Below are positions 1-64,000 of a DNA stretch of 64,000 nucleotides, one piece after another. The position numbers were made by a program, and so were the translations under genes. Each line of letters starts with the position of its first letter. Within the stretch, counting starts at the first letter, position 1. The notes below the pieces were generated by a model that was given only the letters and a program-made list of their open reading frames with translations, was not told where the DNA came from and did no database searches. This stretch comes from Planctomycetota bacterium (GTDB lineage Bacteria > Planctomycetota > UBA8742 > UBA2392), in the NCBI GenBank assembly GCA_020638675.1, contig JACKID010000001.1, positions 2,125,537-2,189,536 on the forward strand, given 5' to 3'.

Positions 1-416
1 CTGCCTTCTGCATCAAGGACCCAGCAGTGGGGGATGCCACGCGTTTCGTACAGGCTGCCGATGTCGGCCTTCACGACGCCGTAGGTTGCGCTCTTGCCCT
101 CAATCAACTTGCTCTGGATCAGGTTGGCGTCTTCCTTGCTGACCGCAATAATCTCAAAGCCCTTCTCGCGGTACTTGTCATTCAGTTCCTGCAGGTGGGG
201 AACCCCCGCCATGCAAGGACCTCACCAAGTCGCCCAGCTTTCGATCAGAACGACACGGCCGCGGAACTGGTCGAGTTCCGTCTCGCCACCTGGGAAATTC
301 CAGCTCTTGTCGAACTTGAAGTTGGGGCCCATATCCCCAACGCCAAGCGCGCTCAGGCTGCCGGCAAAGACCATTGCCGTGACTGCAGCCAGCGCAAACA
401 TGGAAATGCGTTTCAT
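1..416 (-). CDS. TlpA/thioredoxin-like redoxin, probable selenoprotein (UGA = Sec at 222-224); 3' end beyond the window edge
   Basis: From ATG 416: signal peptide MKRISMFALAAVTAMVFAGSLSA, then RGRVVLIESWATW-TGA-GPCMAGVPHLQELNDKYREKGFEIIAVS...YETRGIPHCWVLDAEG. The frame stays open and TlpA-like after the TGA, which occupies the first Cys of WCxxC. Confidence 0.85.
187..219 (-). promoter_or_regulatory. Candidate bacterial SECIS element
   Basis: The mRNA just 3' of the UGA can fold as UCCU-U-GCA-U-GG-C-GGGG-(GUU)-CCCC-A-CC-UGC-AGGA, with bulged U residues and a G/U apical loop. Folded by eye. Confidence 0.6.
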
Positions 417-497
417 CTGCTCTCTCCCGTCGTGTGAGGACGACTTGGTTGGTGATCGTACGGACTTTAACACGGGCGAAGCGCCCAGAGCCTCCTA

Positions 498-1736
498 TTA
501 ATTAGTTGTTGATTGGGGACGCATTTTCTTACGCCACAAGTTCTGTGCGATCACCACAAATCCTGCCAAAACAGCACTTAGGAACAGAAGGCCAGAATCG
601 TCAGTAGTGCTGCAACCGCCCTCACCTTCGGCTTCCTTGGATTTGGGCTTCGGTGGGGACTTCGAAAGGTTGATGACGTCCCCGCTGATCAAGTTGGGGC
701 TCGTCACAAAGAAGTCCGCGGCGGCGCCCAATGCCCCAAGCACATCGGTCCGAACGATCGAGACTTCGACGGTGGCATTGGTGCCGGAACCGAAGTCGAT
801 CCCGACCCAGAACGTGCGCGCGCTGCCGCTTGGAATGTCGGTCAGTGTCTGGATCGGCGAGCCATCGAAGGTCACGCTGATCACGCTGCCTGCGATAACC
901 CACTTGCCAACATCCGTCGGGATGTGCGACAGAATCAGAACCTCGCCGCTGCCCGGCTCAAACGCAGAGTCACCGTCGTCCTGCCACAGGGTCAAGCGGG
1001 TCACAGCGGCCGTCTGGGCCGAATTGGCGCAGGTAACGGAGATCGTAATCGAGGCGAGGTCGATACCCTGAAGCTGGCCGGGCCCGGTCGGCGTGAGGCT
1101 GCTGACCGCGAACTGCAGTGCCGGCGCGTTCGTCTTGCCGTAGTAGGCGTTGCGCGGCGCGCTCGGATTGCCGGTGCCGGGGGCCAGCTGGTTCTCGCTG
1201 TGCCGAATCGAGATGTCGTTCGACGTCGCGACAGCGCTGCTGGTGATTGTATCTGTGCCGGGGTTTGTCAGCACGATGTCTGCCTGGGGATCGATGCTGA
1301 AGTTGTAGCTCTCGCCGTACACTACCGGGTTTGTGCCGATATCGACGCGTAACTGAAGCGTTCGGATGACTCCGCCGGGCGCTGTGAACGTTTCCGTGAA
1401 CGTGATGTCGTCCGTGGTGCCGTTGGGAACGATGGTGCTGGTCTCATCCAACTCCTCTAACGCGTCGAACGTTCCGTTGCCGTCAGCATCAAAGAAAGCC
1501 CGGACCCTGGTAAAGGCCTCATCGGCCAGGCCGAAATTGCTGATGTGGACCGTGATGGAGTCGATGTCCACGGACCCGCCGGTCGGTTGCAGCACGAATC
1601 TGGCCACCTCGACGTCTGTGTCGTTGAGTTGGTTGCCGAAGTCCGGGCCGGTGGTGCCGGACAGATTGAAGGCAAGGTTCGCGGCCGAAGCGGGTACAGC
1701 CAGCAGCAGCAGAATCGCGGCGATAACGGCCCGCAT
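498..1736 (-). CDS. Secreted protein with two Ig-like beta-sandwich modules and a MYXO-CTERM-like C-terminal anchor
   Basis: Signal peptide MRAVIAAILLLLAVPASA; two related modules with Ca-binding-like loops (FDADGNGTFD, WQDDGDSAFE); tail EGEGGCSTTDDS + hydrophobic helix + RKK. Confidence 0.75.
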   Translation of the reverse strand: MRAVIAAILLLLAVPASAANLAFNLSGTTGPDFGNQLNDTDVEVARFVLQPTGGSVDIDSITVHISNFGLADEAFTRVRAFFDADGNGTFDALEELDETSTIVPNGTTDDITFTETFTAPGGVIRTLQLRVDIGTNPVVYGESYNFSIDPQADIVLTNPGTDTITSSAVATSNDISIRHSENQLAPGTGNPSAPRNAYYGKTNAPALQFAVSSLTPTGPGQLQGIDLASITISVTCANSAQTAAVTRLTLWQDDGDSAFEPGSGEVLILSHIPTDVGKWVIAGSVISVTFDGSPIQTLTDIPSGSARTFWVGIDFGSGTNATVEVSIVRTDVLGALGAAADFFVTSPNLISGDVINLSKSPPKPKSKEAEGEGGCSTTDDSGLLFLSAVLAGFVVIAQNLWRKKMRPQSTTN

Positions 1737-2008
1737 GTGGAATCCTTTCGGGGTGTGTCAGGGTGAAACTGATAATAGCGCAAGATGTTGGCCGCGTAAT
1801 GGGCGGCGTGCGTGTAAAGTTGCGGCAGCGACAGACCGAGTCGACCGCAAACGGCCTCACGTAAGGCGTCAGGGCCAAACCACCCTCCCGGGCCCAACCG
1901 GACATAACATCGATTATCGGACGTAGGAACTGTGGCGACAGGGATAGCGTGGTGCGGATCGCGCCGCCTGTGCGGGCGCAGGCGCAGGTGCGGTGAGTTT
2001 GTCGGCCC

Positions 2009-2100
2009 AATGCCCTGGCTAATCGCAAGAGCGGATTCGGGTATGTCAGGAAAGGATACTCCGGGTCGCCCGGACCCTCAGAAAGCGATTCTGGGGCATT
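2009..2100 (+). ncRNA. Candidate structured RNA/DNA element of unknown family
   Basis: AATGCCCTGG-CT-AATCGC (2009-2026) pairs with GCGATT-CTGGGGCATT (2085-2100) and encloses further hairpins; G-U pairs favour the + strand. Lies in a 400-nt intergenic gap. Confidence 0.3.
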
Positions 2101-2139
2101 TTCGCGGGTTTGCCTCCGGAACATGCTTGAATTGTGGGT

Positions 2140-2574
2140 CTACGGGAGACGTGCCAGTGGAAGCCGGAATTCGAGGCTCCGTCGTGCCAACGTCAGCACT
2201 GTTTCGTGCCCTGCCGTGTCCACGGACAGGTCTTGAACCGCGCGCAGCAGCTCTCTGCTGCTCCCTACCCAGATCTCTCGCTCGGCCAGGTCGCGCACCT
2301 GGAACAGAAAATCATGCTCACCAGGAAGCCACAAGTCGGGCAGGCGAAGCTGATCGCCGACCGATGCCACCAGCGCACCCCAAGCCTTGTCCCCCACTGC
2401 CACAGTTTCAAAAGGCGCTGTGGGGGACTCTTCCCAGTTCAGGGCGTGGGGGAGTTCCTTGTTTATCCAGTGTCGCCAGGCCGAAACCGCGCCTGCGACC
2501 ACGTCTTCATCGGCTTCTTCCAGCGGCAAGAGCGTGGTGTACAGGCGTGTCAGCGTGCCCAGATGCAGTTTCAT
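2140..2574 (-). CDS. Hypothetical protein, translationally coupled to the HNH gene
   Basis: 144-aa ORF whose ATG overlaps the upstream stop (ATGA at 2571-2574); no motif recognised. Confidence 0.6.
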   Translation of the reverse strand: MKLHLGTLTRLYTTLLPLEEADEDVVAGAVSAWRHWINKELPHALNWEESPTAPFETVAVGDKAWGALVASVGDQLRLPDLWLPGEHDFLFQVRDLAEREIWVGSSRELLRAVQDLSVDTAGHETVLTLARRSLEFRLPLARLP

Positions 2575-3032
2575 TTCCAGAGGACTTTCTGTCCGCGGCG
2601 CAAATCCATGCTGATGTTGCCGCTCCAGATGCGCTGGTCAACGTCGTAGACGGCGTGGCAGAACTGGCAGAGCGCAGCCAGGTTCTCATCTGCGCAGTTC
2701 GTGGGGTCGTGGTCCAGATGCGCCGTCTGCAGCACGACGATGCTCTCCCGGATCTCCGGCGGGCGTCCGCCCGTCATGATCACGTGCTTCCACCACTGCT
2801 CTTTCGGCCAAGGCTCTGGCCCCGGCAGCTTCTTGCCGTGGCGGTTGTACCACTGGCCGTGCATGGCCCAGCAATTGTTGGCCCCCACCAGAACGGCTTC
2901 ACCGTGCGGCTTGGCGCACCACTCGCAAACACCGGCCGCACGCTCGAAACGTATGCGGCGGCTGATTCGCGCCCAGTTCTTCGGGTACTTCTTCTTCTGC
3001 GCGTTACGCCGGCGCTCGACCGGATCGTCCAT
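2571..3032 (-). CDS. Phage-type HNH endonuclease family protein
   Basis: YPKNWARISRRIRFERAAGVCEWC ... VVLQTAHLDHDPTNCADENLAALCQFCHAVYD: CxxC plus CxxCH zinc knuckle and H-N-H core. Confidence 0.8.
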   Translation of the reverse strand: MDDPVERRRNAQKKKYPKNWARISRRIRFERAAGVCEWCAKPHGEAVLVGANNCWAMHGQWYNRHGKKLPGPEPWPKEQWWKHVIMTGGRPPEIRESIVVLQTAHLDHDPTNCADENLAALCQFCHAVYDVDQRIWSGNISMDLRRGQKVLWK

Positions 3033-3162
3033 AGCCCCCCACTGTCTGCAACTCCCGATGTCCAGTGTACATCACCGTGCGACACGAACTTCGGTGGGTG
3101 TGTTTGACTTCACCCCTGCGCGTGGCTACGGTCGACGCAGCAAGCCGAGCAGAGGACGGAGC

Positions 3163-4041
3163 ATGTTTGAAGGCGCAATTACCGCATTGATCACGCCGTT
3201 TCAGGACGACCTGAGCGTAGACTTCGAGGCGCTGGACAGGCTGATTGAGCGCCAGATCGAGCAAGGCATTGAGGGCATCGTCCCATGCGGCAGCACCGGC
3301 GAAGCCATCACCCTGACACTGGACGAGCGCTGCGCGGTCATTGAGCGCACAGTGAAGACGGTCAACAAACGCGTTCCCGTCATTGCCGGCACCGGTGGCA
3401 GCGCGACGGCCGAAGTCGTCGAGGCCACGAAACGCGCACTCAAACTCGGCGCGGACGGCGCGCTGATCAACACTCCCGCCTACAACAAGCCGCAACAGGA
3501 AGGCCTGTATCTGCACTATGCAGCCGTCGCAAAGGCCGCGCCGGAGCTCCCGGTGATGCTCTACAACATCCCGGGACGCACGGCCGTGCTGATGGAAACC
3601 TCAACGATGGAGCGTCTGTGCAGCGAGTTCCCGAAGGTGTTTGTCGCGTACAAGGACGCAACCGGCAACCTGAAACAGACGGAAGAAGTGCTGCGCCGGA
3701 CGAAACTGACTGTGCTGTCAGGCGATGACGGGCTGACGCTGCCGATGATCAGCCTTGGCGCGAAGGGCATCGTGAGCGTCGCGGGCAATGTGATTCCGAA
3801 CCAGGTTCGGCAGCTCTCTGACTTGGCGCGTGCAGGCAAGCTTGCGGAGGCCGCTGCGCAGAACCACAAGAACACGCCTGTGGTCGACGCCTGCTTCGTC
3901 GAGAGCAACCCTGTTCCGGCAAAGTGGGGGGCGCACCTGCAGGGCTTGTGCAAGCCGCACGCCCGCCTGCCGCTGGCCCCGCTTACAGAGAAGAACCGCG
4001 AAGTTGTGCGCAAGGCGCTCGCCGACATCGGCGTTCTCTAG
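3163..4041 (+). CDS. dapA: 4-hydroxy-tetrahydrodipicolinate synthase
   Basis: MFEGAITALITPF, GSTGEA, MLYNIPGRT, YKDATG (Schiff-base Lys); start placed at ATG 3163 after GGAG. Confidence 0.95.
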   Translation: MFEGAITALITPFQDDLSVDFEALDRLIERQIEQGIEGIVPCGSTGEAITLTLDERCAVIERTVKTVNKRVPVIAGTGGSATAEVVEATKRALKLGADGALINTPAYNKPQQEGLYLHYAAVAKAAPELPVMLYNIPGRTAVLMETSTMERLCSEFPKVFVAYKDATGNLKQTEEVLRRTKLTVLSGDDGLTLPMISLGAKGIVSVAGNVIPNQVRQLSDLARAGKLAEAAAQNHKNTPVVDACFVESNPVPAKWGAHLQGLCKPHARLPLAPLTEKNREVVRKALADIGVL

Positions 4042-4061
4042 CGCGAGCCGCGTTCATGAAG

Positions 4062-4090
4062 CGAGGCGGCAGCCGCGTGCTGCCGCCTCG
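4062..4090. terminator. Hairpin between convergent dapA and S8 protease genes
   Basis: Perfect 12-bp stem CGAGGCGGCAGC/GCTGCCGCCTCG with a 5-nt loop. Confidence 0.7.
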
Positions 4091-4114
4091 ATCCATTTCT
4101 TGAATAGTGAGCAC

Positions 4115-7100
4115 TCAGGCTTTGCGGCGTCGGCTTACAATAACGGCCCCCACCGCCGCAAGCGACAGCAGGTACCACCAAGTCTGCGAGCCGCCCGTGC
4201 TGCAACCCCCACCGCCGCTGTCTCCCCCACCACTGCTGGACTTCGGCGCAACGCCCGTTTCGTTCACCCAGATCGTGACGATGTCCGTGGTGCTGAGCCC
4301 GGCGGCGTCGGTTACGGTCAGCTCGAATTGCAGTGTGTCGTCCACCCCCGGTGCAGTAAACGTCGGCTGAACGGCCGTTGGGCTCGACAACGCAACGGTG
4401 TTCGCCCCGGTGATCTGGAGCCACTGGTAGCTGAGTGTGTCGCCCGTGTTCGGGTCGGAACTTGCGGACGCATCAAGCTGAACGGATGCACCCCAGACAA
4501 CGGCAAAGTTTGGACCGGCGTTGGCCGAAGGCGGCAAGTTGAGTTCCACGGTCACGAGGACAGTATCGGTATCAAAGTCGCCCCGATCATCGGTGACCGT
4601 CACCTCAAACGTTACGACTTCGTTCTGCGTCACGGCAGGCGCCGTGAATGTCGGCTGCGACGCGGTCGCGCTGCTGAGGCTGAGCGTGATGGCGCCCGCG
4701 GTCTGAACCCACGCGTAGGTCAGCGGGTCGGCTTCAGGATCAGTCGATCCCGAGGCATCGAGCTGCCCTGTGGCCCCCGGCAGCAGCCCGAAGTCGCCGC
4801 CCGCATCGGCAACAGGCGCGAGATTGTTCGTGATCGTCACCTGAACCGTGTCGGTGTCTGAGTCGCCCCGATTGTCGGTCGCGGTCAGTTGGAACACGAC
4901 CACTTCATCCTGCGCGACACTGGGCGCCGTGAAAGTTGGTTGTGCCGCCGAAGAGTTGCTGAGTGCGAGTGAGATCGCGCCGCTGATCTGCGTCCACGCG
5001 TAGGTGACAGGATCGCTTTCAGGGTCCGTCGTGCCAGTGGCATCTAGCTGGCCGCCATTGTTTTCCCTGACTCCGAAATCTGTACCGGCGTCGGCAACCG
5101 GCGGCAAGTTGTTCGATACTGTCACGTTCACTGTGTCCGTGTCTGTCAATCCGGATGGATCAGTTACCGTAAGCTGGAAGGTGACGACCTGGTCCTGCGA
5201 TACCGCCGGCGCAGTAAACGTCGGCTGGGCGACTGTTGCACTGCTGAGGTTCAGCGCGATGGCGCCGCCGGTCTGCTGCCAGATGTAGCTGACCGGATCG
5301 CCGTCGCTGTCGCTGCTGCCGGTGGCGTCCAGCTGGCCTCCGGATGATTCCCGAACGGTCGCGTTGCTGCCGGCGTCTGCCGTCGGTGCAGCATTCGTGC
5401 GCAGGTCGAATTCGATCGCGAGATAGGCAAGGTTGCCCGTGTTGCCGCTGACGGTGTCGGTGATCTTGACGGTCCAAGTTCCCTGCACGTACTCGTACAG
5501 GAAGGCCGCTACATCATCGTCATCCTGCTTGGTGTCCGGGAAGACGGCGATGATGTCGGTTTCGGCATTCAGCACACCATTGTTCGTGGTCTTGAGATTG
5601 ACGGTAGTCGCGCTCGGGCTGGTCAACGTAATCGCCAGGTCGCCACGGCGTTCATGGTAGATGCGGGTATGTACCCGGACGCCCATCACGATGCGCGCGT
5701 CATTCACGCTAAAGGTGCGCGAGATGCCGGTCGTGCTGTTGTCCGGAATGCTGACCGGTGTACCGCTGTTGACCGAGTCCTCCTTGAAGACCTTCTGCAA
5801 CCCGATGTTGTGGCTGCTTGCGATCACGAAACCGGTAGCGTCGTTCGGCACACCAGTCTGCGGGTTTGCGGGGATGCTGTAGCCGGTAACGCGCAAGGTC
5901 CAGGTTCCCGCCGCCGGGCTGTCGACATGAACCAGCTCGATGTTGTCGCGGCGATTTGGTCCCGCGGTCGTGAACGTGTAGGCGTCGTCGCCGGATGCTA
6001 CGGTCGTCACGCCTGAGTACGGGTAATGGATGCCGCCGGACGGGTCCTCCAGTTCTATGTCGAGATCATTGACCAGCGAGATCGACGCACCCGCGCTGGC
6101 CCACACGTCAAGCCAGTCGAGAACGATGTGGATCGGATCGCTGGTGCCGACGTTGAACGTGTACTCCTTCACGTCACCGCTGCGGACAGTACCCCGGAAG
6201 ATGCGATCTCCGCCGCCGGCTTTGTCGGCAAGGATCAGGTCCGCGGCCGCCTGGCAATCGACGATGCCGAAGCCGAATCGATAGTCCGGCCCGGTGTTGT
6301 ATTGATCGCGGCAGGTCTGGGCCAGCACGGCGCGGGCGACGTCAGGAGTGAACATCTGGTCGTTGTGTTCGTGCCGCCAAAGCTGGCTGAGCAGCACCAC
6401 GGAGCCGCACACACTCGGGCCTGACATGCTGGTTCCTGACAGTGACTGGTAGGCGTCGTCCGCGCTGACGACGGAGCTGGTAAGGCCTACTCCGTTGGCG
6501 CAGAACTGCGGCACGAGACGCCCGTCCAGCGCCGGCCCTCTGCTCGAGAAGCCTGCGAGTGCCTCGCTGTCGTCGGCCGCCGCAATGATGAACCCGTTCC
6601 GGTGCGCGTTGTAGGTAGGAACCGAGCAGGTCGGGTTGCCGGTCCCAAACGGCTTCGCATAGGTCCCGCCCGGCTTGCTGGTGGCGTAGTTTCCCGCCGA
6701 TTGCACCTGGCACAGCAGCAAATCGCGGTTCGTGATGTCCGTTTCCTGGGTGCCCGCGTTGTACTGGCCCCAGTCGTCGGCGCCGCCGGTGAAGTCCGCG
6801 TAGCTGTGGTTGTCGGCGACGTGATTGAAGCTGTGGCGTGCGTCGCGCCGCTCGGAGTCGATGTTGTTCCACAGATGAACCAGCGCGCACGCCTTTGGCG
6901 CGTACCCCTCTGCCGTGGCGTTGCCCGTGCCGTCGCCGACAATCGTGCCTGTCACGTGGCCCGCGTGGTAGAACATCGATGCCGTAGTGTTGACGTTGTA
7001 GACGCGGCTGGTACTCGGCCAGCCGGCCGGTGCCGTAACACCCGCGAGGCCCCCATACTGTTCATGCGTCATGCGTGCGACGCCGCCGTCCCAGACTCCG

Positions 7101-7912
7101 GCCACCTGACCATCTCCGTCGAGGTTGTAGGGACTGACACCTATGATCGCCGGCGTTGCGTTTGACATTGCCGCGCTTGTCTGATTCGTGCTGACCTTGA
7201 ATCCGCTCAGCGTCACTTGCTCTACGAGGTTGCTCGCGAAGACCGCGCGTGCGCCTGCGTCGTCGACTCGCAGCGTCACGAACGGTGAGGCGCCGGCCAG
7301 GCTGCCGTCCAGAATCACGGCCTCCGCATCGTCGAGCAGCCCCGACGCCTGCTGAAGCGTCACGTCACGCCAGAAGAGCACGCGGTACTCACCGGACAGG
7401 TTGCCCTTGTCGAGTCGCGCGTAGATGTCGGCGGTAAGCTTGTCCTCCGGACGCTGCAGAAGCGTGCCTACCACGGCCGGTTCTCCCGCCAGAATGGCCG
7501 CCATGCTCTCGAGTGATGAAGCGCCGCCAGCTCTGAGGATGTGCGTATGTGGATTGCAGTAGCCGACAAAGGACGCGCCAGCTGCTGCGAGACTGTCCGC
7601 GAACGCGCGTGTGAGGTCGCGATCGAGCCTTACATAGAAAGGCTCCCCGGCATCGGTCGGCATCGGACGCGACGGTTCGGCCAGCGCGAATCGCGAATCC
7701 AGACGAATGAGTCTCGCGCGCTGCTCGGGTGCGAGGGCAAGCTCAAATGCAGCCTGCGCGCTGTAGTCAAATGGCGCTCCGGAATCGAGTCTGGTCGATG
7801 CAGGGTCATCGCCCGGGCCCTGCTGGCCTTGCAGATCGTGGGGCCTGATTGCCAGAAACACTGCCGCAAGCGCCACAACGGCCGCGAGGGCGTAGGCGGA
7901 TTTGGTCCGCAT
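4115..7912 (-). CDS. S8 subtilisin-like serine protease with P-domain, four PKD/K319L-like repeats and a MYXO-CTERM-like tail (paralogue 1)
   Basis: Triad motifs VWDGG, HAGHVTGTI, SGTSMSGP and oxyanion SAGN; P-domain (SIPDNSTTGISRTF...HERRGDL); four PxADAG/PxANAG repeats; GGGGCSTGG-TM-RRRKA. Start ATG 7912 after GGAGG. Confidence 0.92.
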   Translation of the reverse strand: MRTKSAYALAAVVALAAVFLAIRPHDLQGQQGPGDDPASTRLDSGAPFDYSAQAAFELALAPEQRARLIRLDSRFALAEPSRPMPTDAGEPFYVRLDRDLTRAFADSLAAAGASFVGYCNPHTHILRAGGASSLESMAAILAGEPAVVGTLLQRPEDKLTADIYARLDKGNLSGEYRVLFWRDVTLQQASGLLDDAEAVILDGSLAGASPFVTLRVDDAGARAVFASNLVEQVTLSGFKVSTNQTSAAMSNATPAIIGVSPYNLDGDGQVAGVWDGGVARMTHEQYGGLAGVTAPAGWPSTSRVYNVNTTASMFYHAGHVTGTIVGDGTGNATAEGYAPKACALVHLWNNIDSERRDARHSFNHVADNHSYADFTGGADDWGQYNAGTQETDITNRDLLLCQVQSAGNYATSKPGGTYAKPFGTGNPTCSVPTYNAHRNGFIIAAADDSEALAGFSSRGPALDGRLVPQFCANGVGLTSSVVSADDAYQSLSGTSMSGPSVCGSVVLLSQLWRHEHNDQMFTPDVARAVLAQTCRDQYNTGPDYRFGFGIVDCQAAADLILADKAGGGDRIFRGTVRSGDVKEYTFNVGTSDPIHIVLDWLDVWASAGASISLVNDLDIELEDPSGGIHYPYSGVTTVASGDDAYTFTTAGPNRRDNIELVHVDSPAAGTWTLRVTGYSIPANPQTGVPNDATGFVIASSHNIGLQKVFKEDSVNSGTPVSIPDNSTTGISRTFSVNDARIVMGVRVHTRIYHERRGDLAITLTSPSATTVNLKTTNNGVLNAETDIIAVFPDTKQDDDDVAAFLYEYVQGTWTVKITDTVSGNTGNLAYLAIEFDLRTNAAPTADAGSNATVRESSGGQLDATGSSDSDGDPVSYIWQQTGGAIALNLSSATVAQPTFTAPAVSQDQVVTFQLTVTDPSGLTDTDTVNVTVSNNLPPVADAGTDFGVRENNGGQLDATGTTDPESDPVTYAWTQISGAISLALSNSSAAQPTFTAPSVAQDEVVVFQLTATDNRGDSDTDTVQVTITNNLAPVADAGGDFGLLPGATGQLDASGSTDPEADPLTYAWVQTAGAITLSLSSATASQPTFTAPAVTQNEVVTFEVTVTDDRGDFDTDTVLVTVELNLPPSANAGPNFAVVWGASVQLDASASSDPNTGDTLSYQWLQITGANTVALSSPTAVQPTFTAPGVDDTLQFELTVTDAAGLSTTDIVTIWVNETGVAPKSSSGGGDSGGGGCSTGGSQTWWYLLSLAAVGAVIVSRRRKA

Positions 7913-8091
7913 GCTGCCTCCAGGGAATGTCTGAATAGCTGCTCGACTCGGGATCGATTTCCGCACCGATTCACTGCTGGAGGCATTGGAGACTTTTGAT
8001 GTGCAGAAATTCTAACTTCGGAAGTCTAAGTCCCCCAAGCCATTATCGTCATGAATTTGGCACCGAGCGGTCTGAAACGCCGCAAATGAAA

Positions 8092-8117
8092 ACCGGGAGC
8101 GCATGCGCGCCCCCGGT
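8092..8117 (-). terminator. Rho-independent terminator after S8 paralogue 2
   Basis: On the - strand ACCGGGGGCGCGCATGCGCTCCCGGT is followed by TTTCATTT. Confidence 0.7.
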
Positions 8118-8134
8118 GCGTGGCTGCGATGTTC

Positions 8135-11100
8135 TCACGCCCGCTCGCGGCGGCGTGCAACCAACACAATCGACATCAGGGCAATCAGCGTAGCAAGCAA
8201 CCAGGACGAATCGGCGCCCGTGCTGCAGCCACCCTTGTCCTTGCCGCCCCCGCCACCGGAGCTTGATCCCCCACTACCACCTCCCCCCACCGGCGCGCTG
8301 CCCGTGGCGTTGACGGTAATCGTCACGGTATCGCTGTTGCTGTTGCCGTTGCCGTCATCAACGACCAGCTGGAACACCAGCACGTCGTCGACACTGGGCG
8401 CGGTAAACGTCGGCTGCGATGTGTTTGCACCAGACATCGTTGCCGAGTTGCTGCCGCCGATCTGCGTCCAGGTGTAGGTGAGCGTGTCGTTCTCCGGATC
8501 GCTGCTTTGCGTGCCGTCCAGTTGCGTAACCGCAGCCCAGGCCGCGTATGCGTCGGGGCCGGCGGAAGCCGTTGGCGGGTTGTTCGCAGCAGAATCCAGC
8601 ACCGTCACAACGACAGTGTCGGTGTCACTGCCGCCGTTGCCGTCATCCACCGTGAGCTGGAAGGTGATCTGCAACGATGAGCTGACTTGCGGTGCCGTGA
8701 ACGTCGCATTTGCCGACGTGGCGTTGCCGATCGTGACCCAGCTTGAGCCTACTTCAACCCAGGCGTAGCTAAGGGGGTCGCCGTCCGGATCTGTACTTCC
8801 CGTACCGTTCAGGTTGCCTGTGTTTCCCTCGGTAACGCTGAAGTTCACGCCGGCGTTGGCCGTCGGCGGGTTGTTCGGCGCAGGAACATCGTTCACGGTG
8901 ATGTTGACGCTGTCGGTATCCTGGTGTCCGTGGCCGTCGTCGACCGTCAACTGGACGACCACTACCTGGGTGCTCGACACCTGCGGCGCCGCGAACGTTG
9001 GCGTGGCCGTGTTCGAGTTCTGGATCGTGATTGTCGGGCCGCTGATGCGGACCCACTGGTAGGTAAGCGTGTCGCCGTCCGGGTCGGTGCTGCCGCCGCC
9101 GTTGAGGTTGACAGTCACGCCTTCGTTAACGGTCTGATTGCTGCCGGCGTTGGCCGTCGGCGGCTGGTTGATCGGCGGGTTGACTGTGTCGTAGTCGATC
9201 TCAATCGCGAGCCATTCCAGTGTGCCCGTGTTACCGCTTGAGGTGTCTGTGACCTGCACGGTCCAGGTACCGTTCGCTGCGAGCCCGATGAATGCGGCCG
9301 TATCGTCGTCGTATTGGCGCGTGTCTGGATACACACCGATAATGTCGTCACGGGTACTCGTGTCGCTGCCCTCGATTTGTGCCGTCGTGCCGCTGTGCGA
9401 CAGATAGATGTCGATGTTGCCGCGCTGCGTGTGGCGGATGTCCACGTATACACGCACGTTCTTCACGGCATTCGTGTTGCTCACCGTAAATGTACGTGTG
9501 ATGCCTGTGGTGCTGTTGTCAGGGATGCTGACCGGCGTGCCGCCGTTGAGCGAGTCCTCAAACATCTCGCGGGCGGTGCTCATTACGTTCTCGCTGACGA
9601 TCACAAAACCGGTCGCGTCGTTGAGGACGGTGTTCTGCGGGTTGGCGGGAATGCTGGCGCCCTTCACGCGGACCTTCCAGGTGCCGGTCGTTGGGTTGTC
9701 TACCTCGGCGAGTTCAATGTTATCGCGCTGGTTGCTGCCGTTGCGTGTCCACTGGTAGGTCTGGTTTCCAGCACCGCCCGAGCTGAGCCCGGACCAAGGG
9801 TAATGAATAGTCGTGCCGTTCGGCTCGACCAGTTCCAGGTCGATGTTGTTGATCAGCTTGTTGCCGGCGCCGGTGCTGGCATAGATGTCCAGCCACGAGC
9901 AGACAACCTTCAGCGGCGTGGAACTGCTGGTCACGGAAAGGTTGTACTCAACCACGTCGCCCTGGCGAATCGTGCCGCGAATGATGTGGTTTCCACCACC
10001 TGCACTGTTGGCGAGGATCAGGTCGGCCGCACGCTGGCAGTCGACAACCCCGAAACCGTAGCGGTAGTCCGGCCCCTGGTTGTATTGGTCCATTGCGGTG
10101 GCGGCGAGAATGCCGCGCACTACATCTGGTGCGAACTGGCGGTCGTTCATCTCGCGATACCAGAGCTGCGACAGAAGGGTGATCGAGCCGCACACGCTCG
10201 GACTCGACATGCTGGTGCCGGACCAGCCCGACGGGCCAAGATAGGCCGTGTCGCTTGCTGGACCGGTACTGAGCAGGTTTACGCCGTTGGCCGCAAAGTG
10301 CGGGATCATGCGCCCGTCGTCCGTCGGCCCGCGCGAGCTGAAGCTTGCGATTCCCCCACCGTCGTCAGTGGCGGCGATGACGAGCGCGTTCTTGATGCAA
10401 CTGTCGTCGGTGCAGCTGTTGTCGCCGGCGCCGTCATTGCCGGCCGACTTGCACATGTTCAGCCAGATGTCGCGAATGTCGATGTCCGACGACTGGGCCG
10501 AACCGTCATAGCCGCCGTACCCCCCGCCGCCGCTACCATAGGAATGATTGTCGGCGGAGTGCCGATAGTTGTGGCGGGCGAGGCGGCGCTCGGCATCCAT
10601 CGAGTTCCAATCATAGCTGAGAACGCAAGCCTGCGGCGCGTACCCGCGCGCGCCCGCGTTGCCCGTGCCGTCTCCGGCGATCGTGCCGGTCACGTGGGTC
10701 GAGTGGTCCGCCAGACTCGTACCGTCCACCTTGAGAATGCGCTTGGTTCCGTTGTTGATCGGACTGGGCGAGGGTGCATTCTGGAAATCCACGTGTGTGT
10801 CTCGGGCACGGCCTGCATCCCAAACGGCTGACACAACACCGGTGCCGTCTAGATTGTAGCTGGTGCTCGGGCCGATCTGGCTGGGGAGCGCATTCGAGAG
10901 TGCGACGCTGTCCACGTTGTGCGCAGTCAGCGTCTGGCGTACTTCCACCCACTCGACCAGCGGGCTGTTCACGAAAGCAACGAGCGCCTGGCGGGTCAGG
11001 AAAGCATCAACGAATGGGGTCTCGAAGTCCAGGTGCCCCTGACTGTCGAGCGTGGCGTAGTCCACGGGCGCCTGGTTCTCGGCAAGCAGACCCTCGGCCG

Positions 11101-11686
11101 CCGCGGACGTTACGTCCCTGAAAAACAGAATGCGATAAACCTTGCCTTCCACCGCGGGGTCGTTGTAGTCCGCCCAGGCCTCGGCGCTGCAAGCGTCCAT
11201 TGGCTCACGTAGCAGCGTGCCCTCAACACTTGGGGCGTCGCGCAGAAGTGCGCCAATCCGTTGCAGTGCGGCGGCATCGAGCGCGCGAATGAAGTGGGCG
11301 TGCGGATAGGCGTAGCCGACAAATGATGCACCGGCCGCAGACAATTGGTTCGCGAAGCCCCGACCCAGCGGGCCGCTGAACTTGACGTAAAACGGTTTTG
11401 TCGGCTCGGACGTCGGCAGCGGGCAATCGGAATCTGCAATTGCGTATCTGGGCTTCAGGCTAATGAGTTTGGCCCGCTCGTCGGAAGAAAGCTGTTGTTC
11501 GAATCGGTACTGGGCGTCCAGGTCGTACGGCGCTCCCAGCTCCAGGCTTGAGGTAAATCGCTGACGTTCCCCACGTTCGTTTACCTCTTTGGCGTCCTGG
11601 CTGTGTACCGCGGTTGAAAGTGTCGCCCAGACACACCCCACCATGGTCAACAGGGCCAGCATCGCCAATGCGGGTTTGGGCCGCAT
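8135..11686 (-). CDS. S8 subtilisin-like serine protease with P-domain, three PKD/K319L-like repeats and a MYXO-CTERM-like tail (paralogue 2)
   Basis: VWDAG, DHSTHVTGTI, SAGND, SGTSMSSP; P-domain; three NxPPTAxAG repeats; KGGCSTGADSS-TM-RRRERA. Start ATG 11686 after GGGAGG. Confidence 0.92.
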   Translation of the reverse strand: MRPKPALAMLALLTMVGCVWATLSTAVHSQDAKEVNERGERQRFTSSLELGAPYDLDAQYRFEQQLSSDERAKLISLKPRYAIADSDCPLPTSEPTKPFYVKFSGPLGRGFANQLSAAGASFVGYAYPHAHFIRALDAAALQRIGALLRDAPSVEGTLLREPMDACSAEAWADYNDPAVEGKVYRILFFRDVTSAAAEGLLAENQAPVDYATLDSQGHLDFETPFVDAFLTRQALVAFVNSPLVEWVEVRQTLTAHNVDSVALSNALPSQIGPSTSYNLDGTGVVSAVWDAGRARDTHVDFQNAPSPSPINNGTKRILKVDGTSLADHSTHVTGTIAGDGTGNAGARGYAPQACVLSYDWNSMDAERRLARHNYRHSADNHSYGSGGGGYGGYDGSAQSSDIDIRDIWLNMCKSAGNDGAGDNSCTDDSCIKNALVIAATDDGGGIASFSSRGPTDDGRMIPHFAANGVNLLSTGPASDTAYLGPSGWSGTSMSSPSVCGSITLLSQLWYREMNDRQFAPDVVRGILAATAMDQYNQGPDYRYGFGVVDCQRAADLILANSAGGGNHIIRGTIRQGDVVEYNLSVTSSSTPLKVVCSWLDIYASTGAGNKLINNIDLELVEPNGTTIHYPWSGLSSGGAGNQTYQWTRNGSNQRDNIELAEVDNPTTGTWKVRVKGASIPANPQNTVLNDATGFVIVSENVMSTAREMFEDSLNGGTPVSIPDNSTTGITRTFTVSNTNAVKNVRVYVDIRHTQRGNIDIYLSHSGTTAQIEGSDTSTRDDIIGVYPDTRQYDDDTAAFIGLAANGTWTVQVTDTSSGNTGTLEWLAIEIDYDTVNPPINQPPTANAGSNQTVNEGVTVNLNGGGSTDPDGDTLTYQWVRISGPTITIQNSNTATPTFAAPQVSSTQVVVVQLTVDDGHGHQDTDSVNITVNDVPAPNNPPTANAGVNFSVTEGNTGNLNGTGSTDPDGDPLSYAWVEVGSSWVTIGNATSANATFTAPQVSSSLQITFQLTVDDGNGGSDTDTVVVTVLDSAANNPPTASAGPDAYAAWAAVTQLDGTQSSDPENDTLTYTWTQIGGSNSATMSGANTSQPTFTAPSVDDVLVFQLVVDDGNGNSNSDTVTITVNATGSAPVGGGGSGGSSSGGGGGKDKGGCSTGADSSWLLATLIALMSIVLVARRRERA

Positions 11687-11897
11687 TGATGCCTCCCTTC
11701 TCGTCCGAAATATCAAAGAACACACACCTAGGTGAGTCGCCCAGATCTCGCCTTGATTACACGAACGGGTGAGTATTTTTCAGGTTCAAACTGTTTCTAA
11801 GTATGTGCGAGCGTTGCGACTTGCGGCACGCCCGCCCGCAAAGCCCCAATTGGTCAACACCTGTACGCAATTGGGCCGTCGGGGTACCTTGGAAGGC

Positions 11898-13382
11898 ATG
11901 ATCCTGAACACAGAGCTGGCAAGCACGCAACAAGAGATCCTGAAGCACGCAAAGGACTTCGGGCTGGATTTCTTCGACGTGCATTTCGAGATGCTGGACC
12001 ACGAGGCGCTCAACGAAGTGGCGGCCTACGGGGGCTTCCCCACCCGCTACCCCCACTGGCGCTTCGGGATGCAGTACGAGGAGCTCATCAAGAGCTACAC
12101 CTACGGCATCAGCAAGATCTACGAGCTGGTCATCAACAACGACCCGGTCATTGCCTACCTGATGGACAGCAATGACTTCGTCTCCCAGAAGCTGGTAATG
12201 GCCCACGTCTATGGCCACGCCGACTTCTTCAAGAACAACGCCTTCTTCAGCAAGACCAACCGCAAGATGGTCGACCAGATGGCCAACCACGCGGCCCGCG
12301 TGCGCCGCTACATGGACCATTACGGGCGCGACAAGGTTGAGACCTTCATCGACGCCTGCCTGAGCCTTGAGAACCTGATCGACCCGATGCTGCCGTTCAC
12401 CAAGCCCCTGCAAAGGCAGGAAGCGGCCGAGCTTGACGACGAGACCGTGCGCATCGAGGTCACCAAGCTTCAGTCCAAGGACTACATGGACCGCTACATC
12501 AACCCGCCGGAGATCATGGCGGAGAAGCGTGCCGAGCTTGAGAAGAAGGCGCTGGAGCCGCCGAAGTTCCCGCTTGAGCCAGTGAAAGACGTGCTGTGGT
12601 TCCTGATGAATTACGCGCCGTTGCGCAACTGGCAGCGTGACGTGATCGGCATCATCCGCGAAGAGGCCTACTACTTCGCCCCGCAGCGCCAGACGAAGAT
12701 CATGAACGAAGGCTGGGCCAGCTACTGGCACAGCACCATCATGACCACCAAAGCGGCCACGGCGGCCGAAATCGTGGACTTCGCCGACCACCACAGCATG
12801 ACGATGGGCATGCAGCCGGGCGTGATCAACCCGTACAAGCTTGGCATTGAGCTGTTCCGCGATATCGAGTACCGCTGGGACCACGGCATGCACGGGCTGG
12901 AGTGGGAGCGCTGTGACAACAACGCCGAAAAGGAAAACTGGGACACCAACGAGATCGGCGAAGGCCGCAAGAAGATCTTCCAGGTCCGCCGCATTTACAA
13001 CGACCTGACCTTCATCGACGAGTTCATGACGCCGGACTTTTGCAGGCGCGCCAAACTGTTCACTTACGACTACAACCCGGCCAGTGGCCAGTACGAGATC
13101 AGCAGCCGCGCGTTTGAAGAGATCAAGACCAAGCTGAAGACCGCGCTCACAAACGGCGGAGAGCCCTACATTTACGTCGAAGACGGCAATTACGGCAACC
13201 GTGGCGAGCTGCTGATGGCCCACCGCCACGACGGTTTCGACCTGGACGAGAACTATTCGCGCGAGACGCTGAAGAACGTCCGCAAGATCTGGAACCGCCC
13301 GGTCTGGCTCACCACGCAGGAAGAGGGCAAGGAAGTGCTGCTGGGCTACGACGGCAAGGAGTTCAGCCGCGAGGAGTCCTAG
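11898..13382 (+). CDS. spoVR: SpoVR/YcgB family protein
   Basis: AYGGFPTRYPHWRFGM, YELVINNDP, MAHVYGHADFFKNN, TKIMNEGWASYWH, NPYKLG; start placed at ATG 11898. Confidence 0.92.
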   Translation: MILNTELASTQQEILKHAKDFGLDFFDVHFEMLDHEALNEVAAYGGFPTRYPHWRFGMQYEELIKSYTYGISKIYELVINNDPVIAYLMDSNDFVSQKLVMAHVYGHADFFKNNAFFSKTNRKMVDQMANHAARVRRYMDHYGRDKVETFIDACLSLENLIDPMLPFTKPLQRQEAAELDDETVRIEVTKLQSKDYMDRYINPPEIMAEKRAELEKKALEPPKFPLEPVKDVLWFLMNYAPLRNWQRDVIGIIREEAYYFAPQRQTKIMNEGWASYWHSTIMTTKAATAAEIVDFADHHSMTMGMQPGVINPYKLGIELFRDIEYRWDHGMHGLEWERCDNNAEKENWDTNEIGEGRKKIFQVRRIYNDLTFIDEFMTPDFCRRAKLFTYDYNPASGQYEISSRAFEEIKTKLKTALTNGGEPYIYVEDGNYGNRGELLMAHRHDGFDLDENYSRETLKNVRKIWNRPVWLTTQEEGKEVLLGYDGKEFSREES

Positions 13383-13499
13383 GCGCGTGGTCCAATCCGG
13401 GCTGAAATCGTGACAAACTGGTGTGTTGGCGGGGCTTGCACCGTGGACCCCGCCGACTATAGTTGAAGCACCCCCGCCACTCGAACAGACGTTGCCAAC

Positions 13500-14372
13500 A
13501 TGCGTATTAGCGTCCTGTTTTTCGTGCTGGCCGGCGCGTTGGCGCTGGTGGCCGGTTGCAGCAGCGGCCCCGAAGTTCGCGGCGACGGCCCCACGGCCGT
13601 GGGCACCGTGTCCACGCCCACCAAGAGCCGCTGGAGCACCTACCTGCAGGTCATGAGCGACAAGGAACGCACCACGTTCCTGGACATCGCCGACAGCTTC
13701 GAGCGCGAGCAGTGGATCCGCCGCAACGGCATTGACGTGCGTGCGGACCTCGATCGCCGCCTGTCTCGCGGCATCAGTGTCGACGCCGCCAAGCGCCGTA
13801 TCGAAGAGGCACCGGACGAAGTCACCAAGCGCGGCGACAGCACGATGATTTTCTACAGCCGCTACAACACCGAGAGCCGCACCAACTTCTGGCTGCTGTT
13901 CCGTGCCGACCAGCTTGTCAGCTGGAACGCGCACACGATTGCCGAACAGGACCGCGAACGCCACCTGCTGGAGTTCGAAAGCGCGTTGATGGACAAGTTC
14001 GACACCGTGCTCAAGCGCGGCATCGGCATGGCCGAGATCAACCGCAACGCGGACAACGCCCGCGACGACCTGAATCGCGTCGAGCTTCACCACCGCGAGA
14101 AGATCGGCGACCCGGACTTCAAGGGCGCGCGCCAGGTCAGCAGCGACAACTACCTCGCGGCCGAAGACCTGCTCTACGCACGTTCGCGCAACGAGTTGTT
14201 CGAGTGGTTCCAGGGGCGCGAACCGGACCACATCATCATCCACCGCCCGTTCGAGACGCACCAGTACTTCATGACCTACACAGATCTCGACGGTACGCTG
14301 ACGGTCGTCACGGCGGAATTCATCTTCGAGAACGGGTTGCTGCAGGACTGGTTCGTCTATCACGAACGCTAG
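13500..14372 (+). CDS. Hypothetical lipoprotein
   Basis: Lipobox LVAGC after a hydrophobic leader; 290 aa with GC-rich codon bias. Confidence 0.75.
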   Translation: MRISVLFFVLAGALALVAGCSSGPEVRGDGPTAVGTVSTPTKSRWSTYLQVMSDKERTTFLDIADSFEREQWIRRNGIDVRADLDRRLSRGISVDAAKRRIEEAPDEVTKRGDSTMIFYSRYNTESRTNFWLLFRADQLVSWNAHTIAEQDRERHLLEFESALMDKFDTVLKRGIGMAEINRNADNARDDLNRVELHHREKIGDPDFKGARQVSSDNYLAAEDLLYARSRNELFEWFQGREPDHIIIHRPFETHQYFMTYTDLDGTLTVVTAEFIFENGLLQDWFVYHER

Positions 14373-14397
14373 CACCCGGCTTCGATGGCTGCTTTCG

Positions 14398-14424
14398 AGC
14401 CCCCGCGCACTTGCGGGGGCTTTT
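14398..14424 (+). terminator. Rho-independent terminator
   Basis: AGCCCCCGC-GCACTT-GCGGGGGCT followed by TTT, 25 nt after the lipoprotein stop. Confidence 0.75.
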
Positions 14425-14528
14425 GACTTGGCGGAAGGCTCGCCCTGTGCCAATCGTTCACAACATGCCGGGTGTTCAGCTTTGGCCAGAGCAAGCTATA
14501 CAGAATTCGACTCGTGAGACGCTGCTAG

Positions 14529-16544
14529 ATGTCCGAAGGCGACACAGAACCCGACAGTAGAGGCAAGCCGCCCCGCGCGCCCGGCAAGTTTGACGCGGGC
14601 GACTGGGTTTCCGCGCACGCGATACAATCTCTCGGCCGCCTACCCCTGCTTTCAGCCCTGCTTGGCGCCCTCGTCGGCGTAGTCGGCGTAGTCTTCTTCA
14701 CCCTCTCCGAACTCGTCCGCAACCTGCTGTTCGGCAGCCTCGGCGGTCTCACCGAAGAAACAGAAGAAACCCTCGAAGTCACCAGCTGGTATGACCGGCT
14801 GAATCACCTGTTGCCCTCGCCGGACACCTCCAACCCGCAGATATGGATGCTGGCCGTGGTGCCGGCTGTCGGTGGACTGCTGCTCGGGCTCTGGTACTGG
14901 CGCACCAAAGACAAGACGCAGGCGGGTACCGAAGTCGCCGTAAAGGCTTTCCACCAGGATCGTGGACGCTTCCAGAAGGGCAACGTCTGGAAGAAATTCA
15001 TCGCGAGCACGATTACGCTCGGCACAGGTGGCGCTGCCGGACGCGAGGGGCCCATTGCGTTGATGGGCGCCAGCATTGGCAGCAATATCGCGGACTGGCT
15101 CAAGCTGACGCAACGCCAGCGACGCATCCTTCTTGTGGCGGGTCTCGCGGCGGGTATTGGCGGCATGTTCCGTGCCCCCCTCGCGGGCGGGCTGATTGCG
15201 GCCGAAGTGCTTTACAGTGACGCGGAGTTCGAGCCAGACGTGCTCATTCCCGCCACAATCGCAAGCATCATCAGCTACTGCGTGTTCTGCCTCAACTTTG
15301 GCTGGGGCTCGCTCTTCGGCAAGGTCGCGGCGAATTATCAGTTCACCAATCCACTCGAGCTTGTGCCGCTGACTGCTCTCGCGCTCGCACTTGCTGCCAC
15401 GGGATTCGTGTTCGTGAAAATGCAGCACACCATGGAGAACCGGGTAAAGAAGATCCCGCGCGTGATCCGTCCGATGCTGGGTGCCGGAATCGCGGGCGGG
15501 ATCGCCATCGGACTGTACTACCTCAGTGGCCAGTGGTCCGAAGACGGGCTGCCGCAACGCGCTGTGTTCGCCGTTATGGGTGACGGCTATTCAGCGCTAA
15601 AGCTGGCATTGAGCGGCGGTGGAATCTGGTGGGTATTCCTGCTGATCGCGGGCGGCAAGATCCTTGCAAGCTCTCTTACAATCGGCACCGGGGGCGCCGG
15701 CGGCTACTTCGCGCCGTCCATGGTAATCGGGGGCTGTGTCGGCGCCGCGATCGGCATCCTGTTCTACCAGGTGCTGCCGACCGACTTGCTTCCGTCCGGC
15801 ATGATTCCGCACCAACATGAGGAGTTGATGGCCGTGACGGCCGTCTTCGCACTGGTAGGTATGGCCGGGTTCTGGACCGGAGTGGCAAAGGTGCCCGTCA
15901 GCAGCGTGATTATCGTCAGCGAGCTTACAGGCAGCTATCACCTCCTGCTGCCCGCGATGTGGACTTGTGCGATCACCTTCGTGCTGGCACGTCGCTACAA
16001 GCTGTTTCTTACCCAGGTCGCGAACCGCAAGGAAAGCCCGGCGCACGTCGGCGACTTTGCCGTGGACGTGCTGAAGGAAATCAGGGTAGCGGAGATTCTG
16101 CCCGACCTGACCAACTTCGACACGGTCGATGAGAGCACGTCACTTCAGCAGATCCTCGCGATGAAATCGTCACGCCAGCACTATTACCCTGTGGTAGACC
16201 GCGACGGTCGCTTTGCCGGCATCTTCAGCCTGAACGACTTGCGTACCGTGCTCGACGAGACGGAGTTGTGGCAGCTGCTTGTTGCCGCCGACATTGCCCA
16301 CCACAATGTGGTCACCGTCCACCCGAGGGAGACGCTGGGAGACGTTGCGAACAAGTTTGCGGACACCGATTTCGACGAATTCCCGGTTGTCAGCGATGAC
16401 GACGAGCGCAACCTGCTGGGCATCATCAGCAGGCGCCAGTTGAACAACGCCTACATCAAACGGACCATGCACTACGACCAGGTCGCAAAGGCCGAGAACG
16501 CTCGCCCGGCGATGTCAGGCCGACTCGAGAAAGTCAGCAAGTGA
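14529..16544 (+). CDS. ClC-family chloride/proton antiporter with two CBS domains
   Basis: GGAAGREGP, FRAPLAG, GGAGGYFAPSM motifs; soluble C-terminal CBS pair (YYPVVD, FPVVSD). Confidence 0.92.
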   Translation: MSEGDTEPDSRGKPPRAPGKFDAGDWVSAHAIQSLGRLPLLSALLGALVGVVGVVFFTLSELVRNLLFGSLGGLTEETEETLEVTSWYDRLNHLLPSPDTSNPQIWMLAVVPAVGGLLLGLWYWRTKDKTQAGTEVAVKAFHQDRGRFQKGNVWKKFIASTITLGTGGAAGREGPIALMGASIGSNIADWLKLTQRQRRILLVAGLAAGIGGMFRAPLAGGLIAAEVLYSDAEFEPDVLIPATIASIISYCVFCLNFGWGSLFGKVAANYQFTNPLELVPLTALALALAATGFVFVKMQHTMENRVKKIPRVIRPMLGAGIAGGIAIGLYYLSGQWSEDGLPQRAVFAVMGDGYSALKLALSGGGIWWVFLLIAGGKILASSLTIGTGGAGGYFAPSMVIGGCVGAAIGILFYQVLPTDLLPSGMIPHQHEELMAVTAVFALVGMAGFWTGVAKVPVSSVIIVSELTGSYHLLLPAMWTCAITFVLARRYKLFLTQVANRKESPAHVGDFAVDVLKEIRVAEILPDLTNFDTVDESTSLQQILAMKSSRQHYYPVVDRDGRFAGIFSLNDLRTVLDETELWQLLVAADIAHHNVVTVHPRETLGDVANKFADTDFDEFPVVSDDDERNLLGIISRRQLNNAYIKRTMHYDQVAKAENARPAMSGRLEKVSK

Positions 16545-17413
16545 AAGACGTGAACTACTTCGAGGGCACGCCGACCACGAACGTGGGCGAGATTCGCGTT
16601 ACCAGCCTGCTTGACGGCTGGCTGAGTCTGGACGGCGGCGCGATGTACGGGATCGTGCCGAAGGTACTGTGGGAAAAGCACCTGCCCAGCGACGAACAGA
16701 ATCGCGTGAAAATGGCGATGCGCCCGCTGCTGGTTCAGACGCCGACGAATACAGTGGTGGTCGAAAGTGGCATCGGTCAGGCGATACCGCCCGACCTGCA
16801 CGAACGCTATGGCATCCACCGCATCGGCCCGACCCTGGACCAACTGGTCGCGGCGCAGGGTGTAGACCCCGCTACAGTCGACACAGTGGCCTGCACCCAC
16901 CTGCACTGGGACCACTCAGGCGGGCTGTGCAAGTTCGTCGACGGCAGGTACGTCCCAAGCTTTCCGAACGCCACGTATGTCGTGCAGGGCGGTGAGTGGG
17001 ACATCGCAATCGCCCCCACCAACCTGCATAAGGCCAGCTACGCCCCTGAGTCTCTGACGCCGCTGGAAAGTCAGCTGAAAACGGTTAAGGGCAATGGCGA
17101 GATAGTTAAGGGGCTAAGTTTTGACTTTACCGCCGGCCACACGGAAAACCACGCCGTGATCTGGCTCGAAAGCGGCGACGAGTTCGGCGTGTTCTTCGGC
17201 GACCTGGTTCCAACGATCAGTCACGTCCCGCTGGCGTGGATCAGTGCCTACGATATCAACGCCGGCGGCAGTTTCGCCGCTCGCGAAGTGCTGTACCCGA
17301 AAGTACTTGAGCGTAACGCGAAGTGCTTCTTCTACCACGAGCCGGGGTACCCTGTCGGGCAAATGCTTCAGCAACGAAGCAAGTACTCCGCTGAGCCATT
17401 GGTTCAACGATAA
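16541..17413 (+). CDS. Metallo-beta-lactamase fold hydrolase, YtnP-like
   Basis: LDGGAMYGIVPKVLW, THLHWDH, GHT, GDLVPT; GTG start overlaps the ClC stop. Confidence 0.9.
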   Translation: MKDVNYFEGTPTTNVGEIRVTSLLDGWLSLDGGAMYGIVPKVLWEKHLPSDEQNRVKMAMRPLLVQTPTNTVVVESGIGQAIPPDLHERYGIHRIGPTLDQLVAAQGVDPATVDTVACTHLHWDHSGGLCKFVDGRYVPSFPNATYVVQGGEWDIAIAPTNLHKASYAPESLTPLESQLKTVKGNGEIVKGLSFDFTAGHTENHAVIWLESGDEFGVFFGDLVPTISHVPLAWISAYDINAGGSFAAREVLYPKVLERNAKCFFYHEPGYPVGQMLQQRSKYSAEPLVQR

Positions 17414-17419
17414 ACCATG

Positions 17420-18607
17420 CTACTCGCGGAGCGTAACCTCAATCGTGTGGGCTGATCCGTTGCGGGTGTACGTGACCTTGATGCGATCACCGGGCTGGTA
17501 GCTCGCAAGTGCCGTCTTCAACTCGTCGAGCCCGTCGATGTTGGTTCCCTCGACCCGGGTGATCAGGTCACCTGGCTTCAGGCCTGCTTCTTCGGCGGCC
17601 GTCCCGTAGATTACTTCCTTTACGAGTGCGCCCTGCTCCGCTTCCGGGCGAAAGCCGCTGTCGATCAAGACGCCCAGGAATGCTGTCGATATGGATCGCG
17701 GGACCGAGCTGATGGTGTCATCACGCGCCTTGTCATCGGCACCGATGATCGCCTCATATACCCGACGCGCCACGTTGATCGGGATCGCAAAGCCGATGCT
17801 GTCTGTGCCCTCGCCCTGATCGCGAAGTTTCCAGGTATTGATCCCGATCACGCGCCCTGTCAGGTCGATCAACGGACCGCCCGAGTTGCCGGGGTTGATG
17901 GCGGCACTGGTCTGCAGGTAGTTGCGCACGAGCGTGCTGGCATTCTCGCTGCGACGTCCGACGTAGCTGACGATTCCCTCAGTGGCCGTGTAATTCAATC
18001 CGTAAGGGCTGCCGATGGCGACAACGACGTCGCCTTGTTCAACCTTGTCGCTGTCGCCCAGTGTCGCTGGGACCAGCTTGTCCGCGACAATCTTGATTAC
18101 AGCCAGGTCGTACTCCTCGCGCTTCCCGACAAAACGCGCCTCATACATGTTGTCACCGAGTACCACGTTCAGCTTCCGCGCATCGCTCGGGATTACGTGG
18201 GCATTCGTGAGGATGTAGCCCTGGTCATCCAGGATGATCCCGCTGCCAACGTGGCTCTGGCCCGGCAGGCGGGCTGAGCCTGTGCCGGATGGAACGATCC
18301 GCTCCGGGGTTTCGGCGACGATGCCGACCGTGAATCGCTTTGCCCAGTTAATGGCGTTGACGTACTGCTTGGGACGCTCCTGTGTCAGGGCCGGGTCTTC
18401 GACAACTTTGTCGGCCGCGAGGCGATCCAGCACACCGGAGTTGGCGACCAGAAAGACCAGCACGCCGCCAAAGAACGCGCCGATCATCAGATACATCAAT
18501 GAGCGGCGCCCGAGCATTTTGGCCGTGTCCAGATGTCCGCGGTGGTAGCCCTCGTAGTAGGCAACTTCGGATGGTTCTTCTGCGTCAAGCTTTCGGATTG
18601 TCGGCAT
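17420..18607 (-). CDS. HtrA/DegP-family trypsin-like serine protease with one PDZ domain
   Basis: N-terminal TM helix; TNAHV (His), DLAVI (Asp), INPGNSGGP (Ser); C-terminal PDZ (FLGV, GLKPGDLI). Confidence 0.92.
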   Translation of the reverse strand: MPTIRKLDAEEPSEVAYYEGYHRGHLDTAKMLGRRSLMYLMIGAFFGGVLVFLVANSGVLDRLAADKVVEDPALTQERPKQYVNAINWAKRFTVGIVAETPERIVPSGTGSARLPGQSHVGSGIILDDQGYILTNAHVIPSDARKLNVVLGDNMYEARFVGKREEYDLAVIKIVADKLVPATLGDSDKVEQGDVVVAIGSPYGLNYTATEGIVSYVGRRSENASTLVRNYLQTSAAINPGNSGGPLIDLTGRVIGINTWKLRDQGEGTDSIGFAIPINVARRVYEAIIGADDKARDDTISSVPRSISTAFLGVLIDSGFRPEAEQGALVKEVIYGTAAEEAGLKPGDLITRVEGTNIDGLDELKTALASYQPGDRIKVTYTRNGSAHTIEVTLRE

Positions 18608-18660
18608 GGCTGTGTCTCCTGCTGCCCATTGATACGGGCGTTGGCGGCTTGGCGGTAGAG

Positions 18661-18690
18661 AAAAGCCCGCAGCAGTCGCCGCGGGCTTTT
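18661..18690 (-). terminator. Bidirectional-type terminator between the repeat-PDZ gene and htrA
   Basis: AAAAGCCCGC-N10-GCGGGCTTTT. Confidence 0.75.
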
Positions 18691-18716
18691 CGTGATCTGG
18701 CTCTCAACGCCGTCCG

Positions 18717-20279
18717 CTACTTCTTTGCCTTCAGCGTCTTCTCGGCGCCGTCACGGAGGATCTTGATTTCGTACTCCGCCCCCTTCTCCACGCCGGCGAG
18801 CGCGTCGCGCAACTCCGTGCGCGTGTCGACGTCCTTTCCGTTGACGGCGAGAATAATGTCGTAAACCTCAAGCCGGGCACGGGCCAGCGGCTTGTCCGAA
18901 TCAACGATTTCGTTGACTGACAACCCGTGGTCGAGCCCGAGCTGCTTCTTCGGCATCGGCATCAGGCGGGCAACCCGCACTCCTTCGACGATATCCATCT
19001 GCTCGCCCTTGGCCAACGGCACGTCCTTCTCCGGATACTCGGGGCGATCTTCCTTTACTTCCGGCACCGGTGGGAGCTTGCGATCGATCTTGTCGGTCGC
19101 CCCAACGATCTTGCGCTGCCACATGTCGATGGTGTCGCAGAACTGCTTGTGGTACTTGGCTGCGACCTCAAGGGTGTCGGGCCACTGGTCTTTGCCTTCC
19201 TCAAGGATCTTGTCCTTGAGCTCGGCAAACACATCGTCCACTCGTTCCGCAATCTCGTCGATCGCGTCTTCGTACTCGTCTCCACCGATACGGCGCAGGT
19301 CCTTGACGCGCGCATCGATATCGCGGTTCAGCTCGCCAAGTCGCTCCAGCGGTGAAGGAAGCGTTTCGTCGCCGCCGATCTTCTTGGCCCAACCATCAAG
19401 CTCGGCCGTGTAGTTCAGCATGAACTTGTCGGCGTCCTTCAGAATCTGCGCCCACGCCTTGGGGTCGGCATCGTCAAGCTTGTCCTCAAGGCCTTCGTAT
19501 GTAGCGAGAATGCGCTCTTCCACGTCGTCGAGCTGGTCCTGATACTTGTCACTGGCGATCTTGCGGAGGCGCTTCACGCGGGCGCGCAGGGCCTTCTTCA
19601 TGTCGGTGACGCGTTCCTTGGCATTCGGGACTTCGCTGCTCACGCCAACCTTGTCGGCCCACTTGTTGATCTGCGCCGAGTACTCCGTGTGAAACTTGCG
19701 CGCGGTGCTCAGGACGCCGTCCCACTCGGCAGGCATACCGTCTTCGATCTTGTCGTGAAGATCAGCAAACGTGTCGCGGATCTTGTCGGAGAGGTCGTCC
19801 ATCTCTCCTTCAAGTTTGTCATCGCTCGCCTCGCGCATGCGCTCGCAGTTGAACAGCAAGTCGCGCTCGAGTGCGCGCAGGCTTGCTCGGTAGCGGTCTT
19901 TCTTGATGTCCAGCGCCTCTTCAGCTTTGTCTTCAGGGTCGCGCTCGGCCGCGTTCTCGCGCTCGCGCTCCTGTAGCTTCTTCATGTCCTTTTCGAGCTT
20001 CTCACGCGCCTTCTTTTCGAGCGCGTTGATCTCCGCCTCGGTGAGGTCGCCGGCCGCGAAGGTCCCGCGCTTCACTTCATCGACTTCTTTCAGGAAACCG
20101 CTCAGCGACTCACCGTCGCCGTGGCTCTCGGGTCGGGCCATGGTGTCGCCGGGCTCGGCCTTCTTGGCTTCGCCGTGGCTTTCAACCGTGCCGTCCTTAC
20201 TTTTGATCGTGATGCCCTGTGCAGCCAGCGGCAGTGCGAGTCCGATTGCCCCAGCGACCATCAGCCCGAAGCGTCCCAT
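18717..20279 (-). CDS. Secreted helical-repeat protein with a C-terminal PDZ domain
   Basis: Signal peptide ending PLAA; three ~90-aa acidic helical repeats; PDZ-like tail (ARLEVYDIILAVNGKDV...IKILRDG). Confidence 0.8.
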   Translation of the reverse strand: MGRFGLMVAGAIGLALPLAAQGITIKSKDGTVESHGEAKKAEPGDTMARPESHGDGESLSGFLKEVDEVKRGTFAAGDLTEAEINALEKKAREKLEKDMKKLQERERENAAERDPEDKAEEALDIKKDRYRASLRALERDLLFNCERMREASDDKLEGEMDDLSDKIRDTFADLHDKIEDGMPAEWDGVLSTARKFHTEYSAQINKWADKVGVSSEVPNAKERVTDMKKALRARVKRLRKIASDKYQDQLDDVEERILATYEGLEDKLDDADPKAWAQILKDADKFMLNYTAELDGWAKKIGGDETLPSPLERLGELNRDIDARVKDLRRIGGDEYEDAIDEIAERVDDVFAELKDKILEEGKDQWPDTLEVAAKYHKQFCDTIDMWQRKIVGATDKIDRKLPPVPEVKEDRPEYPEKDVPLAKGEQMDIVEGVRVARLMPMPKKQLGLDHGLSVNEIVDSDKPLARARLEVYDIILAVNGKDVDTRTELRDALAGVEKGAEYEIKILRDGAEKTLKAKK

Positions 20280-20379
20280 GTCCTTCTCCAGTCCACGTTT
20301 CTGTCAGAGCGACTCCATATTGTACGCGATGGGATGGCAACCTGCTTCAGAATTCTACACGATGTAAGGCCACCCCCGA

Positions 20380-20407
20380 TTGACCGTCCAAGTCCGTTAT
20401 TCATACT
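20380..20407 (+). promoter_or_regulatory. Possible sigma70-type promoter for the dusB run
   Basis: TTGACC-N16-CATACT upstream of GGAG and GTG 20443. Confidence 0.35.
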
Positions 20408-20442
20408 TGGGGGCTAAGCCTTGCAGGCAGTGGAGTTACGGC

Positions 20443-21474
20443 GTGCGCTACGGTGCTTTACATCTAAAGAACAACCTGGTGGCGGCCCCCTTGGCCGGCA
20501 TCAGCAATCGCGCGTATCGGGTGCTTTGCAAGCGCTACGGTGCGGGACTGACCTACGTTGAAATGCTCAAGGTCGAGAGCTTTCTGCATCACAACCGCAA
20601 GATGATGAACCTGAAGTACTACCGGGAGGACGAGCGCCCGGTGGGTATCCAATTCGCCGGCAACAATCCGCAATGGCTGGCCGAGGCCTGCATCATGGCC
20701 GAGGCTGAGGGCTACGACACGATCGACCTGAACATGGGCTGCCCCGTGCCGAAGATCGGCAAGTGCGGCGCAGGATCGGCGTTGATGGCGTATCCGGAAA
20801 AGGCCGCCAAGTGTTTCGAGGCAATGGTGAATGCCGTGAAGATCCCGGTCACGGTCAAGATCCGTGCCGGCGTGAACGAGAACTGCCTGAACTTCATCCA
20901 GATCGGCAAGCTGGCCCAAGAGGCCGGGATGGTGGCAATCACGATTCATCCACGCACTCGCGCACAGAGCTTCAAGGGCGTCGCGGATCACGCGCGTACC
21001 GGAGAGCTCAATGCTGCGCTGGACATCCCGGTGATTGCGTCCGGCGATGTCAAAGAGCCGGAAGACGCCGTGCGCATTCTCAATGAGACCGGCTGCGATG
21101 GCGTGATGCTCGGACGCGGTGTCTGGGGACGCCCTTGGCTGTTCCGCGAGATCGATGAATTGCGCCGCTTCGGCCGAGTCGTCACCCCCACTCCCGACGC
21201 CATCGAGCGCTTGGGCGTCCTGCGAGAACACTTTGAGTTGCTGCTAGAGGGCTTTGATCCTCGCCACGCCTGTCAGGTCGTACGCCGTTACGCAACTTGG
21301 TACGTGCGCGACATCCCGGGAAGCGCCCAGTTTCGCGCACGAATCACGCGCGTTGAGACGCGCGAGGAATTCCACGAGATTCTCGACGAGATCACTGAAC
21401 ACTTCGAGCGCGTGGTCGGCATCCCCGAAGACGAGCTGATCGGCCGACGCCCCGTCGCGGCCTTGTCGGCGTGA
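20443..21474 (+). CDS. dusB: tRNA-dihydrouridine synthase, DusB-like
   Basis: AAPLAGIS, IDLNMGCPVPK, GAGSALM, VTVKIRAG, HPRT, SGDV, GRGVWGRPW. Start GTG 20443 inferred from RBS; the ORF track starts at 20380. Confidence 0.92.
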   Translation: MRYGALHLKNNLVAAPLAGISNRAYRVLCKRYGAGLTYVEMLKVESFLHHNRKMMNLKYYREDERPVGIQFAGNNPQWLAEACIMAEAEGYDTIDLNMGCPVPKIGKCGAGSALMAYPEKAAKCFEAMVNAVKIPVTVKIRAGVNENCLNFIQIGKLAQEAGMVAITIHPRTRAQSFKGVADHARTGELNAALDIPVIASGDVKEPEDAVRILNETGCDGVMLGRGVWGRPWLFREIDELRRFGRVVTPTPDAIERLGVLREHFELLLEGFDPRHACQVVRRYATWYVRDIPGSAQFRARITRVETREEFHEILDEITEHFERVVGIPEDELIGRRPVAALSA

Positions 21475-23072
21475 ACCCTTTTCATTTCCGCCCCCTGCGC
21501 TACAAAGGCGTGATGCTGCGTTGGCTTCCCGTAATCCTGCTCGCAGTCACCCTTTGCGGGTGCGCCGTCGGCGGCGACCGCCCGCCGGTTCGCACATATG
21601 CGTGGCCGTTCTTCAGCGACAGCGTGGACGCGCAGGGCAACGCAACAACTCGCGCGCTCGGACCATTCGTTGAGCAGGAAGAACGCGCAGACGGCTACTT
21701 CAGCTCGACCGTCCGTCCCTTCTACCGCTACATTCGCGACCCTTCGGCCTACGAGGAAGATCACCTGTTCTTCTACCCGATCAGCCGCTACCGCGAACGC
21801 GAGCGCCCGGGTTGGGAAGGTCGCAAAGAGACTCGCTTTCACCTGCTGCCATTCGTGTGGTGGAACGACGTCAGCTTTTCGCCCGGCCATCGTGAGCTGG
21901 ACTACTTCTTCTTCCCGCTGGTGTTCGGCGGTGAGAGTACGATTGAGGGCTCGCACTTCGCGGTCGCGCCGTTCGGCGGCAACCTGAAGGGCGTGTTCGG
22001 GAACGACGAGATTCGATTCGTAATGTTTCCCTTGTACGTCGAGCTGCATCGCCAGGGACGCGTGACGTACTACCTGCCGTTCCCCATTGTGAAGTGGGGC
22101 TATGGCCCGGGCTACCGCACATACGGCGTGATGCCGCTGTTTTCGCGCACCGAGGTTTGGAAGGAAGTCCCGGACGAGATCACCGGCGGAACCAAGAAAC
22201 TGCCCGTCGCCGACCGCTGGACCGTGCTGTGGCCGTTGTTCCGATATGACCGCGACGGACTGGATCGCAAATACCCGCGCGAAGCGCTGATGGTCTACCC
22301 GCTGTTCGGCTACAGCCACACGGCTGTCACCACGAACCTGAGTTTTGCGTTCGTGTTGAACTATCCCATGTTCAGCTACACGCGCGCGGACCTGACCGAC
22401 ACGACTATCATCGATGCCTTCTGGCCTGTGTTCCGGTACGCCAAAGGTGACAACTTCACCCAGTACCGAGTCTGGCCGCTATGGGATTATTCGCAGCGCA
22501 AGACGCCGGTCGGCACGAACACGGCCATCAATGTGCTTTGGCCGCTGTTCTGGTATTTCGAAGACGAGCTTCCCGAGTACACCGAAACCCGCTACCAGGT
22601 CTTTCCCCTGTTCTTCGCCAACTTCCGCCGCTATCTGCCGGAGCCGGACGGAACCATCCGGACCAGCCACCTCGTGCGCATCTGGCCGCTGCTGAAATAC
22701 CGCAAGGACACGGATGGCACGGTGAACTTTGAGATGCTGTCGCTGTTCCCGTTCAACGACGAGAAGATCGACAACAACTATGGCGCGTTCTTCAAGTTCT
22801 TCACCGTGACGGCCGGCCCGGACATCACCAAGGTGCAGGCGTTGTTCCGGATGTTCAGCTACGAGGAAGACCCCTACCACGTTGACCTCAGTGTCGCTCC
22901 GCTGTTCGACTGGCACGTGGTGAAACAGGCCAAGGACAGGCTGCCCGACGCCTACGGGCCCCAGCCCGGCGACATCGAGGACTTCAATTTGCTTTACGGG
23001 ATGCTCGGGTACCATCACGGCCCGGATGACCGGTACACGAAGCTGTTCTGGGGCCTGAAGATCCGCAAATGA
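21471..23072 (+). CDS. Uncharacterised lipoprotein built of ~20 Pro-aromatic (WPLF-type) beta-repeats
   Basis: Lipobox LLAVTLCGC (start may be 21510/21513); recurring hydrophobic-x-P-hydrophobic-hydrophobic-x-Y units; stop overlaps the mlaE start. Confidence 0.8.
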   Translation: MNPFHFRPLRYKGVMLRWLPVILLAVTLCGCAVGGDRPPVRTYAWPFFSDSVDAQGNATTRALGPFVEQEERADGYFSSTVRPFYRYIRDPSAYEEDHLFFYPISRYRERERPGWEGRKETRFHLLPFVWWNDVSFSPGHRELDYFFFPLVFGGESTIEGSHFAVAPFGGNLKGVFGNDEIRFVMFPLYVELHRQGRVTYYLPFPIVKWGYGPGYRTYGVMPLFSRTEVWKEVPDEITGGTKKLPVADRWTVLWPLFRYDRDGLDRKYPREALMVYPLFGYSHTAVTTNLSFAFVLNYPMFSYTRADLTDTTIIDAFWPVFRYAKGDNFTQYRVWPLWDYSQRKTPVGTNTAINVLWPLFWYFEDELPEYTETRYQVFPLFFANFRRYLPEPDGTIRTSHLVRIWPLLKYRKDTDGTVNFEMLSLFPFNDEKIDNNYGAFFKFFTVTAGPDITKVQALFRMFSYEEDPYHVDLSVAPLFDWHVVKQAKDRLPDAYGPQPGDIEDFNLLYGMLGYHHGPDDRYTKLFWGLKIRK

Positions 23073-23857
23073 ACTGGAAAGACAACGCCGTCACAGGAGC
23101 ATTCAAAGGTGCGGGCTATACGCTCGTGCTCCTGCTTGAGGCGCTGGGGCATACCACGCAGGCATGGAAACGTCGGCGTGCGATCCTTACCCAGATGCAC
23201 GTGATCGGGACTCAGTCACTGCCGATCGCCAGCTTCTTCATGCTGCTGATCGGCATGGTCTTCGCGCTGCAGGTGGGTATTGAGTTCGCCCGCTTCGGCC
23301 AGACCAGCCTGGTTGGCCTTGTCATAGTGGCGGCCATGGTCCGCGAGCTTGGCCCCTGGATGACCGGCTTCGTGCTGATCGCGCGCGTCGGCAGCTCCAT
23401 GGCAGCCGAGATCGGCACGATGAGAGTGGCCGAAGAAATCGACGCGCTTGAAGTCATGTCCATCAATCCCAGCAGCTTCGTCGTCATGCCGCGCGTGTTC
23501 GCGTACGCTGTAATGGGCCCGGTACTGACCATCTTCGGTACGCTGGTTGGAATCGTCGGCGGCGGCATCGTCGCGAACCTGCAGCTGGGCGTAACGGTTG
23601 CCGACTACCTGCGCTTCGCCGAGAACGGTGCCGAGGCTCTCGACATCTACTGGGGGCTTCTGAAGTCGCTGGTATTTAGTCTTGTTGCGGCCTCAGTGGC
23701 ATGCTCGGCGGGTATGCGCACTTCCGGCGGCGCGGTGGGTGTCGGGCGCGCGAGCCGCAATACCGTGGTGATCTCGCTGACGCTGGTCGTGTTTTTCAAC
23801 TATCTGCTGACCAGCTTCTATAGGATGGTGAAGCTGTTCGTCACGGGAGCCCTATGA
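23069..23857 (+). CDS. mlaE: MlaE/YrbE-family ABC permease
   Basis: VRELGPWMTGFVLIARVGSSMAAEIGTMRVAEEIDALEVMSINP signature. Confidence 0.93.
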   Translation: MNWKDNAVTGAFKGAGYTLVLLLEALGHTTQAWKRRRAILTQMHVIGTQSLPIASFFMLLIGMVFALQVGIEFARFGQTSLVGLVIVAAMVRELGPWMTGFVLIARVGSSMAAEIGTMRVAEEIDALEVMSINPSSFVVMPRVFAYAVMGPVLTIFGTLVGIVGGGIVANLQLGVTVADYLRFAENGAEALDIYWGLLKSLVFSLVAASVACSAGMRTSGGAVGVGRASRNTVVISLTLVVFFNYLLTSFYRMVKLFVTGAL

Positions 23858-24918
23858 CCGACCGTTCGTCGGCCGATCAGGTAGCCGTTCACTTCGAGCA
23901 CGTCTCCAAGAACCTTGGCGGGCGGCAGATTCTCGATGACCTCTCGTTCGACGTGCGAGAAGGCGAGACATTCGTGATCATCGGGTACTCGGGCACCGGA
24001 AAGTCCGTCACGCTGCGGCACATGGTCGGGCTGATGGCGCCCGATCAGGGCAGCATCCGCGTAGACGGCGACGAAATCACAACCATGTCGCGCAAGGAGC
24101 TCGAGATCATGCGCCGCAAGTTCGGCGTGCTGTTCCAGAGCGGCGCGCTGATCGCGTGGCTTACCCTTTTCGAGAATGTCGAGCTACCACTGCTTGAGCA
24201 CACGCGCATGAGCAGGAAGAAGCGTGCCGAGATCGTGCAGAAGAAGCTGGAGATCGTGAACCTGTGGCAGGATCGCGATAAGTACCCGGCCGAGATCTCG
24301 GGCGGCATGAAGAAGCGCGCCGGGCTCGCCCGCGCGCTGGCGCTCGACCCGGGGCTGGTACTTTACGACGAGCCGACGTCAGGTCTCGACCCGGTGATCG
24401 CCAACGAAATCGGCAAGTTGATCAACGACCTGCGCGACAACCACGGTATGACGCAGATTGTCGTGACCCACGATATGGAGAGCGCGTACGACATCGCCGA
24501 CCGCATTGCCATGTTCTATCACGGCAAGATGATTCAAATCGGCACGCCCGAAGAAATCCAGGCGAGCACCATCCCTGAAGTACAGCACTTCATCACCGGC
24601 GGCAAGGAAGGCCAGGTCAGTCGCCGCAGCAACACGGCCATCATCCGCGGCGTAGCACCGGGCATGCTCAGCCAGCGCAGCGTCCAGGCCGCAGAGGCCG
24701 AGACGGCCGTCGCCACAGCCGAGCCCGAGCAGGACGGCTACGTCTTGCTCAGCGAGGAAGAAGCCGCGGCGGCCGCCAACGACTCCCCCACCGAACGCGA
24801 CCTGCCGCAGGAAGAAACTGAAGGACCGATTGAATCGGAATTGCCCTCGCTGGACCCGGAAGAGTCGGGAACGGCGCGGGATGAAGCCCCGAGCCTTGAA
24901 CCGGAGACTGAGCCATGA
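23854..24918 (+). CDS. mlaF: MlaF/Mkl-family ABC ATPase with an acidic C-terminal extension
   Basis: Walker A GYSGTGKS, signature ISGGMKKR, Walker B VLYDEP, VTHD. Confidence 0.93.
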   Translation: MTDRSSADQVAVHFEHVSKNLGGRQILDDLSFDVREGETFVIIGYSGTGKSVTLRHMVGLMAPDQGSIRVDGDEITTMSRKELEIMRRKFGVLFQSGALIAWLTLFENVELPLLEHTRMSRKKRAEIVQKKLEIVNLWQDRDKYPAEISGGMKKRAGLARALALDPGLVLYDEPTSGLDPVIANEIGKLINDLRDNHGMTQIVVTHDMESAYDIADRIAMFYHGKMIQIGTPEEIQASTIPEVQHFITGGKEGQVSRRSNTAIIRGVAPGMLSQRSVQAAEAETAVATAEPEQDGYVLLSEEEAAAAANDSPTERDLPQEETEGPIESELPSLDPEESGTARDEAPSLEPETEP

Positions 24919-26006
24919 AAGCACGTGACTTCATCGTCGGAGGACTGATCTTCCTCTCGTTCGCAGTAGCGCTCTACTTCGCCGTCTACGTCGGCGGAAC
25001 GGGCAGCAGCGTGTTCAGCGGCGGCCAGAACGAGTACCGCATCACGTTCCCCAACGTCGCCGGTCTCCAGCAGAACGCGCCGGTGTGGATCTCGGGCGTG
25101 CCCAAGGGCAAGGTCAAGGCGATGTACATCGACCCGTCCACCGGCAACGTCGAGGTCGCCATCGGGCTCGACAGCGACATGGTTCTCAAGACCGACTGCC
25201 ACGCGGAAATCATCCCGAGCAGCGCGTTCGGCGGCAAAGCGATCGCGCTCGACATTGGGCAGTCACCCGATCCGTTGCCGGACGGAGAGAAGATCCGCGG
25301 TGAACTTGTGGAGGACCTCTTCACGGCCGCCAGCCGCGGTATCAGCAAGATCAATGAGGGCATTGATGTCGCGGTCGACACGATCAAGGACGTCAATGCC
25401 GTGGTCAAAGACGTGCGTGCAGGCCGTGGCGCCGTGGGCACGATCCTGTACGACGAAAAGGTTGCAGGCGACGTCGCGGCGACCGTCGAAAATGTGCGCA
25501 TCATGAGCGAGGACGCCAAGGGCATTACCACCAACGTCCGCGACATCACCGAGAAAATCAACAGCGGCGAAGGCGCTGCCTCGCTGCTGCTGGAGGACGC
25601 CGACACGGCAATGCGCATCAAGAACATCGTCCGTAACGTCGAGGACGCGACAGACAACACGGTCGGCGCCACACGCGGTATCAAGTCAATCGTGCAGAAG
25701 ATCGACGACGGCAAGGGCTTCCTGGGCGTCCTGCTGAACGACGAAGAGACAGGCGAAAACATCAAGTCGGCCGTTGCGAAGACCCCGCCGCTGATGGACA
25801 GCATGAAGAAAGTCACCGACGAGATGGGCACGACGCTCGAGGGGGTCAACAACGGCGAAGGCTTCGTCGGCAAGATGTTCCAGGATGACACGCTGTACAA
25901 CGACACGCTGAACGCCATCAATACACTGCGCAGCGGCTTTGAAGACATCCGGGAGCAGGCCCCGATCACGACCTTCGCAAGCCTGCTGTTCCAGGTGTTC
26001 CAGTAG
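24915..26006 (+). CDS. mlaD: MlaD/MCE-family protein with a long helical region
   Basis: N-terminal TM; FPNVAGLQQNAPVWISGVPKGKV MCE motif; repeated GxGxxGxxLxD helical segments. Confidence 0.9.
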   Translation: MKARDFIVGGLIFLSFAVALYFAVYVGGTGSSVFSGGQNEYRITFPNVAGLQQNAPVWISGVPKGKVKAMYIDPSTGNVEVAIGLDSDMVLKTDCHAEIIPSSAFGGKAIALDIGQSPDPLPDGEKIRGELVEDLFTAASRGISKINEGIDVAVDTIKDVNAVVKDVRAGRGAVGTILYDEKVAGDVAATVENVRIMSEDAKGITTNVRDITEKINSGEGAASLLLEDADTAMRIKNIVRNVEDATDNTVGATRGIKSIVQKIDDGKGFLGVLLNDEETGENIKSAVAKTPPLMDSMKKVTDEMGTTLEGVNNGEGFVGKMFQDDTLYNDTLNAINTLRSGFEDIREQAPITTFASLLFQVFQ

Positions 26007-26031
26007 AGGAAGAACAAGCGACAATACGCCC

Positions 26032-26928
26032 ATGTGGATCGCGCAGACCTTTCACGATTTCACTCGGCACGCGATGTCACCCGTCGCCGCGGTCGCCCTT
26101 CACTCGGCGATTGGGGCTTTCTTCATCGCCGCGATAACGGCACTCGCGGCCTTGCTACAGCCGACCCGCATACGCATGAAGTGGGCAAACTGGGCCGGCG
26201 CCTTTGCCACCGGCTCGCTCATTGGCTACTTCGCCATTCGGTTCGCCAACACGGGCACGGAGCCGCTGCAGAACATGTTTGATGTGGTGGGCTTGAGCGC
26301 ATTGTTTCTCGCGCTGGTCTACTTCGTTGCGATTCGGATGAAGAAACTGGAATCGGTCGGTGCGTTCGCCTACCCGGCCATTGCCGTGATCTTCTTGGTC
26401 AACCTGCTGTTGGCGCGAACCGCCACGCAGGGCGGTGATGCGCCGATCACGAGCCCGCTGCTGGTCGCGCACATTGTGCTGATCATTCTGGCGTACGGCG
26501 TGTTCTTCATGGCAACGGTTGCCGCGGTCATGTTCCTTCTCCAGGAACGGATGCTCAAGAAGCGCAAGGACCCTTCGTTCATGCGGACGTTTCCATCGCT
26601 GGAATCCTTGCGCAGCCTTGTAAACGCCTGTGTCGTGATCGGACTGCCCCTCGTAACCGTCGGCTTTGCGCTTGGCTTTGCCAGCTTCCGGGCTGAGGAC
26701 TGGGCCCACGTCTACAGCAATCCCAAGGTGCTCAGCAGCCTGGTGCTGTGGCTGGTGTTACTTGCGGTGGTGATCGGCCGGCGATTCGGCTGGCTTCACG
26801 GGCGCCGTCACTTCTACCTGGTTCTCGTCGGTTTTGCCCTTGTTTTGGCAACCTACGTCGGACTGGGCCTGGTTGAAGCACGCGATAAGGGCACGAACCC
26901 ACCGAACATCGAAGGAAAATCGGGCTGA
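26032..26928 (+). CDS. Cytochrome c assembly protein, CcsA/HemX-like
   Basis: Multiple TM helices; AHIVLIILAYG, FLLQERMLKKRK, FPSLESL, NPKVLSSLVLWL. Start ATG 26032. Confidence 0.85.
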   Translation: MWIAQTFHDFTRHAMSPVAAVALHSAIGAFFIAAITALAALLQPTRIRMKWANWAGAFATGSLIGYFAIRFANTGTEPLQNMFDVVGLSALFLALVYFVAIRMKKLESVGAFAYPAIAVIFLVNLLLARTATQGGDAPITSPLLVAHIVLIILAYGVFFMATVAAVMFLLQERMLKKRKDPSFMRTFPSLESLRSLVNACVVIGLPLVTVGFALGFASFRAEDWAHVYSNPKVLSSLVLWLVLLAVVIGRRFGWLHGRRHFYLVLVGFALVLATYVGLGLVEARDKGTNPPNIEGKSG

Positions 26929-28259
26929 TGCATCGCTTTGTCGTTCTCGGGATCAACCACAAGTTCGCGCCCCTTGAGGTTCGCGAACGGTTGGCGTATC
27001 CCGACCGACGCATCCCCGGCGCCCTCAAGACCATCCGCGAAAAAGCCGGGTGCGCTGAGGCCGTTCTGATCTCGACCTGCAATCGCGTTGAGGTCTATGC
27101 CTTCACCGACGGCGAAGACGCCCGTGCCCGGCTACTGCTGGGTCTCGCCGCCGATCACGGAATGAAGCCCGAGTACCTTGAACAGTACTGCTACTTCCAC
27201 CGCGGGCGCGACGCCGTGGAGCACCTGATTCGCGTTGCAGGCGGGCTCGACAGCCTCGTGCTGGGCGAAACCCAGATTCTTAGCCAGACCAAGAAGGCCT
27301 ACCTGCTCGCGCAATCCGAGAATTCGACCGGCAAGGCGCTCAACGGGCTGTTTCATCGTGCGTTCCAGGCCGCCAAGCGCCTGCACACGGAGACAGGTAT
27401 CGGCGAAGGCCAACTGTCCGTTTCGGCCATTGCGGTGCGTTTCGTAAATCGCGTGTTTGAAGAACTTGGCGACAAGACGGCCCTGCTGATCGGCATCGGC
27501 GAGGTCGGAGAATTGACACTCACTTACCTGAAGGAAGCCGGCATCGGGCGAGTGGTGGTGGTTTCACGTAATCTAGAGCGCGCGCGCGAAACGGCCGCAC
27601 GCTTTGACGGCGACGCAGTGCCGTTTGAATTGCTTCAAGACTACTTGCCGGCCGCGCACGTCATCATTTCGCAGACGGCGTCCGAGACCCGAATTCTCGA
27701 GCGAAAGCACTTCCAGAAGTCGCAAAAGCAGCGCGGGTACGCTTCCGTATTCGCCCTCGACCTGGCCGTCCCACGCGACATTGCGGAGGACGCGGGCGAA
27801 GTTGAAGGAGTCTATCTCTACAACGTGGACGACCTGGAACACGTCGTCGCGGAACACACGATGGAACGCAGCCGCGAACTGGAGCAGTGCCGCGAAATCG
27901 TGGCCGATGAGGCCAACCACTTCCTCAAGGGCTTCAAGACTTTCGAGGCCGGCCCTTTGATCACACAGCTTCGCAGCCGGGCGGAGCAAGCTCGTGACGC
28001 AGAGTTGGAGCGCCTGTTCAATCGTCTGCCCGACCTGACTCCTGAAATGAAGGAAGAGCTTGCCGCGCATTCGACGCGTTTGCTCAACAAGCTGCTTCAC
28101 CCGCAGATCCAGGGCATCAAAGAGCAAGCCGCGCATGGCAATACGGACTCACTGCGTGTGATGGCGGAATCCCTGGGGGTTGAATCCGTGGCGTCAACGC
28201 AACCAGGACAGACCGCACCCGACGAATCCGAAACAGTACCCTCCGAGGAGCAGCCATGA
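26928..28259 (+). CDS. hemA: Glutamyl-tRNA reductase
   Basis: GINHKFAPLEVRE, STCNRVE, GLDSLVLGETQI, DLAVPRDI, LYNVDDL. Confidence 0.96.
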   Translation: MHRFVVLGINHKFAPLEVRERLAYPDRRIPGALKTIREKAGCAEAVLISTCNRVEVYAFTDGEDARARLLLGLAADHGMKPEYLEQYCYFHRGRDAVEHLIRVAGGLDSLVLGETQILSQTKKAYLLAQSENSTGKALNGLFHRAFQAAKRLHTETGIGEGQLSVSAIAVRFVNRVFEELGDKTALLIGIGEVGELTLTYLKEAGIGRVVVVSRNLERARETAARFDGDAVPFELLQDYLPAAHVIISQTASETRILERKHFQKSQKQRGYASVFALDLAVPRDIAEDAGEVEGVYLYNVDDLEHVVAEHTMERSRELEQCREIVADEANHFLKGFKTFEAGPLITQLRSRAEQARDAELERLFNRLPDLTPEMKEELAAHSTRLLNKLLHPQIQGIKEQAAHGNTDSLRVMAESLGVESVASTQPGQTAPDESETVPSEEQP

Positions 28260-28996
28260 GCGCATCCAGCTCAAGGTTGGAGTTTCTCGGCCAACTGGCC
28301 GGCGGGCTTGCACACGAGATCAAGAACCCCCTCAGCACCATCAAGCTGACGCTGCAGCTGCTGGAGGAAGACTTCGTCAAGGAAGATTCCCCCACCGCAA
28401 AGCGGGCGGTGCGCAAACTCGAGGTGCTGCTGCGCGAAGTCCAGCACCTCGACGACATTGTGCAGGAGTTCCTCACATTCGCACGCGGCCACGACATCAA
28501 GCTGACCCGCACCAACCTGCGCGAAATGGTCGTCGAACTCTTCGAGTTCCTTGCCGACGACGCCCAGGCGCGCGGCATTCGTTTGCACTTCGATTACGAA
28601 GGCGAGCTCAACAACCTGCTGCTGGACTCGACGTTGATCCGCCAGGCAATCCTGAACCTGCTTCGAAACGCGTTCGACGCGCTTGAGGGCAAGGACGGCG
28701 GCGAGGTCATTTTGCGCGCCCGCATCAAGGGCGACCTGCTGGGGATAGAGATCATCGACACGGGCTGCGGCATTGCAGCATCCAACTATGATCGTATGTT
28801 TCGCCCGTACTTCACGACGAAGAAGAAGGGCACCGGGATGGGCTTGCCGATGGTACGCCGGATCGTCGAGGAACACGGCGGGCAGATCACGTTCGAGTCG
28901 GAAGAAGGCAAGGGGACTCGCTTCCTGATTCTCATGCCGGTAGACCCCGAAAAACGCGGCAGCCTCAAGTCGATGGTGCGGAGCGAGCAACCATGA
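28256..28996 (+). CDS. Histidine kinase with HisKA and HATPase domains only
   Basis: LAHEIKNPL H-box at about residue 20, LNLLRNAFDA N-box, DTGCGI, GTGMGL; no sensor or TM segment. Confidence 0.9.
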   Translation: MSASSSRLEFLGQLAGGLAHEIKNPLSTIKLTLQLLEEDFVKEDSPTAKRAVRKLEVLLREVQHLDDIVQEFLTFARGHDIKLTRTNLREMVVELFEFLADDAQARGIRLHFDYEGELNNLLLDSTLIRQAILNLLRNAFDALEGKDGGEVILRARIKGDLLGIEIIDTGCGIAASNYDRMFRPYFTTKKKGTGMGLPMVRRIVEEHGGQITFESEEGKGTRFLILMPVDPEKRGSLKSMVRSEQP

Positions 28997-30258
28997 AAGT
29001 CCTCGTCATCGGCAGCGGCGCCCGGGAACACGCACTGGCCTGGAAGCTCAGCCAGTCACCACACGTCACAAAAGTATTTGCCGCGCCGGGCAGCGAAGGC
29101 ATGAAGGCCGTCGCCGAGCCGGTGAACATCAAGCCGGATGCCTTCAACGATCTCGTTTCGTTCGCCAAAGAGCAGAAGATCGACCTCACCGTTGTCGGTC
29201 CCGAAGACCCGCTGGTGAACGGCATCGTCGACCTGTTCAACCGCAAGCACTTGCGAATCTATGGCCCCAACGCAAAGGCGGCTCGTCTCGAAGGCAGCAA
29301 GGCCTACGCGAAAGACGTCATGTCGCGCCACGGGATTCAGACCGGCGGGCACAAGGTCTACGACAAGGCTGAGCCTGCGCGGGAATACCTCAACAATTGC
29401 GACTACCCGGTCGTGATCAAGGCCGACGGGCTCGCGGCCGGCAAGGGCGTGATGATCTGCCGTACGCTGGAAGAGGCCGAGGCAGCGATCAGCGAAGCCA
29501 TGGTCGACAAACGCTTCGGCGACGCCGGCAAACGGGTTTTGATCGAGGACTTCCTGCAGGGCGAAGAAGTGAGCGTCCATGCCATCAGCGACGGGCACAA
29601 CATCCTGCCGCTATGCCTGGCACAGGACCACAAGCCCGTCGGCGACGGCGACACCGGCGAGAATACCGGCGGCATGGGGACATACAGCCCGCTGCCCCAG
29701 ATCAGCGAAGCCCAGAACGCGATCCTGGAACGAGACGTCGTCGTCCAGACCATCCACGCCATGAACCGCGAAGGCGAGCCGTACAAGGGCACGATCTTCA
29801 TCGGCTGCATGATGACCAAGCAGGGCCCGAAAGTTCTGGAGTACAACGTACGCTTCGGCGACCCCGAGACACAGAGCATCATGATGCGTCTCAAGGGCGA
29901 TCTGTTCGAGATGCTGAACGCCACGATCGACGGCACGCTCGATACGATAGACGTGGACTGGGACCCGCGAAGCGCGGTCACGGTCGTGCTGGCCTCCGGC
30001 GGCTACCCGCGCAGCTACGAAAAGGGCTACAAGATCAAAGGCCTCAACAGCGACTTCGGGCCGGACGTACAGGTCTTCCATGCCGGCACAAAGAGAGTCG
30101 ATGGCGACTGGTACACGAACGGCGGCCGTGTCATGAGCGTGGTCGCGCTCGGCAACGACCTGCGCGATGCCCGCGAGAAAGCCTACGCGGCAGTGGACAA
30201 AATCCACTTCGACAAGATGATCTACCGCAAGGATATCGGCTTCCGCGGCTTGAAGTAG
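28993..30258 (+). CDS. purD: Phosphoribosylamine-glycine ligase
   Basis: MKVLVIGSGAREHALAW, KADGLAAGKGV, NTGGMG, EYNVRFGDPE, TNGGRV. Confidence 0.97.
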   Translation: MKVLVIGSGAREHALAWKLSQSPHVTKVFAAPGSEGMKAVAEPVNIKPDAFNDLVSFAKEQKIDLTVVGPEDPLVNGIVDLFNRKHLRIYGPNAKAARLEGSKAYAKDVMSRHGIQTGGHKVYDKAEPAREYLNNCDYPVVIKADGLAAGKGVMICRTLEEAEAAISEAMVDKRFGDAGKRVLIEDFLQGEEVSVHAISDGHNILPLCLAQDHKPVGDGDTGENTGGMGTYSPLPQISEAQNAILERDVVVQTIHAMNREGEPYKGTIFIGCMMTKQGPKVLEYNVRFGDPETQSIMMRLKGDLFEMLNATIDGTLDTIDVDWDPRSAVTVVLASGGYPRSYEKGYKIKGLNSDFGPDVQVFHAGTKRVDGDWYTNGGRVMSVVALGNDLRDAREKAYAAVDKIHFDKMIYRKDIGFRGLK

Positions 30259-30265
30259 GAGACCC

Positions 30266-31282
30266 ATGGCAGGCTCAGCAACAACCAGCTCCCCCACCAT
30301 CGGCGACGGTCCGCTGGTTAACGTCGCCGACTTCATCATTGATGGCGGCGTGCTCGATGACGCTACGGCATTGCGCCTGTTGCTGCTGCCCGATGATCGG
30401 GTCTACGACTTGATGTACTCAGCCTACCTGGTGAAACGCCATTTCCAGGGCGACAAGTTGCACCGCTGCAGCATCGTCAACGCCAAGTCCGGCGCCTGCG
30501 GCGAGGACTGCAAGTTCTGCGGCCAGAGCGCCAGCTACCAGAAGGACACGGGCGTCGAGACCTACCCGGTTATGAACGCCGACAGCATCCTCCGCGCGGC
30601 CGACATGGCCGTCGAATACGGCAGCACCAATTTCGGCATCGTGACCGCCATCAAGGGCGTGCAGGATGGCCCGATGCTCGATGCCATCTGCACGGCCGTG
30701 CGCAAGATTCGCGCCGCGGGAAAGATTGCACCCGACGCAAGCCTCGGCGTGGTGAGCAAGCGCGTGCTCGAGAAGCTGAAAGACGCGGGGCTGCAGGTGT
30801 ATCACCACAACCTTGAGTGCTCGCGCAGCTACTACCCGAACATCTGCACCACCCGCGATTGGTCTGAGAACTACGAAACGATTCAGCGCGCCAAGCAAAC
30901 GGGCCTGGAAGTCTGCTGCGGGGGCATCCTCGGCATGGGCGAAAACGTTGAGCAGCGCGTCGAGTTGATGCAGCAAGTCGCAAGCCTGCAGCCTGAGCAC
31001 ATCCCGCTGAACTTCCTTGTGCCGGTTCAGGGCACGCCGCTGGAAGACGTCGAGCCGCTGCGTCCCATGGACTGCCTTAAGGCCATCGCAGTATTCCGCC
31101 TCACGAACCCGCGCAGCGACCTGTTCATCGCGGGCGGGCGCATTCAGCACCTGCGCCAGTTACAGCCGTTCATCTTCATGGCCGGCGCCAACGGCATGAT
31201 GGTAGGCAACTACCTGACCACCACCGGCCGAACCAAGGAAGACGACCTTGAGTTGGTGGCAGACCTCGGGCTCGAAGGCTGA
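30266..31282 (+). CDS. bioB: Biotin synthase
   Basis: Radical-SAM CGEDCKFC, YHHNLE, CCGGILGMGE, IPLNFL, GNYLTTTG. Confidence 0.95.
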   Translation: MAGSATTSSPTIGDGPLVNVADFIIDGGVLDDATALRLLLLPDDRVYDLMYSAYLVKRHFQGDKLHRCSIVNAKSGACGEDCKFCGQSASYQKDTGVETYPVMNADSILRAADMAVEYGSTNFGIVTAIKGVQDGPMLDAICTAVRKIRAAGKIAPDASLGVVSKRVLEKLKDAGLQVYHHNLECSRSYYPNICTTRDWSENYETIQRAKQTGLEVCCGGILGMGENVEQRVELMQQVASLQPEHIPLNFLVPVQGTPLEDVEPLRPMDCLKAIAVFRLTNPRSDLFIAGGRIQHLRQLQPFIFMAGANGMMVGNYLTTTGRTKEDDLELVADLGLEG

Positions 31283-31366
31283 GTCAGCGGTACAAATCAC
31301 TCATCGGACTGTAATTGGCCGCGACTAGCCAACCCCTTAGCCTGCGCACGTCAATCGTGAACGGGG

Positions 31367-32029
31367 GTGAAAATGGCTTGGAGAATCGGCTCACGCAAAC
31401 ACCGCAGCATGTCACCAATCGGGATGGCAATCACGGGGTTTGCAATCGGGGTGCTGCTTGTCGCCGGCGGGATCTGGGCGTCAACTAGGGGTGGCGAACT
31501 AAATCAGATGGCGGCAAGTGGGCAAAGGGTTCCCGCCAAAGTCGTTGATGCTCGTGAAGAGAAGAAAAGAACACGTCGCAACGGACGCACCCGTACGACC
31601 TACGACTACTTCGTGACCGTCAGCTTCACGCACCCGGATGGACGACCAATCCAAAAGGAGCGCGAGGTCAGCAGCAGCGTGCACAGCCACTATGGCACAT
31701 GCCACGGCGGCGCGAGCATGCCGACTACCGTCGTCATCAACCCTGCAGACCCATCCGACTGGCTGATTGAAGAGCAACTGCAAAGCAAGCAAGCGTCGAC
31801 GGATACCATGGCGTGGCTGCTTCCGCTGATTGGTCTCGGCTTCTTCGGCATGGGCGTGTTTGGAACAGTCAGCCATATGAGACGGCGAAACAACTCACCG
31901 ACGCCCGCACCGGGATACGGCTACCCACCATCTCAAACAGGCGGGCCCGTACCCTACCCACAGCCTCCCGCCAATCCGGATGAGCACGTCATCTACGACG
32001 CAAGGCGTGAGCCGCACCGTCCTCACTAG
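31367..32029 (+). CDS. DUF3592-like membrane protein
   Basis: Two TM helices flanking a beta domain (VPAKVVDARE...YDYFVTVSF); Pro-rich tail. Start uncertain. Confidence 0.65.
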   Translation: MKMAWRIGSRKHRSMSPIGMAITGFAIGVLLVAGGIWASTRGGELNQMAASGQRVPAKVVDAREEKKRTRRNGRTRTTYDYFVTVSFTHPDGRPIQKEREVSSSVHSHYGTCHGGASMPTTVVINPADPSDWLIEEQLQSKQASTDTMAWLLPLIGLGFFGMGVFGTVSHMRRRNNSPTPAPGYGYPPSQTGGPVPYPQPPANPDEHVIYDARREPHRPH

Positions 32030-32121
32030 CCGGATCCATTCATGGGCGCAAAGCAAACCATGCCGCAGCAGCTCGAGGGTCAACCTCGTGCTGCCGCGGC
32101 ACGGGCATTTCGGTCCACATG

Positions 32122-33318
32122 TCACGGCAATGACGTCAGCGCCGGCATCTTTGCCAACTCCGCCCTGCTCAACCCGGACAGGCTCATCTCAAGGTTGTGC
32201 CTTGCGGCCGGAAGCAGGTTCGCACCTCTCAGCAGCACATTGCGCAGGCGCCGTCGATACAAGCCTCGCATTGTGGCAAGTGCCGTCAGCCTGCCTGCCA
32301 GCCCCAGCACCTTCTTTGCAGCCGGGCGACGAAGCGCCTGGTACTCATCCAGCGCCGAAGCCGGTGCGAGACCCTTTGCGACGCGGGCAAGCGCTTCGCC
32401 CAAAACCACGGCATCAACCAGCCCGGTGTTCATCCCCTGACCGCCCGCAGGGCTGTGCGCGTGCGCCGCATCACCCATCAGCAACAGGCGCCCATTCCGG
32501 TACGTCCGCGCCAGGCGATGGTGCAGTCGGAAACGGGAACTCCACACGGCCCGTTTCACCACGATCCCGCCGGCAGAAGGACCGCGTTCGTTGAGCAACT
32601 TCTGGATGTCTGCCAGAGCCGGTTGCTCCGGTGCATCGTCCATGGTTGCCACAACGCGGAACGTTCCGTCCGGCAGCGGCGCGACGACCACCAGCCCCGA
32701 CGGCGAGAAGAACAGCGAGACCTCTTCGTTGCCGAGCGGCCAATCCATCTCGACATCCGCCAGCACGAACGACGATTCGAATGCCGCCCCATCAAACGAG
32801 ATCCCGGCGGATTCGCGCACGGTACTGTGCATCCCGTCCGCGCCCACCACGTAGCGGGCAAAGACGGATTGCTCGCGCCCGGCCTGGGTCAGCATCGTTA
32901 CGGTACCGTGTTCGGTCTGGATCACCTCTCCCGCCGTCACTCCCCTGTGAATCTTGCCGCCGAGCCGCGCGATTCTCTCCGCGAGAATGCGCTCCGTTTC
33001 GTGCTGCGGCAGCATCAGCAGGTACGGGTGCCTTGTTGGCAGCTCGTCGAAGCGCAGTGCCACCAGCGGCTTATCCCGGTCGCGAATGCTGAACTTCGCA
33101 AGCTTCAGCCCCTTGGCGGTCATCGCGTCACTGACACCCAGTTGCCGAAGGGTGTCGAGCGTCTGGGCGTGAATCACTGCGGCACGCGAAGTGGTATGGC
33201 TGGTCTCATTCTTGTCGACCAGCAGGTGCTTCACGCCGGCCTGATGAAGCGCGATGGACAGGGCCATGCCCGTGGGCCCGGCGCCAACAATCAGCACGTC
33301 AGTAGTTGCGGGTAACAT
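32122..33318 (-). CDS. FAD-dependent monooxygenase (PheA/TfdB type)
   Basis: DVLIVGAGPTG, VGADGMHSTVR, GDAAHAHSPAGGQGMNTG; start ATG 33318 after GGAGAG. Confidence 0.92.
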   Translation of the reverse strand: MLPATTDVLIVGAGPTGMALSIALHQAGVKHLLVDKNETSHTTSRAAVIHAQTLDTLRQLGVSDAMTAKGLKLAKFSIRDRDKPLVALRFDELPTRHPYLLMLPQHETERILAERIARLGGKIHRGVTAGEVIQTEHGTVTMLTQAGREQSVFARYVVGADGMHSTVRESAGISFDGAAFESSFVLADVEMDWPLGNEEVSLFFSPSGLVVVAPLPDGTFRVVATMDDAPEQPALADIQKLLNERGPSAGGIVVKRAVWSSRFRLHHRLARTYRNGRLLLMGDAAHAHSPAGGQGMNTGLVDAVVLGEALARVAKGLAPASALDEYQALRRPAAKKVLGLAGRLTALATMRGLYRRRLRNVLLRGANLLPAARHNLEMSLSGLSRAELAKMPALTSLP

Positions 33319-33341
33319 TGTCGTCTCTCCGTTCTCGTTTA

Positions 33342-33366
33342 TCAACGTCCGTTGACTTCTAATGTC
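33342..33366. promoter_or_regulatory. Divergent promoter region with candidate TetR operator palindromes
   Basis: TCAAC-GTCC-GTTGA (33342-33355) overlaps TTGAC-N7-GTCAA (33352-33368); a perfect TTGACA -35 lies on the - strand. Confidence 0.55.
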
Positions 33367-33414
33367 AAACACCGCCGATTGCATTTGTCATCCAATGTTG
33401 GCAAATTTTCTTCC

Positions 33415-33983
33415 ATGGCTGAAAAGACACGCACACCGAAGTCCGCCCGAACTCGGGCGGCACTGCTTGAGGCAGCACGCGAGCTGTTTGCGGAACGCGG
33501 ATACGTAAAAGTGACCGTAAGGGACATCGCCGCGAAGGCCGGAATCGACCCGGCAATGGTCATTCGCTACTTCGGAAGCAAGGACGGGATCTTCGCCGAT
33601 GCGGCGGAATTCAACCTGGAGTTGCCGGACTTGCGCGGCGTGGCCCGCAACTCCATTGGAGAGGCGCTTACTCGCCACTTCCTGTCGATCTGGGACAGTC
33701 CCGATGCCGGGTTGCCGGTGCTGCTGCGGTCCGCGAGTACCAACGAGTTGGCAAACGCCCGTATGCGCGAGATCTTCAACAAGCAGATTCGAACCGCCCT
33801 GGAAGCGATCGCCGGGCCTGACGAGGCTGAGCAGCGCGCAGGCCTAGTCTCAAGCCAGCTCCTGGGCTTGGCCGTGTGTCGCTATGTGCTGAAGTTGCCG
33901 CCTGTTGTTCGCATGTCGAAGGAGCAACTGGTCAAGACGATCGGCAAGACCCTGCAGCAATACATCACCGGCAGACTGCCTCG

Positions 33984-33987
<4 letters not shown>
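33415..33987 (+). CDS. TetR-family transcriptional regulator
   Basis: ARELFAERGY..TVRDIAAKAGIDPAMVIRYFGSKDGIF helix-turn-helix; divergent from the monooxygenase. Confidence 0.92.
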
Positions 33988-35807
<1,820 letters not shown>

Positions 35808-35814
35808 CTCGGCC

Positions 35815-36291
35815 TTATTGCGCGGGCTTGAGTAACACCACGGCCTGGGTGGCGATGGCCTCTTCTCGGCCGACGGCATCCAGCCCCTCGTTGGTGCGGG
35901 CCTTGACGTTAACCCTGCGGGTCTCGATCTCAAGAAGCGACGCGATGCGCGCTTCCATCTGGCTCTTGTAGGGTTTCAGCTTCGGCACCTGGGCGATGAT
36001 GTTGCAATCAATGTTCTCGACTTCCCAGCCGCGGCGCCGTACGTGCTTCCAGGCTTCCTTCAGCAGATCGCCGCTGTCGGCATCCTTCCATTTCGGATCC
36101 GTGTCCGGGAAATACTCGCCGATGTCGCCCAGACCGGCCGCGCCAAGCAGAGCGTCTGTAATGGCATGCAACAGGACGTCGCCGTCGCTGTGTGCCTTGC
36201 AGCCGCGATCGAACTCGATTTCCAGCCCGCCGAGGATCAGCGGACGGCCCGCGACCAGCTGATGGATGTCGTAGCCGATGCCTACGCGCAT
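35815..36291 (-). CDS. ispF: 2-C-methyl-D-erythritol 2,4-cyclodiphosphate synthase
   Basis: MRVGIGYDIH, HSDGDVLLHAITDALLGA, GDIG..FPDTD, VKARTNEGL. Confidence 0.96.
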   Translation of the reverse strand: MRVGIGYDIHQLVAGRPLILGGLEIEFDRGCKAHSDGDVLLHAITDALLGAAGLGDIGEYFPDTDPKWKDADSGDLLKEAWKHVRRRGWEVENIDCNIIAQVPKLKPYKSQMEARIASLLEIETRRVNVKARTNEGLDAVGREEAIATQAVVLLKPAQ

Positions 36292-36392
36292 TACCCGTCT
36301 CCTGCCACAATCATGCCAGCGCCATGCGGAAAGGGAAGCCGCTGGCGAACGTCGCCACGCGTGGTTAGATGCAGGCATAACGGAGACAAGAC

Positions 36393-37109
36393 ATGGCGGA
36401 AATGACCTCGTTCGGCGATGGCACCAGCGACTACGAGAAGTACATCCACACGCAGGAGCTCTACAAGCTTCAGAAGACTCCCGACCAATGGGTGAACGAA
36501 GAGGAGTTGCTGTTTCAGGTTGTCCACCAGGCCATGGAGCTGTGGCTGAAGGTCTGCATCCAGCACCTGGAGCAGAGCATTGCGTGGATGGGCGAGGGCA
36601 AACTGCACGAGGCCACACGCTTCCTGCGGCGTACCGCCAAGGTTCTGACGTTCCTCGCGGACAGCCTCGAATTCCCGCGCAGCATCTCGCCCTGGGACTA
36701 CCACAAGATTCGCATGGGACTGGGCAAGGGCTCGGGGCAGGAGAGTCCCACCTACAAGCGCATACACAAGGTCGTTCCCCGCGTGCTGACGGCGTTCAAT
36801 GAACTGATCGCGTCCCGCAAGGTCACGCTTGATCAACTTCATGCCGAGCGCGAACAGCATCAGGAGCTCTATGACCTGATGTGGGCGATGGCGGAATTCG
36901 ACCAGGAACTGATGCACTGGAAGTACCGACATTTCCACGTGGTCAAGCGCATTATCGGCGACGCGGTCATGAGCTTGAAAGGCATCCCGGCCAGCAGCCT
37001 GCAGAGTACCGCCCACGAGGCGCAATTCCCGGACATATGGGCCGTCATCAATCGCACTACGAACAGCTACAACGCCAAGTTCCGCCCGGAGGGCGCGTCA
37101 GGCTACTAG
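36393..37109 (+). CDS. kynA: Tryptophan 2,3-dioxygenase family protein
   Basis: YEKYIHTQELYKLQ, ELLFQVVHQAMELWLK, GSGQESP, WKYRHFHVVKRIIG. Confidence 0.82.
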   Translation: MAEMTSFGDGTSDYEKYIHTQELYKLQKTPDQWVNEEELLFQVVHQAMELWLKVCIQHLEQSIAWMGEGKLHEATRFLRRTAKVLTFLADSLEFPRSISPWDYHKIRMGLGKGSGQESPTYKRIHKVVPRVLTAFNELIASRKVTLDQLHAEREQHQELYDLMWAMAEFDQELMHWKYRHFHVVKRIIGDAVMSLKGIPASSLQSTAHEAQFPDIWAVINRTTNSYNAKFRPEGASGY

Positions 37110-37177
37110 ATTGATCGTTGGTGGATTCGGCATTCAGAAGTGTAAGATCAAGCCCACACTTCACCCGGGAGACTGCC

Positions 37178-37402
37178 ATGCCCAAGAAGACGGGATTGAT
37201 CGTGCTGCTGTTGGGGGTGGCGATCATCATCGCCGCGCTGGTAGACCTGTTTGGCATGAGCGCCGGGTTCAACATGGATTTTGGGAAGTTCGGCAGCTTC
37301 AGCGAGTGGCCGACGGAGCGTCTGGTGCTGCTCGGCGTCGGGGTGTTGCTTGGCGTGTGGGGCGCATACAGCCTGAGCCGCCAGTCCAAGAAGAAGAAAT
37401 AG
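37178..37402 (+). CDS. Small two-TM membrane protein
   Basis: 74 aa from ATG 37178 after GGAG; two hydrophobic segments; basic tail KKKK. Confidence 0.55.
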   Translation: MPKKTGLIVLLLGVAIIIAALVDLFGMSAGFNMDFGKFGSFSEWPTERLVLLGVGVLLGVWGAYSLSRQSKKKK

Positions 37403-37464
37403 CGCGCGGACTCTCCTGTGGCACCGGTCCGCGCCAATCGCTAGAAACGCGGCAGGAGGGCTAA

Positions 37465-38628
37465 ATGCCGGACGACCCACTGCTCAAATGGCGCGAGGAG
37501 TTTCCAATCCTCGCGAAGAAGACCTACCTCATCAACAACAGCCTTGGCGCTATGCCTCGCGGCGTTCGCGACGGGCTGAAGCACTTCGCCGACATGTGGG
37601 ACAATGACGGCGTGGTTGCCTGGCACTATCCGGACGGCTCGGGCTGGCTGGATGATTGCGAGAAAATGGCCGATCTGATCGGCAGTGTGATCAACGCCAA
37701 ACCTGGCAGCATGATGCTGCACCTCAACGTGGCTTCGCTGACGGCCCAAGTGCTTTCAAGCATTGACTTCAGCGGCCCCCGCAATCGCATCGTCTACGAC
37801 GACATGCAGTTCACCAGCCCCCACTACGTGTGCCAGGCGTGGACGCGCTACGGCGCTGAGTTGGAAATCGTGAAATCCGATGACGGCATCAGCGTGGACG
37901 TGCAGAAGATTGTGGACGCCATCGATGAGCGCACAGCCGTTGTGCCCATCAGCCACGTCTACTTCCGAAGCGCCTACCTGCAGGATGTGAAACCAATCAT
38001 TGAAAAGGCACATAAGGTAGGCGCAAAGGTCCTGCTGGACGTCTACCAGAGCATCGGCACTGTGCCGATTGACGTGAAAGACCTCAACGTTGACTACCTG
38101 GTCGGCGGCAGCGTGAAGTGGGTCTGCGGCGGGCCGAACGTCTGCTACCTGTACATTCGGCCGGACCTGATGAAGGACTACAAACCCGCGCTGACCGGCT
38201 GGATCAGCCACGCGCGCCCCTTCAAGTTCGAGATGGACTTCACTCCGCACGAAAGCGCGTGGCGCGCGGCCACTGGAACACCGCCGGTCGTGGCGCTTTA
38301 CAGCGCGCGTCCGGGCTACGAGATCATCAAGCAGGTCGGAGTAGAGAACATCCGCGCCAAGAGCAAGCGGATGACGGCCCACCTGTTTGAGCGCGCCAAG
38401 GAGGCCGGGTTCAAGGTCAACTCCCCCACCGACCCGGAACGCCGCGGCGGGACCGTGTGCATCGACTTCGACGGGGCAGCAAAGGCCGAGAACAAACTGA
38501 TCGAGCGTGGCTTCATCATCGACTACCGCCCGGGTGGCGGGATTCGGGTCAGCCCGCACTTCTACAATACGGTTGAGGAAATCGACGCGATCATTGACGA
38601 GATGAAGAACCTGCGAGATGGCAAATAG
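37465..38628 (+). CDS. kynU: Kynureninase-like PLP-dependent class V aminotransferase-fold enzyme
   Basis: LINNSLGAMP, LLDVYQSIG, GGSVKWVCGGP (PLP Lys), TGTPP, RGGTV; adjacent to TDO. Confidence 0.75.
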   Translation: MPDDPLLKWREEFPILAKKTYLINNSLGAMPRGVRDGLKHFADMWDNDGVVAWHYPDGSGWLDDCEKMADLIGSVINAKPGSMMLHLNVASLTAQVLSSIDFSGPRNRIVYDDMQFTSPHYVCQAWTRYGAELEIVKSDDGISVDVQKIVDAIDERTAVVPISHVYFRSAYLQDVKPIIEKAHKVGAKVLLDVYQSIGTVPIDVKDLNVDYLVGGSVKWVCGGPNVCYLYIRPDLMKDYKPALTGWISHARPFKFEMDFTPHESAWRAATGTPPVVALYSARPGYEIIKQVGVENIRAKSKRMTAHLFERAKEAGFKVNSPTDPERRGGTVCIDFDGAAKAENKLIERGFIIDYRPGGGIRVSPHFYNTVEEIDAIIDEMKNLRDGK

Positions 38629-38660
38629 CCATCCAGCCCGCTTCGGGATAACATGCCGGC

Positions 38661-39293
38661 ATGACCAGCATCCACGACGACCCACTAGCGTCCCGTGGCT
38701 TGCCCCAGCGGTTCCTCGACCGGCTGGAGCAGCTTGAGGCGCTTTACCTGCTGAAGGGCGACCCGATTTTGCGCTCAGGGTTTGGTGGCGGACCGGAGCG
38801 CTGGCGAAAAGAACGCGAGCCGATTCTGGACGCGATCACGGGCGACGGCTCGCTGCTTGATGTCGGCTGCGCGAACGGCTACCTGGCCGAGAGCCTCGCC
38901 AACTGGGGTCGCGAGCGCGGGCTACAACTGACGCCGCATGGCATCGACGCCGGGCGCCACCTCATCAATGAAGCCCGGGCACGCATGCCCGAATTCAAGG
39001 ACAACTTCCACGTCGGCAACGCATGGGACTGGCAGCCCCGGCGACGCTACAGCTACGTGTATATGCTCTGGGATTGTCTGCCGCCCTACTACCTGGGCCG
39101 CGGTTTGCATCGGCTGCGTTCGGAGTTCGTCGCACCCGGAGGACGCCTGATCGTCGGCACCTACGGCAGTCGCTCAAGAGGCCAGAAGCCCTGGGACATG
39201 GAACGCTACCTCGCATCGATCGATATGCCCATCGCGGGTCGCAGCGCCGGCGGTGAGCCCCGCATCACCTCGTTCTTCTGGATCGACGCATAG
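38661..39293 (+). CDS. Class I SAM-dependent methyltransferase
   Basis: Motif I LLDVGCANG; GGRLIVG. Confidence 0.8.
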   Translation: MTSIHDDPLASRGLPQRFLDRLEQLEALYLLKGDPILRSGFGGGPERWRKEREPILDAITGDGSLLDVGCANGYLAESLANWGRERGLQLTPHGIDAGRHLINEARARMPEFKDNFHVGNAWDWQPRRRYSYVYMLWDCLPPYYLGRGLHRLRSEFVAPGGRLIVGTYGSRSRGQKPWDMERYLASIDMPIAGRSAGGEPRITSFFWIDA

Positions 39294-39301
39294 GGGCAGA
39301 C

Positions 39302-39994
39302 ATGCCGAGCACATTTGCCACCGAACTCTTCGTCAAGCTATTCGGTGTGTTGCCGTCGGACCGCTCTCCCAAGCCCCCAGCGTCCAAGGCCCCAAAGACG
39401 GAAGTGCTGGTGCCCAACCGGCCGGCGGAGCCAGGTGGCAAGGTGATCTACCACGTGACGCCGCGCAAGGACGACCGCTGGAACATCCGCAAGGAAGGCG
39501 GGGCACGCCCATCGGCCGTCTGCACCAACAAGGATGAGGCAATCGAGCGCGCGCGTGAGATCGCGAAGAATGCGGGCTGGTCGCAAATCATCGTGCACAA
39601 CAAGGACGGCAAGATCGCGCAGGAGTTCAATTACGGCGACGCGTCCGGTCAGCGTGCGCCCAAGATTGAAGAAGAGTGGGAACCGGACGAGACCGATCGT
39701 GGTCTCGAAATGACCGAAATCCCGACGAACCACGAAACACGCCCTACCGCCAAGGTGAAAAAGGACTCGCCGGCGCCGAAAGCTACGCGCGCCGTGTGGC
39801 ACGTCACCCCGCGGGCAGAGGATGGGAAGTGGCGGGTGAAGCGGCAGGGCTCAAGCAAGGCGACGCGCGTGATCAGCAAGAAGGACGACGCGGTGAAGGT
39901 CGCCAAGGAACTCGCCAAGAACCACGGCAAGAGCCAGGTGGTCATTCACAAACAGGACGGCAACATCGCAGAGAGCTTCAAGTTCGACCCGTAG
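39302..39994 (+). CDS. Protein with two DUF2188-like domains
   Basis: YHVTPR..RWNIRKEG...KDEAIERAREIAK..IIVHNKDGKI and WHVTPR..KWRVKRQG...KDDAVKVAKELAK..VVIHKQDGNI. Confidence 0.85.
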   Translation: MPSTFATELFVKLFGVLPSDRSPKPPASKAPKTEVLVPNRPAEPGGKVIYHVTPRKDDRWNIRKEGGARPSAVCTNKDEAIERAREIAKNAGWSQIIVHNKDGKIAQEFNYGDASGQRAPKIEEEWEPDETDRGLEMTEIPTNHETRPTAKVKKDSPAPKATRAVWHVTPRAEDGKWRVKRQGSSKATRVISKKDDAVKVAKELAKNHGKSQVVIHKQDGNIAESFKFDP

Positions 39995-39997
39995 TCG

Positions 39998-41527
39998 TTA
40001 GCGTTTGCCGGACTTGATCTGGATGTCGTGCGCAATGGCCTGCGAGAAGAGCTTCGTGGCCCCCTGGGCGGCCGAGAGCTCCAGCGACGCGTCGCCTTGA
40101 ACCTGCGCGATGATCTGCAGCATCCCTTGCTGCACGCGGCACTTGATCGACTTCACGACGCCGCGCCGTCCGCGATCGAGCCCAAGGGCAATGCGCAGAA
40201 TGCCCGCCAGTATCCGCACCTGGTGCTGGCCCTTCGGATCAAGCTCAGCGAAGTGCCGGTGACGTTCCTTGGGTGAGCCGCGCCGGCTGTAGCGGGCCGT
40301 AAGCCCGATGATCTCGACTTCCCGGTCTGTCACGCCGCGCAGCCCGCCACCTCGAATCAGCTGGTAACTGATGTGTTCACGGTCCAGATAATTCATGCCG
40401 CGGCCGACGTCATCCAGCAGCGCCGACGTCTCGAGAAGCTCACGGTCGCGTTTGGCAAGTCCATGCAGGCGCTTGGTTGCGTCGAACAGGTTCACGGCCA
40501 ACTTGGCGAGATGTTCCGACCTCTTTGTGTCAGCCCCCGCGAGCTGGACCAGCTGCCGCGCACTTGCGAGCCGCACGTTGGGCGGCGGCCCCTTTGCGCG
40601 ATGGACCTTCTCCAGTTCGTGCAGCAGAACGCCTTCCCGCAACGACGCACCGCAGAGCTGGAACTTGTCTGACTTCACCAGTCTCAGCGCCGTTTCGAGC
40701 ACGGCCGCCCCGAAGTGGATCACGTCCGCGCGGCGTTCGTCGATACCGGGCAGCCGCGTCCGCGCCGCCGCGTCCACGCTGAGCAACTGGCCTGCCAGGT
40801 CGCGAATTTCAGACGCATGAATTTCATAGCCGTTGAGCGAGCCCCACGGATCGCGCCCGCGCAATCGCAGGCAGGTCAGGCCCAGCGTCATGTGGGAGCC
40901 GGACGTGCCGATCACCACGTCGATCCCGCGCTTTCGGATGCTTTTCAGCAGCGGCCCGGCCGTGTCGTTGATCAGGCGCATCAGCTTGTTGCGGGACTTT
41001 CTCGATAACGGGTCTTCGGCGCCGAACATGTCACGCAGGCGCTGCACGCCAAGCGGCACGCTCTTGCTGACGATCAGGCGGTTGGCCGTCCCGTACATGA
41101 TTTCAAGGCTGCCTCCGCCGAGGTCCAGGATGAGACCCTTGCGCTTTTCAAGATCTGTCGCGTGGCGCACACCACGATAGATCAACTCAGCTTCTTCGAC
41201 CCCGCCAATGAGCCTTGGCTCAATTCCGGCCTGCGACTTCACTTTCTTGAGGAACTCCTGTCCGTTGCTGGCCTCGCGAACAGCGCTCGTGGCCACGGCG
41301 AGTGTACGGTCCACTTTCAGTCGCTTGCACAGCGTCGCAAAGCGCTTGAGCGCCTCGAGGGCATTGTGCATCGGGACAGGCATCAACCGCCCGGTCTTGA
41401 ACGCACCGGCGCCCAGCTTCACCCGTTCCCGCTCACGATCGATGACCTGGAAAGAGTGCGGCCCGTAGGTGTCGGCCACGATCATGTGGACCGAGTTCGA
41501 GCCGATGTCGATTGCCGCGAGTCTCAC
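39998..41527 (-). CDS. ppx: Ppx/GppA exopolyphosphatase
   Basis: AAIDIGSNS, ATSAVREASN, EEAELIY, DLGGGSLE; C-terminal HD-like region. Confidence 0.93.
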   Translation of the reverse strand: MRLAAIDIGSNSVHMIVADTYGPHSFQVIDRERERVKLGAGAFKTGRLMPVPMHNALEALKRFATLCKRLKVDRTLAVATSAVREASNGQEFLKKVKSQAGIEPRLIGGVEEAELIYRGVRHATDLEKRKGLILDLGGGSLEIMYGTANRLIVSKSVPLGVQRLRDMFGAEDPLSRKSRNKLMRLINDTAGPLLKSIRKRGIDVVIGTSGSHMTLGLTCLRLRGRDPWGSLNGYEIHASEIRDLAGQLLSVDAAARTRLPGIDERRADVIHFGAAVLETALRLVKSDKFQLCGASLREGVLLHELEKVHRAKGPPPNVRLASARQLVQLAGADTKRSEHLAKLAVNLFDATKRLHGLAKRDRELLETSALLDDVGRGMNYLDREHISYQLIRGGGLRGVTDREVEIIGLTARYSRRGSPKERHRHFAELDPKGQHQVRILAGILRIALGLDRGRRGVVKSIKCRVQQGMLQIIAQVQGDASLELSAAQGATKLFSQAIAHDIQIKSGKR

Positions 41528-43635
41528 GCCGCTCCGCCTGTACCGCCCAGTCTCGCGGCCAGGGTCTCCTGCGCTGCCAGGCGCGGATTATCGCCCGGGT
41601 TGCAACGCACCCATGTGCCATCGGACTGCAGCAGCCAAGCCTGTACGTTGTCGGACAGCGGTATGTCAAGGCATTCTTCAATCACGCGCGCACGCAACGC
41701 GGGGTCAAGGATCGGGAAGCAGGTCTCCACGCGGCGGTGCAGGTTGCGCGACATCCAGTCCGCGCTCGCCGCATACAGGAAGTCATCATTGGCACCGAAT
41801 GAGTACACGCGGCTGTGCTCAAGGAAACGCCCGATGATGCTGCGCACGCGAATGCTGTCTGACACACCCGGCACCCCCGGGCGAAGGCAACAGACGCCGC
41901 GGATCAACAGATCAATCGGCACTCCCGCAATGGACGCGAGATAGAGCGCTTTGATGACCCCGGGGTCTGAGAGGCTGTTCATCTTCGCCCGGATGCGGCA
42001 GGGCTTTCCATCGCGGGCGAGTTGCGCTTGCTCATTGATACGCTGGATGACCATGTCATTCAGTGTGAAGGGCGAATGGTAGATCTGCTTCATGCCCGGC
42101 GTCTCGCCGGGGCTGGTGAGTTCGCGGAAGAGCTTGTGGACGTCCGTGCAGATTTCTTCGTTCGCTGTCATCAGGCTGAGGTCGGTGTAGGCCCGGGCCG
42201 TACCGGTGTGATAGTTGCCGGTTCCCAAATGGACGTAGCGCTTGAGCCGCCCGTCTTCCCGACGCAGCAGCATCATGATCTTGCTGTGTGTCTTGTAGCC
42301 GACGACGCCGTACACCACCTGTGCACCCGCGTTCTGCAGGCGTGTAGCGAGGTCGATGTTCGCCGCCTCGTCAAATCGGGCGCGCAGCTCAACACACGCA
42401 GTCACTTCCTTGCCGGCGCGCGCCGCGTCGAACAACGCTTCGGTCACCTCCGAGACCACCCCGGTTCGATACAGCGTGCCCATGATGGCAACGACGTTCG
42501 GATCGTTGGCGGCCTTGCGGATAAAGTCCAGTACGGGGCCGAATGACTGGTATGGATGGTGCAACAACACGTCGCGCTGGCGAAGAACGTCGAAGATGTC
42601 GGTGCCGGCGGCCAGCTCCTTGGGAACGCCAGGCTGAAATGGCGGATACTTCAGGTCCGGTCGATCAGCGAGTTCATACAGTTTCATCAAACGGTTCAGG
42701 TTCACCGGCCCGTTCACCTGGTACAGGTCCTCTTGTCCCAGGTGGAAATGATCGAGCAGCATATTGGCGATCTCGGTCGGACAATTCTCCGCGACCTCCA
42801 GCCGAACAGCGGCGCCGTAGTGGCGTCGAGGAAGCTCGAAGCGCAAGGCCTCAGCGAGGTCTTCGACTTCTTCCTCGTCAACGAACAGGTCGCTGTTGCG
42901 AGTGACACGGAACTGGTATGCGCCCTTCACATTCATGCGCGGGAAGAGTTCACCAATGTTGTGGTGGATGACGGCCGAGAGCAGGACGAAGTCGTACGGG
43001 CCCGCCGAAACTTCCCGCGGCATACGAATCACACGCGGCAGCAGACGCGGCGCCTGGACAACGCTGATGCCGCTGTCACGGGCGAAAGCATCCGGGCCCT
43101 CCATCAGCACGACAAAATTGAGGATCTTGTTCAGTACGTTCGGGAATGGGTGCGACGGATCAAGCCCGATCGGCGTCAGCAGCGGTTGGACTTCGCGCCG
43201 AAAGTAGTCAGCGGCCCACGCCGCCTGCTCCTCGCTCCATTCGGTACGTCGGAGAATGCGGATGCCGTTGTCCGCCAGCTTGGGAATCAGAACATCGTTG
43301 AACACGCGATACTGCTCGGCGACGATCCCGCGGCTTGTCTCGTGAACGCGCGCCAGCATGTCCAGCGGACGAACTTCGTCCGGGCCGGAAACTTCCACAC
43401 CCGCCGCCGCCTGCTGCTTCACACCGCTTACACGGATCTCGAAAAACTCATCCATGTTGCTGCACGAGATGGTGAGAAAGCGCAGCCGCTCCAGCAGAGG
43501 CACGGTTTCATCCGCCGCCATGGCCAACACGCGGCGATTGAACTCCATCAGCGAGAATTCGCGGTTGAAGTACAGGTTCGCGTCGCCGGGCTCGACAGCG
43601 GGTTTTCGATCACTGGCTGCGTTCATGGCGTTCAT
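41524..43635 (-). CDS. ppk1: Polyphosphate kinase 1
   Basis: YFNREFS, NMDEFFEIRV, HPFP, LLHHPYQSF, ELRARFDEAAN, KTHSK, GRFLEHSR, SADWMSRN. Confidence 0.97.
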   Translation of the reverse strand: MNAMNAASDRKPAVEPGDANLYFNREFSLMEFNRRVLAMAADETVPLLERLRFLTISCSNMDEFFEIRVSGVKQQAAAGVEVSGPDEVRPLDMLARVHETSRGIVAEQYRVFNDVLIPKLADNGIRILRRTEWSEEQAAWAADYFRREVQPLLTPIGLDPSHPFPNVLNKILNFVVLMEGPDAFARDSGISVVQAPRLLPRVIRMPREVSAGPYDFVLLSAVIHHNIGELFPRMNVKGAYQFRVTRNSDLFVDEEEVEDLAEALRFELPRRHYGAAVRLEVAENCPTEIANMLLDHFHLGQEDLYQVNGPVNLNRLMKLYELADRPDLKYPPFQPGVPKELAAGTDIFDVLRQRDVLLHHPYQSFGPVLDFIRKAANDPNVVAIMGTLYRTGVVSEVTEALFDAARAGKEVTACVELRARFDEAANIDLATRLQNAGAQVVYGVVGYKTHSKIMMLLRREDGRLKRYVHLGTGNYHTGTARAYTDLSLMTANEEICTDVHKLFRELTSPGETPGMKQIYHSPFTLNDMVIQRINEQAQLARDGKPCRIRAKMNSLSDPGVIKALYLASIAGVPIDLLIRGVCCLRPGVPGVSDSIRVRSIIGRFLEHSRVYSFGANDDFLYAASADWMSRNLHRRVETCFPILDPALRARVIEECLDIPLSDNVQAWLLQSDGTWVRCNPGDNPRLAAQETLAARLGGTGGAA

Positions 43636-43678
43636 GGCGCTCCTGGCGGCATGCTAGTCAGTATATGTCAAGAACGCG

Positions 43679-45229
43679 TTAACGTCGTGTGGGGCTCCAG
43701 CCGCCGCCGCCGGGCGTGCGGATGTCGATCGCTTCGCCGGCGCGCAACTCGCCGCTGCATTTGCCGTCCAGCGCCTCAGCGTCGCCGTTCGCATCCCGAA
43801 TCTGGTTTATGCCTGGACGCCCGGGCTTGCCCTTCCCGGCGCCGGCAGGTGCATGCGCTCGCCGTTCAGAGAGCACACCAAAGTGCGCGTCGACCAAGGT
43901 GCGCACGCGGCGGACCACTCCGTTTCCGCCTGGATGCTTCCCGGCCCCGCCCGATGCCTCGCGGACACTGTATTCCTCGACTCGCAGAGGATAGGCGTGC
44001 TCAAGCGCCTCGACCGGGGTGTTGAGCGTGTTGGTCATGTGCGAGTGCGTTGCGTCCGCACCGTCACGCATGGGGCCGGCGCCGCACCCGCCCGCGATCG
44101 TCTCGTAGTACGTGAACTGTCGCCCGTCCTGCGTCACTCCACCGATCGTCAGGTTGTTCATTGTGCCTTGGGATTGAGCGGGAACTCGGCCGGGAGCGGC
44201 CTTGGATAACGCCGAAAGGCAGACATCCACGATGCGCTGGCTGGTCTCAACGTTGCCTCCTGCGACCGGTGCAGGCGACCTTGCGTCCACGACGGTTCCG
44301 GGTCTGGTCACAACATGGATGCTCTCAAAGCAGCCATGGTTGATCGGCGGGCGCGGCTCACACAGGCAGAGTACCGTGTAGAGCGCAGCACTCTCCGTTA
44401 CCGCGCGGACCGCGTTGACACCGCCCCGGACCTGCGCTGCGCTCGCGCTGAAATCAAAAGTCAACTTGCCTGGTGAAACGGCAAGCTCCAGCCGAATCGG
44501 AATATCCGTGGCGCCCGCCCCGTCGTCATCGAGCACGTCTTCGGCGCTGTAGGTGCCGCCTTTCAGAGCCTTCAACGTCTGCCGCAATATCGCATGGCTG
44601 TGCTTGAACAGCGCGCTGCACAGGCGCACAAACTCGGATTGGCCGTATCGCCCCACGATGTCCGTCAAGCGCTGCCGCCCGCGGTCGCAGGCCGCCTGTT
44701 GCGCGCTCAGGTCACCCCGTCGCTCGTCAGGCGTGCGCGTGTTGGCCAATATCAGTTTCATCAACTCTTCGCTCACCCTGCTGGGCGGGATAACGAGCCC
44801 CTCCGCCACAAGGTCGGTCTGTGGCGACATGCTGCCGGGAGCGGCCCCCCCGATGTCGGCATGGTGGGCGCGATTGGCGGAGTAACCAAGCAGCCGACCT
44901 TTGTCGTAGATCGGCGCGACCATGGTCAGGTCGGGCAAGTGCGTACCGCCGCTGTAGGGATCATTGACCAACGCGTACTCACCGGGGCGCAGCTCAAGCT
45001 GGCTGAGTACCCCTCGCACGCTCGCGGGCATCGAGCCCAGATGCACCGGCAGGTGGGCCGCCTGCGCAAGCAATCGGCCACGCGCATCAAACAACGCACA
45101 GGAGTAGTCGCGGCGCTCCTTGATGTTCGGGCTGTACGCCGAGCGCTTCAGTACCTCCCCCATCTCCTCGGCCACGCCAACGAGGGCGTGGTGCAGAACG
45201 GCGATCTCGACAGATGTCTTCACGTCCAT
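43679..45229 (-). CDS. Hydantoinase B / 5-oxoprolinase subunit
   Basis: SPNIKERRDYSCALF, HLPVHLGSM, NDPYSGGTHLPD, HHADIGG, GGNVETSQR, YYETIAGG, TPGGGG. Confidence 0.92.
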   Translation of the reverse strand: MDVKTSVEIAVLHHALVGVAEEMGEVLKRSAYSPNIKERRDYSCALFDARGRLLAQAAHLPVHLGSMPASVRGVLSQLELRPGEYALVNDPYSGGTHLPDLTMVAPIYDKGRLLGYSANRAHHADIGGAAPGSMSPQTDLVAEGLVIPPSRVSEELMKLILANTRTPDERRGDLSAQQAACDRGRQRLTDIVGRYGQSEFVRLCSALFKHSHAILRQTLKALKGGTYSAEDVLDDDGAGATDIPIRLELAVSPGKLTFDFSASAAQVRGGVNAVRAVTESAALYTVLCLCEPRPPINHGCFESIHVVTRPGTVVDARSPAPVAGGNVETSQRIVDVCLSALSKAAPGRVPAQSQGTMNNLTIGGVTQDGRQFTYYETIAGGCGAGPMRDGADATHSHMTNTLNTPVEALEHAYPLRVEEYSVREASGGAGKHPGGNGVVRRVRTLVDAHFGVLSERRAHAPAGAGKGKPGRPGINQIRDANGDAEALDGKCSGELRAGEAIDIRTPGGGGWSPTRR

Positions 45230-45232
45230 GGC

Positions 45233-47221
45233 TTAGCCGATGTTCTGTGTATGCAGCAGCATCAATTGACCGGCCTGCGTCACTTTCAGCACCCAGCCAC
45301 GCTTGAGGTACAAACAGGAACTGAGCTCTGTGACAACTGCGGGCCCGTTCAGCCAAGTGCCCGCAGACAGCGACTGGCGTTCATACACTGGTATGTCGGC
45401 GGCGACTTTGCCAACGGCTACTGCCCGCCCGGCCGACATTTCAATCGGCAGTGACACAGCTCGCTGCTTCTCTTCGACCCGCACCCGCACGTTGACGATT
45501 TCGGCCTCGGCGTCCTTGCGCTCGAAATGGAACTCCTGCAGGTGCGCGGCGCCGAAACGCGTCTTCCAGTTGCGTGTCAACGGCACACCCAGCTCGAAAC
45601 TCTGACCCACATAGCGAACATCGAGGGTACGTGTGTGCTGAAACGGGCCGGAAAGCCCGCAGTCCCGGAGCTCTCGCTCGGCGCGCGATTGCAGCTCAGT
45701 CGCGACCCTGGTCGCCTCCGCCAGGCAGGTTCGCGACTCGCGCAGCATGACCGTGCGTGACAGGTCTCGCGAAGCCGGCGTATGCAACATGCCCAACGCA
45801 CACAGCAGCCCTGGCGCTCGCGGAACCAGCACTTTCTCGATGCCCATCAGCTCGGCGAGGTCGCACGCGAGCAGCCCACCCGCGCCGCCGAAGGGAACGA
45901 GAGCCATGCCGCCCACGGCACGCCCGCGCTCGACAGTCACGCGCCGCAGCGCGCGCTCAATTCCGGCCAGCGCAACACGCACGATCGCCTCGGCAAGCTT
46001 CTTGGGCTGCGTTCCCCTCCCCAGTCTCTTTAGCGCCCCGGTCGCAGCCGCGGGATCAAGCGCAAGCTCACCGCCCAGCTTAAGGTCGGGCGGGATACGC
46101 CCGAGCACGAGCAGTGCATCGGTAAGGGTCGCGTGCTTGCCACCGCGGGCGTAACAGGCAGGGCCGGGATCGGCGCCTGCGCTCTGTGGACCGACATGCA
46201 AGGCACCGCCGGCGTCCAGCCAGGCAATCGACCCCCCACCCGCGCCAATCGTATGAATGTCGAGACTGGGTGTGCGGAGCGGCAACCCGGCAATCAACGT
46301 TTCCGGGCGTAACGTCGGGATCTCCTCGACCAGGGAAACGTCCGTGCTGGTGCCGCCGATGTCGAACGCCACGCCGGTCTCGATCTTCTCGGCCGTCAGG
46401 GCGTCGCGCACACCCGCTATGCCACCTGCCGGGCCGGACAGTGCGAGTTTCACCGGCTCGTCGGCCGCAAGCCTGGCCGGAAGCCAGCCGCCGGCCGAGT
46501 GCATCAGCACGACACGGGTCGGAGCGATCCGCTCTTGCAACTTCGTGATGTAGTCCCGGAGCCTGGGTATGAGCCCCGCGTTGGCCGCCGTCACCAGGCT
46601 GCGTTCATACTCGCGGAATTCCGGCGCAAGCTCAGACGAAAGCGTGACTGGAACACGCAGCTTTGTGAGCGCGCGCTGCAGCGCGCGTTCGTGCGCCGGG
46701 TTCGCGTAGCTGTGCAGCAGGCAGACGGCCACGGCGTCAGGCTTCAGCGCCTTGACTTCGTTCGCTACGCGCGCGCACTCTTGACTGGTCAACTTGCGCG
46801 CCACGCTGCCGTCAGGCTCGAGCCGCTCGTCGACTTCAACCCGCAGCTCATGCGGAACAAGTGGATTGCGCGCAGACGGCTCCAGCGAATACAGCTCGCC
46901 CGGATCGCGATTCTGGCGCCCGATGGCCAGCACATCGCGAAATCCCTTCGTCGTTACAAACACAACGCGCCCAAGCTTGCCTTCAAGCAACGCATTCGTC
47001 GCTACGGTCGTCCCGTGAACCAGCAGATCCGCCCCGCCCAGACGCTCAAGTGCAGCAGCCACCGCCACGCCCGGGTCGCCGGGCGTGCTCGGAATCTTGC
47101 ACGTCAGCAGTTTGCCGTCGCGCACGACACACGCGTCCGTGAACGTGCCGCCGACGTCAATGGCCGCGATGATCGGAGCTTTAGCCGCCAAGCGTATCCC
47201 CCACGCGCTGAGCCCATTCAC
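45233..47221 (-). CDS. Hydantoinase A / 5-oxoprolinase ATP-binding subunit
   Basis: IDVGGTFTD, HGTTVATNALLE, EFREYER, SGPAGG, DIGGTSTD, TIGAGGGS, GPQSAGADPGPACY. True start may be TTG 47191. Confidence 0.92.
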   Translation of the reverse strand: MNGLSAWGIRLAAKAPIIAAIDVGGTFTDACVVRDGKLLTCKIPSTPGDPGVAVAAALERLGGADLLVHGTTVATNALLEGKLGRVVFVTTKGFRDVLAIGRQNRDPGELYSLEPSARNPLVPHELRVEVDERLEPDGSVARKLTSQECARVANEVKALKPDAVAVCLLHSYANPAHERALQRALTKLRVPVTLSSELAPEFREYERSLVTAANAGLIPRLRDYITKLQERIAPTRVVLMHSAGGWLPARLAADEPVKLALSGPAGGIAGVRDALTAEKIETGVAFDIGGTSTDVSLVEEIPTLRPETLIAGLPLRTPSLDIHTIGAGGGSIAWLDAGGALHVGPQSAGADPGPACYARGGKHATLTDALLVLGRIPPDLKLGGELALDPAAATGALKRLGRGTQPKKLAEAIVRVALAGIERALRRVTVERGRAVGGMALVPFGGAGGLLACDLAELMGIEKVLVPRAPGLLCALGMLHTPASRDLSRTVMLRESRTCLAEATRVATELQSRAERELRDCGLSGPFQHTRTLDVRYVGQSFELGVPLTRNWKTRFGAAHLQEFHFERKDAEAEIVNVRVRVEEKQRAVSLPIEMSAGRAVAVGKVAADIPVYERQSLSAGTWLNGPAVVTELSSCLYLKRGWVLKVTQAGQLMLLHTQNIG

Positions 47222-47897
47222 GAATGCGTCGCGCCACGCCGATCGGCACTTCCTGCGTGATCATATGGCCGTAGCCGTCGAACTGGTGCAGGCGTACGTC
47301 CGGCATGCGTTTCCAGATTTCGAGCTGGTCCGGTGCGGCGCAAAATGCGTCTCGGCTACCGTACATGACTGCGACCGGGCACTTGATGCCAATCAGGCGA
47401 TCGGAAACGTCAAAGCTGCTCAGCAGCTTCAGCCGCCGTGCGAGTTCGTCATGATCGAGATGCTCGAAGTACTTCAGGAACTTCTCGCGCTCTTCCCCCT
47501 TCAGTGTCCCGGCCAGTTTCCACCCCGCAAGCAGGCGTGCGACCGGATTTAACAACACCTTTGGCAAAACACGCGACGCCGCCCTCCCCACTGCGGCGGC
47601 AATCGGCTCAGGCTCATGGCTGAAGGCGGATATCAGACACAACCCTTTCACATCGGCCGGACGCAGTATCGCCGTCTTCTGTGCCACCGCGCCGCCAAAT
47701 GACTCGCCTATCAGCAACCCGGTTCCGAGCGCCTGCATCCGCGCGACGACGACATCTGCTAGTTCGTCCCACTTCAGCTCACGCCCAAGCGGATATGCGA
47801 GCGGAATCAGCTCGAGCTCCGGCAGCTGTTCCTGCGTACGGATCACCCAGCGGGCTTCCCCATCCAGTCCGGGCAAATACAGGGCACGTGAGTACAT
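47181..47897 (-). CDS. Alpha/beta-fold hydrolase
   Basis: LPGLDG, nucleophile elbow GESFGG, GSRD, GHM; start ATG 47897. Confidence 0.85.
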   Translation of the reverse strand: MYSRALYLPGLDGEARWVIRTQEQLPELELIPLAYPLGRELKWDELADVVVARMQALGTGLLIGESFGGAVAQKTAILRPADVKGLCLISAFSHEPEPIAAAVGRAASRVLPKVLLNPVARLLAGWKLAGTLKGEEREKFLKYFEHLDHDELARRLKLLSSFDVSDRLIGIKCPVAVMYGSRDAFCAAPDQLEIWKRMPDVRLHQFDGYGHMITQEVPIGVARRIREWAQRVGDTLGG

Positions 47898-47922
47898 TGG
47901 CCTCTCCGGCGTGCAGAGAGGT

Positions 47923-48507
47923 TTAGAGTGCGCGGAGCCACTTCTCAACAGCTTCTGCGATGGCTGCGTCGGCCAGCCCCTGTGACTGCAGCGAATCCCA
48001 GGTGGTGAAATGCAGCGCGTGGCCCAGCACCGCCTGCACGGCAGCACGACTGGATCTTGAGGGACGCCAAGTCTTCAGCAGATCATCGCGCACGCCGTCC
48101 AGCCACTGTTGCACCTCCGCGAGCATCGCCTTGAGCGGCTCAATGTCGTCCGCGTCGCGGTAGGAGTTGCGCCACACGCCCTGCGTGCGCCGGTAAAAAC
48201 CGTACAGCGCGGTGAGCGCCGTCCGCGTGCGGTCGGCCGGCTCTTCGAGATGCCGCCACTCCGCGACATCCGGCAGCGGATTCTGCTCAAGGTAGCGGCT
48301 GGAACACGCGCGGTAGAGCGTCGTTTCGTCGGGCAGATGTCGGTAGACCGTAAGTCGCTGTACACCCGCCTGCTTTGCAATCGCCTGGATTGTGGTTTTG
48401 GCGGGCCCGATGGTGGCGTGCAGCTCAACCACGGCGTCCACAATACGGCGGTGCGTTTCCTCGGCGCTTTCCTTGCGGCGTTTTTGTCGATACTGGCGCG
48501 TCTTCAT
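47923..48507 (-). CDS. TetR-family transcriptional regulator
   Basis: RIVDAVVELHATIGPAKTTIQAIAKQAGVQRLTVYRHLPD helix-turn-helix. Confidence 0.9.
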   Translation of the reverse strand: MKTRQYRQKRRKESAEETHRRIVDAVVELHATIGPAKTTIQAIAKQAGVQRLTVYRHLPDETTLYRACSSRYLEQNPLPDVAEWRHLEEPADRTRTALTALYGFYRRTQGVWRNSYRDADDIEPLKAMLAEVQQWLDGVRDDLLKTWRPSRSSRAAVQAVLGHALHFTTWDSLQSQGLADAAIAEAVEKWLRAL

Positions 48508-48511
48508 TTTA

Positions 48512-48594
48512 GTGAACATAGCTGTTTATTTAACGTTTGACAAGTACTTTGCCGCGCGATATGGTTCCGGCATGATGTGAACACTATTGTTTAC
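48512..48594. promoter_or_regulatory. Two candidate TetR operators flanking a sigma70-type promoter
   Basis: GTGAACA-N4-TGTTTAT (48512-48529) and GTGAACA-N4-TGTTTAC (48577-48594); TTGACA-N17-TATGGT at 48537-48565. Confidence 0.75.
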
Positions 48595-48615
48595 TGAATA
48601 TGAACGGAGACCTGT

Positions 48616-49400
48616 ATGAACCTTGCATTCGAGACGCAGCAGCTTGGCAATGACACCTTCCGCCTGCATGCGGACTTCCCCCTTCCCGGCCTGGGTGTAT
48701 TGCCGGTGAACAGCTTCCTGATCCGCGGGGCCGAGCCGGTCCTGATTGACACGGGCCTTGCCGGACAGCGCGAGAGCTTTCTCGGGGCACTCGGCAGCTT
48801 GATCGACCCGGCCGAGCTCCGGTGGATCTGGATGACTCACATGGATGCGGACCATGTTGGCAACCTGGAGACGATCCTGAAATCGGCGCCGAACGCCCGG
48901 GTCGTGACAACCTACCTCGGCATGGGCAAGGCCGGGTTGTTGGGGCTGCCACTTGATCGCTGCTACCTGCTGAACCCGGGTCAGACGCTGCGCGCAGGCG
49001 ATCGCGAGCTGCTGGCTGTAAAGCCACCTGTGTTTGACGCGCCGGAAACGACCGGGCTGTTCGATCGCTCCTCGGAGAGCCTGTTCAGCTCAGACAGCTT
49101 CGGCGCTGTACTTCAGGACTCCGCGGAGTCGGCGCTTGAGGTGGCCTCGGGGGACTTGCGGGACGGGATGCACCTCTGGGCCAGCGTCGATGCGCCGTGG
49201 CTGAATGTCGTCGAGAAGACCCGGTTCCAGGCGACGATTCGCGCACTCCGGGAGCTGAAGCCACAGCAGCTGTTGAGCAGCCGCCGGCCACGGGTCATGT
49301 CCGTGACGCGCTCTTCGCCAACCTTGAGGCTGTTGCCGGCACGAAGGGATTTGAAGGGCCGGACCAAGCCGCTCTGGAGCAGATGATGGCGGCCGCGTAG
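48616..49400 (+). pseudogene. MBL-fold (FprA/ODP-like) protein with an apparent frameshift near 49280
   Basis: THMDADHVG, FSSDSFG; after LLSS the plausible C-terminus (PPATGHVRDALFANL...EGPDQAALEQMM*) continues in the -1 frame to 49400, while the in-frame stop is at 49386. Confidence 0.6.
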
Positions 49401-49422
49401 GCATCCACTTGTGCGCAAATTG

Positions 49423-49454
49423 CAACAGGGGCCGGCGCAAGCCGGCCCCTGTTG
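49423..49454. terminator. Hairpin between convergent MBL and rhodanese genes
   Basis: Perfect 14-bp stem CAACAGGGGCCGGC-GCAA-GCCGGCCCCTGTTG. Confidence 0.75.
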
Positions 49455-49468
49455 TTCTGGAGATTGGT

Positions 49469-49861
49469 CTAGCTGATGGTGACGGGCAGGCCGGCCTTCT
49501 GCCAGGCGTCGAAGCCGCCAACAATGTTGGAGACGTTCGTGTAGCCAAGCTTGCGAAGTGCGCCCTGGGCCATGCCGCCGCGCATGCCTGACTTGCAGTA
49601 CACCACGACGGGCGCCTGCGGATCAGGAATGGACTTGGGTACGGTGTCCAGGATGTTGTCGAGCGGAATGTGCTCGCTGCCGGGGATCGTGCCGCCGCCC
49701 AGTTCCTGCGGCATGCGGACGTCAATCAGGGTCAGGCCTGCGGTGTAATCCTTCTTGGGGGGAGCAGTCTTCTTGGTGCGCTTTTTCTTCTGTGCTGCCT
49801 TAGTCGTCGGTTCAAGAATCGTCGCTGCGTCGGTGGGTCGAAGTCTCGGTGGAAGCTGCAT
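49469..49861 (-). CDS. Single-domain rhodanese/sulfurtransferase with a basic N-terminal extension
   Basis: LIDVRMPQE..GTIPGSEHIP, active loop YCKSGMR, IVGGFDAW. Start uncertain. Confidence 0.85.
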   Translation of the reverse strand: MQLPPRLRPTDAATILEPTTKAAQKKKRTKKTAPPKKDYTAGLTLIDVRMPQELGGGTIPGSEHIPLDNILDTVPKSIPDPQAPVVVYCKSGMRGGMAQGALRKLGYTNVSNIVGGFDAWQKAGLPVTIS

Positions 49862-50117
49862 CGCGGGTCCCTTCTCAATCGGCCGGAAAACTACGCGTCA
49901 AAATCAGTCTGTCGGGCTAATAATTATACGTATCTGCGCGACAAATTGAAGCCTCAAGCACTTGACTGAAGGCACTTCAAACCTATGTTCCGCGCCCCGA
50001 GTGTCAGAAACCGCCTCCATTGACCCGGCCGCCCCGCACAACTATACGATGCTTCTGAGACCGCCGGTGGAGCGCGTTTCCGCCGCCTGACCCGTTCTAC
50101 AGCCCGAGGAATATGCC

Positions 50118-51065
50118 ATGGCCTTCCAACGTCCGAAGATCTCCGTGTTTGGCGCCGGTTTTGTCGGCTCGACGGTTGCACAACGCTGTGCAGATCGCGA
50201 ACTCGGCGACGTCATGCTGATCGACATCGTCGAAGACATGCCCCAGGGCAAGGCCCTCGATATGTTCGAGAGTGCGCCTGTAGAGCGCTTTGACGCCCGG
50301 GTGAACGGGAGTAACAAGCCGGCCGACGTGGCGGGCAGCGACGTTGTCGTCGTGACTTCTGGCATCGCGCGCAAGCCGGGCATGAGCCGTGACGACCTGC
50401 TCACCACCAACGCCAAGATCGTCCAGAGCGTGGCAGACAGCATTCGCGAACACGCGCCGAATGCGATTGTCATCATGGTTACAAATCCTTTGGACGTCAT
50501 GAGTTGGGTCGCCCACAAGCGTCTCGGCTTCCCCAAGAACCGCGTCATGGGCATGGCGGGAGTGCTCGACAGTGCCCGCATGGCCAGCTTTGTCGCGATG
50601 GAACTCAACTGCAGCGTGCAGGACATCAGCCCGATGGTGCTCGGCGGCCACGGCGACACGATGGTTCCCCTGCCGCGCTACACCACTGTGAGTGGCATCC
50701 CGATCACTGACCTGATTCCGGCCGAGCGCATCGAGGCGATCAACGATCGCACCCGCAAGGGCGGCGCAGAAATCGTCGCGCTGCTTAAGACCGGCAGCGC
50801 CTACTACGCGCCGGGCGCGAGCGTCGCGCAGATGGTTGAGAGCATCGTGAAGGACCAGCGCCGCATTCTGCCCACCTGCGCGTTGCTCGAGGGCGAGTAC
50901 GGGCTGAAGGACACCTGGCAGGGCGTGCCGGCACTGCTTGGCAAAAACGGCATCGAGAAGATCTTCGAGCTGAAGCTGACCGCCGACGAGAAGAAGCTGC
51001 TTGAAACCAGCAACGAGCACGTCGCCGGCGCGATCCAGCAGGCGGCGAAACTGCTGGGGATGTAG
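50118..51065 (+). CDS. mdh: Malate dehydrogenase (LDH-like)
   Basis: KISVFGAGFVG, GIARKPGMSRDDL, VTNPLD, LDSAR, VLGGHGD, GSAYYAP. Confidence 0.96.
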   Translation: MAFQRPKISVFGAGFVGSTVAQRCADRELGDVMLIDIVEDMPQGKALDMFESAPVERFDARVNGSNKPADVAGSDVVVVTSGIARKPGMSRDDLLTTNAKIVQSVADSIREHAPNAIVIMVTNPLDVMSWVAHKRLGFPKNRVMGMAGVLDSARMASFVAMELNCSVQDISPMVLGGHGDTMVPLPRYTTVSGIPITDLIPAERIEAINDRTRKGGAEIVALLKTGSAYYAPGASVAQMVESIVKDQRRILPTCALLEGEYGLKDTWQGVPALLGKNGIEKIFELKLTADEKKLLETSNEHVAGAIQQAAKLLGM

Positions 51066-51141
51066 CCGACGGAGTGCCTGGGGCTTCCGGTCGGCAAATC
51101 GGCCGGAGGCCGATCGGTACGACATGGCCAACATGGCCATT

Positions 51142-52056
51142 CTACTTGTGCTTGTGGCTCTTCTTGTCTTCGTACATCTCGGTGTCGGCGCGGCTGATCA
51201 GGCTTATCAAGTCGCCTTCCTGCTTCGGGTCGTGCACGGCGTAGCCGACGCTGAATGAGACCGTGTATTCCTCGCCCTTGGGCGGCATCAGCTTGTGGGT
51301 CGCCTTCAGGCGCTCCTTGATCTTGTCTAGGTCTTCGGCCACCGCCATCCAGGCCAACACCACGAACTCGTCGCCGCCGACGCGCGCGACTACATCGGAT
51401 TCGCGGAAGGTGCTGGTCAGATACTCGGCCATGTAGACCAGCACTCGGTCACCTTCCTGATGTCCGTAGGTGTCGTTGATCGGCTTGAAGCCGTCCAGGT
51501 CGAAGAACACCACGGCCAGCACTCCGCCCCGCCGCTGAGCGTTGGCCCAGTACTGCTTGCCCAACAGCTCGAGCGCGCGGCGATTGCGCAGCCCGGTGAG
51601 CGGGTCGGTCAGTGACTGCTCGCGCAGCTTGCGGGTTTCGCGGTGCAGCTCCATTTCCGCCAGCTTGCGCCTGGTGATGTCCACGTGGGCGCACAGGGCC
51701 ACACGCCCGTTCTCGGCGGGAATGGCTGACACCCGCACGAGGTAGTAGCGCGGCTCGGCCGGCGTGTGGCACGGATACTCCATCTCATAGCTCTCGCGCA
51801 CGCCGCCGATCACCTCGGCGAGTCCTGCCTCAACATCCGCGGCAAACTTTTCACCGCCGACGCCGACGGCCGTGCAGGCTTCGAAATAGGGCTTCCCGAC
51901 CGGCTTGATGAATTCTTCGGGCGCGCCGTGACCGCGTGCAAGATGCCCCCAGGCGGCGTTCACACTGAGCACGTTGAGCTGCGCATCGACCAGCACCATC
52001 ACGTCAGGGATGGCGTTCAGAATCGTGTTGAACTGGTTGCGCTGCGTGTCTGCCAT
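51142..52056 (-). CDS. PAS-GGDEF diguanylate cyclase
   Basis: N-terminal PAS-like region; DPLTGLRNRR, DLDGFKPINDTYGH, I-site RESD five residues before GGDEF. Confidence 0.93.
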   Translation of the reverse strand: MADTQRNQFNTILNAIPDVMVLVDAQLNVLSVNAAWGHLARGHGAPEEFIKPVGKPYFEACTAVGVGGEKFAADVEAGLAEVIGGVRESYEMEYPCHTPAEPRYYLVRVSAIPAENGRVALCAHVDITRRKLAEMELHRETRKLREQSLTDPLTGLRNRRALELLGKQYWANAQRRGGVLAVVFFDLDGFKPINDTYGHQEGDRVLVYMAEYLTSTFRESDVVARVGGDEFVVLAWMAVAEDLDKIKERLKATHKLMPPKGEEYTVSFSVGYAVHDPKQEGDLISLISRADTEMYEDKKSHKHK

Positions 52057-52136
52057 TGTGCACCTCGCTGAGCATACCGCGCGGAGGCGCTTTGCGCGAA
52101 CAAACCGCGCTGCGGATGCACGGATGCGACGAGTTG

Positions 52137-52727
52137 CTAGAGCTTCTCAGGCAGCGCGCTGAACGGCGTCGGGACCTCGGCCGGGTGCAGCAGCTCCAGA
52201 ATCGCGTAGACACAGTTCACCGCGGGCGCCGCCGCTGTCGTATACAGCGAAGCAAGGCCGTTCAAGGTCTGCATCACCAGGCGCACCGGATCAAACACGC
52301 TGCGTCGCGTGGAGCCCTTCACCACTTCGCCGTCGTGCACTGCATCCGCCACGGAATAGAGCACGGATCCCTTGGGAAGCCCGCGTTCGTGGAACAACTT
52401 CTGCAGGTGCCGCTCACGCTGCTCGAGCGACTTGTCGAGTTGTGCGGGTACGCTGAAGGCATTGGTCAATCGATCGACGACTTCGGCCCAGGTGACGTTG
52501 CGCGTCGGCACGAATGAACGCCAGCCGTTGAGGCGCGCAATCATGCCTTTGCGATCCGCGTCGATGATGGCGGCGGCCTGTTTTTCCGCGTCGCCTGCCA
52601 GCGCCCTTGAAAAACTGAAGTCGAGGTGCGAAGCGAAATTTTCGCGCACCATGGCCGGCTGAGCGATCAGTACTTCCAGTGGCCGTCGCCAGCCGGAGTC
52701 TTCTACCTTGCGTACATCGGTCGACAT
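52137..52727 (-). CDS. Hypothetical protein
   Basis: 196-aa ATG ORF fills the gap and is collinear with neighbours; no motif recognised. Confidence 0.55.
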   Translation of the reverse strand: MSTDVRKVEDSGWRRPLEVLIAQPAMVRENFASHLDFSFSRALAGDAEKQAAAIIDADRKGMIARLNGWRSFVPTRNVTWAEVVDRLTNAFSVPAQLDKSLEQRERHLQKLFHERGLPKGSVLYSVADAVHDGEVVKGSTRRSVFDPVRLVMQTLNGLASLYTTAAAPAVNCVYAILELLHPAEVPTPFSALPEKL

Positions 52728-52795
52728 GAAGCCCTCGCTCGGGGGCTACAAGGTTAGTTGTATCCCGAACGAAATGCCACACCGCTCTCGGGCGG

Positions 52796-53986
52796 CTAGG
52801 CCCGCGCGCGGGAGACCTCGGCCCGTACGGTATCAACCCACGCGTACAGCCCTGCCATCTGTTGATGGAAGTCGTGGGTGTGACCATCCAGTGGATTCTT
52901 GAAGAACGGCGCCAGTTGGGCGAGCATCCCGGATTCTCCCCGCTGCCAGGCGACGCTGACCAGACGCACGAGGTCGAGCACCAGCGGCGCGGCAAGCGCG
53001 CTGTCGCAACCCTGCCATGTGAACGTCATCGTCATCGGCGTGCCGAGGAAACCCTGGAAGTGAATCAGGTCCCATGCGGTCTTCCAGTCGCCGAGGCTGG
53101 GCACGTACTGGATGTCCGTCTTCACGAACGCGCCGCCGAGCATCTCGCGCAGCGCGGCGTCCTTCTGGCGCAGCTTGCTGTCTTTGCTGGCCGGCGCATC
53201 AAGCACCGCGCCGTCGTTGTTGCCGAGGAAGTTGTTACCCACCCAGCTCATCACCTTCAGGTTGCGGGCAAGGAACATGGGGCCGAGCACAGTCTTCAGC
53301 AGCGTCTCGCCTGTCTTGCCGTCCTTGCCCGCGTGTGGAAGTCGCGAGTCGCGAGCGATCTTGCGCAGTGCGGGCAGCTCTGAGGCCTGGCTTGGCGTGA
53401 AGTTGATGTAAGCGCATCCTTGGCGCAGCGCCGCGAGGGCGGCCAGCAGCGTGCCGGTGCAGAATCCCCCACCTGCCTTCGGCAGGGCCTTCATCAGGTC
53501 CTCGGGCGTGTCGAAGTCCGGAGTCTCGGCAAAGTACGGCTCCGTGCTGCAGAGATTGACTACGACCACGCGGTCGAGGTTGTGATCGCTGCGGAACCGC
53601 GCCAGCCGCTCTTCAATACGCGTAAGCTCGGCCAGATAGCCGCCTTCCGGGACGGAGCCGAATACGAACCCCTTCACCGTGTGAATCTGTTTGTCCAGCA
53701 CCTCAAGTTCGCCGCTGAGCTCCCGCGCGAGTTGCTCCGGGAGAATGCGCGCCTGCCCCAGCTCCACAGCCTTTTCGTGCAGCGGCGTGTTCGACACTTC
53801 GGCACCGCCGAACACCATGTCCTGCAGACCTGCCAGCGGCAGCCCCTTGAACTCCGGTCCGTCCGTCACCATGCCGGTGGCGGGCATGCGCCCCTGGGCA
53901 ATCGCTGTCGCGCCGACCATGGCCGTTGTCGCGACGTTGCCCCGCGCCCCGATGAAGTAGATGCCGATGCGGTTGCTGGTTGCCAA
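52796..53986 (-). CDS. ino1: Myo-inositol-1-phosphate synthase
   Basis: GARGNVATT, VVVNLCSTE, YINFTPS, GKDGKTGETLLK, NFLGNNDG, GDWKTAWD, WQGCDSALAAPLVLDL. Confidence 0.9.
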   Translation of the reverse strand: MATSNRIGIYFIGARGNVATTAMVGATAIAQGRMPATGMVTDGPEFKGLPLAGLQDMVFGGAEVSNTPLHEKAVELGQARILPEQLARELSGELEVLDKQIHTVKGFVFGSVPEGGYLAELTRIEERLARFRSDHNLDRVVVVNLCSTEPYFAETPDFDTPEDLMKALPKAGGGFCTGTLLAALAALRQGCAYINFTPSQASELPALRKIARDSRLPHAGKDGKTGETLLKTVLGPMFLARNLKVMSWVGNNFLGNNDGAVLDAPASKDSKLRQKDAALREMLGGAFVKTDIQYVPSLGDWKTAWDLIHFQGFLGTPMTMTFTWQGCDSALAAPLVLDLVRLVSVAWQRGESGMLAQLAPFFKNPLDGHTHDFHQQMAGLYAWVDTVRAEVSRARA

Positions 53987-53987
53987 G

Positions 53988-55070
53988 CTATCTCTCCTGC
54001 AGCTCGTTTAGTGCCTTGATGGCGCGCTCCGCCATTGCACGACGGCGCGGCGTTTGTGCCGCGATTGCCTCGCTGCTCCTCGCCGCGGCTGAACGAATCA
54101 CGGGCATTGCGACCAGGTCTTCTCGCTTCACGCTTGTATCGAACGTTCCGTCCTTGCCGGAGTCTTCCGATCCCGCCGGCTTGCCGTTCTCCAGCGCCGA
54201 AGCCTTGCCCCTCAGCGCTGCAGCGCCCGCATCCAGCTTGTCTGCCAACTCCGCGCGCGCCGCGGCATCGAGCGGTGCGGCGTCGGGCAGGTCGCCGGGA
54301 GCCAATCCGGGAGCAGACTCGCCCCCGTCCTTCAGGGCGTTCCTGGCATCCGTCAGTGACCTGTTGCGCTGTTCGTCTGTTGCAGCGGTATCTCGCAGCA
54401 CGGCCGCAGTGCGCTTGAGCTGCGTAGCCGTCTCCTTCATGCCGAGCGCCTTGCGGTACGCGTCCCGGTCGCTTGCGGCGCGGCTTCCGCCGACGTCGAC
54501 ACTTGACCAGGAATCCGACTTGCCTTGCGCCTCCGTGCCGGCGACTGCACCGCCATCGACCGGGCGCTCGGCGCTGACGACAGCCGCGAACAGTACACCA
54601 GATGCCAGCGCCAGCAGCGGTACTGCAACCAGCCTGCGAGTCGGGATCAACACGGGCGCGGGAGACCGTACAGCCTGCTTGAGTTCCTCCGCTGCGCGCG
54701 CGAGCAGGGGGCGATAGAAGACGTTGCCCTCGACAACGCGCAACGCCGCGGCCAGGGCGCCCGTATCGTGCGGCAAGCGTGCCTCAAGTGCCAGTGCGAC
54801 CTCCTGCAAGCCCGGCAAACGGTAGCGGCGCAGCTCATAGCCGACGCCGAGCAAGAAGCCCGCGGCCCCGCCCAGCGCGATGGAGCCGATGCCGCCCGTC
54901 GTCGCGAACAGCAACCGCGGCAGCAGGTCAAGGAACACCACCGAGAGCCCGAGCGCTATGGCTCCCCCTGCAATGCCCGTAAATGCGGCTCTCGCCAGCT
55001 GACGCGCGATCAGCCGCAGCGCGACGGCGCGCAGCTCGGCTTCCAGTTCGGCTCGGCTGGTCAGGGGCAA
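53988..55070 (-). CDS. Hypothetical membrane protein (N-terminus resembles DUF4175-type proteins)
   Basis: Two N-terminal TM helices, VALALEARLP...ALAAAL, a third TM, then a helical region. Confidence 0.6.
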   Translation of the reverse strand: MPLTSRAELEAELRAVALRLIARQLARAAFTGIAGGAIALGLSVVFLDLLPRLLFATTGGIGSIALGGAAGFLLGVGYELRRYRLPGLQEVALALEARLPHDTGALAAALRVVEGNVFYRPLLARAAEELKQAVRSPAPVLIPTRRLVAVPLLALASGVLFAAVVSAERPVDGGAVAGTEAQGKSDSWSSVDVGGSRAASDRDAYRKALGMKETATQLKRTAAVLRDTAATDEQRNRSLTDARNALKDGGESAPGLAPGDLPDAAPLDAAARAELADKLDAGAAALRGKASALENGKPAGSEDSGKDGTFDTSVKREDLVAMPVIRSAAARSSEAIAAQTPRRRAMAERAIKALNELQER

Positions 55071-55073
55071 GGG

Positions 55074-55895
55074 CTAGTCCTTCTTCTCTTCCTTCTTCTC
55101 TTCGGGCCACGGCTCAAACAGCAAAGTGACCTGCGGGGTTACTCCGCGTACTGTCTGCGGAATCCCGTCGGCTTCAGGATAGGGTGAGTAAATGTCCGGC
55201 ACGTAGCCGTCGTCGCGGTCATTGTCGAGCACGCATGCCGAGTCGCGCCACATGGCGATCAGGTTGCCCTTCATGTCGGCCTCAAACAGCGAGCGGTTCA
55301 GCTCCGCGCGAAACTGCTCAAAGCTTCCGGTGAAGATGAAGCCGACCTTGTCTGGGTGGGCGTTGTTCTGGTGGTCCCACAACCAGTCCTCAACCGGAAC
55401 GACGGTTTCTTTGCCCGTCTTGCTGTGGAAGAAACGAACGCTGATTTTCACACGATCGCCGACAGGCTTGTCGAGGTAGCCGCGGCCGGAGCGCTTTTCT
55501 TTGCCCTCGGCCAGCCCGACAATCTCAAGCGCACGCTTCAGGTGCAGCCCGCTGCCGGCACTGGCAAACAGGCTCTCGTGCGTGTTGCCGCCGGGAGACA
55601 CAAGCAGATACTCCAGTGGGCGCGTCTGTGAACCCAGCAACCACGCGTCCATCTCAACGACGCGCTTGGCCGGGTAGGCACGCAAGCCACCCTCAAATGC
55701 GACGTAGTCGGCATCCTTCTGCTTGGGTGGATCGGGCTGTGCTTCGGCCTCAGGCTCAGGCTCGGCGGTGTCCTCATTCCCGGCCTGGATCGCCTCGGTC
55801 TCGCCCGTGAACGCATGCACAACGCCATAGACGCCGGCCGCAGCTACGGTCAGGAACAGGGGCAACCAGGCGAGTATGCGCAGCTTCATCATCAT
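55074..55895 (-). CDS. Exported protein, possibly YdjY-domain family
   Basis: Signal/TM leader; PLEYLLVSPGGNTHESLF and IFTGS segments recalled as YdjY-like; family not verified. Confidence 0.55.
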   Translation of the reverse strand: MMMKLRILAWLPLFLTVAAAGVYGVVHAFTGETEAIQAGNEDTAEPEPEAEAQPDPPKQKDADYVAFEGGLRAYPAKRVVEMDAWLLGSQTRPLEYLLVSPGGNTHESLFASAGSGLHLKRALEIVGLAEGKEKRSGRGYLDKPVGDRVKISVRFFHSKTGKETVVPVEDWLWDHQNNAHPDKVGFIFTGSFEQFRAELNRSLFEADMKGNLIAMWRDSACVLDNDRDDGYVPDIYSPYPEADGIPQTVRGVTPQVTLLFEPWPEEKKEEKKD

Positions 55896-55981
55896 CCCTC
55901 AGGTTCCGCGAAACGGCCCATTCTGACACATTTCTAACGGATATGCTGCGCGCAAGGCCCGAGAAATCAAGGGGTTGTGAG

Positions 55982-56605
55982 CTACCTGTCGTACACCCCC
56001 AGGGAGTCGGAGTACTTGAACATCAGTGGAAGCTGCGGTTTGTCCTGCGCCGCTCGGTGCTGGTTGACGATTGTGGCCGCATCGAGGGCGGTGCTGACGA
56101 ACATCCACGGCGCTGTCCCGCTACGTGCGCCCACCGTCGGATCCTTGGCGAACGAGATCTCGACCTTCTCGATCTTTGCCCCGCTGCGGTCTATGTAGCC
56201 TTCGACTGCATCGACCAGGCTGTTGCAAACCAGCGCGTACTTGGCCTTCTTTTCACGGATCTGGACGGCCGAATCCGCTGGAAAGATCACAAGCTGTTCC
56301 AGGGTCGCGTAGCTGTTTTCGACAGTTCGGCGACCGCGCGCATCGATCGCGATCACGTACTGGTTGGCTTGCGCGCCGTCGTCCCAGACGCAGTAGATCG
56401 TCACTTGCTCCTTGGGCGGGGAGGGCTTGTCGAGCATCCCGTCTGTCTTCGGCAGATCGGCCCGCATGTTGTTTTCATCCACGCGAAAGCGCGTACACAG
56501 GATGAAGAAGATCAGCAACTGGAACGTCACATCGATCATGGGTGTGAGGTCCGGTGCGGCCTTGTCTTCTTCTGTCTGACGCCGCTCTTTTCGTTGCCTG
56601 CTCAT
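55982..56605 (-). CDS. ExbD/TolR-family protein (long type, copy 2)
   Basis: PDLTPMIDVTFQLLIFFILCTRF TM with the conserved Asp. Confidence 0.88.
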   Translation of the reverse strand: MSRQRKERRQTEEDKAAPDLTPMIDVTFQLLIFFILCTRFRVDENNMRADLPKTDGMLDKPSPPKEQVTIYCVWDDGAQANQYVIAIDARGRRTVENSYATLEQLVIFPADSAVQIREKKAKYALVCNSLVDAVEGYIDRSGAKIEKVEISFAKDPTVGARSGTAPWMFVSTALDAATIVNQHRAAQDKPQLPLMFKYSDSLGVYDR

Positions 56606-56614
56606 TGGTTTCCC

Positions 56615-57106
56615 CTAGTTCGTGCGCTGGTCCTTCAGGACCGCAATCTTGACTTTGTAGAGCCGCACCGCGGCCATCAGTTCGATCAGCTTTCCAAACT
56701 CGGACGCGGGGCAGCGGGCGTCGCAGCGAACTACGACGACGTTCTCGCTGATGCCGTCAGGGTCGAGCCCCGGCTTGCCCTCCGCAGGCGCAGTGACTGC
56801 CGCCTCTCGCGCGAGAATTGCGCGCATCTCGTCGCTGCTGCGTGGTCTTGAGTCGCCGTAGCAGAACCAGCCGAAGGACGCCTCTGATGCTCCCACTTGC
56901 GCGATGTGGACCGTGAACAGTCTCTCGGGCCCCAACGGCGTATCCCCGGCCGTGAGACTGTCCGGCAGGCGCAGATCGACCGTCTCCTGGGACGTGATGT
57001 GTGAGACGACCAGGAAGAAGATGATGAGCTGGAACGTCACGTCGATCATGGGAGTCAGATCGAGCGTGCTCTCTTCTTCGCCGCGGCTGCGACGTTCGTT
57101 TCTCAT
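56615..57106 (-). CDS. ExbD/TolR-family protein (short type, copy 2)
   Basis: LDLTPMIDVTFQLIIFFLV; VVVRCDARCP periplasmic motif. Confidence 0.88.
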   Translation of the reverse strand: MRNERRSRGEEESTLDLTPMIDVTFQLIIFFLVVSHITSQETVDLRLPDSLTAGDTPLGPERLFTVHIAQVGASEASFGWFCYGDSRPRSSDEMRAILAREAAVTAPAEGKPGLDPDGISENVVVVRCDARCPASEFGKLIELMAAVRLYKVKIAVLKDQRTN

Positions 57107-57153
57107 GGCGAATCCTTGAAGATTCGCCCCGGGATGAGATAGCGACTTAAACG

Positions 57154-57185
57154 AACCAGGCGAGGGAAAGTTCCCTCGCCTGGTT
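57154..57185 (-). terminator. Strong hairpin between the two exbD pairs
   Basis: Perfect 14-bp stem AACCAGGCGAGGGA-AAGT-TCCCTCGCCTGGTT. Confidence 0.65.
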
Positions 57186-57201
57186 TCAATTCTTGGACGA
57201 A

Positions 57202-57819
57202 CTAGCCGCCGTAGGCGCCCAGCGAGTCGGCGAACTTGAACGTCACCGTCAGGGGCTCAAGCCCCTTCTCTACGCGGTTCTTGTTCACCATCGCCGATGC
57301 GTCGATGGCGAGCGAAACGAACATCCAGGGCGCTGTACCGGACGCCGCGCCCTGCATGGCGTTGACGGCGAACGAGATCTCAAGCTTCTCAATCTTCGCG
57401 CCGCTCTTGTTGATGTACGCCTCGGTGGCAGCAACCAGGTTGTCGAAGATCTGCCCGTAAAGGGCCTTCTTCTCGCGGATCTGGGCCTGGCTGTCGCCGG
57501 GGAAAATCACCATCTGTTCCAGCGTCGCGTAGCTGTTCTCGACGGGCTTGCGGCCTCGCGCGTCGATAGCGACGACATAGCTGTTGGACTTGGAATCCGG
57601 CTTCCAGTCGCAATAGATCGTGATCTGCTCTTTGGGTACTGAAGGCGTGCTCTGCAGACCTTCGTCCTTGGGCAACTGCACCTGGTGATTGCGTTCGTCT
57701 ACTTTGAAGCGGGTGCACAGGATGAAGAAGATCAGCAGCTGGAACGTCACGTCGATCATCGGCGTGAGGTCCGGCGTTGCCTTCTCGTCGTTGTTCCGTT
57801 TCTTGCGTGCTCGTGCCAT
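57202..57819 (-). CDS. ExbD/TolR-family protein (long type, copy 1)
   Basis: PDLTPMIDVTFQLLIFFILCTRF; colinear with 55982-56605. Confidence 0.88.
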   Translation of the reverse strand: MARARKKRNNDEKATPDLTPMIDVTFQLLIFFILCTRFKVDERNHQVQLPKDEGLQSTPSVPKEQITIYCDWKPDSKSNSYVVAIDARGRKPVENSYATLEQMVIFPGDSQAQIREKKALYGQIFDNLVAATEAYINKSGAKIEKLEISFAVNAMQGAASGTAPWMFVSLAIDASAMVNKNRVEKGLEPLTVTFKFADSLGAYGG

Positions 57820-57839
57820 GGGATTCTCCGGACCGCGAA

Positions 57840-58349
57840 CTAGTCGAGTCGCTGGTCCTTCAGGATTGCGATCTTGATTTTGTACATCATCAGGCTTGCC
57901 ATCAGCTCAATCAGTTTGCCGAAGTTCTCGGCCGGTGCGCGAGCGTCGCAACGGACAACCACCATGTTCTCGCTGATGCCATCCGGCCCGATACCCAACA
58001 AGTCTCGGTCCGGATCGACGATTGCAGCTTCCTTGGTCAGGATGCCGCGCATTTCGTCGATGCTGCGCGGATTCGCATCGCCGTAGCAGAACCAGCCGAA
58101 TTCATCGGGCATGGCGGTGTCGGACGACTGATTGATCGGCGCAATGTGCACCGTGAACAGCTTCTTCTCCTTGGGGTCCGGCTCGTTCGCGGCAAGCGCG
58201 TCCGGCAGGCGCAGATTCACGTTTTCCTGCGACGTGATCTGCGATACCACCATGAAGAAAATGATGAGCTGGAAGGTCACGTCGATCATCGGCGTGAGGT
58301 CGACTTCGACGCCTTCCGAAGACCGCATGGATTTACGTTTCTTTGCCAT
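57840..58349 (-). CDS. ExbD/TolR-family protein (short type, copy 1)
   Basis: VDLTPMIDVTFQLIIFFMV; VVVRCDARAP; colinear with 56615-57106. Confidence 0.88.
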   Translation of the reverse strand: MAKKRKSMRSSEGVEVDLTPMIDVTFQLIIFFMVVSQITSQENVNLRLPDALAANEPDPKEKKLFTVHIAPINQSSDTAMPDEFGWFCYGDANPRSIDEMRGILTKEAAIVDPDRDLLGIGPDGISENMVVVRCDARAPAENFGKLIELMASLMMYKIKIAILKDQRLD

Positions 58350-58413
58350 TGGTATTTCTCCGGGCCGGGCGGAGGCGATGAGCCCCCACCCACCCTAGGA
58401 TCTTGTTCGTTCG

Positions 58414-59160
58414 TTACTGCTGTCCGGCGTACGCGGCGACCGTTTCAATCATGTCGTCAGCCACCAAGCCGATCGAGGTGCCGATCGAGCCGACCTTGTT
58501 CTTGAAGTACCAGTAGAACACAAGGCCCGGCATGGCGATGATCAGACCGAGAACCGTCGACAGCAGCGCGAGCGCGATACCACCGGCCACCATCTTCGGG
58601 TTCACCTGGCCGCCCGGGGCGTTCTCAATCTTCGCGAAGGCCATAACCATACCCGTCACTGTGCCGAACAGACCCATCAGGGGGCCTACAGACGCGCACA
58701 GCGCGATCGGCGAGATATGGAATTCAAGCTTGCCTTGCTCAGCGTCGCCCATGCTTACGGCCGCGTCCTTGACGCTTTCCGGGCCGAACTGCATGCGGTT
58801 CAGGCCGGCACCGACGATGCGCGTCAGGTAGTTCGGTGCGCTCTCGCAGTACTGAAGCCCGCCTTCAAGGTCGCCCTCGTCGATGTAGTTTTGCAGGGCA
58901 CCGATGACTTCCGGCGGCACGATCTTGTCGCGGCGCACGTTCACGAAGCACTCGATGATCCAGCCGAACATGAACACCGAAACAAGGATGATCATCAGCT
59001 GGGTGATGATGCCGAACGCACCGCCCGGAATGCCGAGGATCTTCTCGCCGAGCGAGTAGCTGCCTTCGCCTTCCTGGGCGAACAGCGCGGGGGCCAGCAC
59101 AGCGCCCGCCGCAAACAGCGCAACCACAGCCATGGCCTTCTTGGAAATCTGCAAGTTCAT
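58414..59160 (-). CDS. MotA/TolQ/ExbB proton-channel protein
   Basis: GPLMGLFGTVTGMVMAF, VAGGIALALLSTVLGLIIAMP; start ATG 59160. Confidence 0.92.
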   Translation of the reverse strand: MNLQISKKAMAVVALFAAGAVLAPALFAQEGEGSYSLGEKILGIPGGAFGIITQLMIILVSVFMFGWIIECFVNVRRDKIVPPEVIGALQNYIDEGDLEGGLQYCESAPNYLTRIVGAGLNRMQFGPESVKDAAVSMGDAEQGKLEFHISPIALCASVGPLMGLFGTVTGMVMAFAKIENAPGGQVNPKMVAGGIALALLSTVLGLIIAMPGLVFYWYFKNKVGSIGTSIGLVADDMIETVAAYAGQQ

Positions 59161-59309
59161 TGGGATGTTCTCCTGCCCTTTACTGATTGGGTCGACCCCG
59201 CCGCTCGGGGTCGCCGCATCAATGGTTTGTTTGGACAACGTCAGAAACGGGGTGTTCGGCAAATGGTTCAAGAAAATGCGTTATTTGCCCACTCCGGTTG
59301 TGCCACCTT

Positions 59310-60677
59310 TTAGTCACCCTTGTACGTGTTGATGATCTTCTGGATCCCCGGAAGTGACTCATCTTCCGCGGCCTTGGTCTTGCCCAGCAGGCTGGTCAGC
59401 TCGGACACGTACTTGTCCGCCAGTCTTGCGTAGTTTTCGGAGATCAGGGCCACCTTCACCATTCTGTCGTTGCGCTTGACCTCGACCAGCTCGCCCTTGT
59501 TCAACTCGGCAAGCTGGGCACAGGCGTTGGCCGCCCCAAGAAGCGCCTTGCTGCGAATTTCGTCGTCCGCGTTGAACAGTGACAGCGACGTGCTGAAGTT
59601 CTCGAGCGCCTCGGCCCACTCTTCCGCCTTCTTCGCGGTCGCCGCGTTCACCAGGCCCTGCCCCAGGTAGCTGCCGGCCGTGAGGTAGGCGAGGTCGGGG
59701 CTAATCCAGTCCGCACGGGGCTGCCATGGGCGATCCGGGTTGGGCTTGTGAGCCTCCTTCCAGTTCTTGACGGCTTCGTAAAAGCGCGCCTGGGCGCCGC
59801 GGGTGTCTCCCTCAAGGATCTGCATGAAGCCGACCTTCAACTGCGCCTCGTAGGAAGCGCGCGAAGGCTTGCCGCCCTGCTTCTTGAGAGCAACGCGGGC
59901 AAGATCGTCGTAAGCGTCGCGGGCGCCCTTATAGTCCTTCTGTTCTTCGGCGTAGCGGGCCGAGGCGCGGAGCGCGCGAAGGCCCCAGTCGAAGTATTCC
60001 TTGTCGCCGGAATTGGACGCCAGATTCTCCGTCAGTTCCATCAGCGGCTTGAACGCCTTGTCAGCTGCCGTCTTGGCGTCGCCTTTCTTGAGGTATGCCA
60101 GACCGAGAGCCTCGAGTGCATCGAGATAGAACCGGTTCAATCCGCCTGCGTTGGTGACAGCCTTGCCCGAGACCTTCGAGGCGTAGTTCACGCGGGGCAC
60201 GACACTCTTGTCGTAAAGGTTCTCCGCCTTCTCGCAGTCCTTGAGATAGTCTTCAAGCTGTTTGATGGCTTCGTTCCAGTCATTCTGCAGGTAGTACCCC
60301 ATCGCCGCGTAGTACTTTGCCGAGAGCAATATTCCCTTCCAGGCATCATCGAAGCCCGCAGGCGCCTTCATATTGAGGACAGCCTGCGCATCCTGGATCA
60401 AACGCCCCGACTGCCCGCCGGCCAGCTTGCGGCTGAGTCCGTTGAACTCGTCCATGGCGTTGCCGTTGTAGCGCACTGTGTCGGCTTCCCACGGCTTGAC
60501 CTTGGTGCCCGGGCGGCCGCGCTCTGACTCCCAGATGATGCCGGACACGGTCTCGGCCTGGACGTCATAGGCGGTGCTGGCCTTGCCGTTCTTGGTCTGG
60601 ATCACGCCGCCCGCTGCCGCGGACAGAGCGCCCGCAAACAGAGCTGCAACAGTGGTTGCCAGAATCAGGTTCTTCAT
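59310..60677 (-). CDS. Secreted alpha-helical (TPR-like) protein
   Basis: Signal peptide MKNLILATTVAALFAGALSAAA; Ala/Tyr/Leu helical pairs (AMGYYLQNDWNEAIKQLEDY, ALGLAYLKKGD). Confidence 0.75.
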   Translation of the reverse strand: MKNLILATTVAALFAGALSAAAGGVIQTKNGKASTAYDVQAETVSGIIWESERGRPGTKVKPWEADTVRYNGNAMDEFNGLSRKLAGGQSGRLIQDAQAVLNMKAPAGFDDAWKGILLSAKYYAAMGYYLQNDWNEAIKQLEDYLKDCEKAENLYDKSVVPRVNYASKVSGKAVTNAGGLNRFYLDALEALGLAYLKKGDAKTAADKAFKPLMELTENLASNSGDKEYFDWGLRALRASARYAEEQKDYKGARDAYDDLARVALKKQGGKPSRASYEAQLKVGFMQILEGDTRGAQARFYEAVKNWKEAHKPNPDRPWQPRADWISPDLAYLTAGSYLGQGLVNAATAKKAEEWAEALENFSTSLSLFNADDEIRSKALLGAANACAQLAELNKGELVEVKRNDRMVKVALISENYARLADKYVSELTSLLGKTKAAEDESLPGIQKIINTYKGD

Positions 60678-60701
60678 GGTCTGTCTCCTTGCCGCCAGGG
60701 C

Positions 60702-63700
60702 CTATCCGCCCGTGGAAAGCTTGATGTCGTTCTTCTTGCAGAGATCGGCGATCTTCTTGGCGTAGTCTTTCAGCCGCTTGAGATACTCCTTCATCTCCGT
60801 CGGCAGATAGGTCGCCTCCAGGCTGCTTTCGCTCATGGCGGTGTCGTAGCCTGATTGCGAGTACGTCTTCACGCCGCCATCCTTCAGCGCTTCCACGCCC
60901 ATGTCCTTGTTGCCGTACTTCTCAAGCCACAGTGCGGTCAGCTTCAACCAGGCCTCGAGGTTGTCGCGGAAGTCGCCGCGGAACTGGTACTCGCTCAAGA
61001 GCTTGAAGCTGGCCCAAATACGCAGGTGGATCTGCGAAGCTTCGAACAGGTAGCCCGCCTGGTCGGCCGGTACGGACTGCAGCACGACCTTGTCGCCGTC
61101 CTTCTTCGGCTCCAGCGTGGGCGTGTATTGATCCACATAGGCCGGCCACTTGATCTTCACGTCGCCGGTGGTTGCCTCGTGCAGCAGCAGGAAGACCTCG
61201 GCCATCGTTCGGCCGACGTAGAGGTAGTAGTCTTCAATCGCCTTCTGCAGGTCCGTGTCTTCCGGGCGATTGCTGGTCACCCACTTGTACTTCTTGCCGC
61301 CGACCTCGTTCGCGTCGCGAACAAGGTTGAAGCACCAGCAACGGCGCATCAACAGCGCAGACTTCTTGAGATTCGCGACGTCGCCGGTTTCCTTGTAGAG
61401 CTCTAGGTAGGCCCTTCCGAGCTGGTACTTCAGCTCGTACTCGTTACCGCTGCCGGTCTTGCCGATGGTCTTGGTGCGCTGATCAACCGGGACCTCGGTC
61501 TCCTTGCCCCACACCTTGTCGCCGCCGAAGCGTTCCATGTAGGCGCTGAGGTACTTGACCGTGTTGTTCCAGTCGCGGATGCGGAAGTACTGCGTGCCGA
61601 GAAGCTTGACCGACTTCTCTTCCAGCCCTTCCGGGCCGCCCTTGCCCATGCGCAGGCGGTACTCTTCGTAGTACTTCAGGATGCGCGTGGTGGCCGGTCG
61701 GGCTCGCTCCAGCACGTCCTGAGACTGGGACTCCAGGAAGTTGCCGAAGTCATAGATGAACAGCGTGCCGGTGAAGTAAGCCAACGCGTCCGTCGCGACA
61801 TCGATAAATGACAGCAGGTCGGCGTACTGGCTGACCTTTGCGCCGTCCGACTCCTTCTTGGCTTGCTCGGCCTCCATCAGCGTGCGGATCTTGTCGACGA
61901 TCTCGTAGTCCGTGCCGCCCGATACCGCCTTCTGCACTTCATCGCGGATCGACTTGAAGGCATCCTTCTTGATCTGTGTGTTGTATTCACCGCGCACGGC
62001 CTCGGCCCAGCGCTTGGGGTACTCCTCAGCGAGTGCCTTCCACTTCTGTGAGACGGCCTCTTTCAGGTCCGGCAGGTACGTGCGGATGTCGTCGTTCTTC
62101 GGGTGGTCCAGGAACAGGTCGAGCATCCAGCGCTGCCAGAAGTGCTCGGCCAGGATCATGCGCTGCTCGTGCGTGCCCTTGGCCTTGGCCAAGCGTTCGC
62201 TGTCTTCCTTGAAGCCGGCGATCGGGTTTCCGTCGCCGTCCTTCGCGGCCGGGTTGATGCGCTCGAACGAGTTCTTCTTCATCAAGTTGGCGTAGGACGT
62301 GAGCTTCGAGGCCGCGAGCGCCAGTGCGCTGATCTTTGGGGTCAGCTTCTCGTTGAGGATCGCGTACACGTTGCTGACCATGTACTGGATCTGCTTCTCG
62401 TCGTCCGGGAAAGCCTCGACATAGGCCTGGTACACGGCCTCGGCCGCGTCCTCGTCCTTGGCTTCGGACAAGGCGCCGAAGCTGAGTCGGAGCGAATACT
62501 TCTTGTACTCCGGGCTGTCGGCGAGGTGCGTGCCGAACCACTTCCAGTACGGACGCAGGATGGAGAGCGCCAGCGTCCGCTCCTGGGCCTTCAAATTCTC
62601 GGCAACTTCATCCGAGAGGCTCTTTGGTGGATTGCGCAGCAGGTAGCAAAGATCGTACGCCGCGTAGCCCATGCGCTTCATGTCCGGGTCGGGCTCGCCG
62701 GTGCCGGACGGGTTGTCGCGTGACCATTTGGCGTTGTGAACCTGGGCAATCGCGCCGATACAGTCGGCGATCGTCGGGTTCTCGATCGCGCTCAGCGGCT
62801 CCTTGATCTCTTCCCAGGCCTTCTGGGATTCGAACAGGAAGTACTTCTTGTAGTAGTAGACAGCCTTGTTCCAGTTCACCAACTGGTCCGGCGTATTATT
62901 GTCGAGGATCGCGTCCCAGTGCGGCTTGGCCACGCCCGCAATCAGGCCCTCAGGCAGACCTGAAAGATCGGTTTCGTGCCGGGCGATCTGTTCCTGGTAG
63001 AACTCCGGGTCCTCGATGTCGCGGATGTACTTGTCCTTGTCGACTTCGCCGCGGCGGTTGTTGCGCGAGGCGTTCGGATCCTGCGAAACGTTGTAGTAGG
63101 CCTTGGCGCCGATGTAGAGCGCGATGTGGAAGCTGCGGAAGATGCGCGGCAGGTTCACCATCCGCACGGCCGCCTGGTGGTACTTCTTCTGCGCGTACAG
63201 GTCGTTGGCGGTCTTGTAGGCCAGCTCCATCTTGGCGCGGTCGCCTGCAAGCTCGGCCTTCACTTCGTCGGCTTCCTTGCTCAGCTTCTGGAAGTAGCGG
63301 TTGTTCGGCTCGCCATATTCCTTGTGGATAAGGAAGCTGGCGTGACGCGCGTACTGGTTCGCCATTTCGCCCGGGAAGCCGTTGAGTGACTTGCCGTCCT
63401 TGATCAGGTTGCAGCGGTTCTGCATGTGGGCGGGCACCGGCTGGTCGGGGTCGAATTTCTGCTGGAAGTACACGGTACGGAAGCAGCCTTCGCGGAACGC
63501 GAGCGCCGCGTCAAGGAACCGCCACATGCCGGAGTACATCTCGGCAATCCGCACGAAGCAGGCCGGGCCGTAGGTCTCAAATGTCTTCGTGTCACCGCAG
63601 GCCTGCAGCAGTGACTGGTACGCCTGGATGTTCTTGAGAATGACCGACACCGGATTGGTGTCGAGCTCGGCGTACACGGTACCGGCGCACTTGAAGCGCA

Positions 63701-64000
63701 GCTCGTTGTCGAGGTTGTCGCGCGTTGCGATATCCGCAAGCACGGACAGCGCCTGGCGACGGAAAGATGCATCGCGATCCTGCGCCAGCTTGAACAGCAG
63801 GTCGATGGCGCCCGCGATCTTTGCCTCGTCGCCCAGCTTGATCAGCGCGCTGATGCGGTACAGCTGGAAGCGCTTGAAGTAGAAGTCCAGCTCTTTGAAA
63901 CCGCCGTACGACGCGAAGGCCTCGCCGTACATGTCGATGGTCTTCTGCAGGTTGGCGGGGTCATAGTCGAGCTCAGTCGTCAGAAGCTCGGCTGCGCGCA
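60702..64000 (-). CDS. Very large alpha-helical (TPR-like) protein; 5' end beyond the window edge
   Basis: The frame stays open from 63932 to the window end (RAAELLTTELDYDPANLQKTIDMYG); over 1090 aa of helical repeats (LGTQYFRIRDWNNTVKYL, YQLGRAYLELY). Confidence 0.8.
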   Translation of the reverse strand, partial: RAAELLTTELDYDPANLQKTIDMYGEAFASYGGFKELDFYFKRFQLYRISALIKLGDEAKIAGAIDLLFKLAQDRDASFRRQALSVLADIATRDNLDNELRFKCAGTVYAELDTNPVSVILKNIQAYQSLLQACGDTKTFETYGPACFVRIAEMYSGMWRFLDAALAFREGCFRTVYFQQKFDPDQPVPAHMQNRCNLIKDGKSLNGFPGEMANQYARHASFLIHKEYGEPNNRYFQKLSKEADEVKAELAGDRAKMELAYKTANDLYAQKKYHQAAVRMVNLPRIFRSFHIALYIGAKAYYNVSQDPNASRNNRRGEVDKDKYIRDIEDPEFYQEQIARHETDLSGLPEGLIAGVAKPHWDAILDNNTPDQLVNWNKAVYYYKKYFLFESQKAWEEIKEPLSAIENPTIADCIGAIAQVHNAKWSRDNPSGTGEPDPDMKRMGYAAYDLCYLLRNPPKSLSDEVAENLKAQERTLALSILRPYWKWFGTHLADSPEYKKYSLRLSFGALSEAKDEDAAEAVYQAYVEAFPDDEKQIQYMVSNVYAILNEKLTPKISALALAASKLTSYANLMKKNSFERINPAAKDGDGNPIAGFKEDSERLAKAKGTHEQRMILAEHFWQRWMLDLFLDHPKNDDIRTYLPDLKEAVSQKWKALAEEYPKRWAEAVRGEYNTQIKKDAFKSIRDEVQKAVSGGTDYEIVDKIRTLMEAEQAKKESDGAKVSQYADLLSFIDVATDALAYFTGTLFIYDFGNFLESQSQDVLERARPATTRILKYYEEYRLRMGKGGPEGLEEKSVKLLGTQYFRIRDWNNTVKYLSAYMERFGGDKVWGKETEVPVDQRTKTIGKTGSGNEYELKYQLGRAYLELYKETGDVANLKKSALLMRRCWCFNLVRDANEVGGKKYKWVTSNRPEDTDLQKAIEDYYLYVGRTMAEVFLLLHEATTGDVKIKWPAYVDQYTPTLEPKKDGDKVVLQSVPADQAGYLFEASQIHLRIWASFKLLSEYQFRGDFRDNLEAWLKLTALWLEKYGNKDMGVEALKDGGVKTYSQSGYDTAMSESSLEATYLPTEMKEYLKRLKDYAKKIADLCKKNDIKLSTGG

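Follow-up and report, generated by a model that had tools for sequence, protein, structure and literature searches.

The left edge of the 64-kb window, by which we mean the whole stretch of planctomycete DNA that was analyzed, cuts a gene located on the minus strand. This gene starts with an ATG at positions 416..414, and a Shine-Dalgarno-like sequence, GGGAGAG (422..428, minus strand), can be read 5 nt upstream of it. Translation from the ATG gives MKRISMFALAAVTAMVFAGSLSALGVGDMGPNFKFDKSWNFPGGETELDQFRGRVVLIESWATW, after which the frame meets a TGA at 224..222, corresponding to codon 65; past this TGA, the frame reads GPCMAGVPHLQELNDKYREKGFEIIAVS... and stays open to base 1, with no further stop. 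The TGA lies in the context W-A-T-W-TGA-G-P-C, and the downstream part continues as G-P-C-M-A-G-V-P-H. The window thus holds the first 416 nt of the gene (1..416), that is, codons 1-138 of 325, and a further 562 nt extend past base 1. The full 325-codon gene is present on an identical 2.8-kb Logan contig, L002, whose pipeline annotation lists a 64-aa ORF and a 257-aa ORF beginning with the Met that follows U-G-P-C. The initial annotation had noticed that the ORF list stops at WATW, with the TGA at the first Cys of a WCxxC motif, and that the frame continues beyond it as a TlpA fold. The first observation was confirmed by translation and by the Cys-containing relatives, and the second by the open frame, the complete gene of L002 and the Pfam matches described below. 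The location on the minus strand is absent from that annotation.

Based on the contigs, the orthologues and the Cys relatives, the TGA at 222..224 is predicted to encode selenocysteine (Sec), the N-terminal nucleophile of a U-G-P-C redox motif. In a scan of the window for in-frame TGA codons flanked by gene-like GC3, no other hidden selenoprotein gene was found; the remaining matches were antisense-frame noise, and only 224..222 has a redox-motif context.

Taken alone, a bare in-frame stop would speak for a pseudogene, or for a sequencing or assembly error in place of a true TGC or TGT. Nevertheless, positions 1-480 of the window were matched without differences by contigs from three DNA runs (X1, with a depth of 67, X3 and X4) belonging to two studies of activated sludge and wastewater. 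A metatranscriptome run, X12, contained an identical contig carrying the TGA, together with two variants, 88% and 90% identical, which have no listed difference at 222-224 and whose changes, before as well as after the TGA, fall mostly on third codon positions. The gene is transcribed in activated sludge. Overall, the same TGA appears in contigs of four runs from three studies, RNA included; the independent assemblies and RNA contigs that answer the read check proposed in the initial annotation show TGA, not TGC or TGT. Additionally, 14 diverged genes have kept the TGA, and purifying selection acts on either side of it. We consider the decayed-gene or error reading already refuted, with a practically negligible probability, and return to the Sec codon.

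In the predicted protein of 325 aa, a signal peptide is followed by a domain with the ResA/TlpA fold and by a helical domain of 170 aa at the C-terminus, which is encoded outside the window. The putative signal peptide covers residues 1-24 (345..416, minus strand) and consists of MKR, a hydrophobic core and S-L-S-A, with a predicted cut before L, following the pattern seen in relatives. By inspection and hydropathy, the N-termini of 13 family members present a basic n-region, a hydrophobic core and an A-x-A-like end, and residues 5-20 have a pLDDT below 50 in the AlphaFold model of the Cys relative P0104. Both observations agree with the export proposed in the initial annotation, and the conserved pattern is consistent with a route through the Sec translocon.

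With Cys substituted for Sec, residues 26-139 matched the Pfam families Redoxin (49.3 bits, cut-off 26.6), AhpC-TSA (46.6, cut-off 26) and Thioredoxin_8 (32.8, cut-off 27). The nearest solved structures by sequence are ResA, DsbE and TlpA. The evidence on the fold comes from the model of P0104, a Cys relative 61% identical to the window protein. In this model (pLDDT 90.6), the N-terminal 20 residues are unstructured or helical, the thioredoxin fold has the motif at a helix start (residue 66), and eight helices occupy residues 172-323. Its best PDB matches in Foldseek were ResA, DsbE, CcmG, TlpA and Etrx, with TM values of ~0.8 over the target and of ~0.76-0.85 for ResA, DsbE, Etrx and CcmG; for the C-terminal helical domain, Foldseek gave no informative match, as the matches were dominated by the redoxin domain. 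Based on the translation and on the model helix that begins at residue 66, the motif U65-G-P-C68 (213..224, minus strand) is predicted to lie at the start of helix alpha-1. The codon of Pro129 (30..32, minus strand; G-I-P-H) belongs to a column that is nearly invariant in the 40-sequence alignment A3, and by analogy with the TlpA/ResA fold this residue is presumed to be the cis-proline opposite the active site. As judged from the model, the window protein is a TlpA/ResA/DsbE-type extracytoplasmic redoxin with a predicted thioredoxin fold.

The NCBIfam models for ResA (NF002854; 76.7, cut-off 170) and TlpA (NF047696; 51.7, cut-off 230) both scored below their cut-offs. Two curated families of thioredoxin-like selenoproteins were also matched below threshold. 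For NF041054, 'ResA-like WAxxUGC', the score was 39.2 against a cut-off of 300, reflecting a weak match of the N-terminal domain, whose motif here is WATWUGPC and not VPGUxxT or WAxxUGC. For NF041382, 'VPGUxxT' type 1, the score of 73.6 against a cut-off of 350 came from the C-terminal helical domain alone, residues 158-322 of which align to positions 179-348 of that model; the VPGUxxT motif is absent. Since all the NCBIfam scores are sub-threshold, the WATWUGPC redoxin family lies outside the curated models, yet it shares an accessory domain with NF041382.

A search with the read-through protein returned ordinary Planctomycetota TlpA-family proteins (WATWCGPC, 30-40% identity) and a single fragment, P0001, which begins with the Met that follows the motif and whose contig reads E-R-W-A-T-W-TGA-G-P-C-M. 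Scanning metagenomes with the downstream part recovered two full orthologues, L083 and L084, both with W-A-T-W-TGA-G-P-C. When the 257-aa downstream fragment was used as the query, 69 clusters with 41-91% identity over the whole fragment were obtained; ~55 of them are 249-262-aa fragments, recorded as 'hypothetical protein' or truncated TlpA in Planctomycetes MAGs, and 51 of these begin with M/V-x-x-V-P-H, i.e., at the residue after U-G-P-C. In the DNA of eight further fragments, a 61-65-aa ORF ends in a TGA exactly 9 nt before the fragment start in every case. The TGA is kept at the catalytic column in all 12 orthologues fetched and in two tandem paralogues with U-E-P-C. These 14 genes were established from DNA; the 51 truncated database entries were counted as TGA forms by inference. 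Orthologues are present in the assemblies GCA_016722065.1, GCA_048499555.1, GCA_019912315.1, GCA_028377865.1 and GCA_008363065.1. A genome-collection scan with the full protein was swamped by generic WATWCGPC sequences and yielded 80 ordinary Cys TlpA loci rather than the source species; these loci were reused as a Cys control set.

When the 70 residues following the TGA were compared without gaps, the identity of the orthologues to the window protein ranged from 33% to 80%. Four close orthologues need no gaps in the alignment; their protein identity is 65-80% on either flank of the TGA, and codon position 3 accounts for about half of their nucleotide differences. A single conserved frame runs across the conserved TGA. 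Five full-length relatives of 321-326 aa (P0102, P0104, P0106, P0109 and P0114) all read E-R-W-A-T-W-C-G-P-C, L096 has TGC at the Sec column, and tandem paralogues in L084 (L084:1484) and L088 (L088:11142) have TGC and TGT, respectively. Cys was therefore found in six full-length or edge-cut relatives and two tandem paralogues, and the catalytic column alternates between Sec and Cys; the homologue comparison suggested in the initial annotation thus gave TGA in the orthologues and U-E-P-C paralogues, and TGC or TGT in relatives. Conserved Sec/Cys pairing is a standard criterion for selenoprotein genes (PMC1088965, PMC1794560).

Every pipeline calls two ORFs in this family, which would also be expected if the locus contained two real genes, the first stopping at the UGA to give a 64-aa peptide and the second restarting at an AUG 9 nt downstream to give a 257-aa protein. 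The presence of ATG or GTG after U-G-P-C in the 12 orthologues fits such a restart. Nevertheless, in the Cys relatives the same Met is an internal residue of an uninterrupted protein of 321-326 aa, the paralogue L094b has ATC (Ile) and no start codon at this place, and the G-P-C codons that separate the TGA from the ATG are conserved in frame. A product of the downstream ORF would have neither the signal peptide nor strand beta-1 nor the redox-motif nucleophile, and the upstream piece holds V-V-L-I-E-x-W-A-T-W, a conserved strand of the fold. We therefore regard a pair of genes as most improbable; what the NCBI, JGI, ENA and Logan annotations present as ORFs of 62-65 and 254-258 aa is the split of a single gene that the initial annotation had anticipated. 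Taking the locus together with its relatives, we consider it very likely that the TGA is a Sec codon in a genuine gene for an exported TlpA/ResA-like selenoprotein.

Directly 3' of the Sec codon, the initial annotation had placed a bulged-U hairpin with a G/U loop at 187-219, and the minimum free energy (MFE) fold of 48 nt returned exactly those coordinates, pairing RNA positions 6-38 (U of UGA = 1), or window 219..187 on the minus strand. As seen in the MFE fold and in Boltzmann samples, this SECIS-like stem-loop has a lower stem, a bulged U14 (window 211), an upper stem GGGG/CCCC and an apical loop G22-U23-U24 (window 203..201) that begins 18 nt after the UGA. Bacterial SECIS elements are described as stem-loops directly after the UGA with a small, G-containing apical loop 16-37 nt away (PMC10778597, PMC1088965); the loop distance found here falls inside this range (PMC10778597). 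The hairpin of the window by itself is only modestly better than chance, with z = -1.69 at 66 nt, where 13 of 200 shuffles fold as well, and -2.14 at 48 nt. It is the comparison with relatives that lifts it.

G22-U23 is invariant in the 12 orthologues, and GU occurs at positions 22-23 in none of 91 Cys-form TlpA genes with the W-C-G-P-C context, 62 of which have AU. The mean MFE is -16.1 kcal/mol for 14 Sec forms vs -10.0 for these 91 controls, and the mean z-score is -0.98 vs +0.16 (Mann-Whitney p = 1.4e-4 for stability, and p = 0.014 vs GC-matched controls, both optimistic because the Sec forms are related to each other). In 8 of 12 orthologues, compared with 14% of controls, G22/U23 lies in a 3-8-nt loop with at least three closing pairs in more than 50% of Boltzmann samples. 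Before P-H, all 51 Sec-type fragments have Val (GUN) and all six Cys forms have Ile (AUN), the latter reading Q/N/M/G-I where the Sec forms have G-V; the GU of the loop forces Val where Cys forms carry Ile. An apparent exception, P0112, which looked like a Sec-type fragment with Ile, has TGC in its contig and is a Cys form cut by the contig end.

It could be argued that the gene encodes a selenoprotein but that the 219..187 hairpin is a by-product of the G- and C-rich codons of A-G-V-P-H, with the SelB element located elsewhere. Formal covariation is weak, and the stem registers shift between members: the RNAalifold consensus has only 8 pairs at -3.7 kcal/mol, three of them compensatory (16-30, 20-27 and 9-36), and its covariation score was equalled in 31 of 500 shuffles. 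A single consensus structure for the 12 orthologues was rejected, as their registers differ and the loops are GUU, GUUC, GGU or AGGU. In the thermodynamic prediction, four distant orthologues (L088, L092, L094 and L095) have no stable loop with G22/U23, and in the two U-E-P-C tandem paralogues the best hairpin, with a G-U-U loop, lies ~12 nt further 3'. Against a by-product stand the invariant position of GU, the restriction of the hairpin-making residues (G-V, GUN) to the Sec forms and a distance from the UGA that fits the bacterial SECIS rule. Individual compensatory changes were also observed, two of them from G-C to A-U at pair 16-30, two from G-C to C-G at pair 20-27, and one from G-C to C-G in the U-E-P-C hairpin (CCUG/CAGG vs CCUC/GAGG). 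We consider a by-product unlikely and the hairpin very probably a SECIS, a prediction that rests more on Sec-specific conservation than on covariation. Of the folding and covariation tests suggested in the initial annotation, the first stood, as the hairpin folds and its loop GU is specific to Sec forms, and the second returned the weak formal signal given above. The whole window gave no Rfam match at the gathering threshold, and a search of positions 1-480 that allowed E values up to 10 returned nothing but an sRNA match attributable to chance. To our knowledge, Rfam holds no general bacterial SECIS model, in which case this null result is uninformative.

Pfam analysis of ~40 ORFs of the 64-kb window, the part of the genome that was searched, revealed no selA, selB or selD. 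ARAGORN found 0 tRNAs, tRNA-Sec included, in the window, and none in 11 related loci either; likewise, neither sel genes nor tRNA-Sec were found in ~130 kb of orthologous flanks. This lack of Sec machinery in the window and flanks examined would be compatible with a UGA that is read through without Sec, by near-cognate or suppressor insertion of Trp, Cys or Gly or by a lineage-specific reassignment, with the hairpin merely slowing the ribosome. Several observations argue against it. The code is standard, with no global reassignment, given that TGA terminates 13 of the 48 gene-like ORFs in the window. The codon occupies precisely the column of the catalytic Cys, and Cys is the sole alternative to it. 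Moreover, a leaky stop has been kept in more than 50 lineages although a single base change would give TGC or TGT, which is sensible only if the UGA delivers something beyond Cys. Finally, a GU apical loop at the canonical distance is a SelB-type signal (PMC10778597, PMC1088965). Read-through without Sec is accordingly very improbable in our judgment, and the remainder of the text keeps to Sec insertion.

In the mechanism that we propose, the hairpin downstream of the UGA at codon 65 would display G22/U23 (window 203/202) in its small apical loop and thereby recruit SelB-GTP-Sec-tRNA(Sec), so that Sec would be inserted instead of translation terminating. The ribosome would then translate through the hairpin itself, which codes for G-P-C-M-A-G-V-P-H-L-Q-E. 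The cleavable signal peptide would direct export via the Sec translocon, yielding a periplasmic protein in which U65-G-P-C68, at the start of helix alpha-1, could cycle between the selenolate/thiol and selenenylsulfide states. The target reaction may be the reduction of disulfides, or of other oxidized sulfur species, in client proteins of the cell envelope; re-reduction would presumably be carried out by a membrane electron shuttle of the CcdA/DsbD type, and the 170-residue helical C-terminal domain would probably serve in partner or client binding.

The stem-loop resembles the SECIS of E. coli fdhF in being a coding-region hairpin directly 3' of the UGA with a bulged U and an apical G-U; the stem sequence and the position of the bulge differ, and SelB binding is a prediction here. 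The equivalent loop bases in fdhF are reportedly G23/U24, according to Liu et al. 1998, compared with G22/U23 here. At the protein level, the fold is shared with ResA, TlpA, DsbE (CcmG) and Etrx (PDB 1su9, 1jfu, 2b1k, 4hqz), with TM ~0.8 to ResA and DsbE, as are the W-C/U-G-P-C motif, the proline loop and the N-terminal export signal. The differences are the predicted Sec in place of the N-terminal Cys, the extra C-terminal domain and the sub-cut-off ResA and TlpA scores.

The class as such is not new. The 'Prx-like', 'thiol:disulfide interchange' and 'thiol-disulfide isomerase-like' UxxC selenoproteins are established (PMC1794560, PMC1088965), as the initial annotation had correctly assumed for UxxC redoxins in general, and complete selA/B/C/D sets, together with split candidates for Sec proteins of the thiol-disulfide isomerase-like kind, have been described in Planctomycetes (PMC4807772, tables S8 and S9). 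As in the published UxxC redoxin selenoproteins, UxxC replaces the CxxC of a TlpA/AhpC-TSA-type redoxin, homologues with Cys are common, the UGA is directly followed, inside the gene, by a stem-loop whose small apical loop contains a G, and annotation pipelines split the gene. Compared with those sets by description, the present family has the 170-aa helical C-terminal domain and a conserved locus, and it comes from uncultured Planctomycetes instead of Deltaproteobacteria or marine plankton. The planctomycete P1 from Porphyra offers two candidates with the same phylum label, protein class and two-ORF annotation (PMC4807772, table S9), and likewise with Cys in the closest match (PMC4807772). 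For these two, again compared by description, bSECISearch found no SECIS (PMC4807772), whereas a clear hairpin is present here.

The concept of UxxC thioredoxin-fold selenoproteins, known since 2004-2006, is therefore left unchanged; TlpA-like members are already known, also in Planctomycetes, and what is new is a family member that is consistently mis-annotated. Clustered at 90% identity, the database entries of the family amount to at least 50 clusters, all of which appear as two ORFs or under the name 'hypothetical protein'. The Sec assignment corrects a systematic annotation error in more than 50 clusters from NCBI, JGI, ENA and Logan that are truncated at the Sec codon. The finding also adds a predicted exported selenoprotein with a clear candidate SECIS to a poorly studied Planctomycetes lineage of activated sludge. 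Additionally, it illustrates clearly how an RNA element can determine the sequence of a protein, with GUN (Val) in Sec forms and AUN (Ile) in Cys forms. That the gene stands for a new family of periplasmic selenoproteins with two domains, spread across a clade of uncultured Planctomycetes, is a reading that we put forward tentatively, as nearly balanced but leaning slightly to the doubtful side. If true, such a family would lend itself naturally to studying the advantage of Sec over Cys in an oxidizing cell envelope, and the way in which a SECIS restricts the choice of residues in helix alpha-1 (Val vs Ile).

The locus around the gene has the conserved order of an anchored protein of ~410 aa, the Sec redoxin and DUF480. 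In the orthologous loci with upstream sequence, the upstream neighbor is a secreted protein of 402-416 aa with a C-terminal anchor and no known family; in this window it has 412 aa and lies at 498..1736. No cytochrome-c maturation, copper-chaperone or DsbD/CcdA genes were found adjacent to the Sec redoxin gene. DUF480 lies downstream in all such loci, either directly or after a tandem second copy of the redoxin gene, which is present in some genomes as a Cys form or as a U-E-P-C Sec form. In the genomes that carry it, the U-E-P-C copy may be an independent Sec form with its own, differently placed SECIS.

The Sec redoxin gene, the predicted TlpA/ResA-like selenoprotein gene, is immediately preceded by a gene for a secreted 412-aa protein (window 498-1736, minus strand) with a hydrophobic C-terminal anchor and a basic tail. 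The family search with this protein returned no match except a weak, sub-threshold one to GEVED. Because its gene also occupies this position in those orthologous loci whose sequence extends far enough upstream, the anchored protein may be a functional partner of the Sec redoxin.

The C-terminal domain of the Sec redoxin (residues 158-322 of the full protein) is encoded outside the window, at positions 1972-2466 of L002, the Logan contig that carries the full gene. This K/E-rich, eight-helix domain matched the C-terminal part of NF041382 (NCBIfam "VPGUxxT family thioredoxin-like (seleno)protein type 1") with 73.6 bits, which is under the cut-off. It looks like an accessory domain common to two thioredoxin-like selenoprotein families.

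In the related loci L089 and L094, a second paralogue, interrupted in frame by a TGA, is located in tandem directly 3′ of the orthologue (10869-11852 and 10856-11830, respectively). In both, the motif at the in-frame TGA is W-K-I-H-U-E-P-C, and the best hairpin lies approximately 12 nt further 3′ than that of the orthologues. The two paralogue hairpins, ACCUG-GUU-CAGGU versus CACCUC-GUU-GAGGUG, show a compensatory change from G-C to C-G. Two other relatives carry a Cys form as their second copy, with TGC at 1484 in L084 and TGT at 11142 in L088.

The window also encodes, on the minus strand, a pair of very large S8 subtilase proteins of 1283 aa (4115-7966) and 1196 aa (8135-11725), which are secreted and contain a P-domain plus several PKD/K319L-like repeats. 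In L093, the vicinity of the orthologue includes one S8/P-domain/PKD protein (1174 aa), followed by a 1068-aa ORF without family match, as well as a dihydrodipicolinate synthase (DHDPS) gene. The window DHDPS (2701-4041, plus strand), listed as a 446-aa ORF, has approximately 155 additional N-terminal residues without a domain; the orthologues in L091 and L093 are 292 aa long, and the true start is probably near residue 150.

A putative 898-aa ORF (11757-14453, minus strand), with no match in the Pfam search, is overlapped by two putative plus-strand ORFs (11769-13382 and 13500-14372) of very high GC3 (0.86-0.88). Further along, adjoining tryptophan 2,3-dioxygenase (TDO) and kynureninase genes form a kynurenine-pathway pair (36393-38628, plus strand) with CysS directly upstream (33984-35933, minus strand), and L089 likewise has a CysS-TDO neighbourhood. 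A minus-strand run (39998-47221) comprises genes for a Ppx/GppA phosphatase, polyphosphate kinase and the hydantoinase/oxoprolinase B and A subunits.

Follow-up and report, generated by a model that had tools for sequence, protein, structure and literature searches.

How diderm bacteria move phospholipids from one membrane to the other is understood in detail for Proteobacteria only. The locus described here, from a Planctomycetota bacterium, raises the question of what meets the far end of such a transport system in other lineages. In most phyla, the PVC group included, the far-end contact of the MlaD needle is a gap in the field; PVC-group MlaD has no C-terminal barrel, unidentified proteins have been speculated to be needed, and phylogenomics places MlaEFD alone, with a long MlaD, as the ancestral system (PMC10665443). 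Within a window of 64,000 nucleotides (the whole stretch of DNA that was analyzed), a gene for a repeat protein, hereafter REP, which is not mentioned in that study, lies directly ahead of genes of the mlaE, mlaF and mlaD types. We consider REP the best current candidate for a far-end MCE partner where MlaA, MlaC and PqiC are lacking, and a concrete one: it belongs to a large, unannotated family, is confidently folded in prediction, is almost always linked to the transporter, and is matched by a partner-specific tail on MlaD.

The operon and its MCE protein

The genes of the operon, and the parts of their products that matter for the argument, are as follows.

21513..23072, + strand: REP, 519 aa, exported beta-hairpin repeat protein (ORF call; alternative GTG start at 21471)
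21513..21563, + strand: predicted REP lipoprotein signal peptide MLRWLPVILLAVTLCG, followed by lipobox Cys17 (L-C-G-C; sequence reading)
23069..23857, + strand: MlaE-type permease (PF02405, 3e-67; TIGR00056, 1e-60)
23854..24918, + strand: MlaF-like ABC ATPase (PF00005, 1.6e-31; NF008809 MlaF, 3.9e-59, under cut-off)
24915..26006, + strand: MlaD-type MCE protein, 363 aa (PF02470, 4.6e-15; TIGR04430; TIGR00996)
25317..25949, + strand: MlaD extension (residues 135-345); four repeats of ~48 aa, each with a helix-like stretch ahead of GxGxxGxLLxD; presumed needle
25950..26003, + strand: MlaD C-terminal peptide REQAPITTFASLLFQVFQ, 18 residues, hydrophobic; candidate REP docking tail

All three junctions (REP/mlaE, mlaE/mlaF, and mlaF/mlaD) are ATGA start/stop overlaps, bearing out the translational coupling of the repeat protein to mlaE-mlaF-mlaD that had been proposed in an earlier, sequence-only reading of this DNA. 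The same reading began REP at GTG 21471, which appears less likely than ATG 21513: the latter yields MLRWLPVILLAVTLCGC and a protein of 519 aa, which equals the closest REP homologue in length, and its use as the start uncouples REP from the upstream dus gene. The permease scored 205.6 bits against TIGR00056, just under the cut-off of 212.2, and belongs to the MlaE family. The product of the adjacent ABC ATPase gene reached 200 bits against the NF008809 equivalog, for which the cut-off is 441, and is therefore MlaF-like rather than a strict MlaF equivalog; its translation ends in an acidic, Ser/Thr/Glu/Pro-rich tail of ~95 aa. Among the 46 proteins scanned in the 64-kb window, we found no match to PF04333, PF05494, STAS, or PF03886, and the canonical Mla components MlaA, MlaB, and MlaC are absent from the window. 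The earlier statement that mlaA, mlaB, and mlaC are missing thus stands for the window, and its reach ends there.

The MlaD-type protein starts with an N-terminal transmembrane helix, continues with a single MCE domain and a long extension made of repeats, and closes with a conserved C-terminal peptide. The MCE domain (PF02470, 4.6e-15) occupies residues 39-113, which places the protein among membrane-anchored MCE proteins; over residues 5-135 it can be aligned with solved chains of MlaD and Mce (7ch8, for instance, at 1.6e-7), and the TIGR00996 (Mtu_fam_mce) alignment spans residues 16-311. The extension had been described as long and helical: the length holds, with four repeats of ~48 aa at residues 135-345, and the helical character is suggested by the sequence. 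Five MlaD orthologues (alignment A5) carry 3-5 such repeats, and MlaD orthologues give weak or faint matches to PF28544 Helical_needle. In an alignment of divergent REP-linked MlaD proteins, the tail lies at the extreme C-terminus in 6/6. Using a regular expression that was written after viewing the REP-positive set, we found the tail motif RE..P[IV]..F..hh.G.F in 29/29 complete MlaD proteins from REP-positive metagenome loci, as opposed to 1/10 from REP-negative loci, an association that is inflated by shared ancestry.

Family and gene neighborhood of REP

A repeat roughly every 20 aa had been noticed in the earlier reading, and counting confirms it: mature REP contains 13 copies of the motif [hydrophobic][hydrophobic]P[LFIVM][hydrophobic], whereas 5000 shuffles gave 0.83 ± 0.88 occurrences (maximum 6), and the conserved prolines have a median spacing of 21 aa. 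In the family alignment, the tip prolines vary little or not at all between phyla. The first hairpin tip lies just 14 residues from the predicted lipidated cysteine. The description of REP as a lipoprotein fits the window protein, which carries an LCGC lipobox, and the alignment consensus is G-C at that column; in the family at large the description applies in part, as a lipobox is present in ~90/226 members and a plain signal peptide in ~102/226.

Searches with REP returned no match to Pfam or NCBIfam at E ≤ 0.1, and the family profile matched no PDB sequence. One search yielded 154 homologues and another 3408 representative clusters (50% identity), from Planctomycetota, Lentisphaerae, NC10, Desulfuromonadales, and others, in keeping with the suggestion that the repeat protein represents a new, unannotated family (~3,400 clusters). 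As a new domain family, it merits an entry in Pfam. Lengths fall between 457 and 555 aa (5th-95th percentile), a narrow range implying a fixed repeat number. In one case, REP is fused to EF-hand domains.

The idea that REP serves the MCE system was vulnerable to its homologues lying apart from MCE genes, which was not the case at the loci examined. REP was followed by MlaE-MlaF-MlaD at 30/30 REP loci with downstream DNA, which represent at least 8 divergent lineages with REP identities of 22-30%. Approached from the permease, REP lies directly upstream of MlaE in 42/60 metagenomic MlaE relatives with at least 1.5 kb of upstream DNA. Gene order therefore supports a specific and wide linkage of REP to MCE/Mla genes.

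Predicted fold of REP

Prediction of the structure of the repeat protein alone, which the sequence-only reading had suggested as a check, gave a confident AlphaFold (AF2) model (pLDDT 93.3, pTM 0.82) with ~46 strands of 5-8 residues, in which REP is modeled as ~23 beta-hairpins arranged in one up-and-down meander. The model of a 239-residue fragment had a pLDDT of 96.6. The closest structure to this fragment was the CPAP G-box (4bxr; probability 1.00, TM 0.38/0.47), and MORN1 (6t4r) was also matched (probability 0.93, TM 0.28/0.30). With TM below 0.5 and an rmsd of 9-12 Å to these structures, the curvature of REP differs from theirs. Judged from the models, the nearest solved folds would thus be single-layer hairpin ribbons (CPAP G-box, MORN) rather than barrels or propellers, at a TM of only 0.28-0.47. 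MORN arrays (PF02493) and the CPAP TCP10/G-box (PF07202) share with the REP model hairpin repeats of ~20-23 aa that build one continuous antiparallel sheet, but they have no sequence or Pfam relationship to REP, which is distinguished by a conserved proline at every second turn, a greasy edge, and its bacterial, exported, and MCE-linked nature.

Coevolution supports the meander pairing of the strands: strand pairing scored 0.307 across the Pro tips and 0.339 across the polar turns, in comparison to 0.160 ± 0.028 at random centers. A beta-propeller was rejected, since pairing-type coevolution is seen at almost every junction between consecutive strands and TMq to propeller proteins was 0.09-0.26, although their 3Di E-values were good. 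Every hairpin tip carries a cluster of conserved hydrophobic positions in the pattern hhPhh, and these tips give REP one greasy edge.

Candidate roles of REP

We propose, with slightly less than an even chance of being right, that REP is a dedicated exported subunit at the distal end of the MlaD needle and a non-homologous replacement for a PqiC- or MlaA-type partner. MlaE and MlaF would form the inner-membrane ABC engine, and MlaD would form the usual hexameric MCE ring, with a helical needle extending across the periplasm to REP at its distal, outer-membrane end. The REP of the window, presumably anchored by its N-terminal lipid, would be a single-layer ribbon of ~23 beta-hairpins whose conserved W/F/L-Pro-L/F tips align along one edge to make a continuous greasy rim, and the inner leaflet of the outer membrane would take up both rim and lipid anchor. 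REP would serve as the docking site for the conserved hydrophobic C-terminal peptides of MlaD and would mark the lipid entry or exit point of the needle, a role like that of PqiC/PA3214 for PqiB/PA3213, and partly that of MlaA for Mla, filled by an unrelated fold. The location of REP at the outer membrane, its overall shape, its contact with MlaD, and the stoichiometry, substrate, and direction of transport are what we infer here. That REP might cap the MlaD tunnel, as the earlier reading had it, gains indirect favor from the REP-specific tail of MlaD. A more specific version, which we hold tentatively and rate as somewhat improbable, is that REP serves many non-proteobacterial diderms as the distal partner of the ancestral, needle-type MlaEFD transporter, in the form of a single-chain, fixed-length hairpin collar or ribbon with ~23 Trp/Phe-Pro tips in one outer-membrane leaflet, capturing six MlaD C-terminal peptides. 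If true, a distal REP would show that the docking of a tail into a lipoprotein, as described for PqiC and PA3214, has a second solution by a non-homologous protein; the collar or ribbon would in addition couple a periplasmic lipid tunnel to a membrane in a way not described before, and would represent a new monotopic architecture among membrane proteins.

The sequence-only reading had REP as an amphipathic beta-barrel or groove capping an MlaD tunnel; that REP is an integral barrel or pore of the outer membrane, with the MlaD needle plugged into it, we consider very improbable. REP is all-beta and exported, 20% of its residues are F, W, or Y, its conserved last strand (RLLYFLxFG) resembles a beta-signal, a subfamily fused to an FHA domain ends in ...WFLEF, and LptD and FimD are among its weak Foldseek matches. 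The strands, however, span just 5-8 residues and are broken by invariant prolines, and conserved hydrophobic residues gather at the tips instead of alternating along the 9-11 residues of membrane-length strands. Moreover, TMq was 0.16 to VDAC (0.10-0.16 for VDAC, LptD, and FimD together), as against 0.38 to the single-layer ribbon of the CPAP G-box. The C-terminal residue is F, W, or Y in only 23/248 members, and in most members the last strand is followed by 5-25 aa of polar tail; the window protein ends in ...LFWGLKIRK. That REP is instead a co-transcribed envelope protein without a structural part in the transporter (for substrate capture or presentation, a regulator, or a cell-wall-associated factor with matched expression) seems to us distinctly unlikely. 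Such a role would suit the 18/60 related MlaE loci that lack an adjacent REP, and the FHA and, once, EF-hand fusions hint at signaling inputs. Yet gene order and translational coupling are kept across phyla at ~25% identity, and it is difficult to see why the MlaD C-terminal peptide should track REP if the two had no physical or functional partnership.

It is also unlikely, in our judgment, that REP is a periplasm-spanning or inner-membrane-proximal scaffold, that is, a ribbon of ~215 Å contour lying beside or around the MlaD needle and serving as its sheath or, like the bridge-like lipid transfer proteins, as a greasy rail. The dimensions would allow it (46 strands at ~4.7 Å each give a length similar to the periplasmic width), the hydrophobic edge runs without a break, and many members have no lipid anchor. 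Furthermore, proteins of four clusters begin with an FHA domain, which is followed by a hydrophobic segment and then the REP domain, with only a short linker between the segment and the first hairpin, and operons with such a fusion keep the MlaD tail (example L008). However, these fusions carry a perfect lipobox (LSGC, LGGC, or LAGC) straight after the hydrophobic segment, so that the REP part may be released as an ordinary lipoprotein. A pTM of 0.82 together with a fixed repeat number suggests a defined compact or closed shape instead of a free rod; the hydrophobic surface is an edge, not an LptA/AsmA-like groove, and an extended bent-strand ladder was not seen in the coevolution analysis. 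Against REP as a distal partner stand the FHA-hydrophobic segment fusions, the roughly half of the family without a lipobox, the 18/60 related MlaE loci without an adjacent REP, and a close relative of one REP-positive locus in which REP is no longer adjacent; an FHA domain plus hydrophobic segment would put REP at the inner membrane, unless the lipobox that follows is processed.

The suspicion that this might be an uncharacterized MCE architecture has held up, as it differs from the described ones. The closest parallel to the proposed distal partner comes from PA3211-PA3214 of Pseudomonas aeruginosa and PqiABC of E. coli, where the ring of outer-membrane lipoproteins has a hydrophobic groove that receives the C-terminal peptides of the cognate PA3213 or PqiB (PMC13631591). 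PA3211-PA3214 has an MlaF/MlaE-type ABC engine like that of the REP operon, and both systems encode a lipoprotein in the MCE operon, as is the case with REP and its LCGC lipobox. In PA3213 and PqiB, a short hydrophobic C-terminal peptide sets the lipoprotein pairing, and in REP operons the MlaD tail co-occurs with REP and is a candidate for docking. The PqiC-like lipoproteins belong to PF03886, which REP does not match, its predicted all-beta hairpin ribbon being an unrelated fold; their ring is an octamer of ~200-aa subunits, whereas REP is one 500-aa chain of ~23 repeats. Their gene follows the MCE gene while that of REP is upstream of the permease, and, unlike in these lipoproteins, lipidation is not universal in the REP family.

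The canonical Mla system (MlaA-OmpC/F, MlaC, MlaFEDB) has MlaE, MlaF-like, and MlaD proteins homologous to those of the REP operon, and an outer-membrane lipoprotein partner whose function REP presumably shares, although MlaA is alpha-helical and unrelated to REP. MlaD is ~180 aa in E. coli but 363 aa with a long extension here, and the soluble shuttle of the canonical system is presumably replaced by a continuous needle. Mycobacterial Mce1 (YrbE/MceG/Mce1A-F), whose family model TIGR00996 is the one that aligns over most of the window MlaD, resembles the REP system in having needle-forming C-terminal helices, short C-terminal tip segments, and extra non-MCE accessory proteins. It is built from six paralogues, however, in place of a single MCE gene and a presumed homohexamer, and has Mas/Omam-type accessories, absent from the REP system, in a different cell envelope. 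The MlaD of Veillonella parvula supplies a C-terminal outer-membrane beta-barrel of its own, whereas that of the window closes with a hydrophobic peptide of 18 residues and is accompanied by a separate operon protein, REP.

REP gene order and linkage to MCE genes

The exported Pro-aromatic repeat protein of the window (REP) is encoded head to tail with an MlaE permease, an MlaF-like ABC ATPase and an MlaD-type MCE protein, with an ATGA overlap at every junction. A dihydrouridine synthase gene lies upstream of REP; a CcsA-like protein and then hemA are encoded downstream of MlaD.

Open reading frames of the REP operon and its downstream neighbours
21471/21513-23072, +: REP
23069-23857, +: MlaE permease (PF02405, 3e-67)
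23854-24918, +: MlaF-like ABC ATPase (PF00005, 1.6e-31; closest named model MlaF NF008809, below cut-off)
24915-26006, +: MlaD-type MCE protein (PF02470, 4.6e-15)
25939-26928, same strand as MlaD: CcsA-like cytochrome c assembly protein, directly after MlaD
26928-28259, same strand as MlaD: hemA, after the CcsA-like ORF

The ATG at 21513 is a likelier REP start than 21471. Read from this ATG, the 519-aa product begins with a classic lipoprotein signal (MLRWLPVILLAVTLCG/C), and P0001, a REP homologue with 88% identity, has the same length. The CcsA-like ORF is listed with a TTG start that overlaps the end of MlaD, but an internal Met ~26 nt past the MlaD stop is more plausible as its start. The MlaF-like ATPase ends in an acidic, Ser/Thr/Glu/Pro-rich tail of ~95 aa (24634-24918; residues ~260-354), which could serve as a phosphorylation or regulatory tail; the ATPases of other REP-linked operons (239-290 aa) are without it.

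Seven look-ups of distant REP members all returned the order REP-MlaE-ABC-MlaD. A locus search with a narrow REP alignment retrieved only Desulfuromonadales MAGs (24 loci) and no cultured organism. Among these distant and Desulfuromonadales members, MlaE, MlaF and MlaD followed REP in order in every locus that extended past REP (30/30). We also scanned metagenomes with the MlaE of the window and took the 80 most similar relatives, 60 of which had 1.5 kb or more of DNA upstream. REP was directly upstream on the same strand in 42 of the 60; in the other 18 the neighbours were unrelated housekeeping genes, with no PqiC-like gene among them as an alternative accessory. One of these REP-negative loci shares 80% DNA identity with a REP-positive locus from mlaE onward, indicating that REP adjacency can be lost.

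Two further observations came from these loci. At one REP-negative locus (L061) a phosphatidylserine decarboxylase gene (7815-8462) directly follows the MCE gene, which links that transporter to phospholipid metabolism. In one REP-positive clade (L036, L039, L042 and L043) the open frame containing MlaD abuts MlaE and runs for 638-687 aa between stops, roughly double its usual size, which suggests that MlaF is fused to MlaD or that a stop codon is missing. In L039 and L042, REP and MlaE likewise lie in one continuous frame without a stop.

Repeat, family and fold of REP

The sequence-only reading had described a Pro-aromatic repeat in REP, and this observation was correct, since the mature protein contains 13 copies of the hydrophobic-hydrophobic-Pro-hydrophobic-hydrophobic motif against 0.83 ± 0.88 in shuffled sequences (maximum 6; n = 5000), and when 95 sequences from several phyla are aligned the repeat prolines form the invariant or near-invariant columns. 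The median gap between conserved prolines is 21 residues. A word-indexed search yielded 154 homologues, with identities of 70-88% in Planctomycetes MAGs and 22-30% in NC10/Methylomirabilis, Tectomicrobia, Lentisphaerae and Deltaproteobacteria/Desulfuromonadales; an exhaustive profile search over 1.84 billion cluster representatives gave 3408 matches at E ≤ 1e-3 and 1420 at E ≤ 1e-30. Members vary little in length (5th-95th percentile: 457-555 aa), which points to a fixed repeat number. REP had no Pfam or NCBIfam match, its family profile found nothing among PDB sequences, and the precomputed Pfam annotations of homologues left the repeat region uncovered, although accessions as recent as PF28544 are among them. 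Full-text literature searches found no description of the family. We conclude that REP belongs to a large, uncharacterised family without close structural precedent.

Some members have a different architecture. In a subfamily of 844-924 aa (P0057, P0059, P0064 and P0105; locus L008, 2954-5506), a ~400-aa N-terminal domain with FHA is followed by a hydrophobic segment, closed by a perfect lipobox (LSGC, LGGC or LAGC), and then by the REP repeats; three of the four proteins terminate in LEF or LEW, and a divergently oriented gene adjoining the FHA-REP gene encodes a second FHA protein. P0015 (605 aa), a close homologue, is annotated as EF-hand domains fused to REP, and P0253 (1767 aa), with nine stretches matching the REP profile, may be a multi-REP giant.

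AlphaFold2, run on the 95-sequence alignment, returned a model (pLDDT 93.3, pTM 0.82) of ~46 strands of 5-8 residues each and a single helix (417-427). Each conserved proline sits within a 3-4-residue connection joining two strands, and these connections alternate with polar Gly/Asp/Asn-rich turns. In a mean-field DCA of 249 members of the family (effective number 240), antiparallel pairing was seen at both kinds of junction, scoring 0.307 for the Pro connections and 0.339 for the polar turns, compared with 0.160 ± 0.028 for randomly placed centres and 0.102 for mid-strand centres. Because pairing spans both kinds of junction and the coupling ladder does not continue past half-strand (d10-15 = 0.139; random: 0.119 ± 0.018), the data support a plain up-and-down meander and argue against both a bent-strand beta-taco (LptA/AsmA-like, folded at the prolines), rejected because the antiparallel ladder ends too early, and four-stranded propeller blades; a propeller was rejected from junction pairing together with TM-scores. 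With 249 sequences, long-range couplings bearing on an open ribbon versus a closed ring were at noise level, and no periodic repeat-offset peak was found. Blocks pairing the N-terminal hairpin with residues 417-461 reached z ~3.2, not significant after multiple testing, and helix 417-427, an apparent coupling hub, was just marginally above controls.

Foldseek found no global match in the PDB for the full-length model; the hits were generic beta-meanders (TMq 0.09-0.18) dominated by multi-propeller proteins and uninformative for the global fold. When residues 24-262 were folded separately (pLDDT 96.6, pTM 0.79), the best analogues were single-layer hairpin ribbons.

Single-layer ribbon analogues of REP residues 24-262
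CPAP TCP10/G-box, 4bxr: probability 1.00, TM 0.38/0.47
T. brucei MORN1, 6t4r: probability 0.93, TM 0.28/0.30
OspA variants: among the best single-layer ribbon matches

This fragment resembles barrels (VDAC, TMq 0.16) and propellers (≤ 0.26) less well. Family-wide, the conserved hydrophobic positions gather as hhPhh at each tip and the remaining strand is mostly polar, implying that a single edge of the ribbon is greasy, as opposed to a whole face or a belt spanning the membrane. REP is unlikely to be a true transmembrane barrel, and the earlier proposal of a barrel or groove capping an MlaD tunnel should give way to a greasy-edged hairpin ribbon that probably docks the MlaD tails.

The MlaD tail and the placement of REP

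MlaEFD is reported to be the ancestral core; most MlaD homologues (85%) are of the long type, those of PVC and FCB are without the C-terminal barrel found in Veillonella, and additional unidentified proteins may be required (Grasekamp et al., 2023, PMC10665443). In the window MlaD, an N-terminal transmembrane helix precedes a single MCE domain, and residues 5-135 can be aligned with MlaD and Mce chains of solved structure; next come four ~48-aa repeats, each a helix-like stretch ending GxGxxGxLLxD. Orthologues carry three to five such repeats, with weak or faint Helical_needle matches. The protein ends in a conserved peptide, ...REQAPITTFASLLFQVFQ, kept in all six divergent REP-linked MlaD sequences aligned. 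In the metagenome set, this tail, with the pattern RE..P[IV]..F..hh.G.F, is present in 29/29 complete MlaD of REP-positive loci versus 1/10 of REP-negative loci. The motif was set post hoc on the same data and the statistic is inflated by shared ancestry, yet the contrast is plain to the eye in the sequences. The single exception is the close relative that lost REP adjacency.

Synteny, translational coupling and tail co-occurrence make it very probable that REP is a dedicated subunit of the MCE transporter; a REP merely co-expressed with the transporter, without interacting, is hard to reconcile with the correlation between tail and REP. The finding is real and not an ordinary one: here the envelope partner of an MCE transporter is encoded in the same operon and comes from an uncharacterised family. 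In known systems, PA3213 and PqiB, both MCE needle proteins, insert into a ring built of eight copies of their outer-membrane lipoprotein, PA3214/PqiC, with their C-terminal peptides binding a hydrophobic groove on its membrane-facing side (Giacometti et al., 2026, PMC13631591). The window operon follows the same plan: its engine is of the ABC type, its needle-type MCE protein ends in a hydrophobic tail that is conserved, and a lipoprotein is encoded alongside them; unlike the octameric ring, the REP lipoprotein is an unrelated single-chain hairpin ribbon.

We tentatively predict, with the balance close to even, that REP acts as the docking partner at the distal end, on the outer-membrane side: the inner leaflet would hold both the lipid anchor and the greasy rim of REP, and REP would receive the MlaD tails. 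A REP tethered to the inner membrane, or running along the MlaD needle, is kept alive because about half of the family has a plain signal peptide and no lipobox, and because the FHA-REP subfamily places an FHA domain and a hydrophobic segment ahead of REP, although the lipobox after that segment means that processing is possible.

Other genes in the window

On the minus strand, one ExbB/MotA-family gene followed by four consecutive ExbD/TolR paralogues (55982-59271) forms an unusual energiser cluster, flanked (53988-55895 and 59310-63932) by four proteins of 1076, 455, 273 and 360 aa with no Pfam match. A 520-aa secreted protein (18717-20279, -), which combines a C-terminal PDZ domain with a long, charged stretch of apolipoprotein-like or coiled character, adjoins an HtrA-like protease (17420-18607). 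Two tandem giant subtilases (S8; 4115-7966 and 8135-11725, -; 1283 and 1196 aa) carry a P-domain and multiple PKD/Big_9 domains.

Follow-up and report, generated by a model that had tools for sequence, protein, structure and literature searches.

Several described systems resemble, in part, the locus reported here. In Ton systems, tonB frequently lies apart from exbBD, and many operons carry two exbD genes, as in Xanthomonas (exbD1/exbD2) and Bacteroidota (exbB-exbD-exbD-tonB). In Myxococcus, the AglR/AglQ/AglS motor combines one TolQ-like subunit with two different TolR-like subunits, and GltD (~1200 aa) and GltE (~480 aa) are TPR proteins. Akkermansia possesses the MUL system, in which Amuc_1098, a protein of ~900 aa, joins an N-terminal TPR region to a secretin domain (PMC4960237). 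Amuc_0544 is mul1A and acts in mucin transport (PMC12570417); ExbD (Amuc_0546) and ExbB (Amuc_0548) are encoded beside it (PMC11480725 supplement). Accumulation of mucin in internal compartments depends on mul genes (PMC12418764), as does periplasmic glycan uptake, and MUL2 includes a pilin-like protein (PMC13174399).

Here, we analyzed a stretch of 64,000 nucleotides from a Planctomycetota bacterium (the window), one end of which had been described, in a sequence-only reading, as a proton-driven motor locus encoding a single ExbB, four copies of ExbD, and a pair of large helical proteins. An ORF check, Pfam scans, and AF2 models confirmed these seven ORFs, all of which lie at the positions stated, on the minus strand.

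RESULTS

The motor genes lie in a longer cluster of conserved order

The cluster outruns these seven genes, reaching ~52137 downstream and running past 64000 upstream; its 14 to 16 genes, all co-oriented, span ~22 kb and belong to an uncultured activated-sludge lineage of Planctomycetota. The region past 64000 was read from the syntenic loci of 19 species-level Planctomycetota MAGs. The upstream part comprises DUF6687, a PilM/PilN-like fusion, two bitopic inner-membrane proteins, a TPR-secretin, and then a giant alpha-solenoid; the motor part continues from the giant with a 455-aa helical partner, ExbB, ExbD_S, ExbD_L, and optional further ExbD copies; and the downstream part holds a YdjY-domain lipoprotein, the polytopic protein p360, and inositol-1-phosphate synthase. 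Across the 19 loci (giant-protein identity 36-90%), gene order is identical and flanking genes differ. More specifically, the order from the PilM-like gene to inositol-1-phosphate synthase is kept down to ~36% giant-protein identity, and the giant and its 455-aa partner always lie between secretin and ExbB. Intergenic gaps are short (1-149 nt), and a hairpin scan found no convincing terminator within the cluster. Comparison of the window with a 90%-identical relative (locus L002) revealed purifying selection on all genes (dN/dS 0.008-0.20), and thus the ORFs are real genes rather than chance ones. Moreover, an 853-nt metatranscriptome contig of a relative (90-95% identity) spans the ExbB-ExbD_S1-ExbD_L1 junctions. 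We give an even chance to the view that the window holds the energizing (motor) half of a single conserved gene cluster whose products span the envelope. As the housekeeping gene for inositol-1-phosphate synthase shares the conserved order, some of this synteny may reflect inertia rather than function.

One ExbB and two classes of ExbD

The ExbB/TolQ-type proton-channel subunit (248 aa; 58414..59160, minus strand) matches Pfam MotA_ExbB (E 3.3e-25). Its ORF is open to a TTG at 59271 (58414-59271), the true start likely being the ATG at 59160, and its N-terminus carries a signal-like segment. The gene has a dN/dS of 0.008 (vs L002) and is covered by metatranscriptome contigs. It is followed, all on the minus strand, by ExbD_S1, which is short and of canonical length (169 aa; 57840..58349; Pfam ExbD, 4e-15, profile positions 3-125 of 128), the long ExbD_L1 (205 aa; 57202..57819; 1.1e-11), the accessory short ExbD_S2 (163 aa; 56615..57106; 2.4e-14), and the accessory long ExbD_L2 (207 aa; 55982..56605; 1.1e-10). 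All four score above the Pfam gathering threshold for ExbD (42-56 bits vs the cut-off of 25.4) and, as had been claimed, keep the transmembrane Asp in DLTPMIDVTF; in those related loci that carry ExbD, none of the copies examined lacks this Asp.

HHalign comparison of the S and L families covered residues 1-67 only, i.e., the N-terminus and transmembrane helix, and the periplasmic domain of ExbD_L (alpha/beta, ~140 aa) is unrelated to that of ExbD_S. A fold search with the AF2 model of ExbD_L1 (pLDDT 79.8) returned no solved structure in the PDB at E<1e-3; ExbD_L1 has 157 homologues, and every one with a source name comes from a Planctomycetes MAG. The proposal of two different kinds of ExbD with large helical periplasmic partners was borne out, the two kinds being two structural classes.

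The succession of a short and a long ExbD, twice over, holds for the window but not in general: among the 19 species, S-L-S-L occurs only in the nearest relatives of the window, most loci have S-L-L', and two have S-L alone. ExbD_S1 is found in every locus reaching that far (dN/dS 0.03 vs L002). By synteny and tree, ExbD_S2 is limited to the window, L002/L005, L004, and L007; ExbD_L2 occurs in most loci and is missing from L009 and L017. The second pair has diverged 7-8 times faster in dN than the first: the dN of ExbD_S2 (dN/dS 0.18) is 8 times that of ExbD_S1 (vs L002), and that of ExbD_L2 is 0.146 versus 0.020 for ExbD_L1. The sequence-only reading had envisaged a heterodimeric-ExbD motor with interchangeable subunit pairs. 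Because ExbD_L2 is missing in two species and ExbD_S2 occurs only in the closest relatives, interchangeable pairs are unsupported as a general design. In contrast, the tight spacing of the S and L genes (20 nt in the first pair, 9 nt in the second) is compatible with a heteromeric ExbD dimer. The core motor is ExbB, ExbD_S1, and ExbD_L1; we infer that the additional S2 and L2 copies serve certain lineages as accessory stator subunits and are not a basic feature.

No TonB partner was detected in the cluster

Consistent with the earlier claim that the window lacks TonB/TolA and TonB-dependent receptors, Pfam scans of 40 window ORFs (a few smaller ORFs lying outside this set) detected none of these domains. 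Likewise, the cluster proteins yielded no TonB_C/TolA match (E<=0.1 for upstream genes, E<=0.01 for window genes). A TonB gene could sit at another place in the genome, and the locus might then be a standard Ton motor carrying additional ExbD paralogues, its TonB and receptors lying elsewhere and its secretin neighborhood being incidental. Like Ton systems, the cluster combines MotA_ExbB with ExbD domains, retains the transmembrane Asp, places ExbB before the ExbD copies, and has more than one ExbD paralogue; by Pfam, both ExbB and ExbD_S are canonical; unlinked tonB genes and two-ExbD operons are frequent in Ton systems; and distant relatives of the giant lack adjoining ExbBD. However, an order of 14-16 genes that stays constant across 19 species while the flanks vary, the failure to detect a TonB domain in the cluster and the 40 window ORFs, an ExbD_L periplasmic domain that is not ExbD-like, a solenoid pair invariably placed between secretin and ExbB, and a secretin as the apparent outer-membrane partner all make a Ton motor unlikely.

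The giant solenoid and its 455-aa partner

The giant is an exported alpha-solenoid, of which the C-terminal 1098 of 1363 aa lie in the window (60702..64000, minus strand); the ORF is open in frame up to the window edge at 64000, and the first 265 aa, signal peptide included, fall outside it. In the full-length giant protein (P0001, 1363 aa), the N-terminal signal peptide ends AHA|RD. The AF2 model of the fragment is an all-alpha solenoid of ~45 helices (mean pLDDT 89.5), for which Foldseek retrieved generic TPR/HEAT solenoids only. The gene for the 455-aa secreted helical/TPR-like protein (59310..60677, minus strand; weak TPR matches) starts 24 nt past the giant gene; like the giant, its product has a signal peptide and is a confident solenoid. 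However distant the giant relative, a homologue of the 455-aa protein follows it directly (blastp 3e-20 to 8e-5); the 455-aa protein is an obligate partner of the giant. An exhaustive phmmer search of 1.84 billion representatives yielded 27 giant relatives, all named ones being Planctomycetota MAGs and none a myxobacterial protein, and a profile search with the 455-aa protein yielded 37 proteins, every one with a source name being from Planctomycetota. No Akkermansia or myxobacterial similarity was detectable for either protein in sequence and profile searches; they form a Planctomycetota-only pair, without detectable relatives elsewhere. In giant relatives at 24-27% identity, the pair has no adjoining secretin or ExbBD; therefore, the coupling may be lineage-specific, or the modules may be unlinked elsewhere.

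One ExbB with two ExbD classes, directly preceded by a large and a ~450-aa helical protein, recalls AglR/AglQ/AglS with GltD and GltE, a parallel already drawn in the sequence-only reading. On this account, the locus would encode an Agl-Glt/Nfs-like surface-transport or gliding machine, whose TolQ-like and two TolR-like subunits drive periplasmic TPR proteins (one >1000 aa) and so move cargo or an adhesin along the envelope. Yet the giant has no detectable sequence relation to myxobacterial proteins, the TonB-like GltG/GltJ were not detected in the cluster, its sole identified outer-membrane protein is a secretin rather than a Glt-type beta-barrel, and it includes a PilM-like platform. Thus, we regard such a machine as improbable, and the parallel stays an analogy.

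Genes downstream of the ExbD copies

The exported YdjY-domain protein (55074..55895, minus strand; NCBIfam ydjY_domain 2.8e-20, above cut-off) is encoded in every locus extending that far; in its alignment, an N-terminal anchor, which in most orthologues includes a lipobox Cys, is joined by a linker rich in Pro and Glu to a globular domain that is conserved. The gene for p360 (53988..55070, minus strand; assigned by ORF and synteny) lies 3 nt past it; p360 is a polytopic membrane protein of 360 aa whose tail is Ala-rich, had no family match in the Pfam scan and is always present, yet is the least conserved cluster member (dN/dS 0.20). Myo-inositol-1-phosphate synthase (52796..53986, minus strand; Pfam NAD_binding_5 and Inos-1-P_synth) begins 1 nt past the stop codon of p360, a position kept in all complete loci. 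The last co-oriented gene, identified by ORF and synteny, encodes a 196-aa protein (52137..52727, minus strand) conserved among closer relatives only. A terminator-like hairpin lies after it at 52123-52105, the count of such sites in general not being above chance.

With a lipoprotein gene after the ExbD genes, the locus might also be read as a Tol-Pal-like system for envelope integrity or division, with ExbB/ExbD as TolQ/TolR, a helical or TPR protein as CpoB, and the YdjY lipoprotein as Pal. TolQ is the best solved relative of ExbB (4.8e-13) and its best NCBIfam match, but all TolQ/TolR matches fall far under the equivalog cut-offs, those to ExbB are under theirs as well, TolA, TolB (beta-propeller), and OmpA-like Pal domains were not detected in the cluster, and Tol-Pal has no counterpart of the secretin/PilM module. 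A Tol-Pal-like role is accordingly very improbable.

A PilM-like/secretin module adjoins the motor genes

The sequence-only reading had advised inspecting the DNA past 64000 for TonB and other genes. Directly beyond the window edge, every syntenic locus encodes a PilM/N-like protein, two bitopic proteins, and a TPR-secretin, and TonB_C/TolA was not detected among the upstream genes. The PilM-like protein, an actin-like PilM domain fused to a transmembrane segment, exceeds the cut-off of TIGR01175 (PilM) and matches the Amuc_1101 family (3.5e-58). The secretin, a protein of ~900 aa in which an N-terminal TPR region precedes the secretin domain, as in Amuc_1098, matches the Amuc_1098 family (1.1e-31) and Pfam Secretin (3.5e-28), as well as PilQ/MshL/GspD in profile searches; its STN match is just under the Pfam cut-off (28.1 vs 28.4 bits). 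For the two bitopic proteins, similarity to Amuc_1100/1099 or PilO/PilP was undetectable in profile and sequence searches. The locus does appear to serve an envelope machine, as had been postulated, and the machine then called uncharacterized can be named from these genes. Judged from conserved gene order, it is about a coin toss whether the motor is tied to this secretin machine.

A PilM-PilN-like fusion followed by bitopic proteins and secretin, with a linker-bearing lipoprotein in the cluster, also recalls PilMNOPQ of type IVa pili, and the Akkermansia MUL2 locus includes a pilin-like protein (PMC13174399). The genes could accordingly form a type-IV-pilus-like fiber machine, with ATPase, platform, and pilin genes elsewhere and ExbBD as mere neighbors. 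However, neither the 10 kb upstream nor the scanned window ORFs yielded a pilus ATPase (PilB/PilT), platform protein (PilC), prepilin peptidase, or pilin, a proton-driven stator is encoded within the same cluster, and the invariant solenoid pair and the ExbBD position directly after the secretin would be left unexplained. We therefore hold a pilus-like machine to be a poor prospect.

DISCUSSION

A close parallel to the cluster is the Akkermansia MUL system, likewise a system of the PVC superphylum with a PilM-like protein and a ~900-aa TPR-secretin. MUL2 (Amuc_1098-1102) has the same order of PilM, two small proteins, and secretin, with DUF6687 of the cluster occupying the place of the pilin-like Amuc_1102; MUL1 (around Amuc_0543-0548) likewise has ExbB and ExbD beside uncharacterized proteins required for polymer transport, and no TonB is annotated among Amuc_0543-0548. 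Unlike MUL1 and MUL2, which are separate loci, both modules are contiguous in this cluster, where there are up to four ExbD genes. In addition, the cluster proteins score far below the Amuc_1101 and Amuc_1098 equivalog cut-offs (198 vs 650 and 110 vs 750 bits), and Akkermansia homologues were undetectable for the middle proteins, the giant, and the 455-aa protein. The match with a characterized system that would have counted against the sequence-only reading is a partial one: the layout parallels the genetically characterized MUL1/MUL2, whereas the helical proteins show no detectable homology outside Planctomycetota.

By analogy with MUL1 and MUL2, we propose, with a probability of roughly 0.5, that a proton-driven stator energizes a secretin-based envelope machine for polymer transport. 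In this proposal, five ExbB subunits would make up the usual proton channel, enclosing a dimer of ExbD that is probably an S/L heterodimer; both classes retain the proton-binding Asp. In place of a TonB, the divergent periplasmic domain of ExbD_L and the two exported solenoids, perhaps helped by the YdjY lipoprotein, would carry the motor movement across the periplasm. Its target would be the PilM-platform/secretin complex, and the movement would either gate the secretin or drive a large polymer (glycan, glycoprotein, or fiber) through it. The division of labor would be as suggested for Akkermansia, in which MUL1 and MUL2 are both needed for mucin uptake; in this Planctomycetota cluster, the MUL1-like and MUL2-like modules are united.

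Gene content of the motor locus

On the minus strand, an uninterrupted run of co-oriented ORFs occupies the final 12 kb of the window. The run begins with the gene of an exported alpha-solenoid protein, hereafter the giant (60702 to the window edge, minus strand; in frame and open at 63998), whose full-length form (P0001) comprises 1363 aa and starts with an N-terminal signal peptide (MPGVVAGLVIVFVLSLFAGSAHA|RD). The gene for a helical partner of 455 aa, also with a signal peptide, lies 24 nt after that of the giant (59310-60677, minus strand), followed by ExbB (248 aa from the ATG at 59160, the most likely start and the one called in relatives; signal-like N-terminus) and by four ExbD genes, all on the minus strand, which alternate between a short (S) and a long (L) class: S1 (57840-58349, 169 aa), L1 (57202-57819, 205 aa), S2 (56615-57106, 163 aa), and L2 (55982-56605, 207 aa). 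The remaining genes encode a YdjY-domain protein (55074-55895), p360, a polytopic and poorly conserved protein (53988-55070), myo-inositol-1-phosphate synthase (52796-53986, minus strand), which starts 1 nt past the p360 stop, and p196, the last co-oriented gene (52137-52727). Intergenic gaps in this part of the cluster are 24, ~149, 64, 20, 95, 9, 86, 3, 1, and 68 nt, and a promoter/terminator scan gave no sites above chance. All 11 window genes are under purifying selection relative to the closely related locus L002, with dN/dS values ranging from 0.008 (ExbB) to 0.20 (p360).

The ExbB protein matched Pfam MotA_ExbB (PF01618) at 3.3e-25 (88.7 bits versus a cut-off of 22.9) and solved TolQ/ExbB structures at 5e-13 to 3e-8. 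Likewise, all four ExbD proteins scored above the PF02472 gathering score (Pfam E-values of 4e-15 to 1.1e-10), and the Asp of the DLTPMIDVTF motif is kept in all four, as well as in every ExbD copy examined in related loci. Pfam scans of 40 window ORFs detected no TonB, TolA, or TonB-dependent receptor, bearing out the sequence-only reading, which had described the window as free of all three. Given this result, together with the ORF coordinates, the Pfam domains, and the transmembrane Asp in each ExbD, the seven-gene motor locus that it had described is real; it is also conserved.

The source of the organism is activated sludge. In one wastewater metatranscriptome, contigs 90-95% identical to the window covered ExbB, S1, and L1 (window 57436-59153), and one contig of 853 nt spanned both the ExbB-S1 and the S1-L1 junctions. 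These contigs provide weak evidence for co-transcription of ExbB, S1, and L1 in a relative; DNA carry-over is possible. No contigs were found for S2 or L2 in the same metatranscriptome, which may simply reflect faster divergence of these two genes in the sampled relative.

The cluster includes a PilM-platform/secretin module

The region past the window edge was read from syntenic relatives and not from the source contig. Two relatives, L002 (90% identical) and L003 (48% identical), both fully syntenic with the window, served as references. In both, the genes upstream of the giant encode a DUF6687 protein and a PilM-like protein of 688 aa, built of an actin-like domain, a transmembrane segment, and a periplasmic part, in this order. 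This protein scored 155 bits against the TIGR01175 PilM model (cut-off, 133), and its top NCBIfam match was the Akkermansia Amuc_1101 family (3.5e-58, far below the equivalog cut-off). Two bitopic membrane proteins of ~359 aa (p359) and ~652 aa (p652, with faint EF-hand matches only) come next, and then a lipoprotein secretin of 896 aa with TPRs at its N-terminus and a borderline STN domain. The secretin matched Pfam Secretin at 98.7 bits; its top NCBIfam match was the Amuc_1098 family (1.1e-31, again far below the equivalog cut-off), ahead of MshL, PilQ, and GspD.

Scanning one genome per species with the giant-protein profile yielded 19 loci, all in Planctomycetota MAGs, and gene order was mapped by tblastn with 16 reference proteins. 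Every sufficiently long locus showed the same order: (DUF6687), PilM-like protein, p359, p652, secretin, giant, 455-aa protein, ExbB, ExbD copies, YdjY protein, p360, inositol-1-phosphate synthase, (p196). Giant-protein identity across the syntenic loci falls from 90% to ~36%, and the flanking genes outside the conserved block vary between loci. Neither the 10 kb preceding the giant gene in L002 and L003 nor the scanned window ORFs yielded an assembly ATPase, platform protein, or pilin. The syntenic loci show that a PilM-platform/secretin module, two exported solenoid proteins, and an ExbB/ExbD_S/ExbD_L set belong to one conserved cluster. The earlier proposal of a motor driving an uncharacterised envelope machine holds in outline for the motor, and the machine can now be named from the PilM-platform/secretin module in the syntenic loci.

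In all complete loci, myo-inositol-1-phosphate synthase, an enzyme of lipid or sugar precursor synthesis, marks the end of the envelope cluster.

One ExbB and two classes of ExbD form the conserved motor

HHalign confined the alignment between the S and L proteins to residues 1-67, a stretch that runs from the cytoplasmic N-terminus through the transmembrane helix to a few residues past it. S proteins span almost the entire Pfam ExbD profile, whereas only the N-terminus and transmembrane helix of L proteins are ExbD-like. The L periplasmic domain was modeled with confidence as an alpha/beta domain of ~140 aa (AF2 pLDDT, 79.8), for which Foldseek returned no solved-structure match at E<1e-3. 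The Foldseek matches that it did give, to RNase-H-like and eRF1 pieces, were not significant (best E-value, 3.9e-3; TM ~0.3). A search for distant ExbD_L homologues returned none outside Planctomycetota among those with a source name.

S1 and L1, both slowly evolving, occur in every complete locus. Most loci also have an L2-type gene, which is missing from L009 and L017, and S2 is limited to the window and to L002/L005, L004, and L007. Locus L009 (17406-17589) lacks L2, which is present in its very close relatives L008 (17745) and L010 (17504). The L009 lineage has lost L2 recently, and L2 is therefore dispensable. The dN values of S2 and L2 are seven to eight times those of S1 and L1, and both genes are still constrained. 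Since S1 and L1 are in every complete locus, L2 is sometimes missing, and S2 belongs to one subclade, we take the conserved motor to be ExbB plus one S and one L protein. A simple tandem duplication of S1-L1 into S2-L2 was rejected as the general case, as most species have L2-type genes and no S2, which is found in a single subclade.

The S and L genes are tightly spaced (20 nt for S1-L1, 9 nt for S2-L2), an arrangement that would fit an S/L heterodimer possibly occupying the ExbD position. A heterodimeric ExbD had been suggested from the window alone, and the gene spacing agrees with it. The accompanying idea of interchangeable subunit pairs fared less well: judged from gene distribution, such pairs would be at most a recent elaboration of one subclade, and the four-ExbD set a local peculiarity.

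The giant and its 455-aa partner are an old pair

The giant fragment was predicted with high confidence as an all-alpha solenoid (pLDDT, 89.5) whose fold resembles generic TPR/HEAT solenoids only (Foldseek), and its profile had no matches among PDB sequences. Exhaustive phmmer over 1.84 billion representatives identified 27 relatives, of which all named ones are from Planctomycetota MAGs; similarly, 37 proteins were recovered with the profile of the 455-aa family, all from Planctomycetota where a source name is given. Among named sources, neither the giant (phmmer and genome profile scan) nor the 455-aa profile thus had a match outside this phylum. Even the most distant giant relatives, at 24-27% identity, are directly followed by a 455-aa homologue, indicating a long-standing pairing of the two. 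No adjacent secretin or ExbBD was found at these distant loci.

Two distant loci carry further genes near the pair. In L024, a Wza-like polysaccharide export protein (Poly_export/SLBB; 9681-11264, plus strand) is encoded two genes downstream of the pair, a hint that the solenoid pair may work with more than one kind of outer-membrane channel. In L025 (19794-24344, plus strand), one gene encodes a protein of 528 aa with a Laminin_G_3 match and a weak motif for prepilin N-methylation, and the next one a protein of 1813 aa; the former is a possible pilin-like link, in a single occurrence.

The YdjY protein and the search for a TonB

The protein encoded right after the ExbD genes contains a YdjY domain (NCBIfam, 2.8e-20). 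Most orthologues carry a lipobox Cys, and the protein also contains a linker rich in Pro and Glu and a globular domain that is well conserved. We considered whether it could be a TonB. Its sole PDB match is the Pro-rich spacer of TonB (E-value, 0.72) and is compositional, for which reason we do not call it TonB; moreover, most orthologues are lipoproteins and not transmembrane-anchored. As a tethered periplasmic lipoprotein, PilP- or Pal-like in build, it is a candidate connector. A TonB hidden elsewhere in the cluster was rejected, as Pfam and NCBIfam gave no matches: no TonB_C or TonB_2 domain was detected in any cluster protein (Pfam; upstream proteins at E<=0.1) or in the 40 window ORFs, and no Plug or TonB_dep_Rec domain was detected in the scanned window ORFs or the syntenic flanks.

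Comparison with known systems

The cluster shares with MotA/ExbB/TolQ-MotB/ExbD/TolR stators a channel-subunit domain and single-pass ExbD subunits with a transmembrane Asp. Membership of the Ton, Tol-Pal, or type IV pilus systems fails because their defining components were not found. For the Ton system, these are TonB and its receptor, undetected in the cluster and the scanned window ORFs. For Tol-Pal, no TolA, TolB, or Pal domains were detected in the cluster (Pfam, NCBIfam), and ExbB reached only 69.8 bits against NCBIfam TolQ (cut-off, 221). With type IV pili and type II secretion, the cluster has PilM and the secretin in common, encoded outside the window, but the ATPase, platform protein, and pilins were not found. 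As in Agl-Glt/Nfs, there are one TolQ-like and two different TolR-like subunits. The parallel with AglR-AglQ-AglS drawn in the sequence-only reading is limited to this layout. Exhaustive phmmer with the giant gave no myxobacterial protein, and hence no GltD/GltE, among its named relatives, and no TonB-like domain of the kind of GltG/GltJ was seen in the cluster.

The nearest known system is the Akkermansia MUL system, whose genes are needed for glycans to accumulate in the periplasm (PMC13174399; PMC12418764). MUL2 consists of Amuc_1099-1102 with the adjoining secretin Amuc_1098 (PMC13174399), and the secretin architecture found here agrees with the published description of Amuc_1098. The mucin transport gene mul1A corresponds to Amuc_0544 (PMC12570417), which in the annotation table of PMC11480725 adjoins Amuc_0546 (ExbD/TolR) and Amuc_0548 (MotA/TolQ/ExbB), the genes in between encoding hypothetical proteins; as annotated there, MUL1 resembles our cluster in placing ExbB/ExbD next to uncharacterised proteins. 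Neither exhaustive phmmer with the giant nor the 455-aa profile found Akkermansia proteins. No homologue of Amuc_1099, Amuc_1100, or Amuc_1102 was recognised: NCBIfam gave no matches for p359, p652, or the DUF6687 protein, and Pfam gave no related family. We also considered p359 as a homologue of PilO or of Amuc_1100, the structure of which is presumably deposited in the PDB, and rejected both on negative single-sequence and profile PDB searches; p652 had no match in a single-sequence PDB search. Here, both kinds of module lie in one cluster, and detectable relatedness is limited to PilM and the secretin. By analogy, MUL may be regarded as a strong functional parallel of the cluster.

Other genes in the window

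Tandem genes at 4115-7966 and 8135-11725 (both minus strand) encode giant secreted proteins of 1283 and 1196 aa, each with a subtilase S8 domain, a P-domain, and several PKD/K319L-like and Big_9 domains, which are probably extracellular proteases or adhesins. Large ORFs at 11757-14453 (minus strand, 898 aa) and 21471-23072 (plus strand, 533 aa) have no Pfam family at E<=1e-4; the latter lies just before an MlaE/ABC ATPase/MlaD set (23069-26006). A 230-aa protein (39302-39994, plus strand) is composed of two DUF2188 domains and adjoins the ppx/ppk polyphosphate gene pair (39998-43635).

Discussion

ExbB-ExbD, TolQ-TolR, and MotA-MotB share a 5:2 architecture. By extension from it, ExbB would surround an S/L dimer as the proton channel, the ExbD_L periplasmic domain and the solenoid proteins would pass movement on to the secretin complex, and this movement would gate the secretin or drive polymer passage. 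A more novel reading, at a probability of roughly one in four, is a TonB-independent energising of the outer membrane in which the ExbB/ExbD stator would open or drive a secretin via the new ExbD_L periplasmic domain and the solenoid pair for macromolecule uptake into the planctomycete periplasm, S2 and L2 allowing alternative stator compositions.

In taking large glycans into the periplasm, Planctomycetota and Verrucomicrobiota show no apparent reliance on Sus/TonB receptors of the Bacteroidota type. In Akkermansia, two unlinked loci, one with ExbB/ExbD and uncharacterised proteins and the other with PilM and a secretin, are genetically required for mucin uptake. That a single conserved, TonB-less cluster contains both kinds of module is natural comparative evidence for a stator and a secretin platform working as a single machine, and it points to the ExbD_L periplasmic domain, the solenoid pair, and the YdjY lipoprotein as candidate connectors. 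The natural joining of a MUL1-like to a MUL2-like module with no TonB suggests a testable model of an ExbBD-energised secretin, which would put the 5:2 motor family to a new use and, if true, would give a physical account of MUL1-MUL2 cooperation in Akkermansia.
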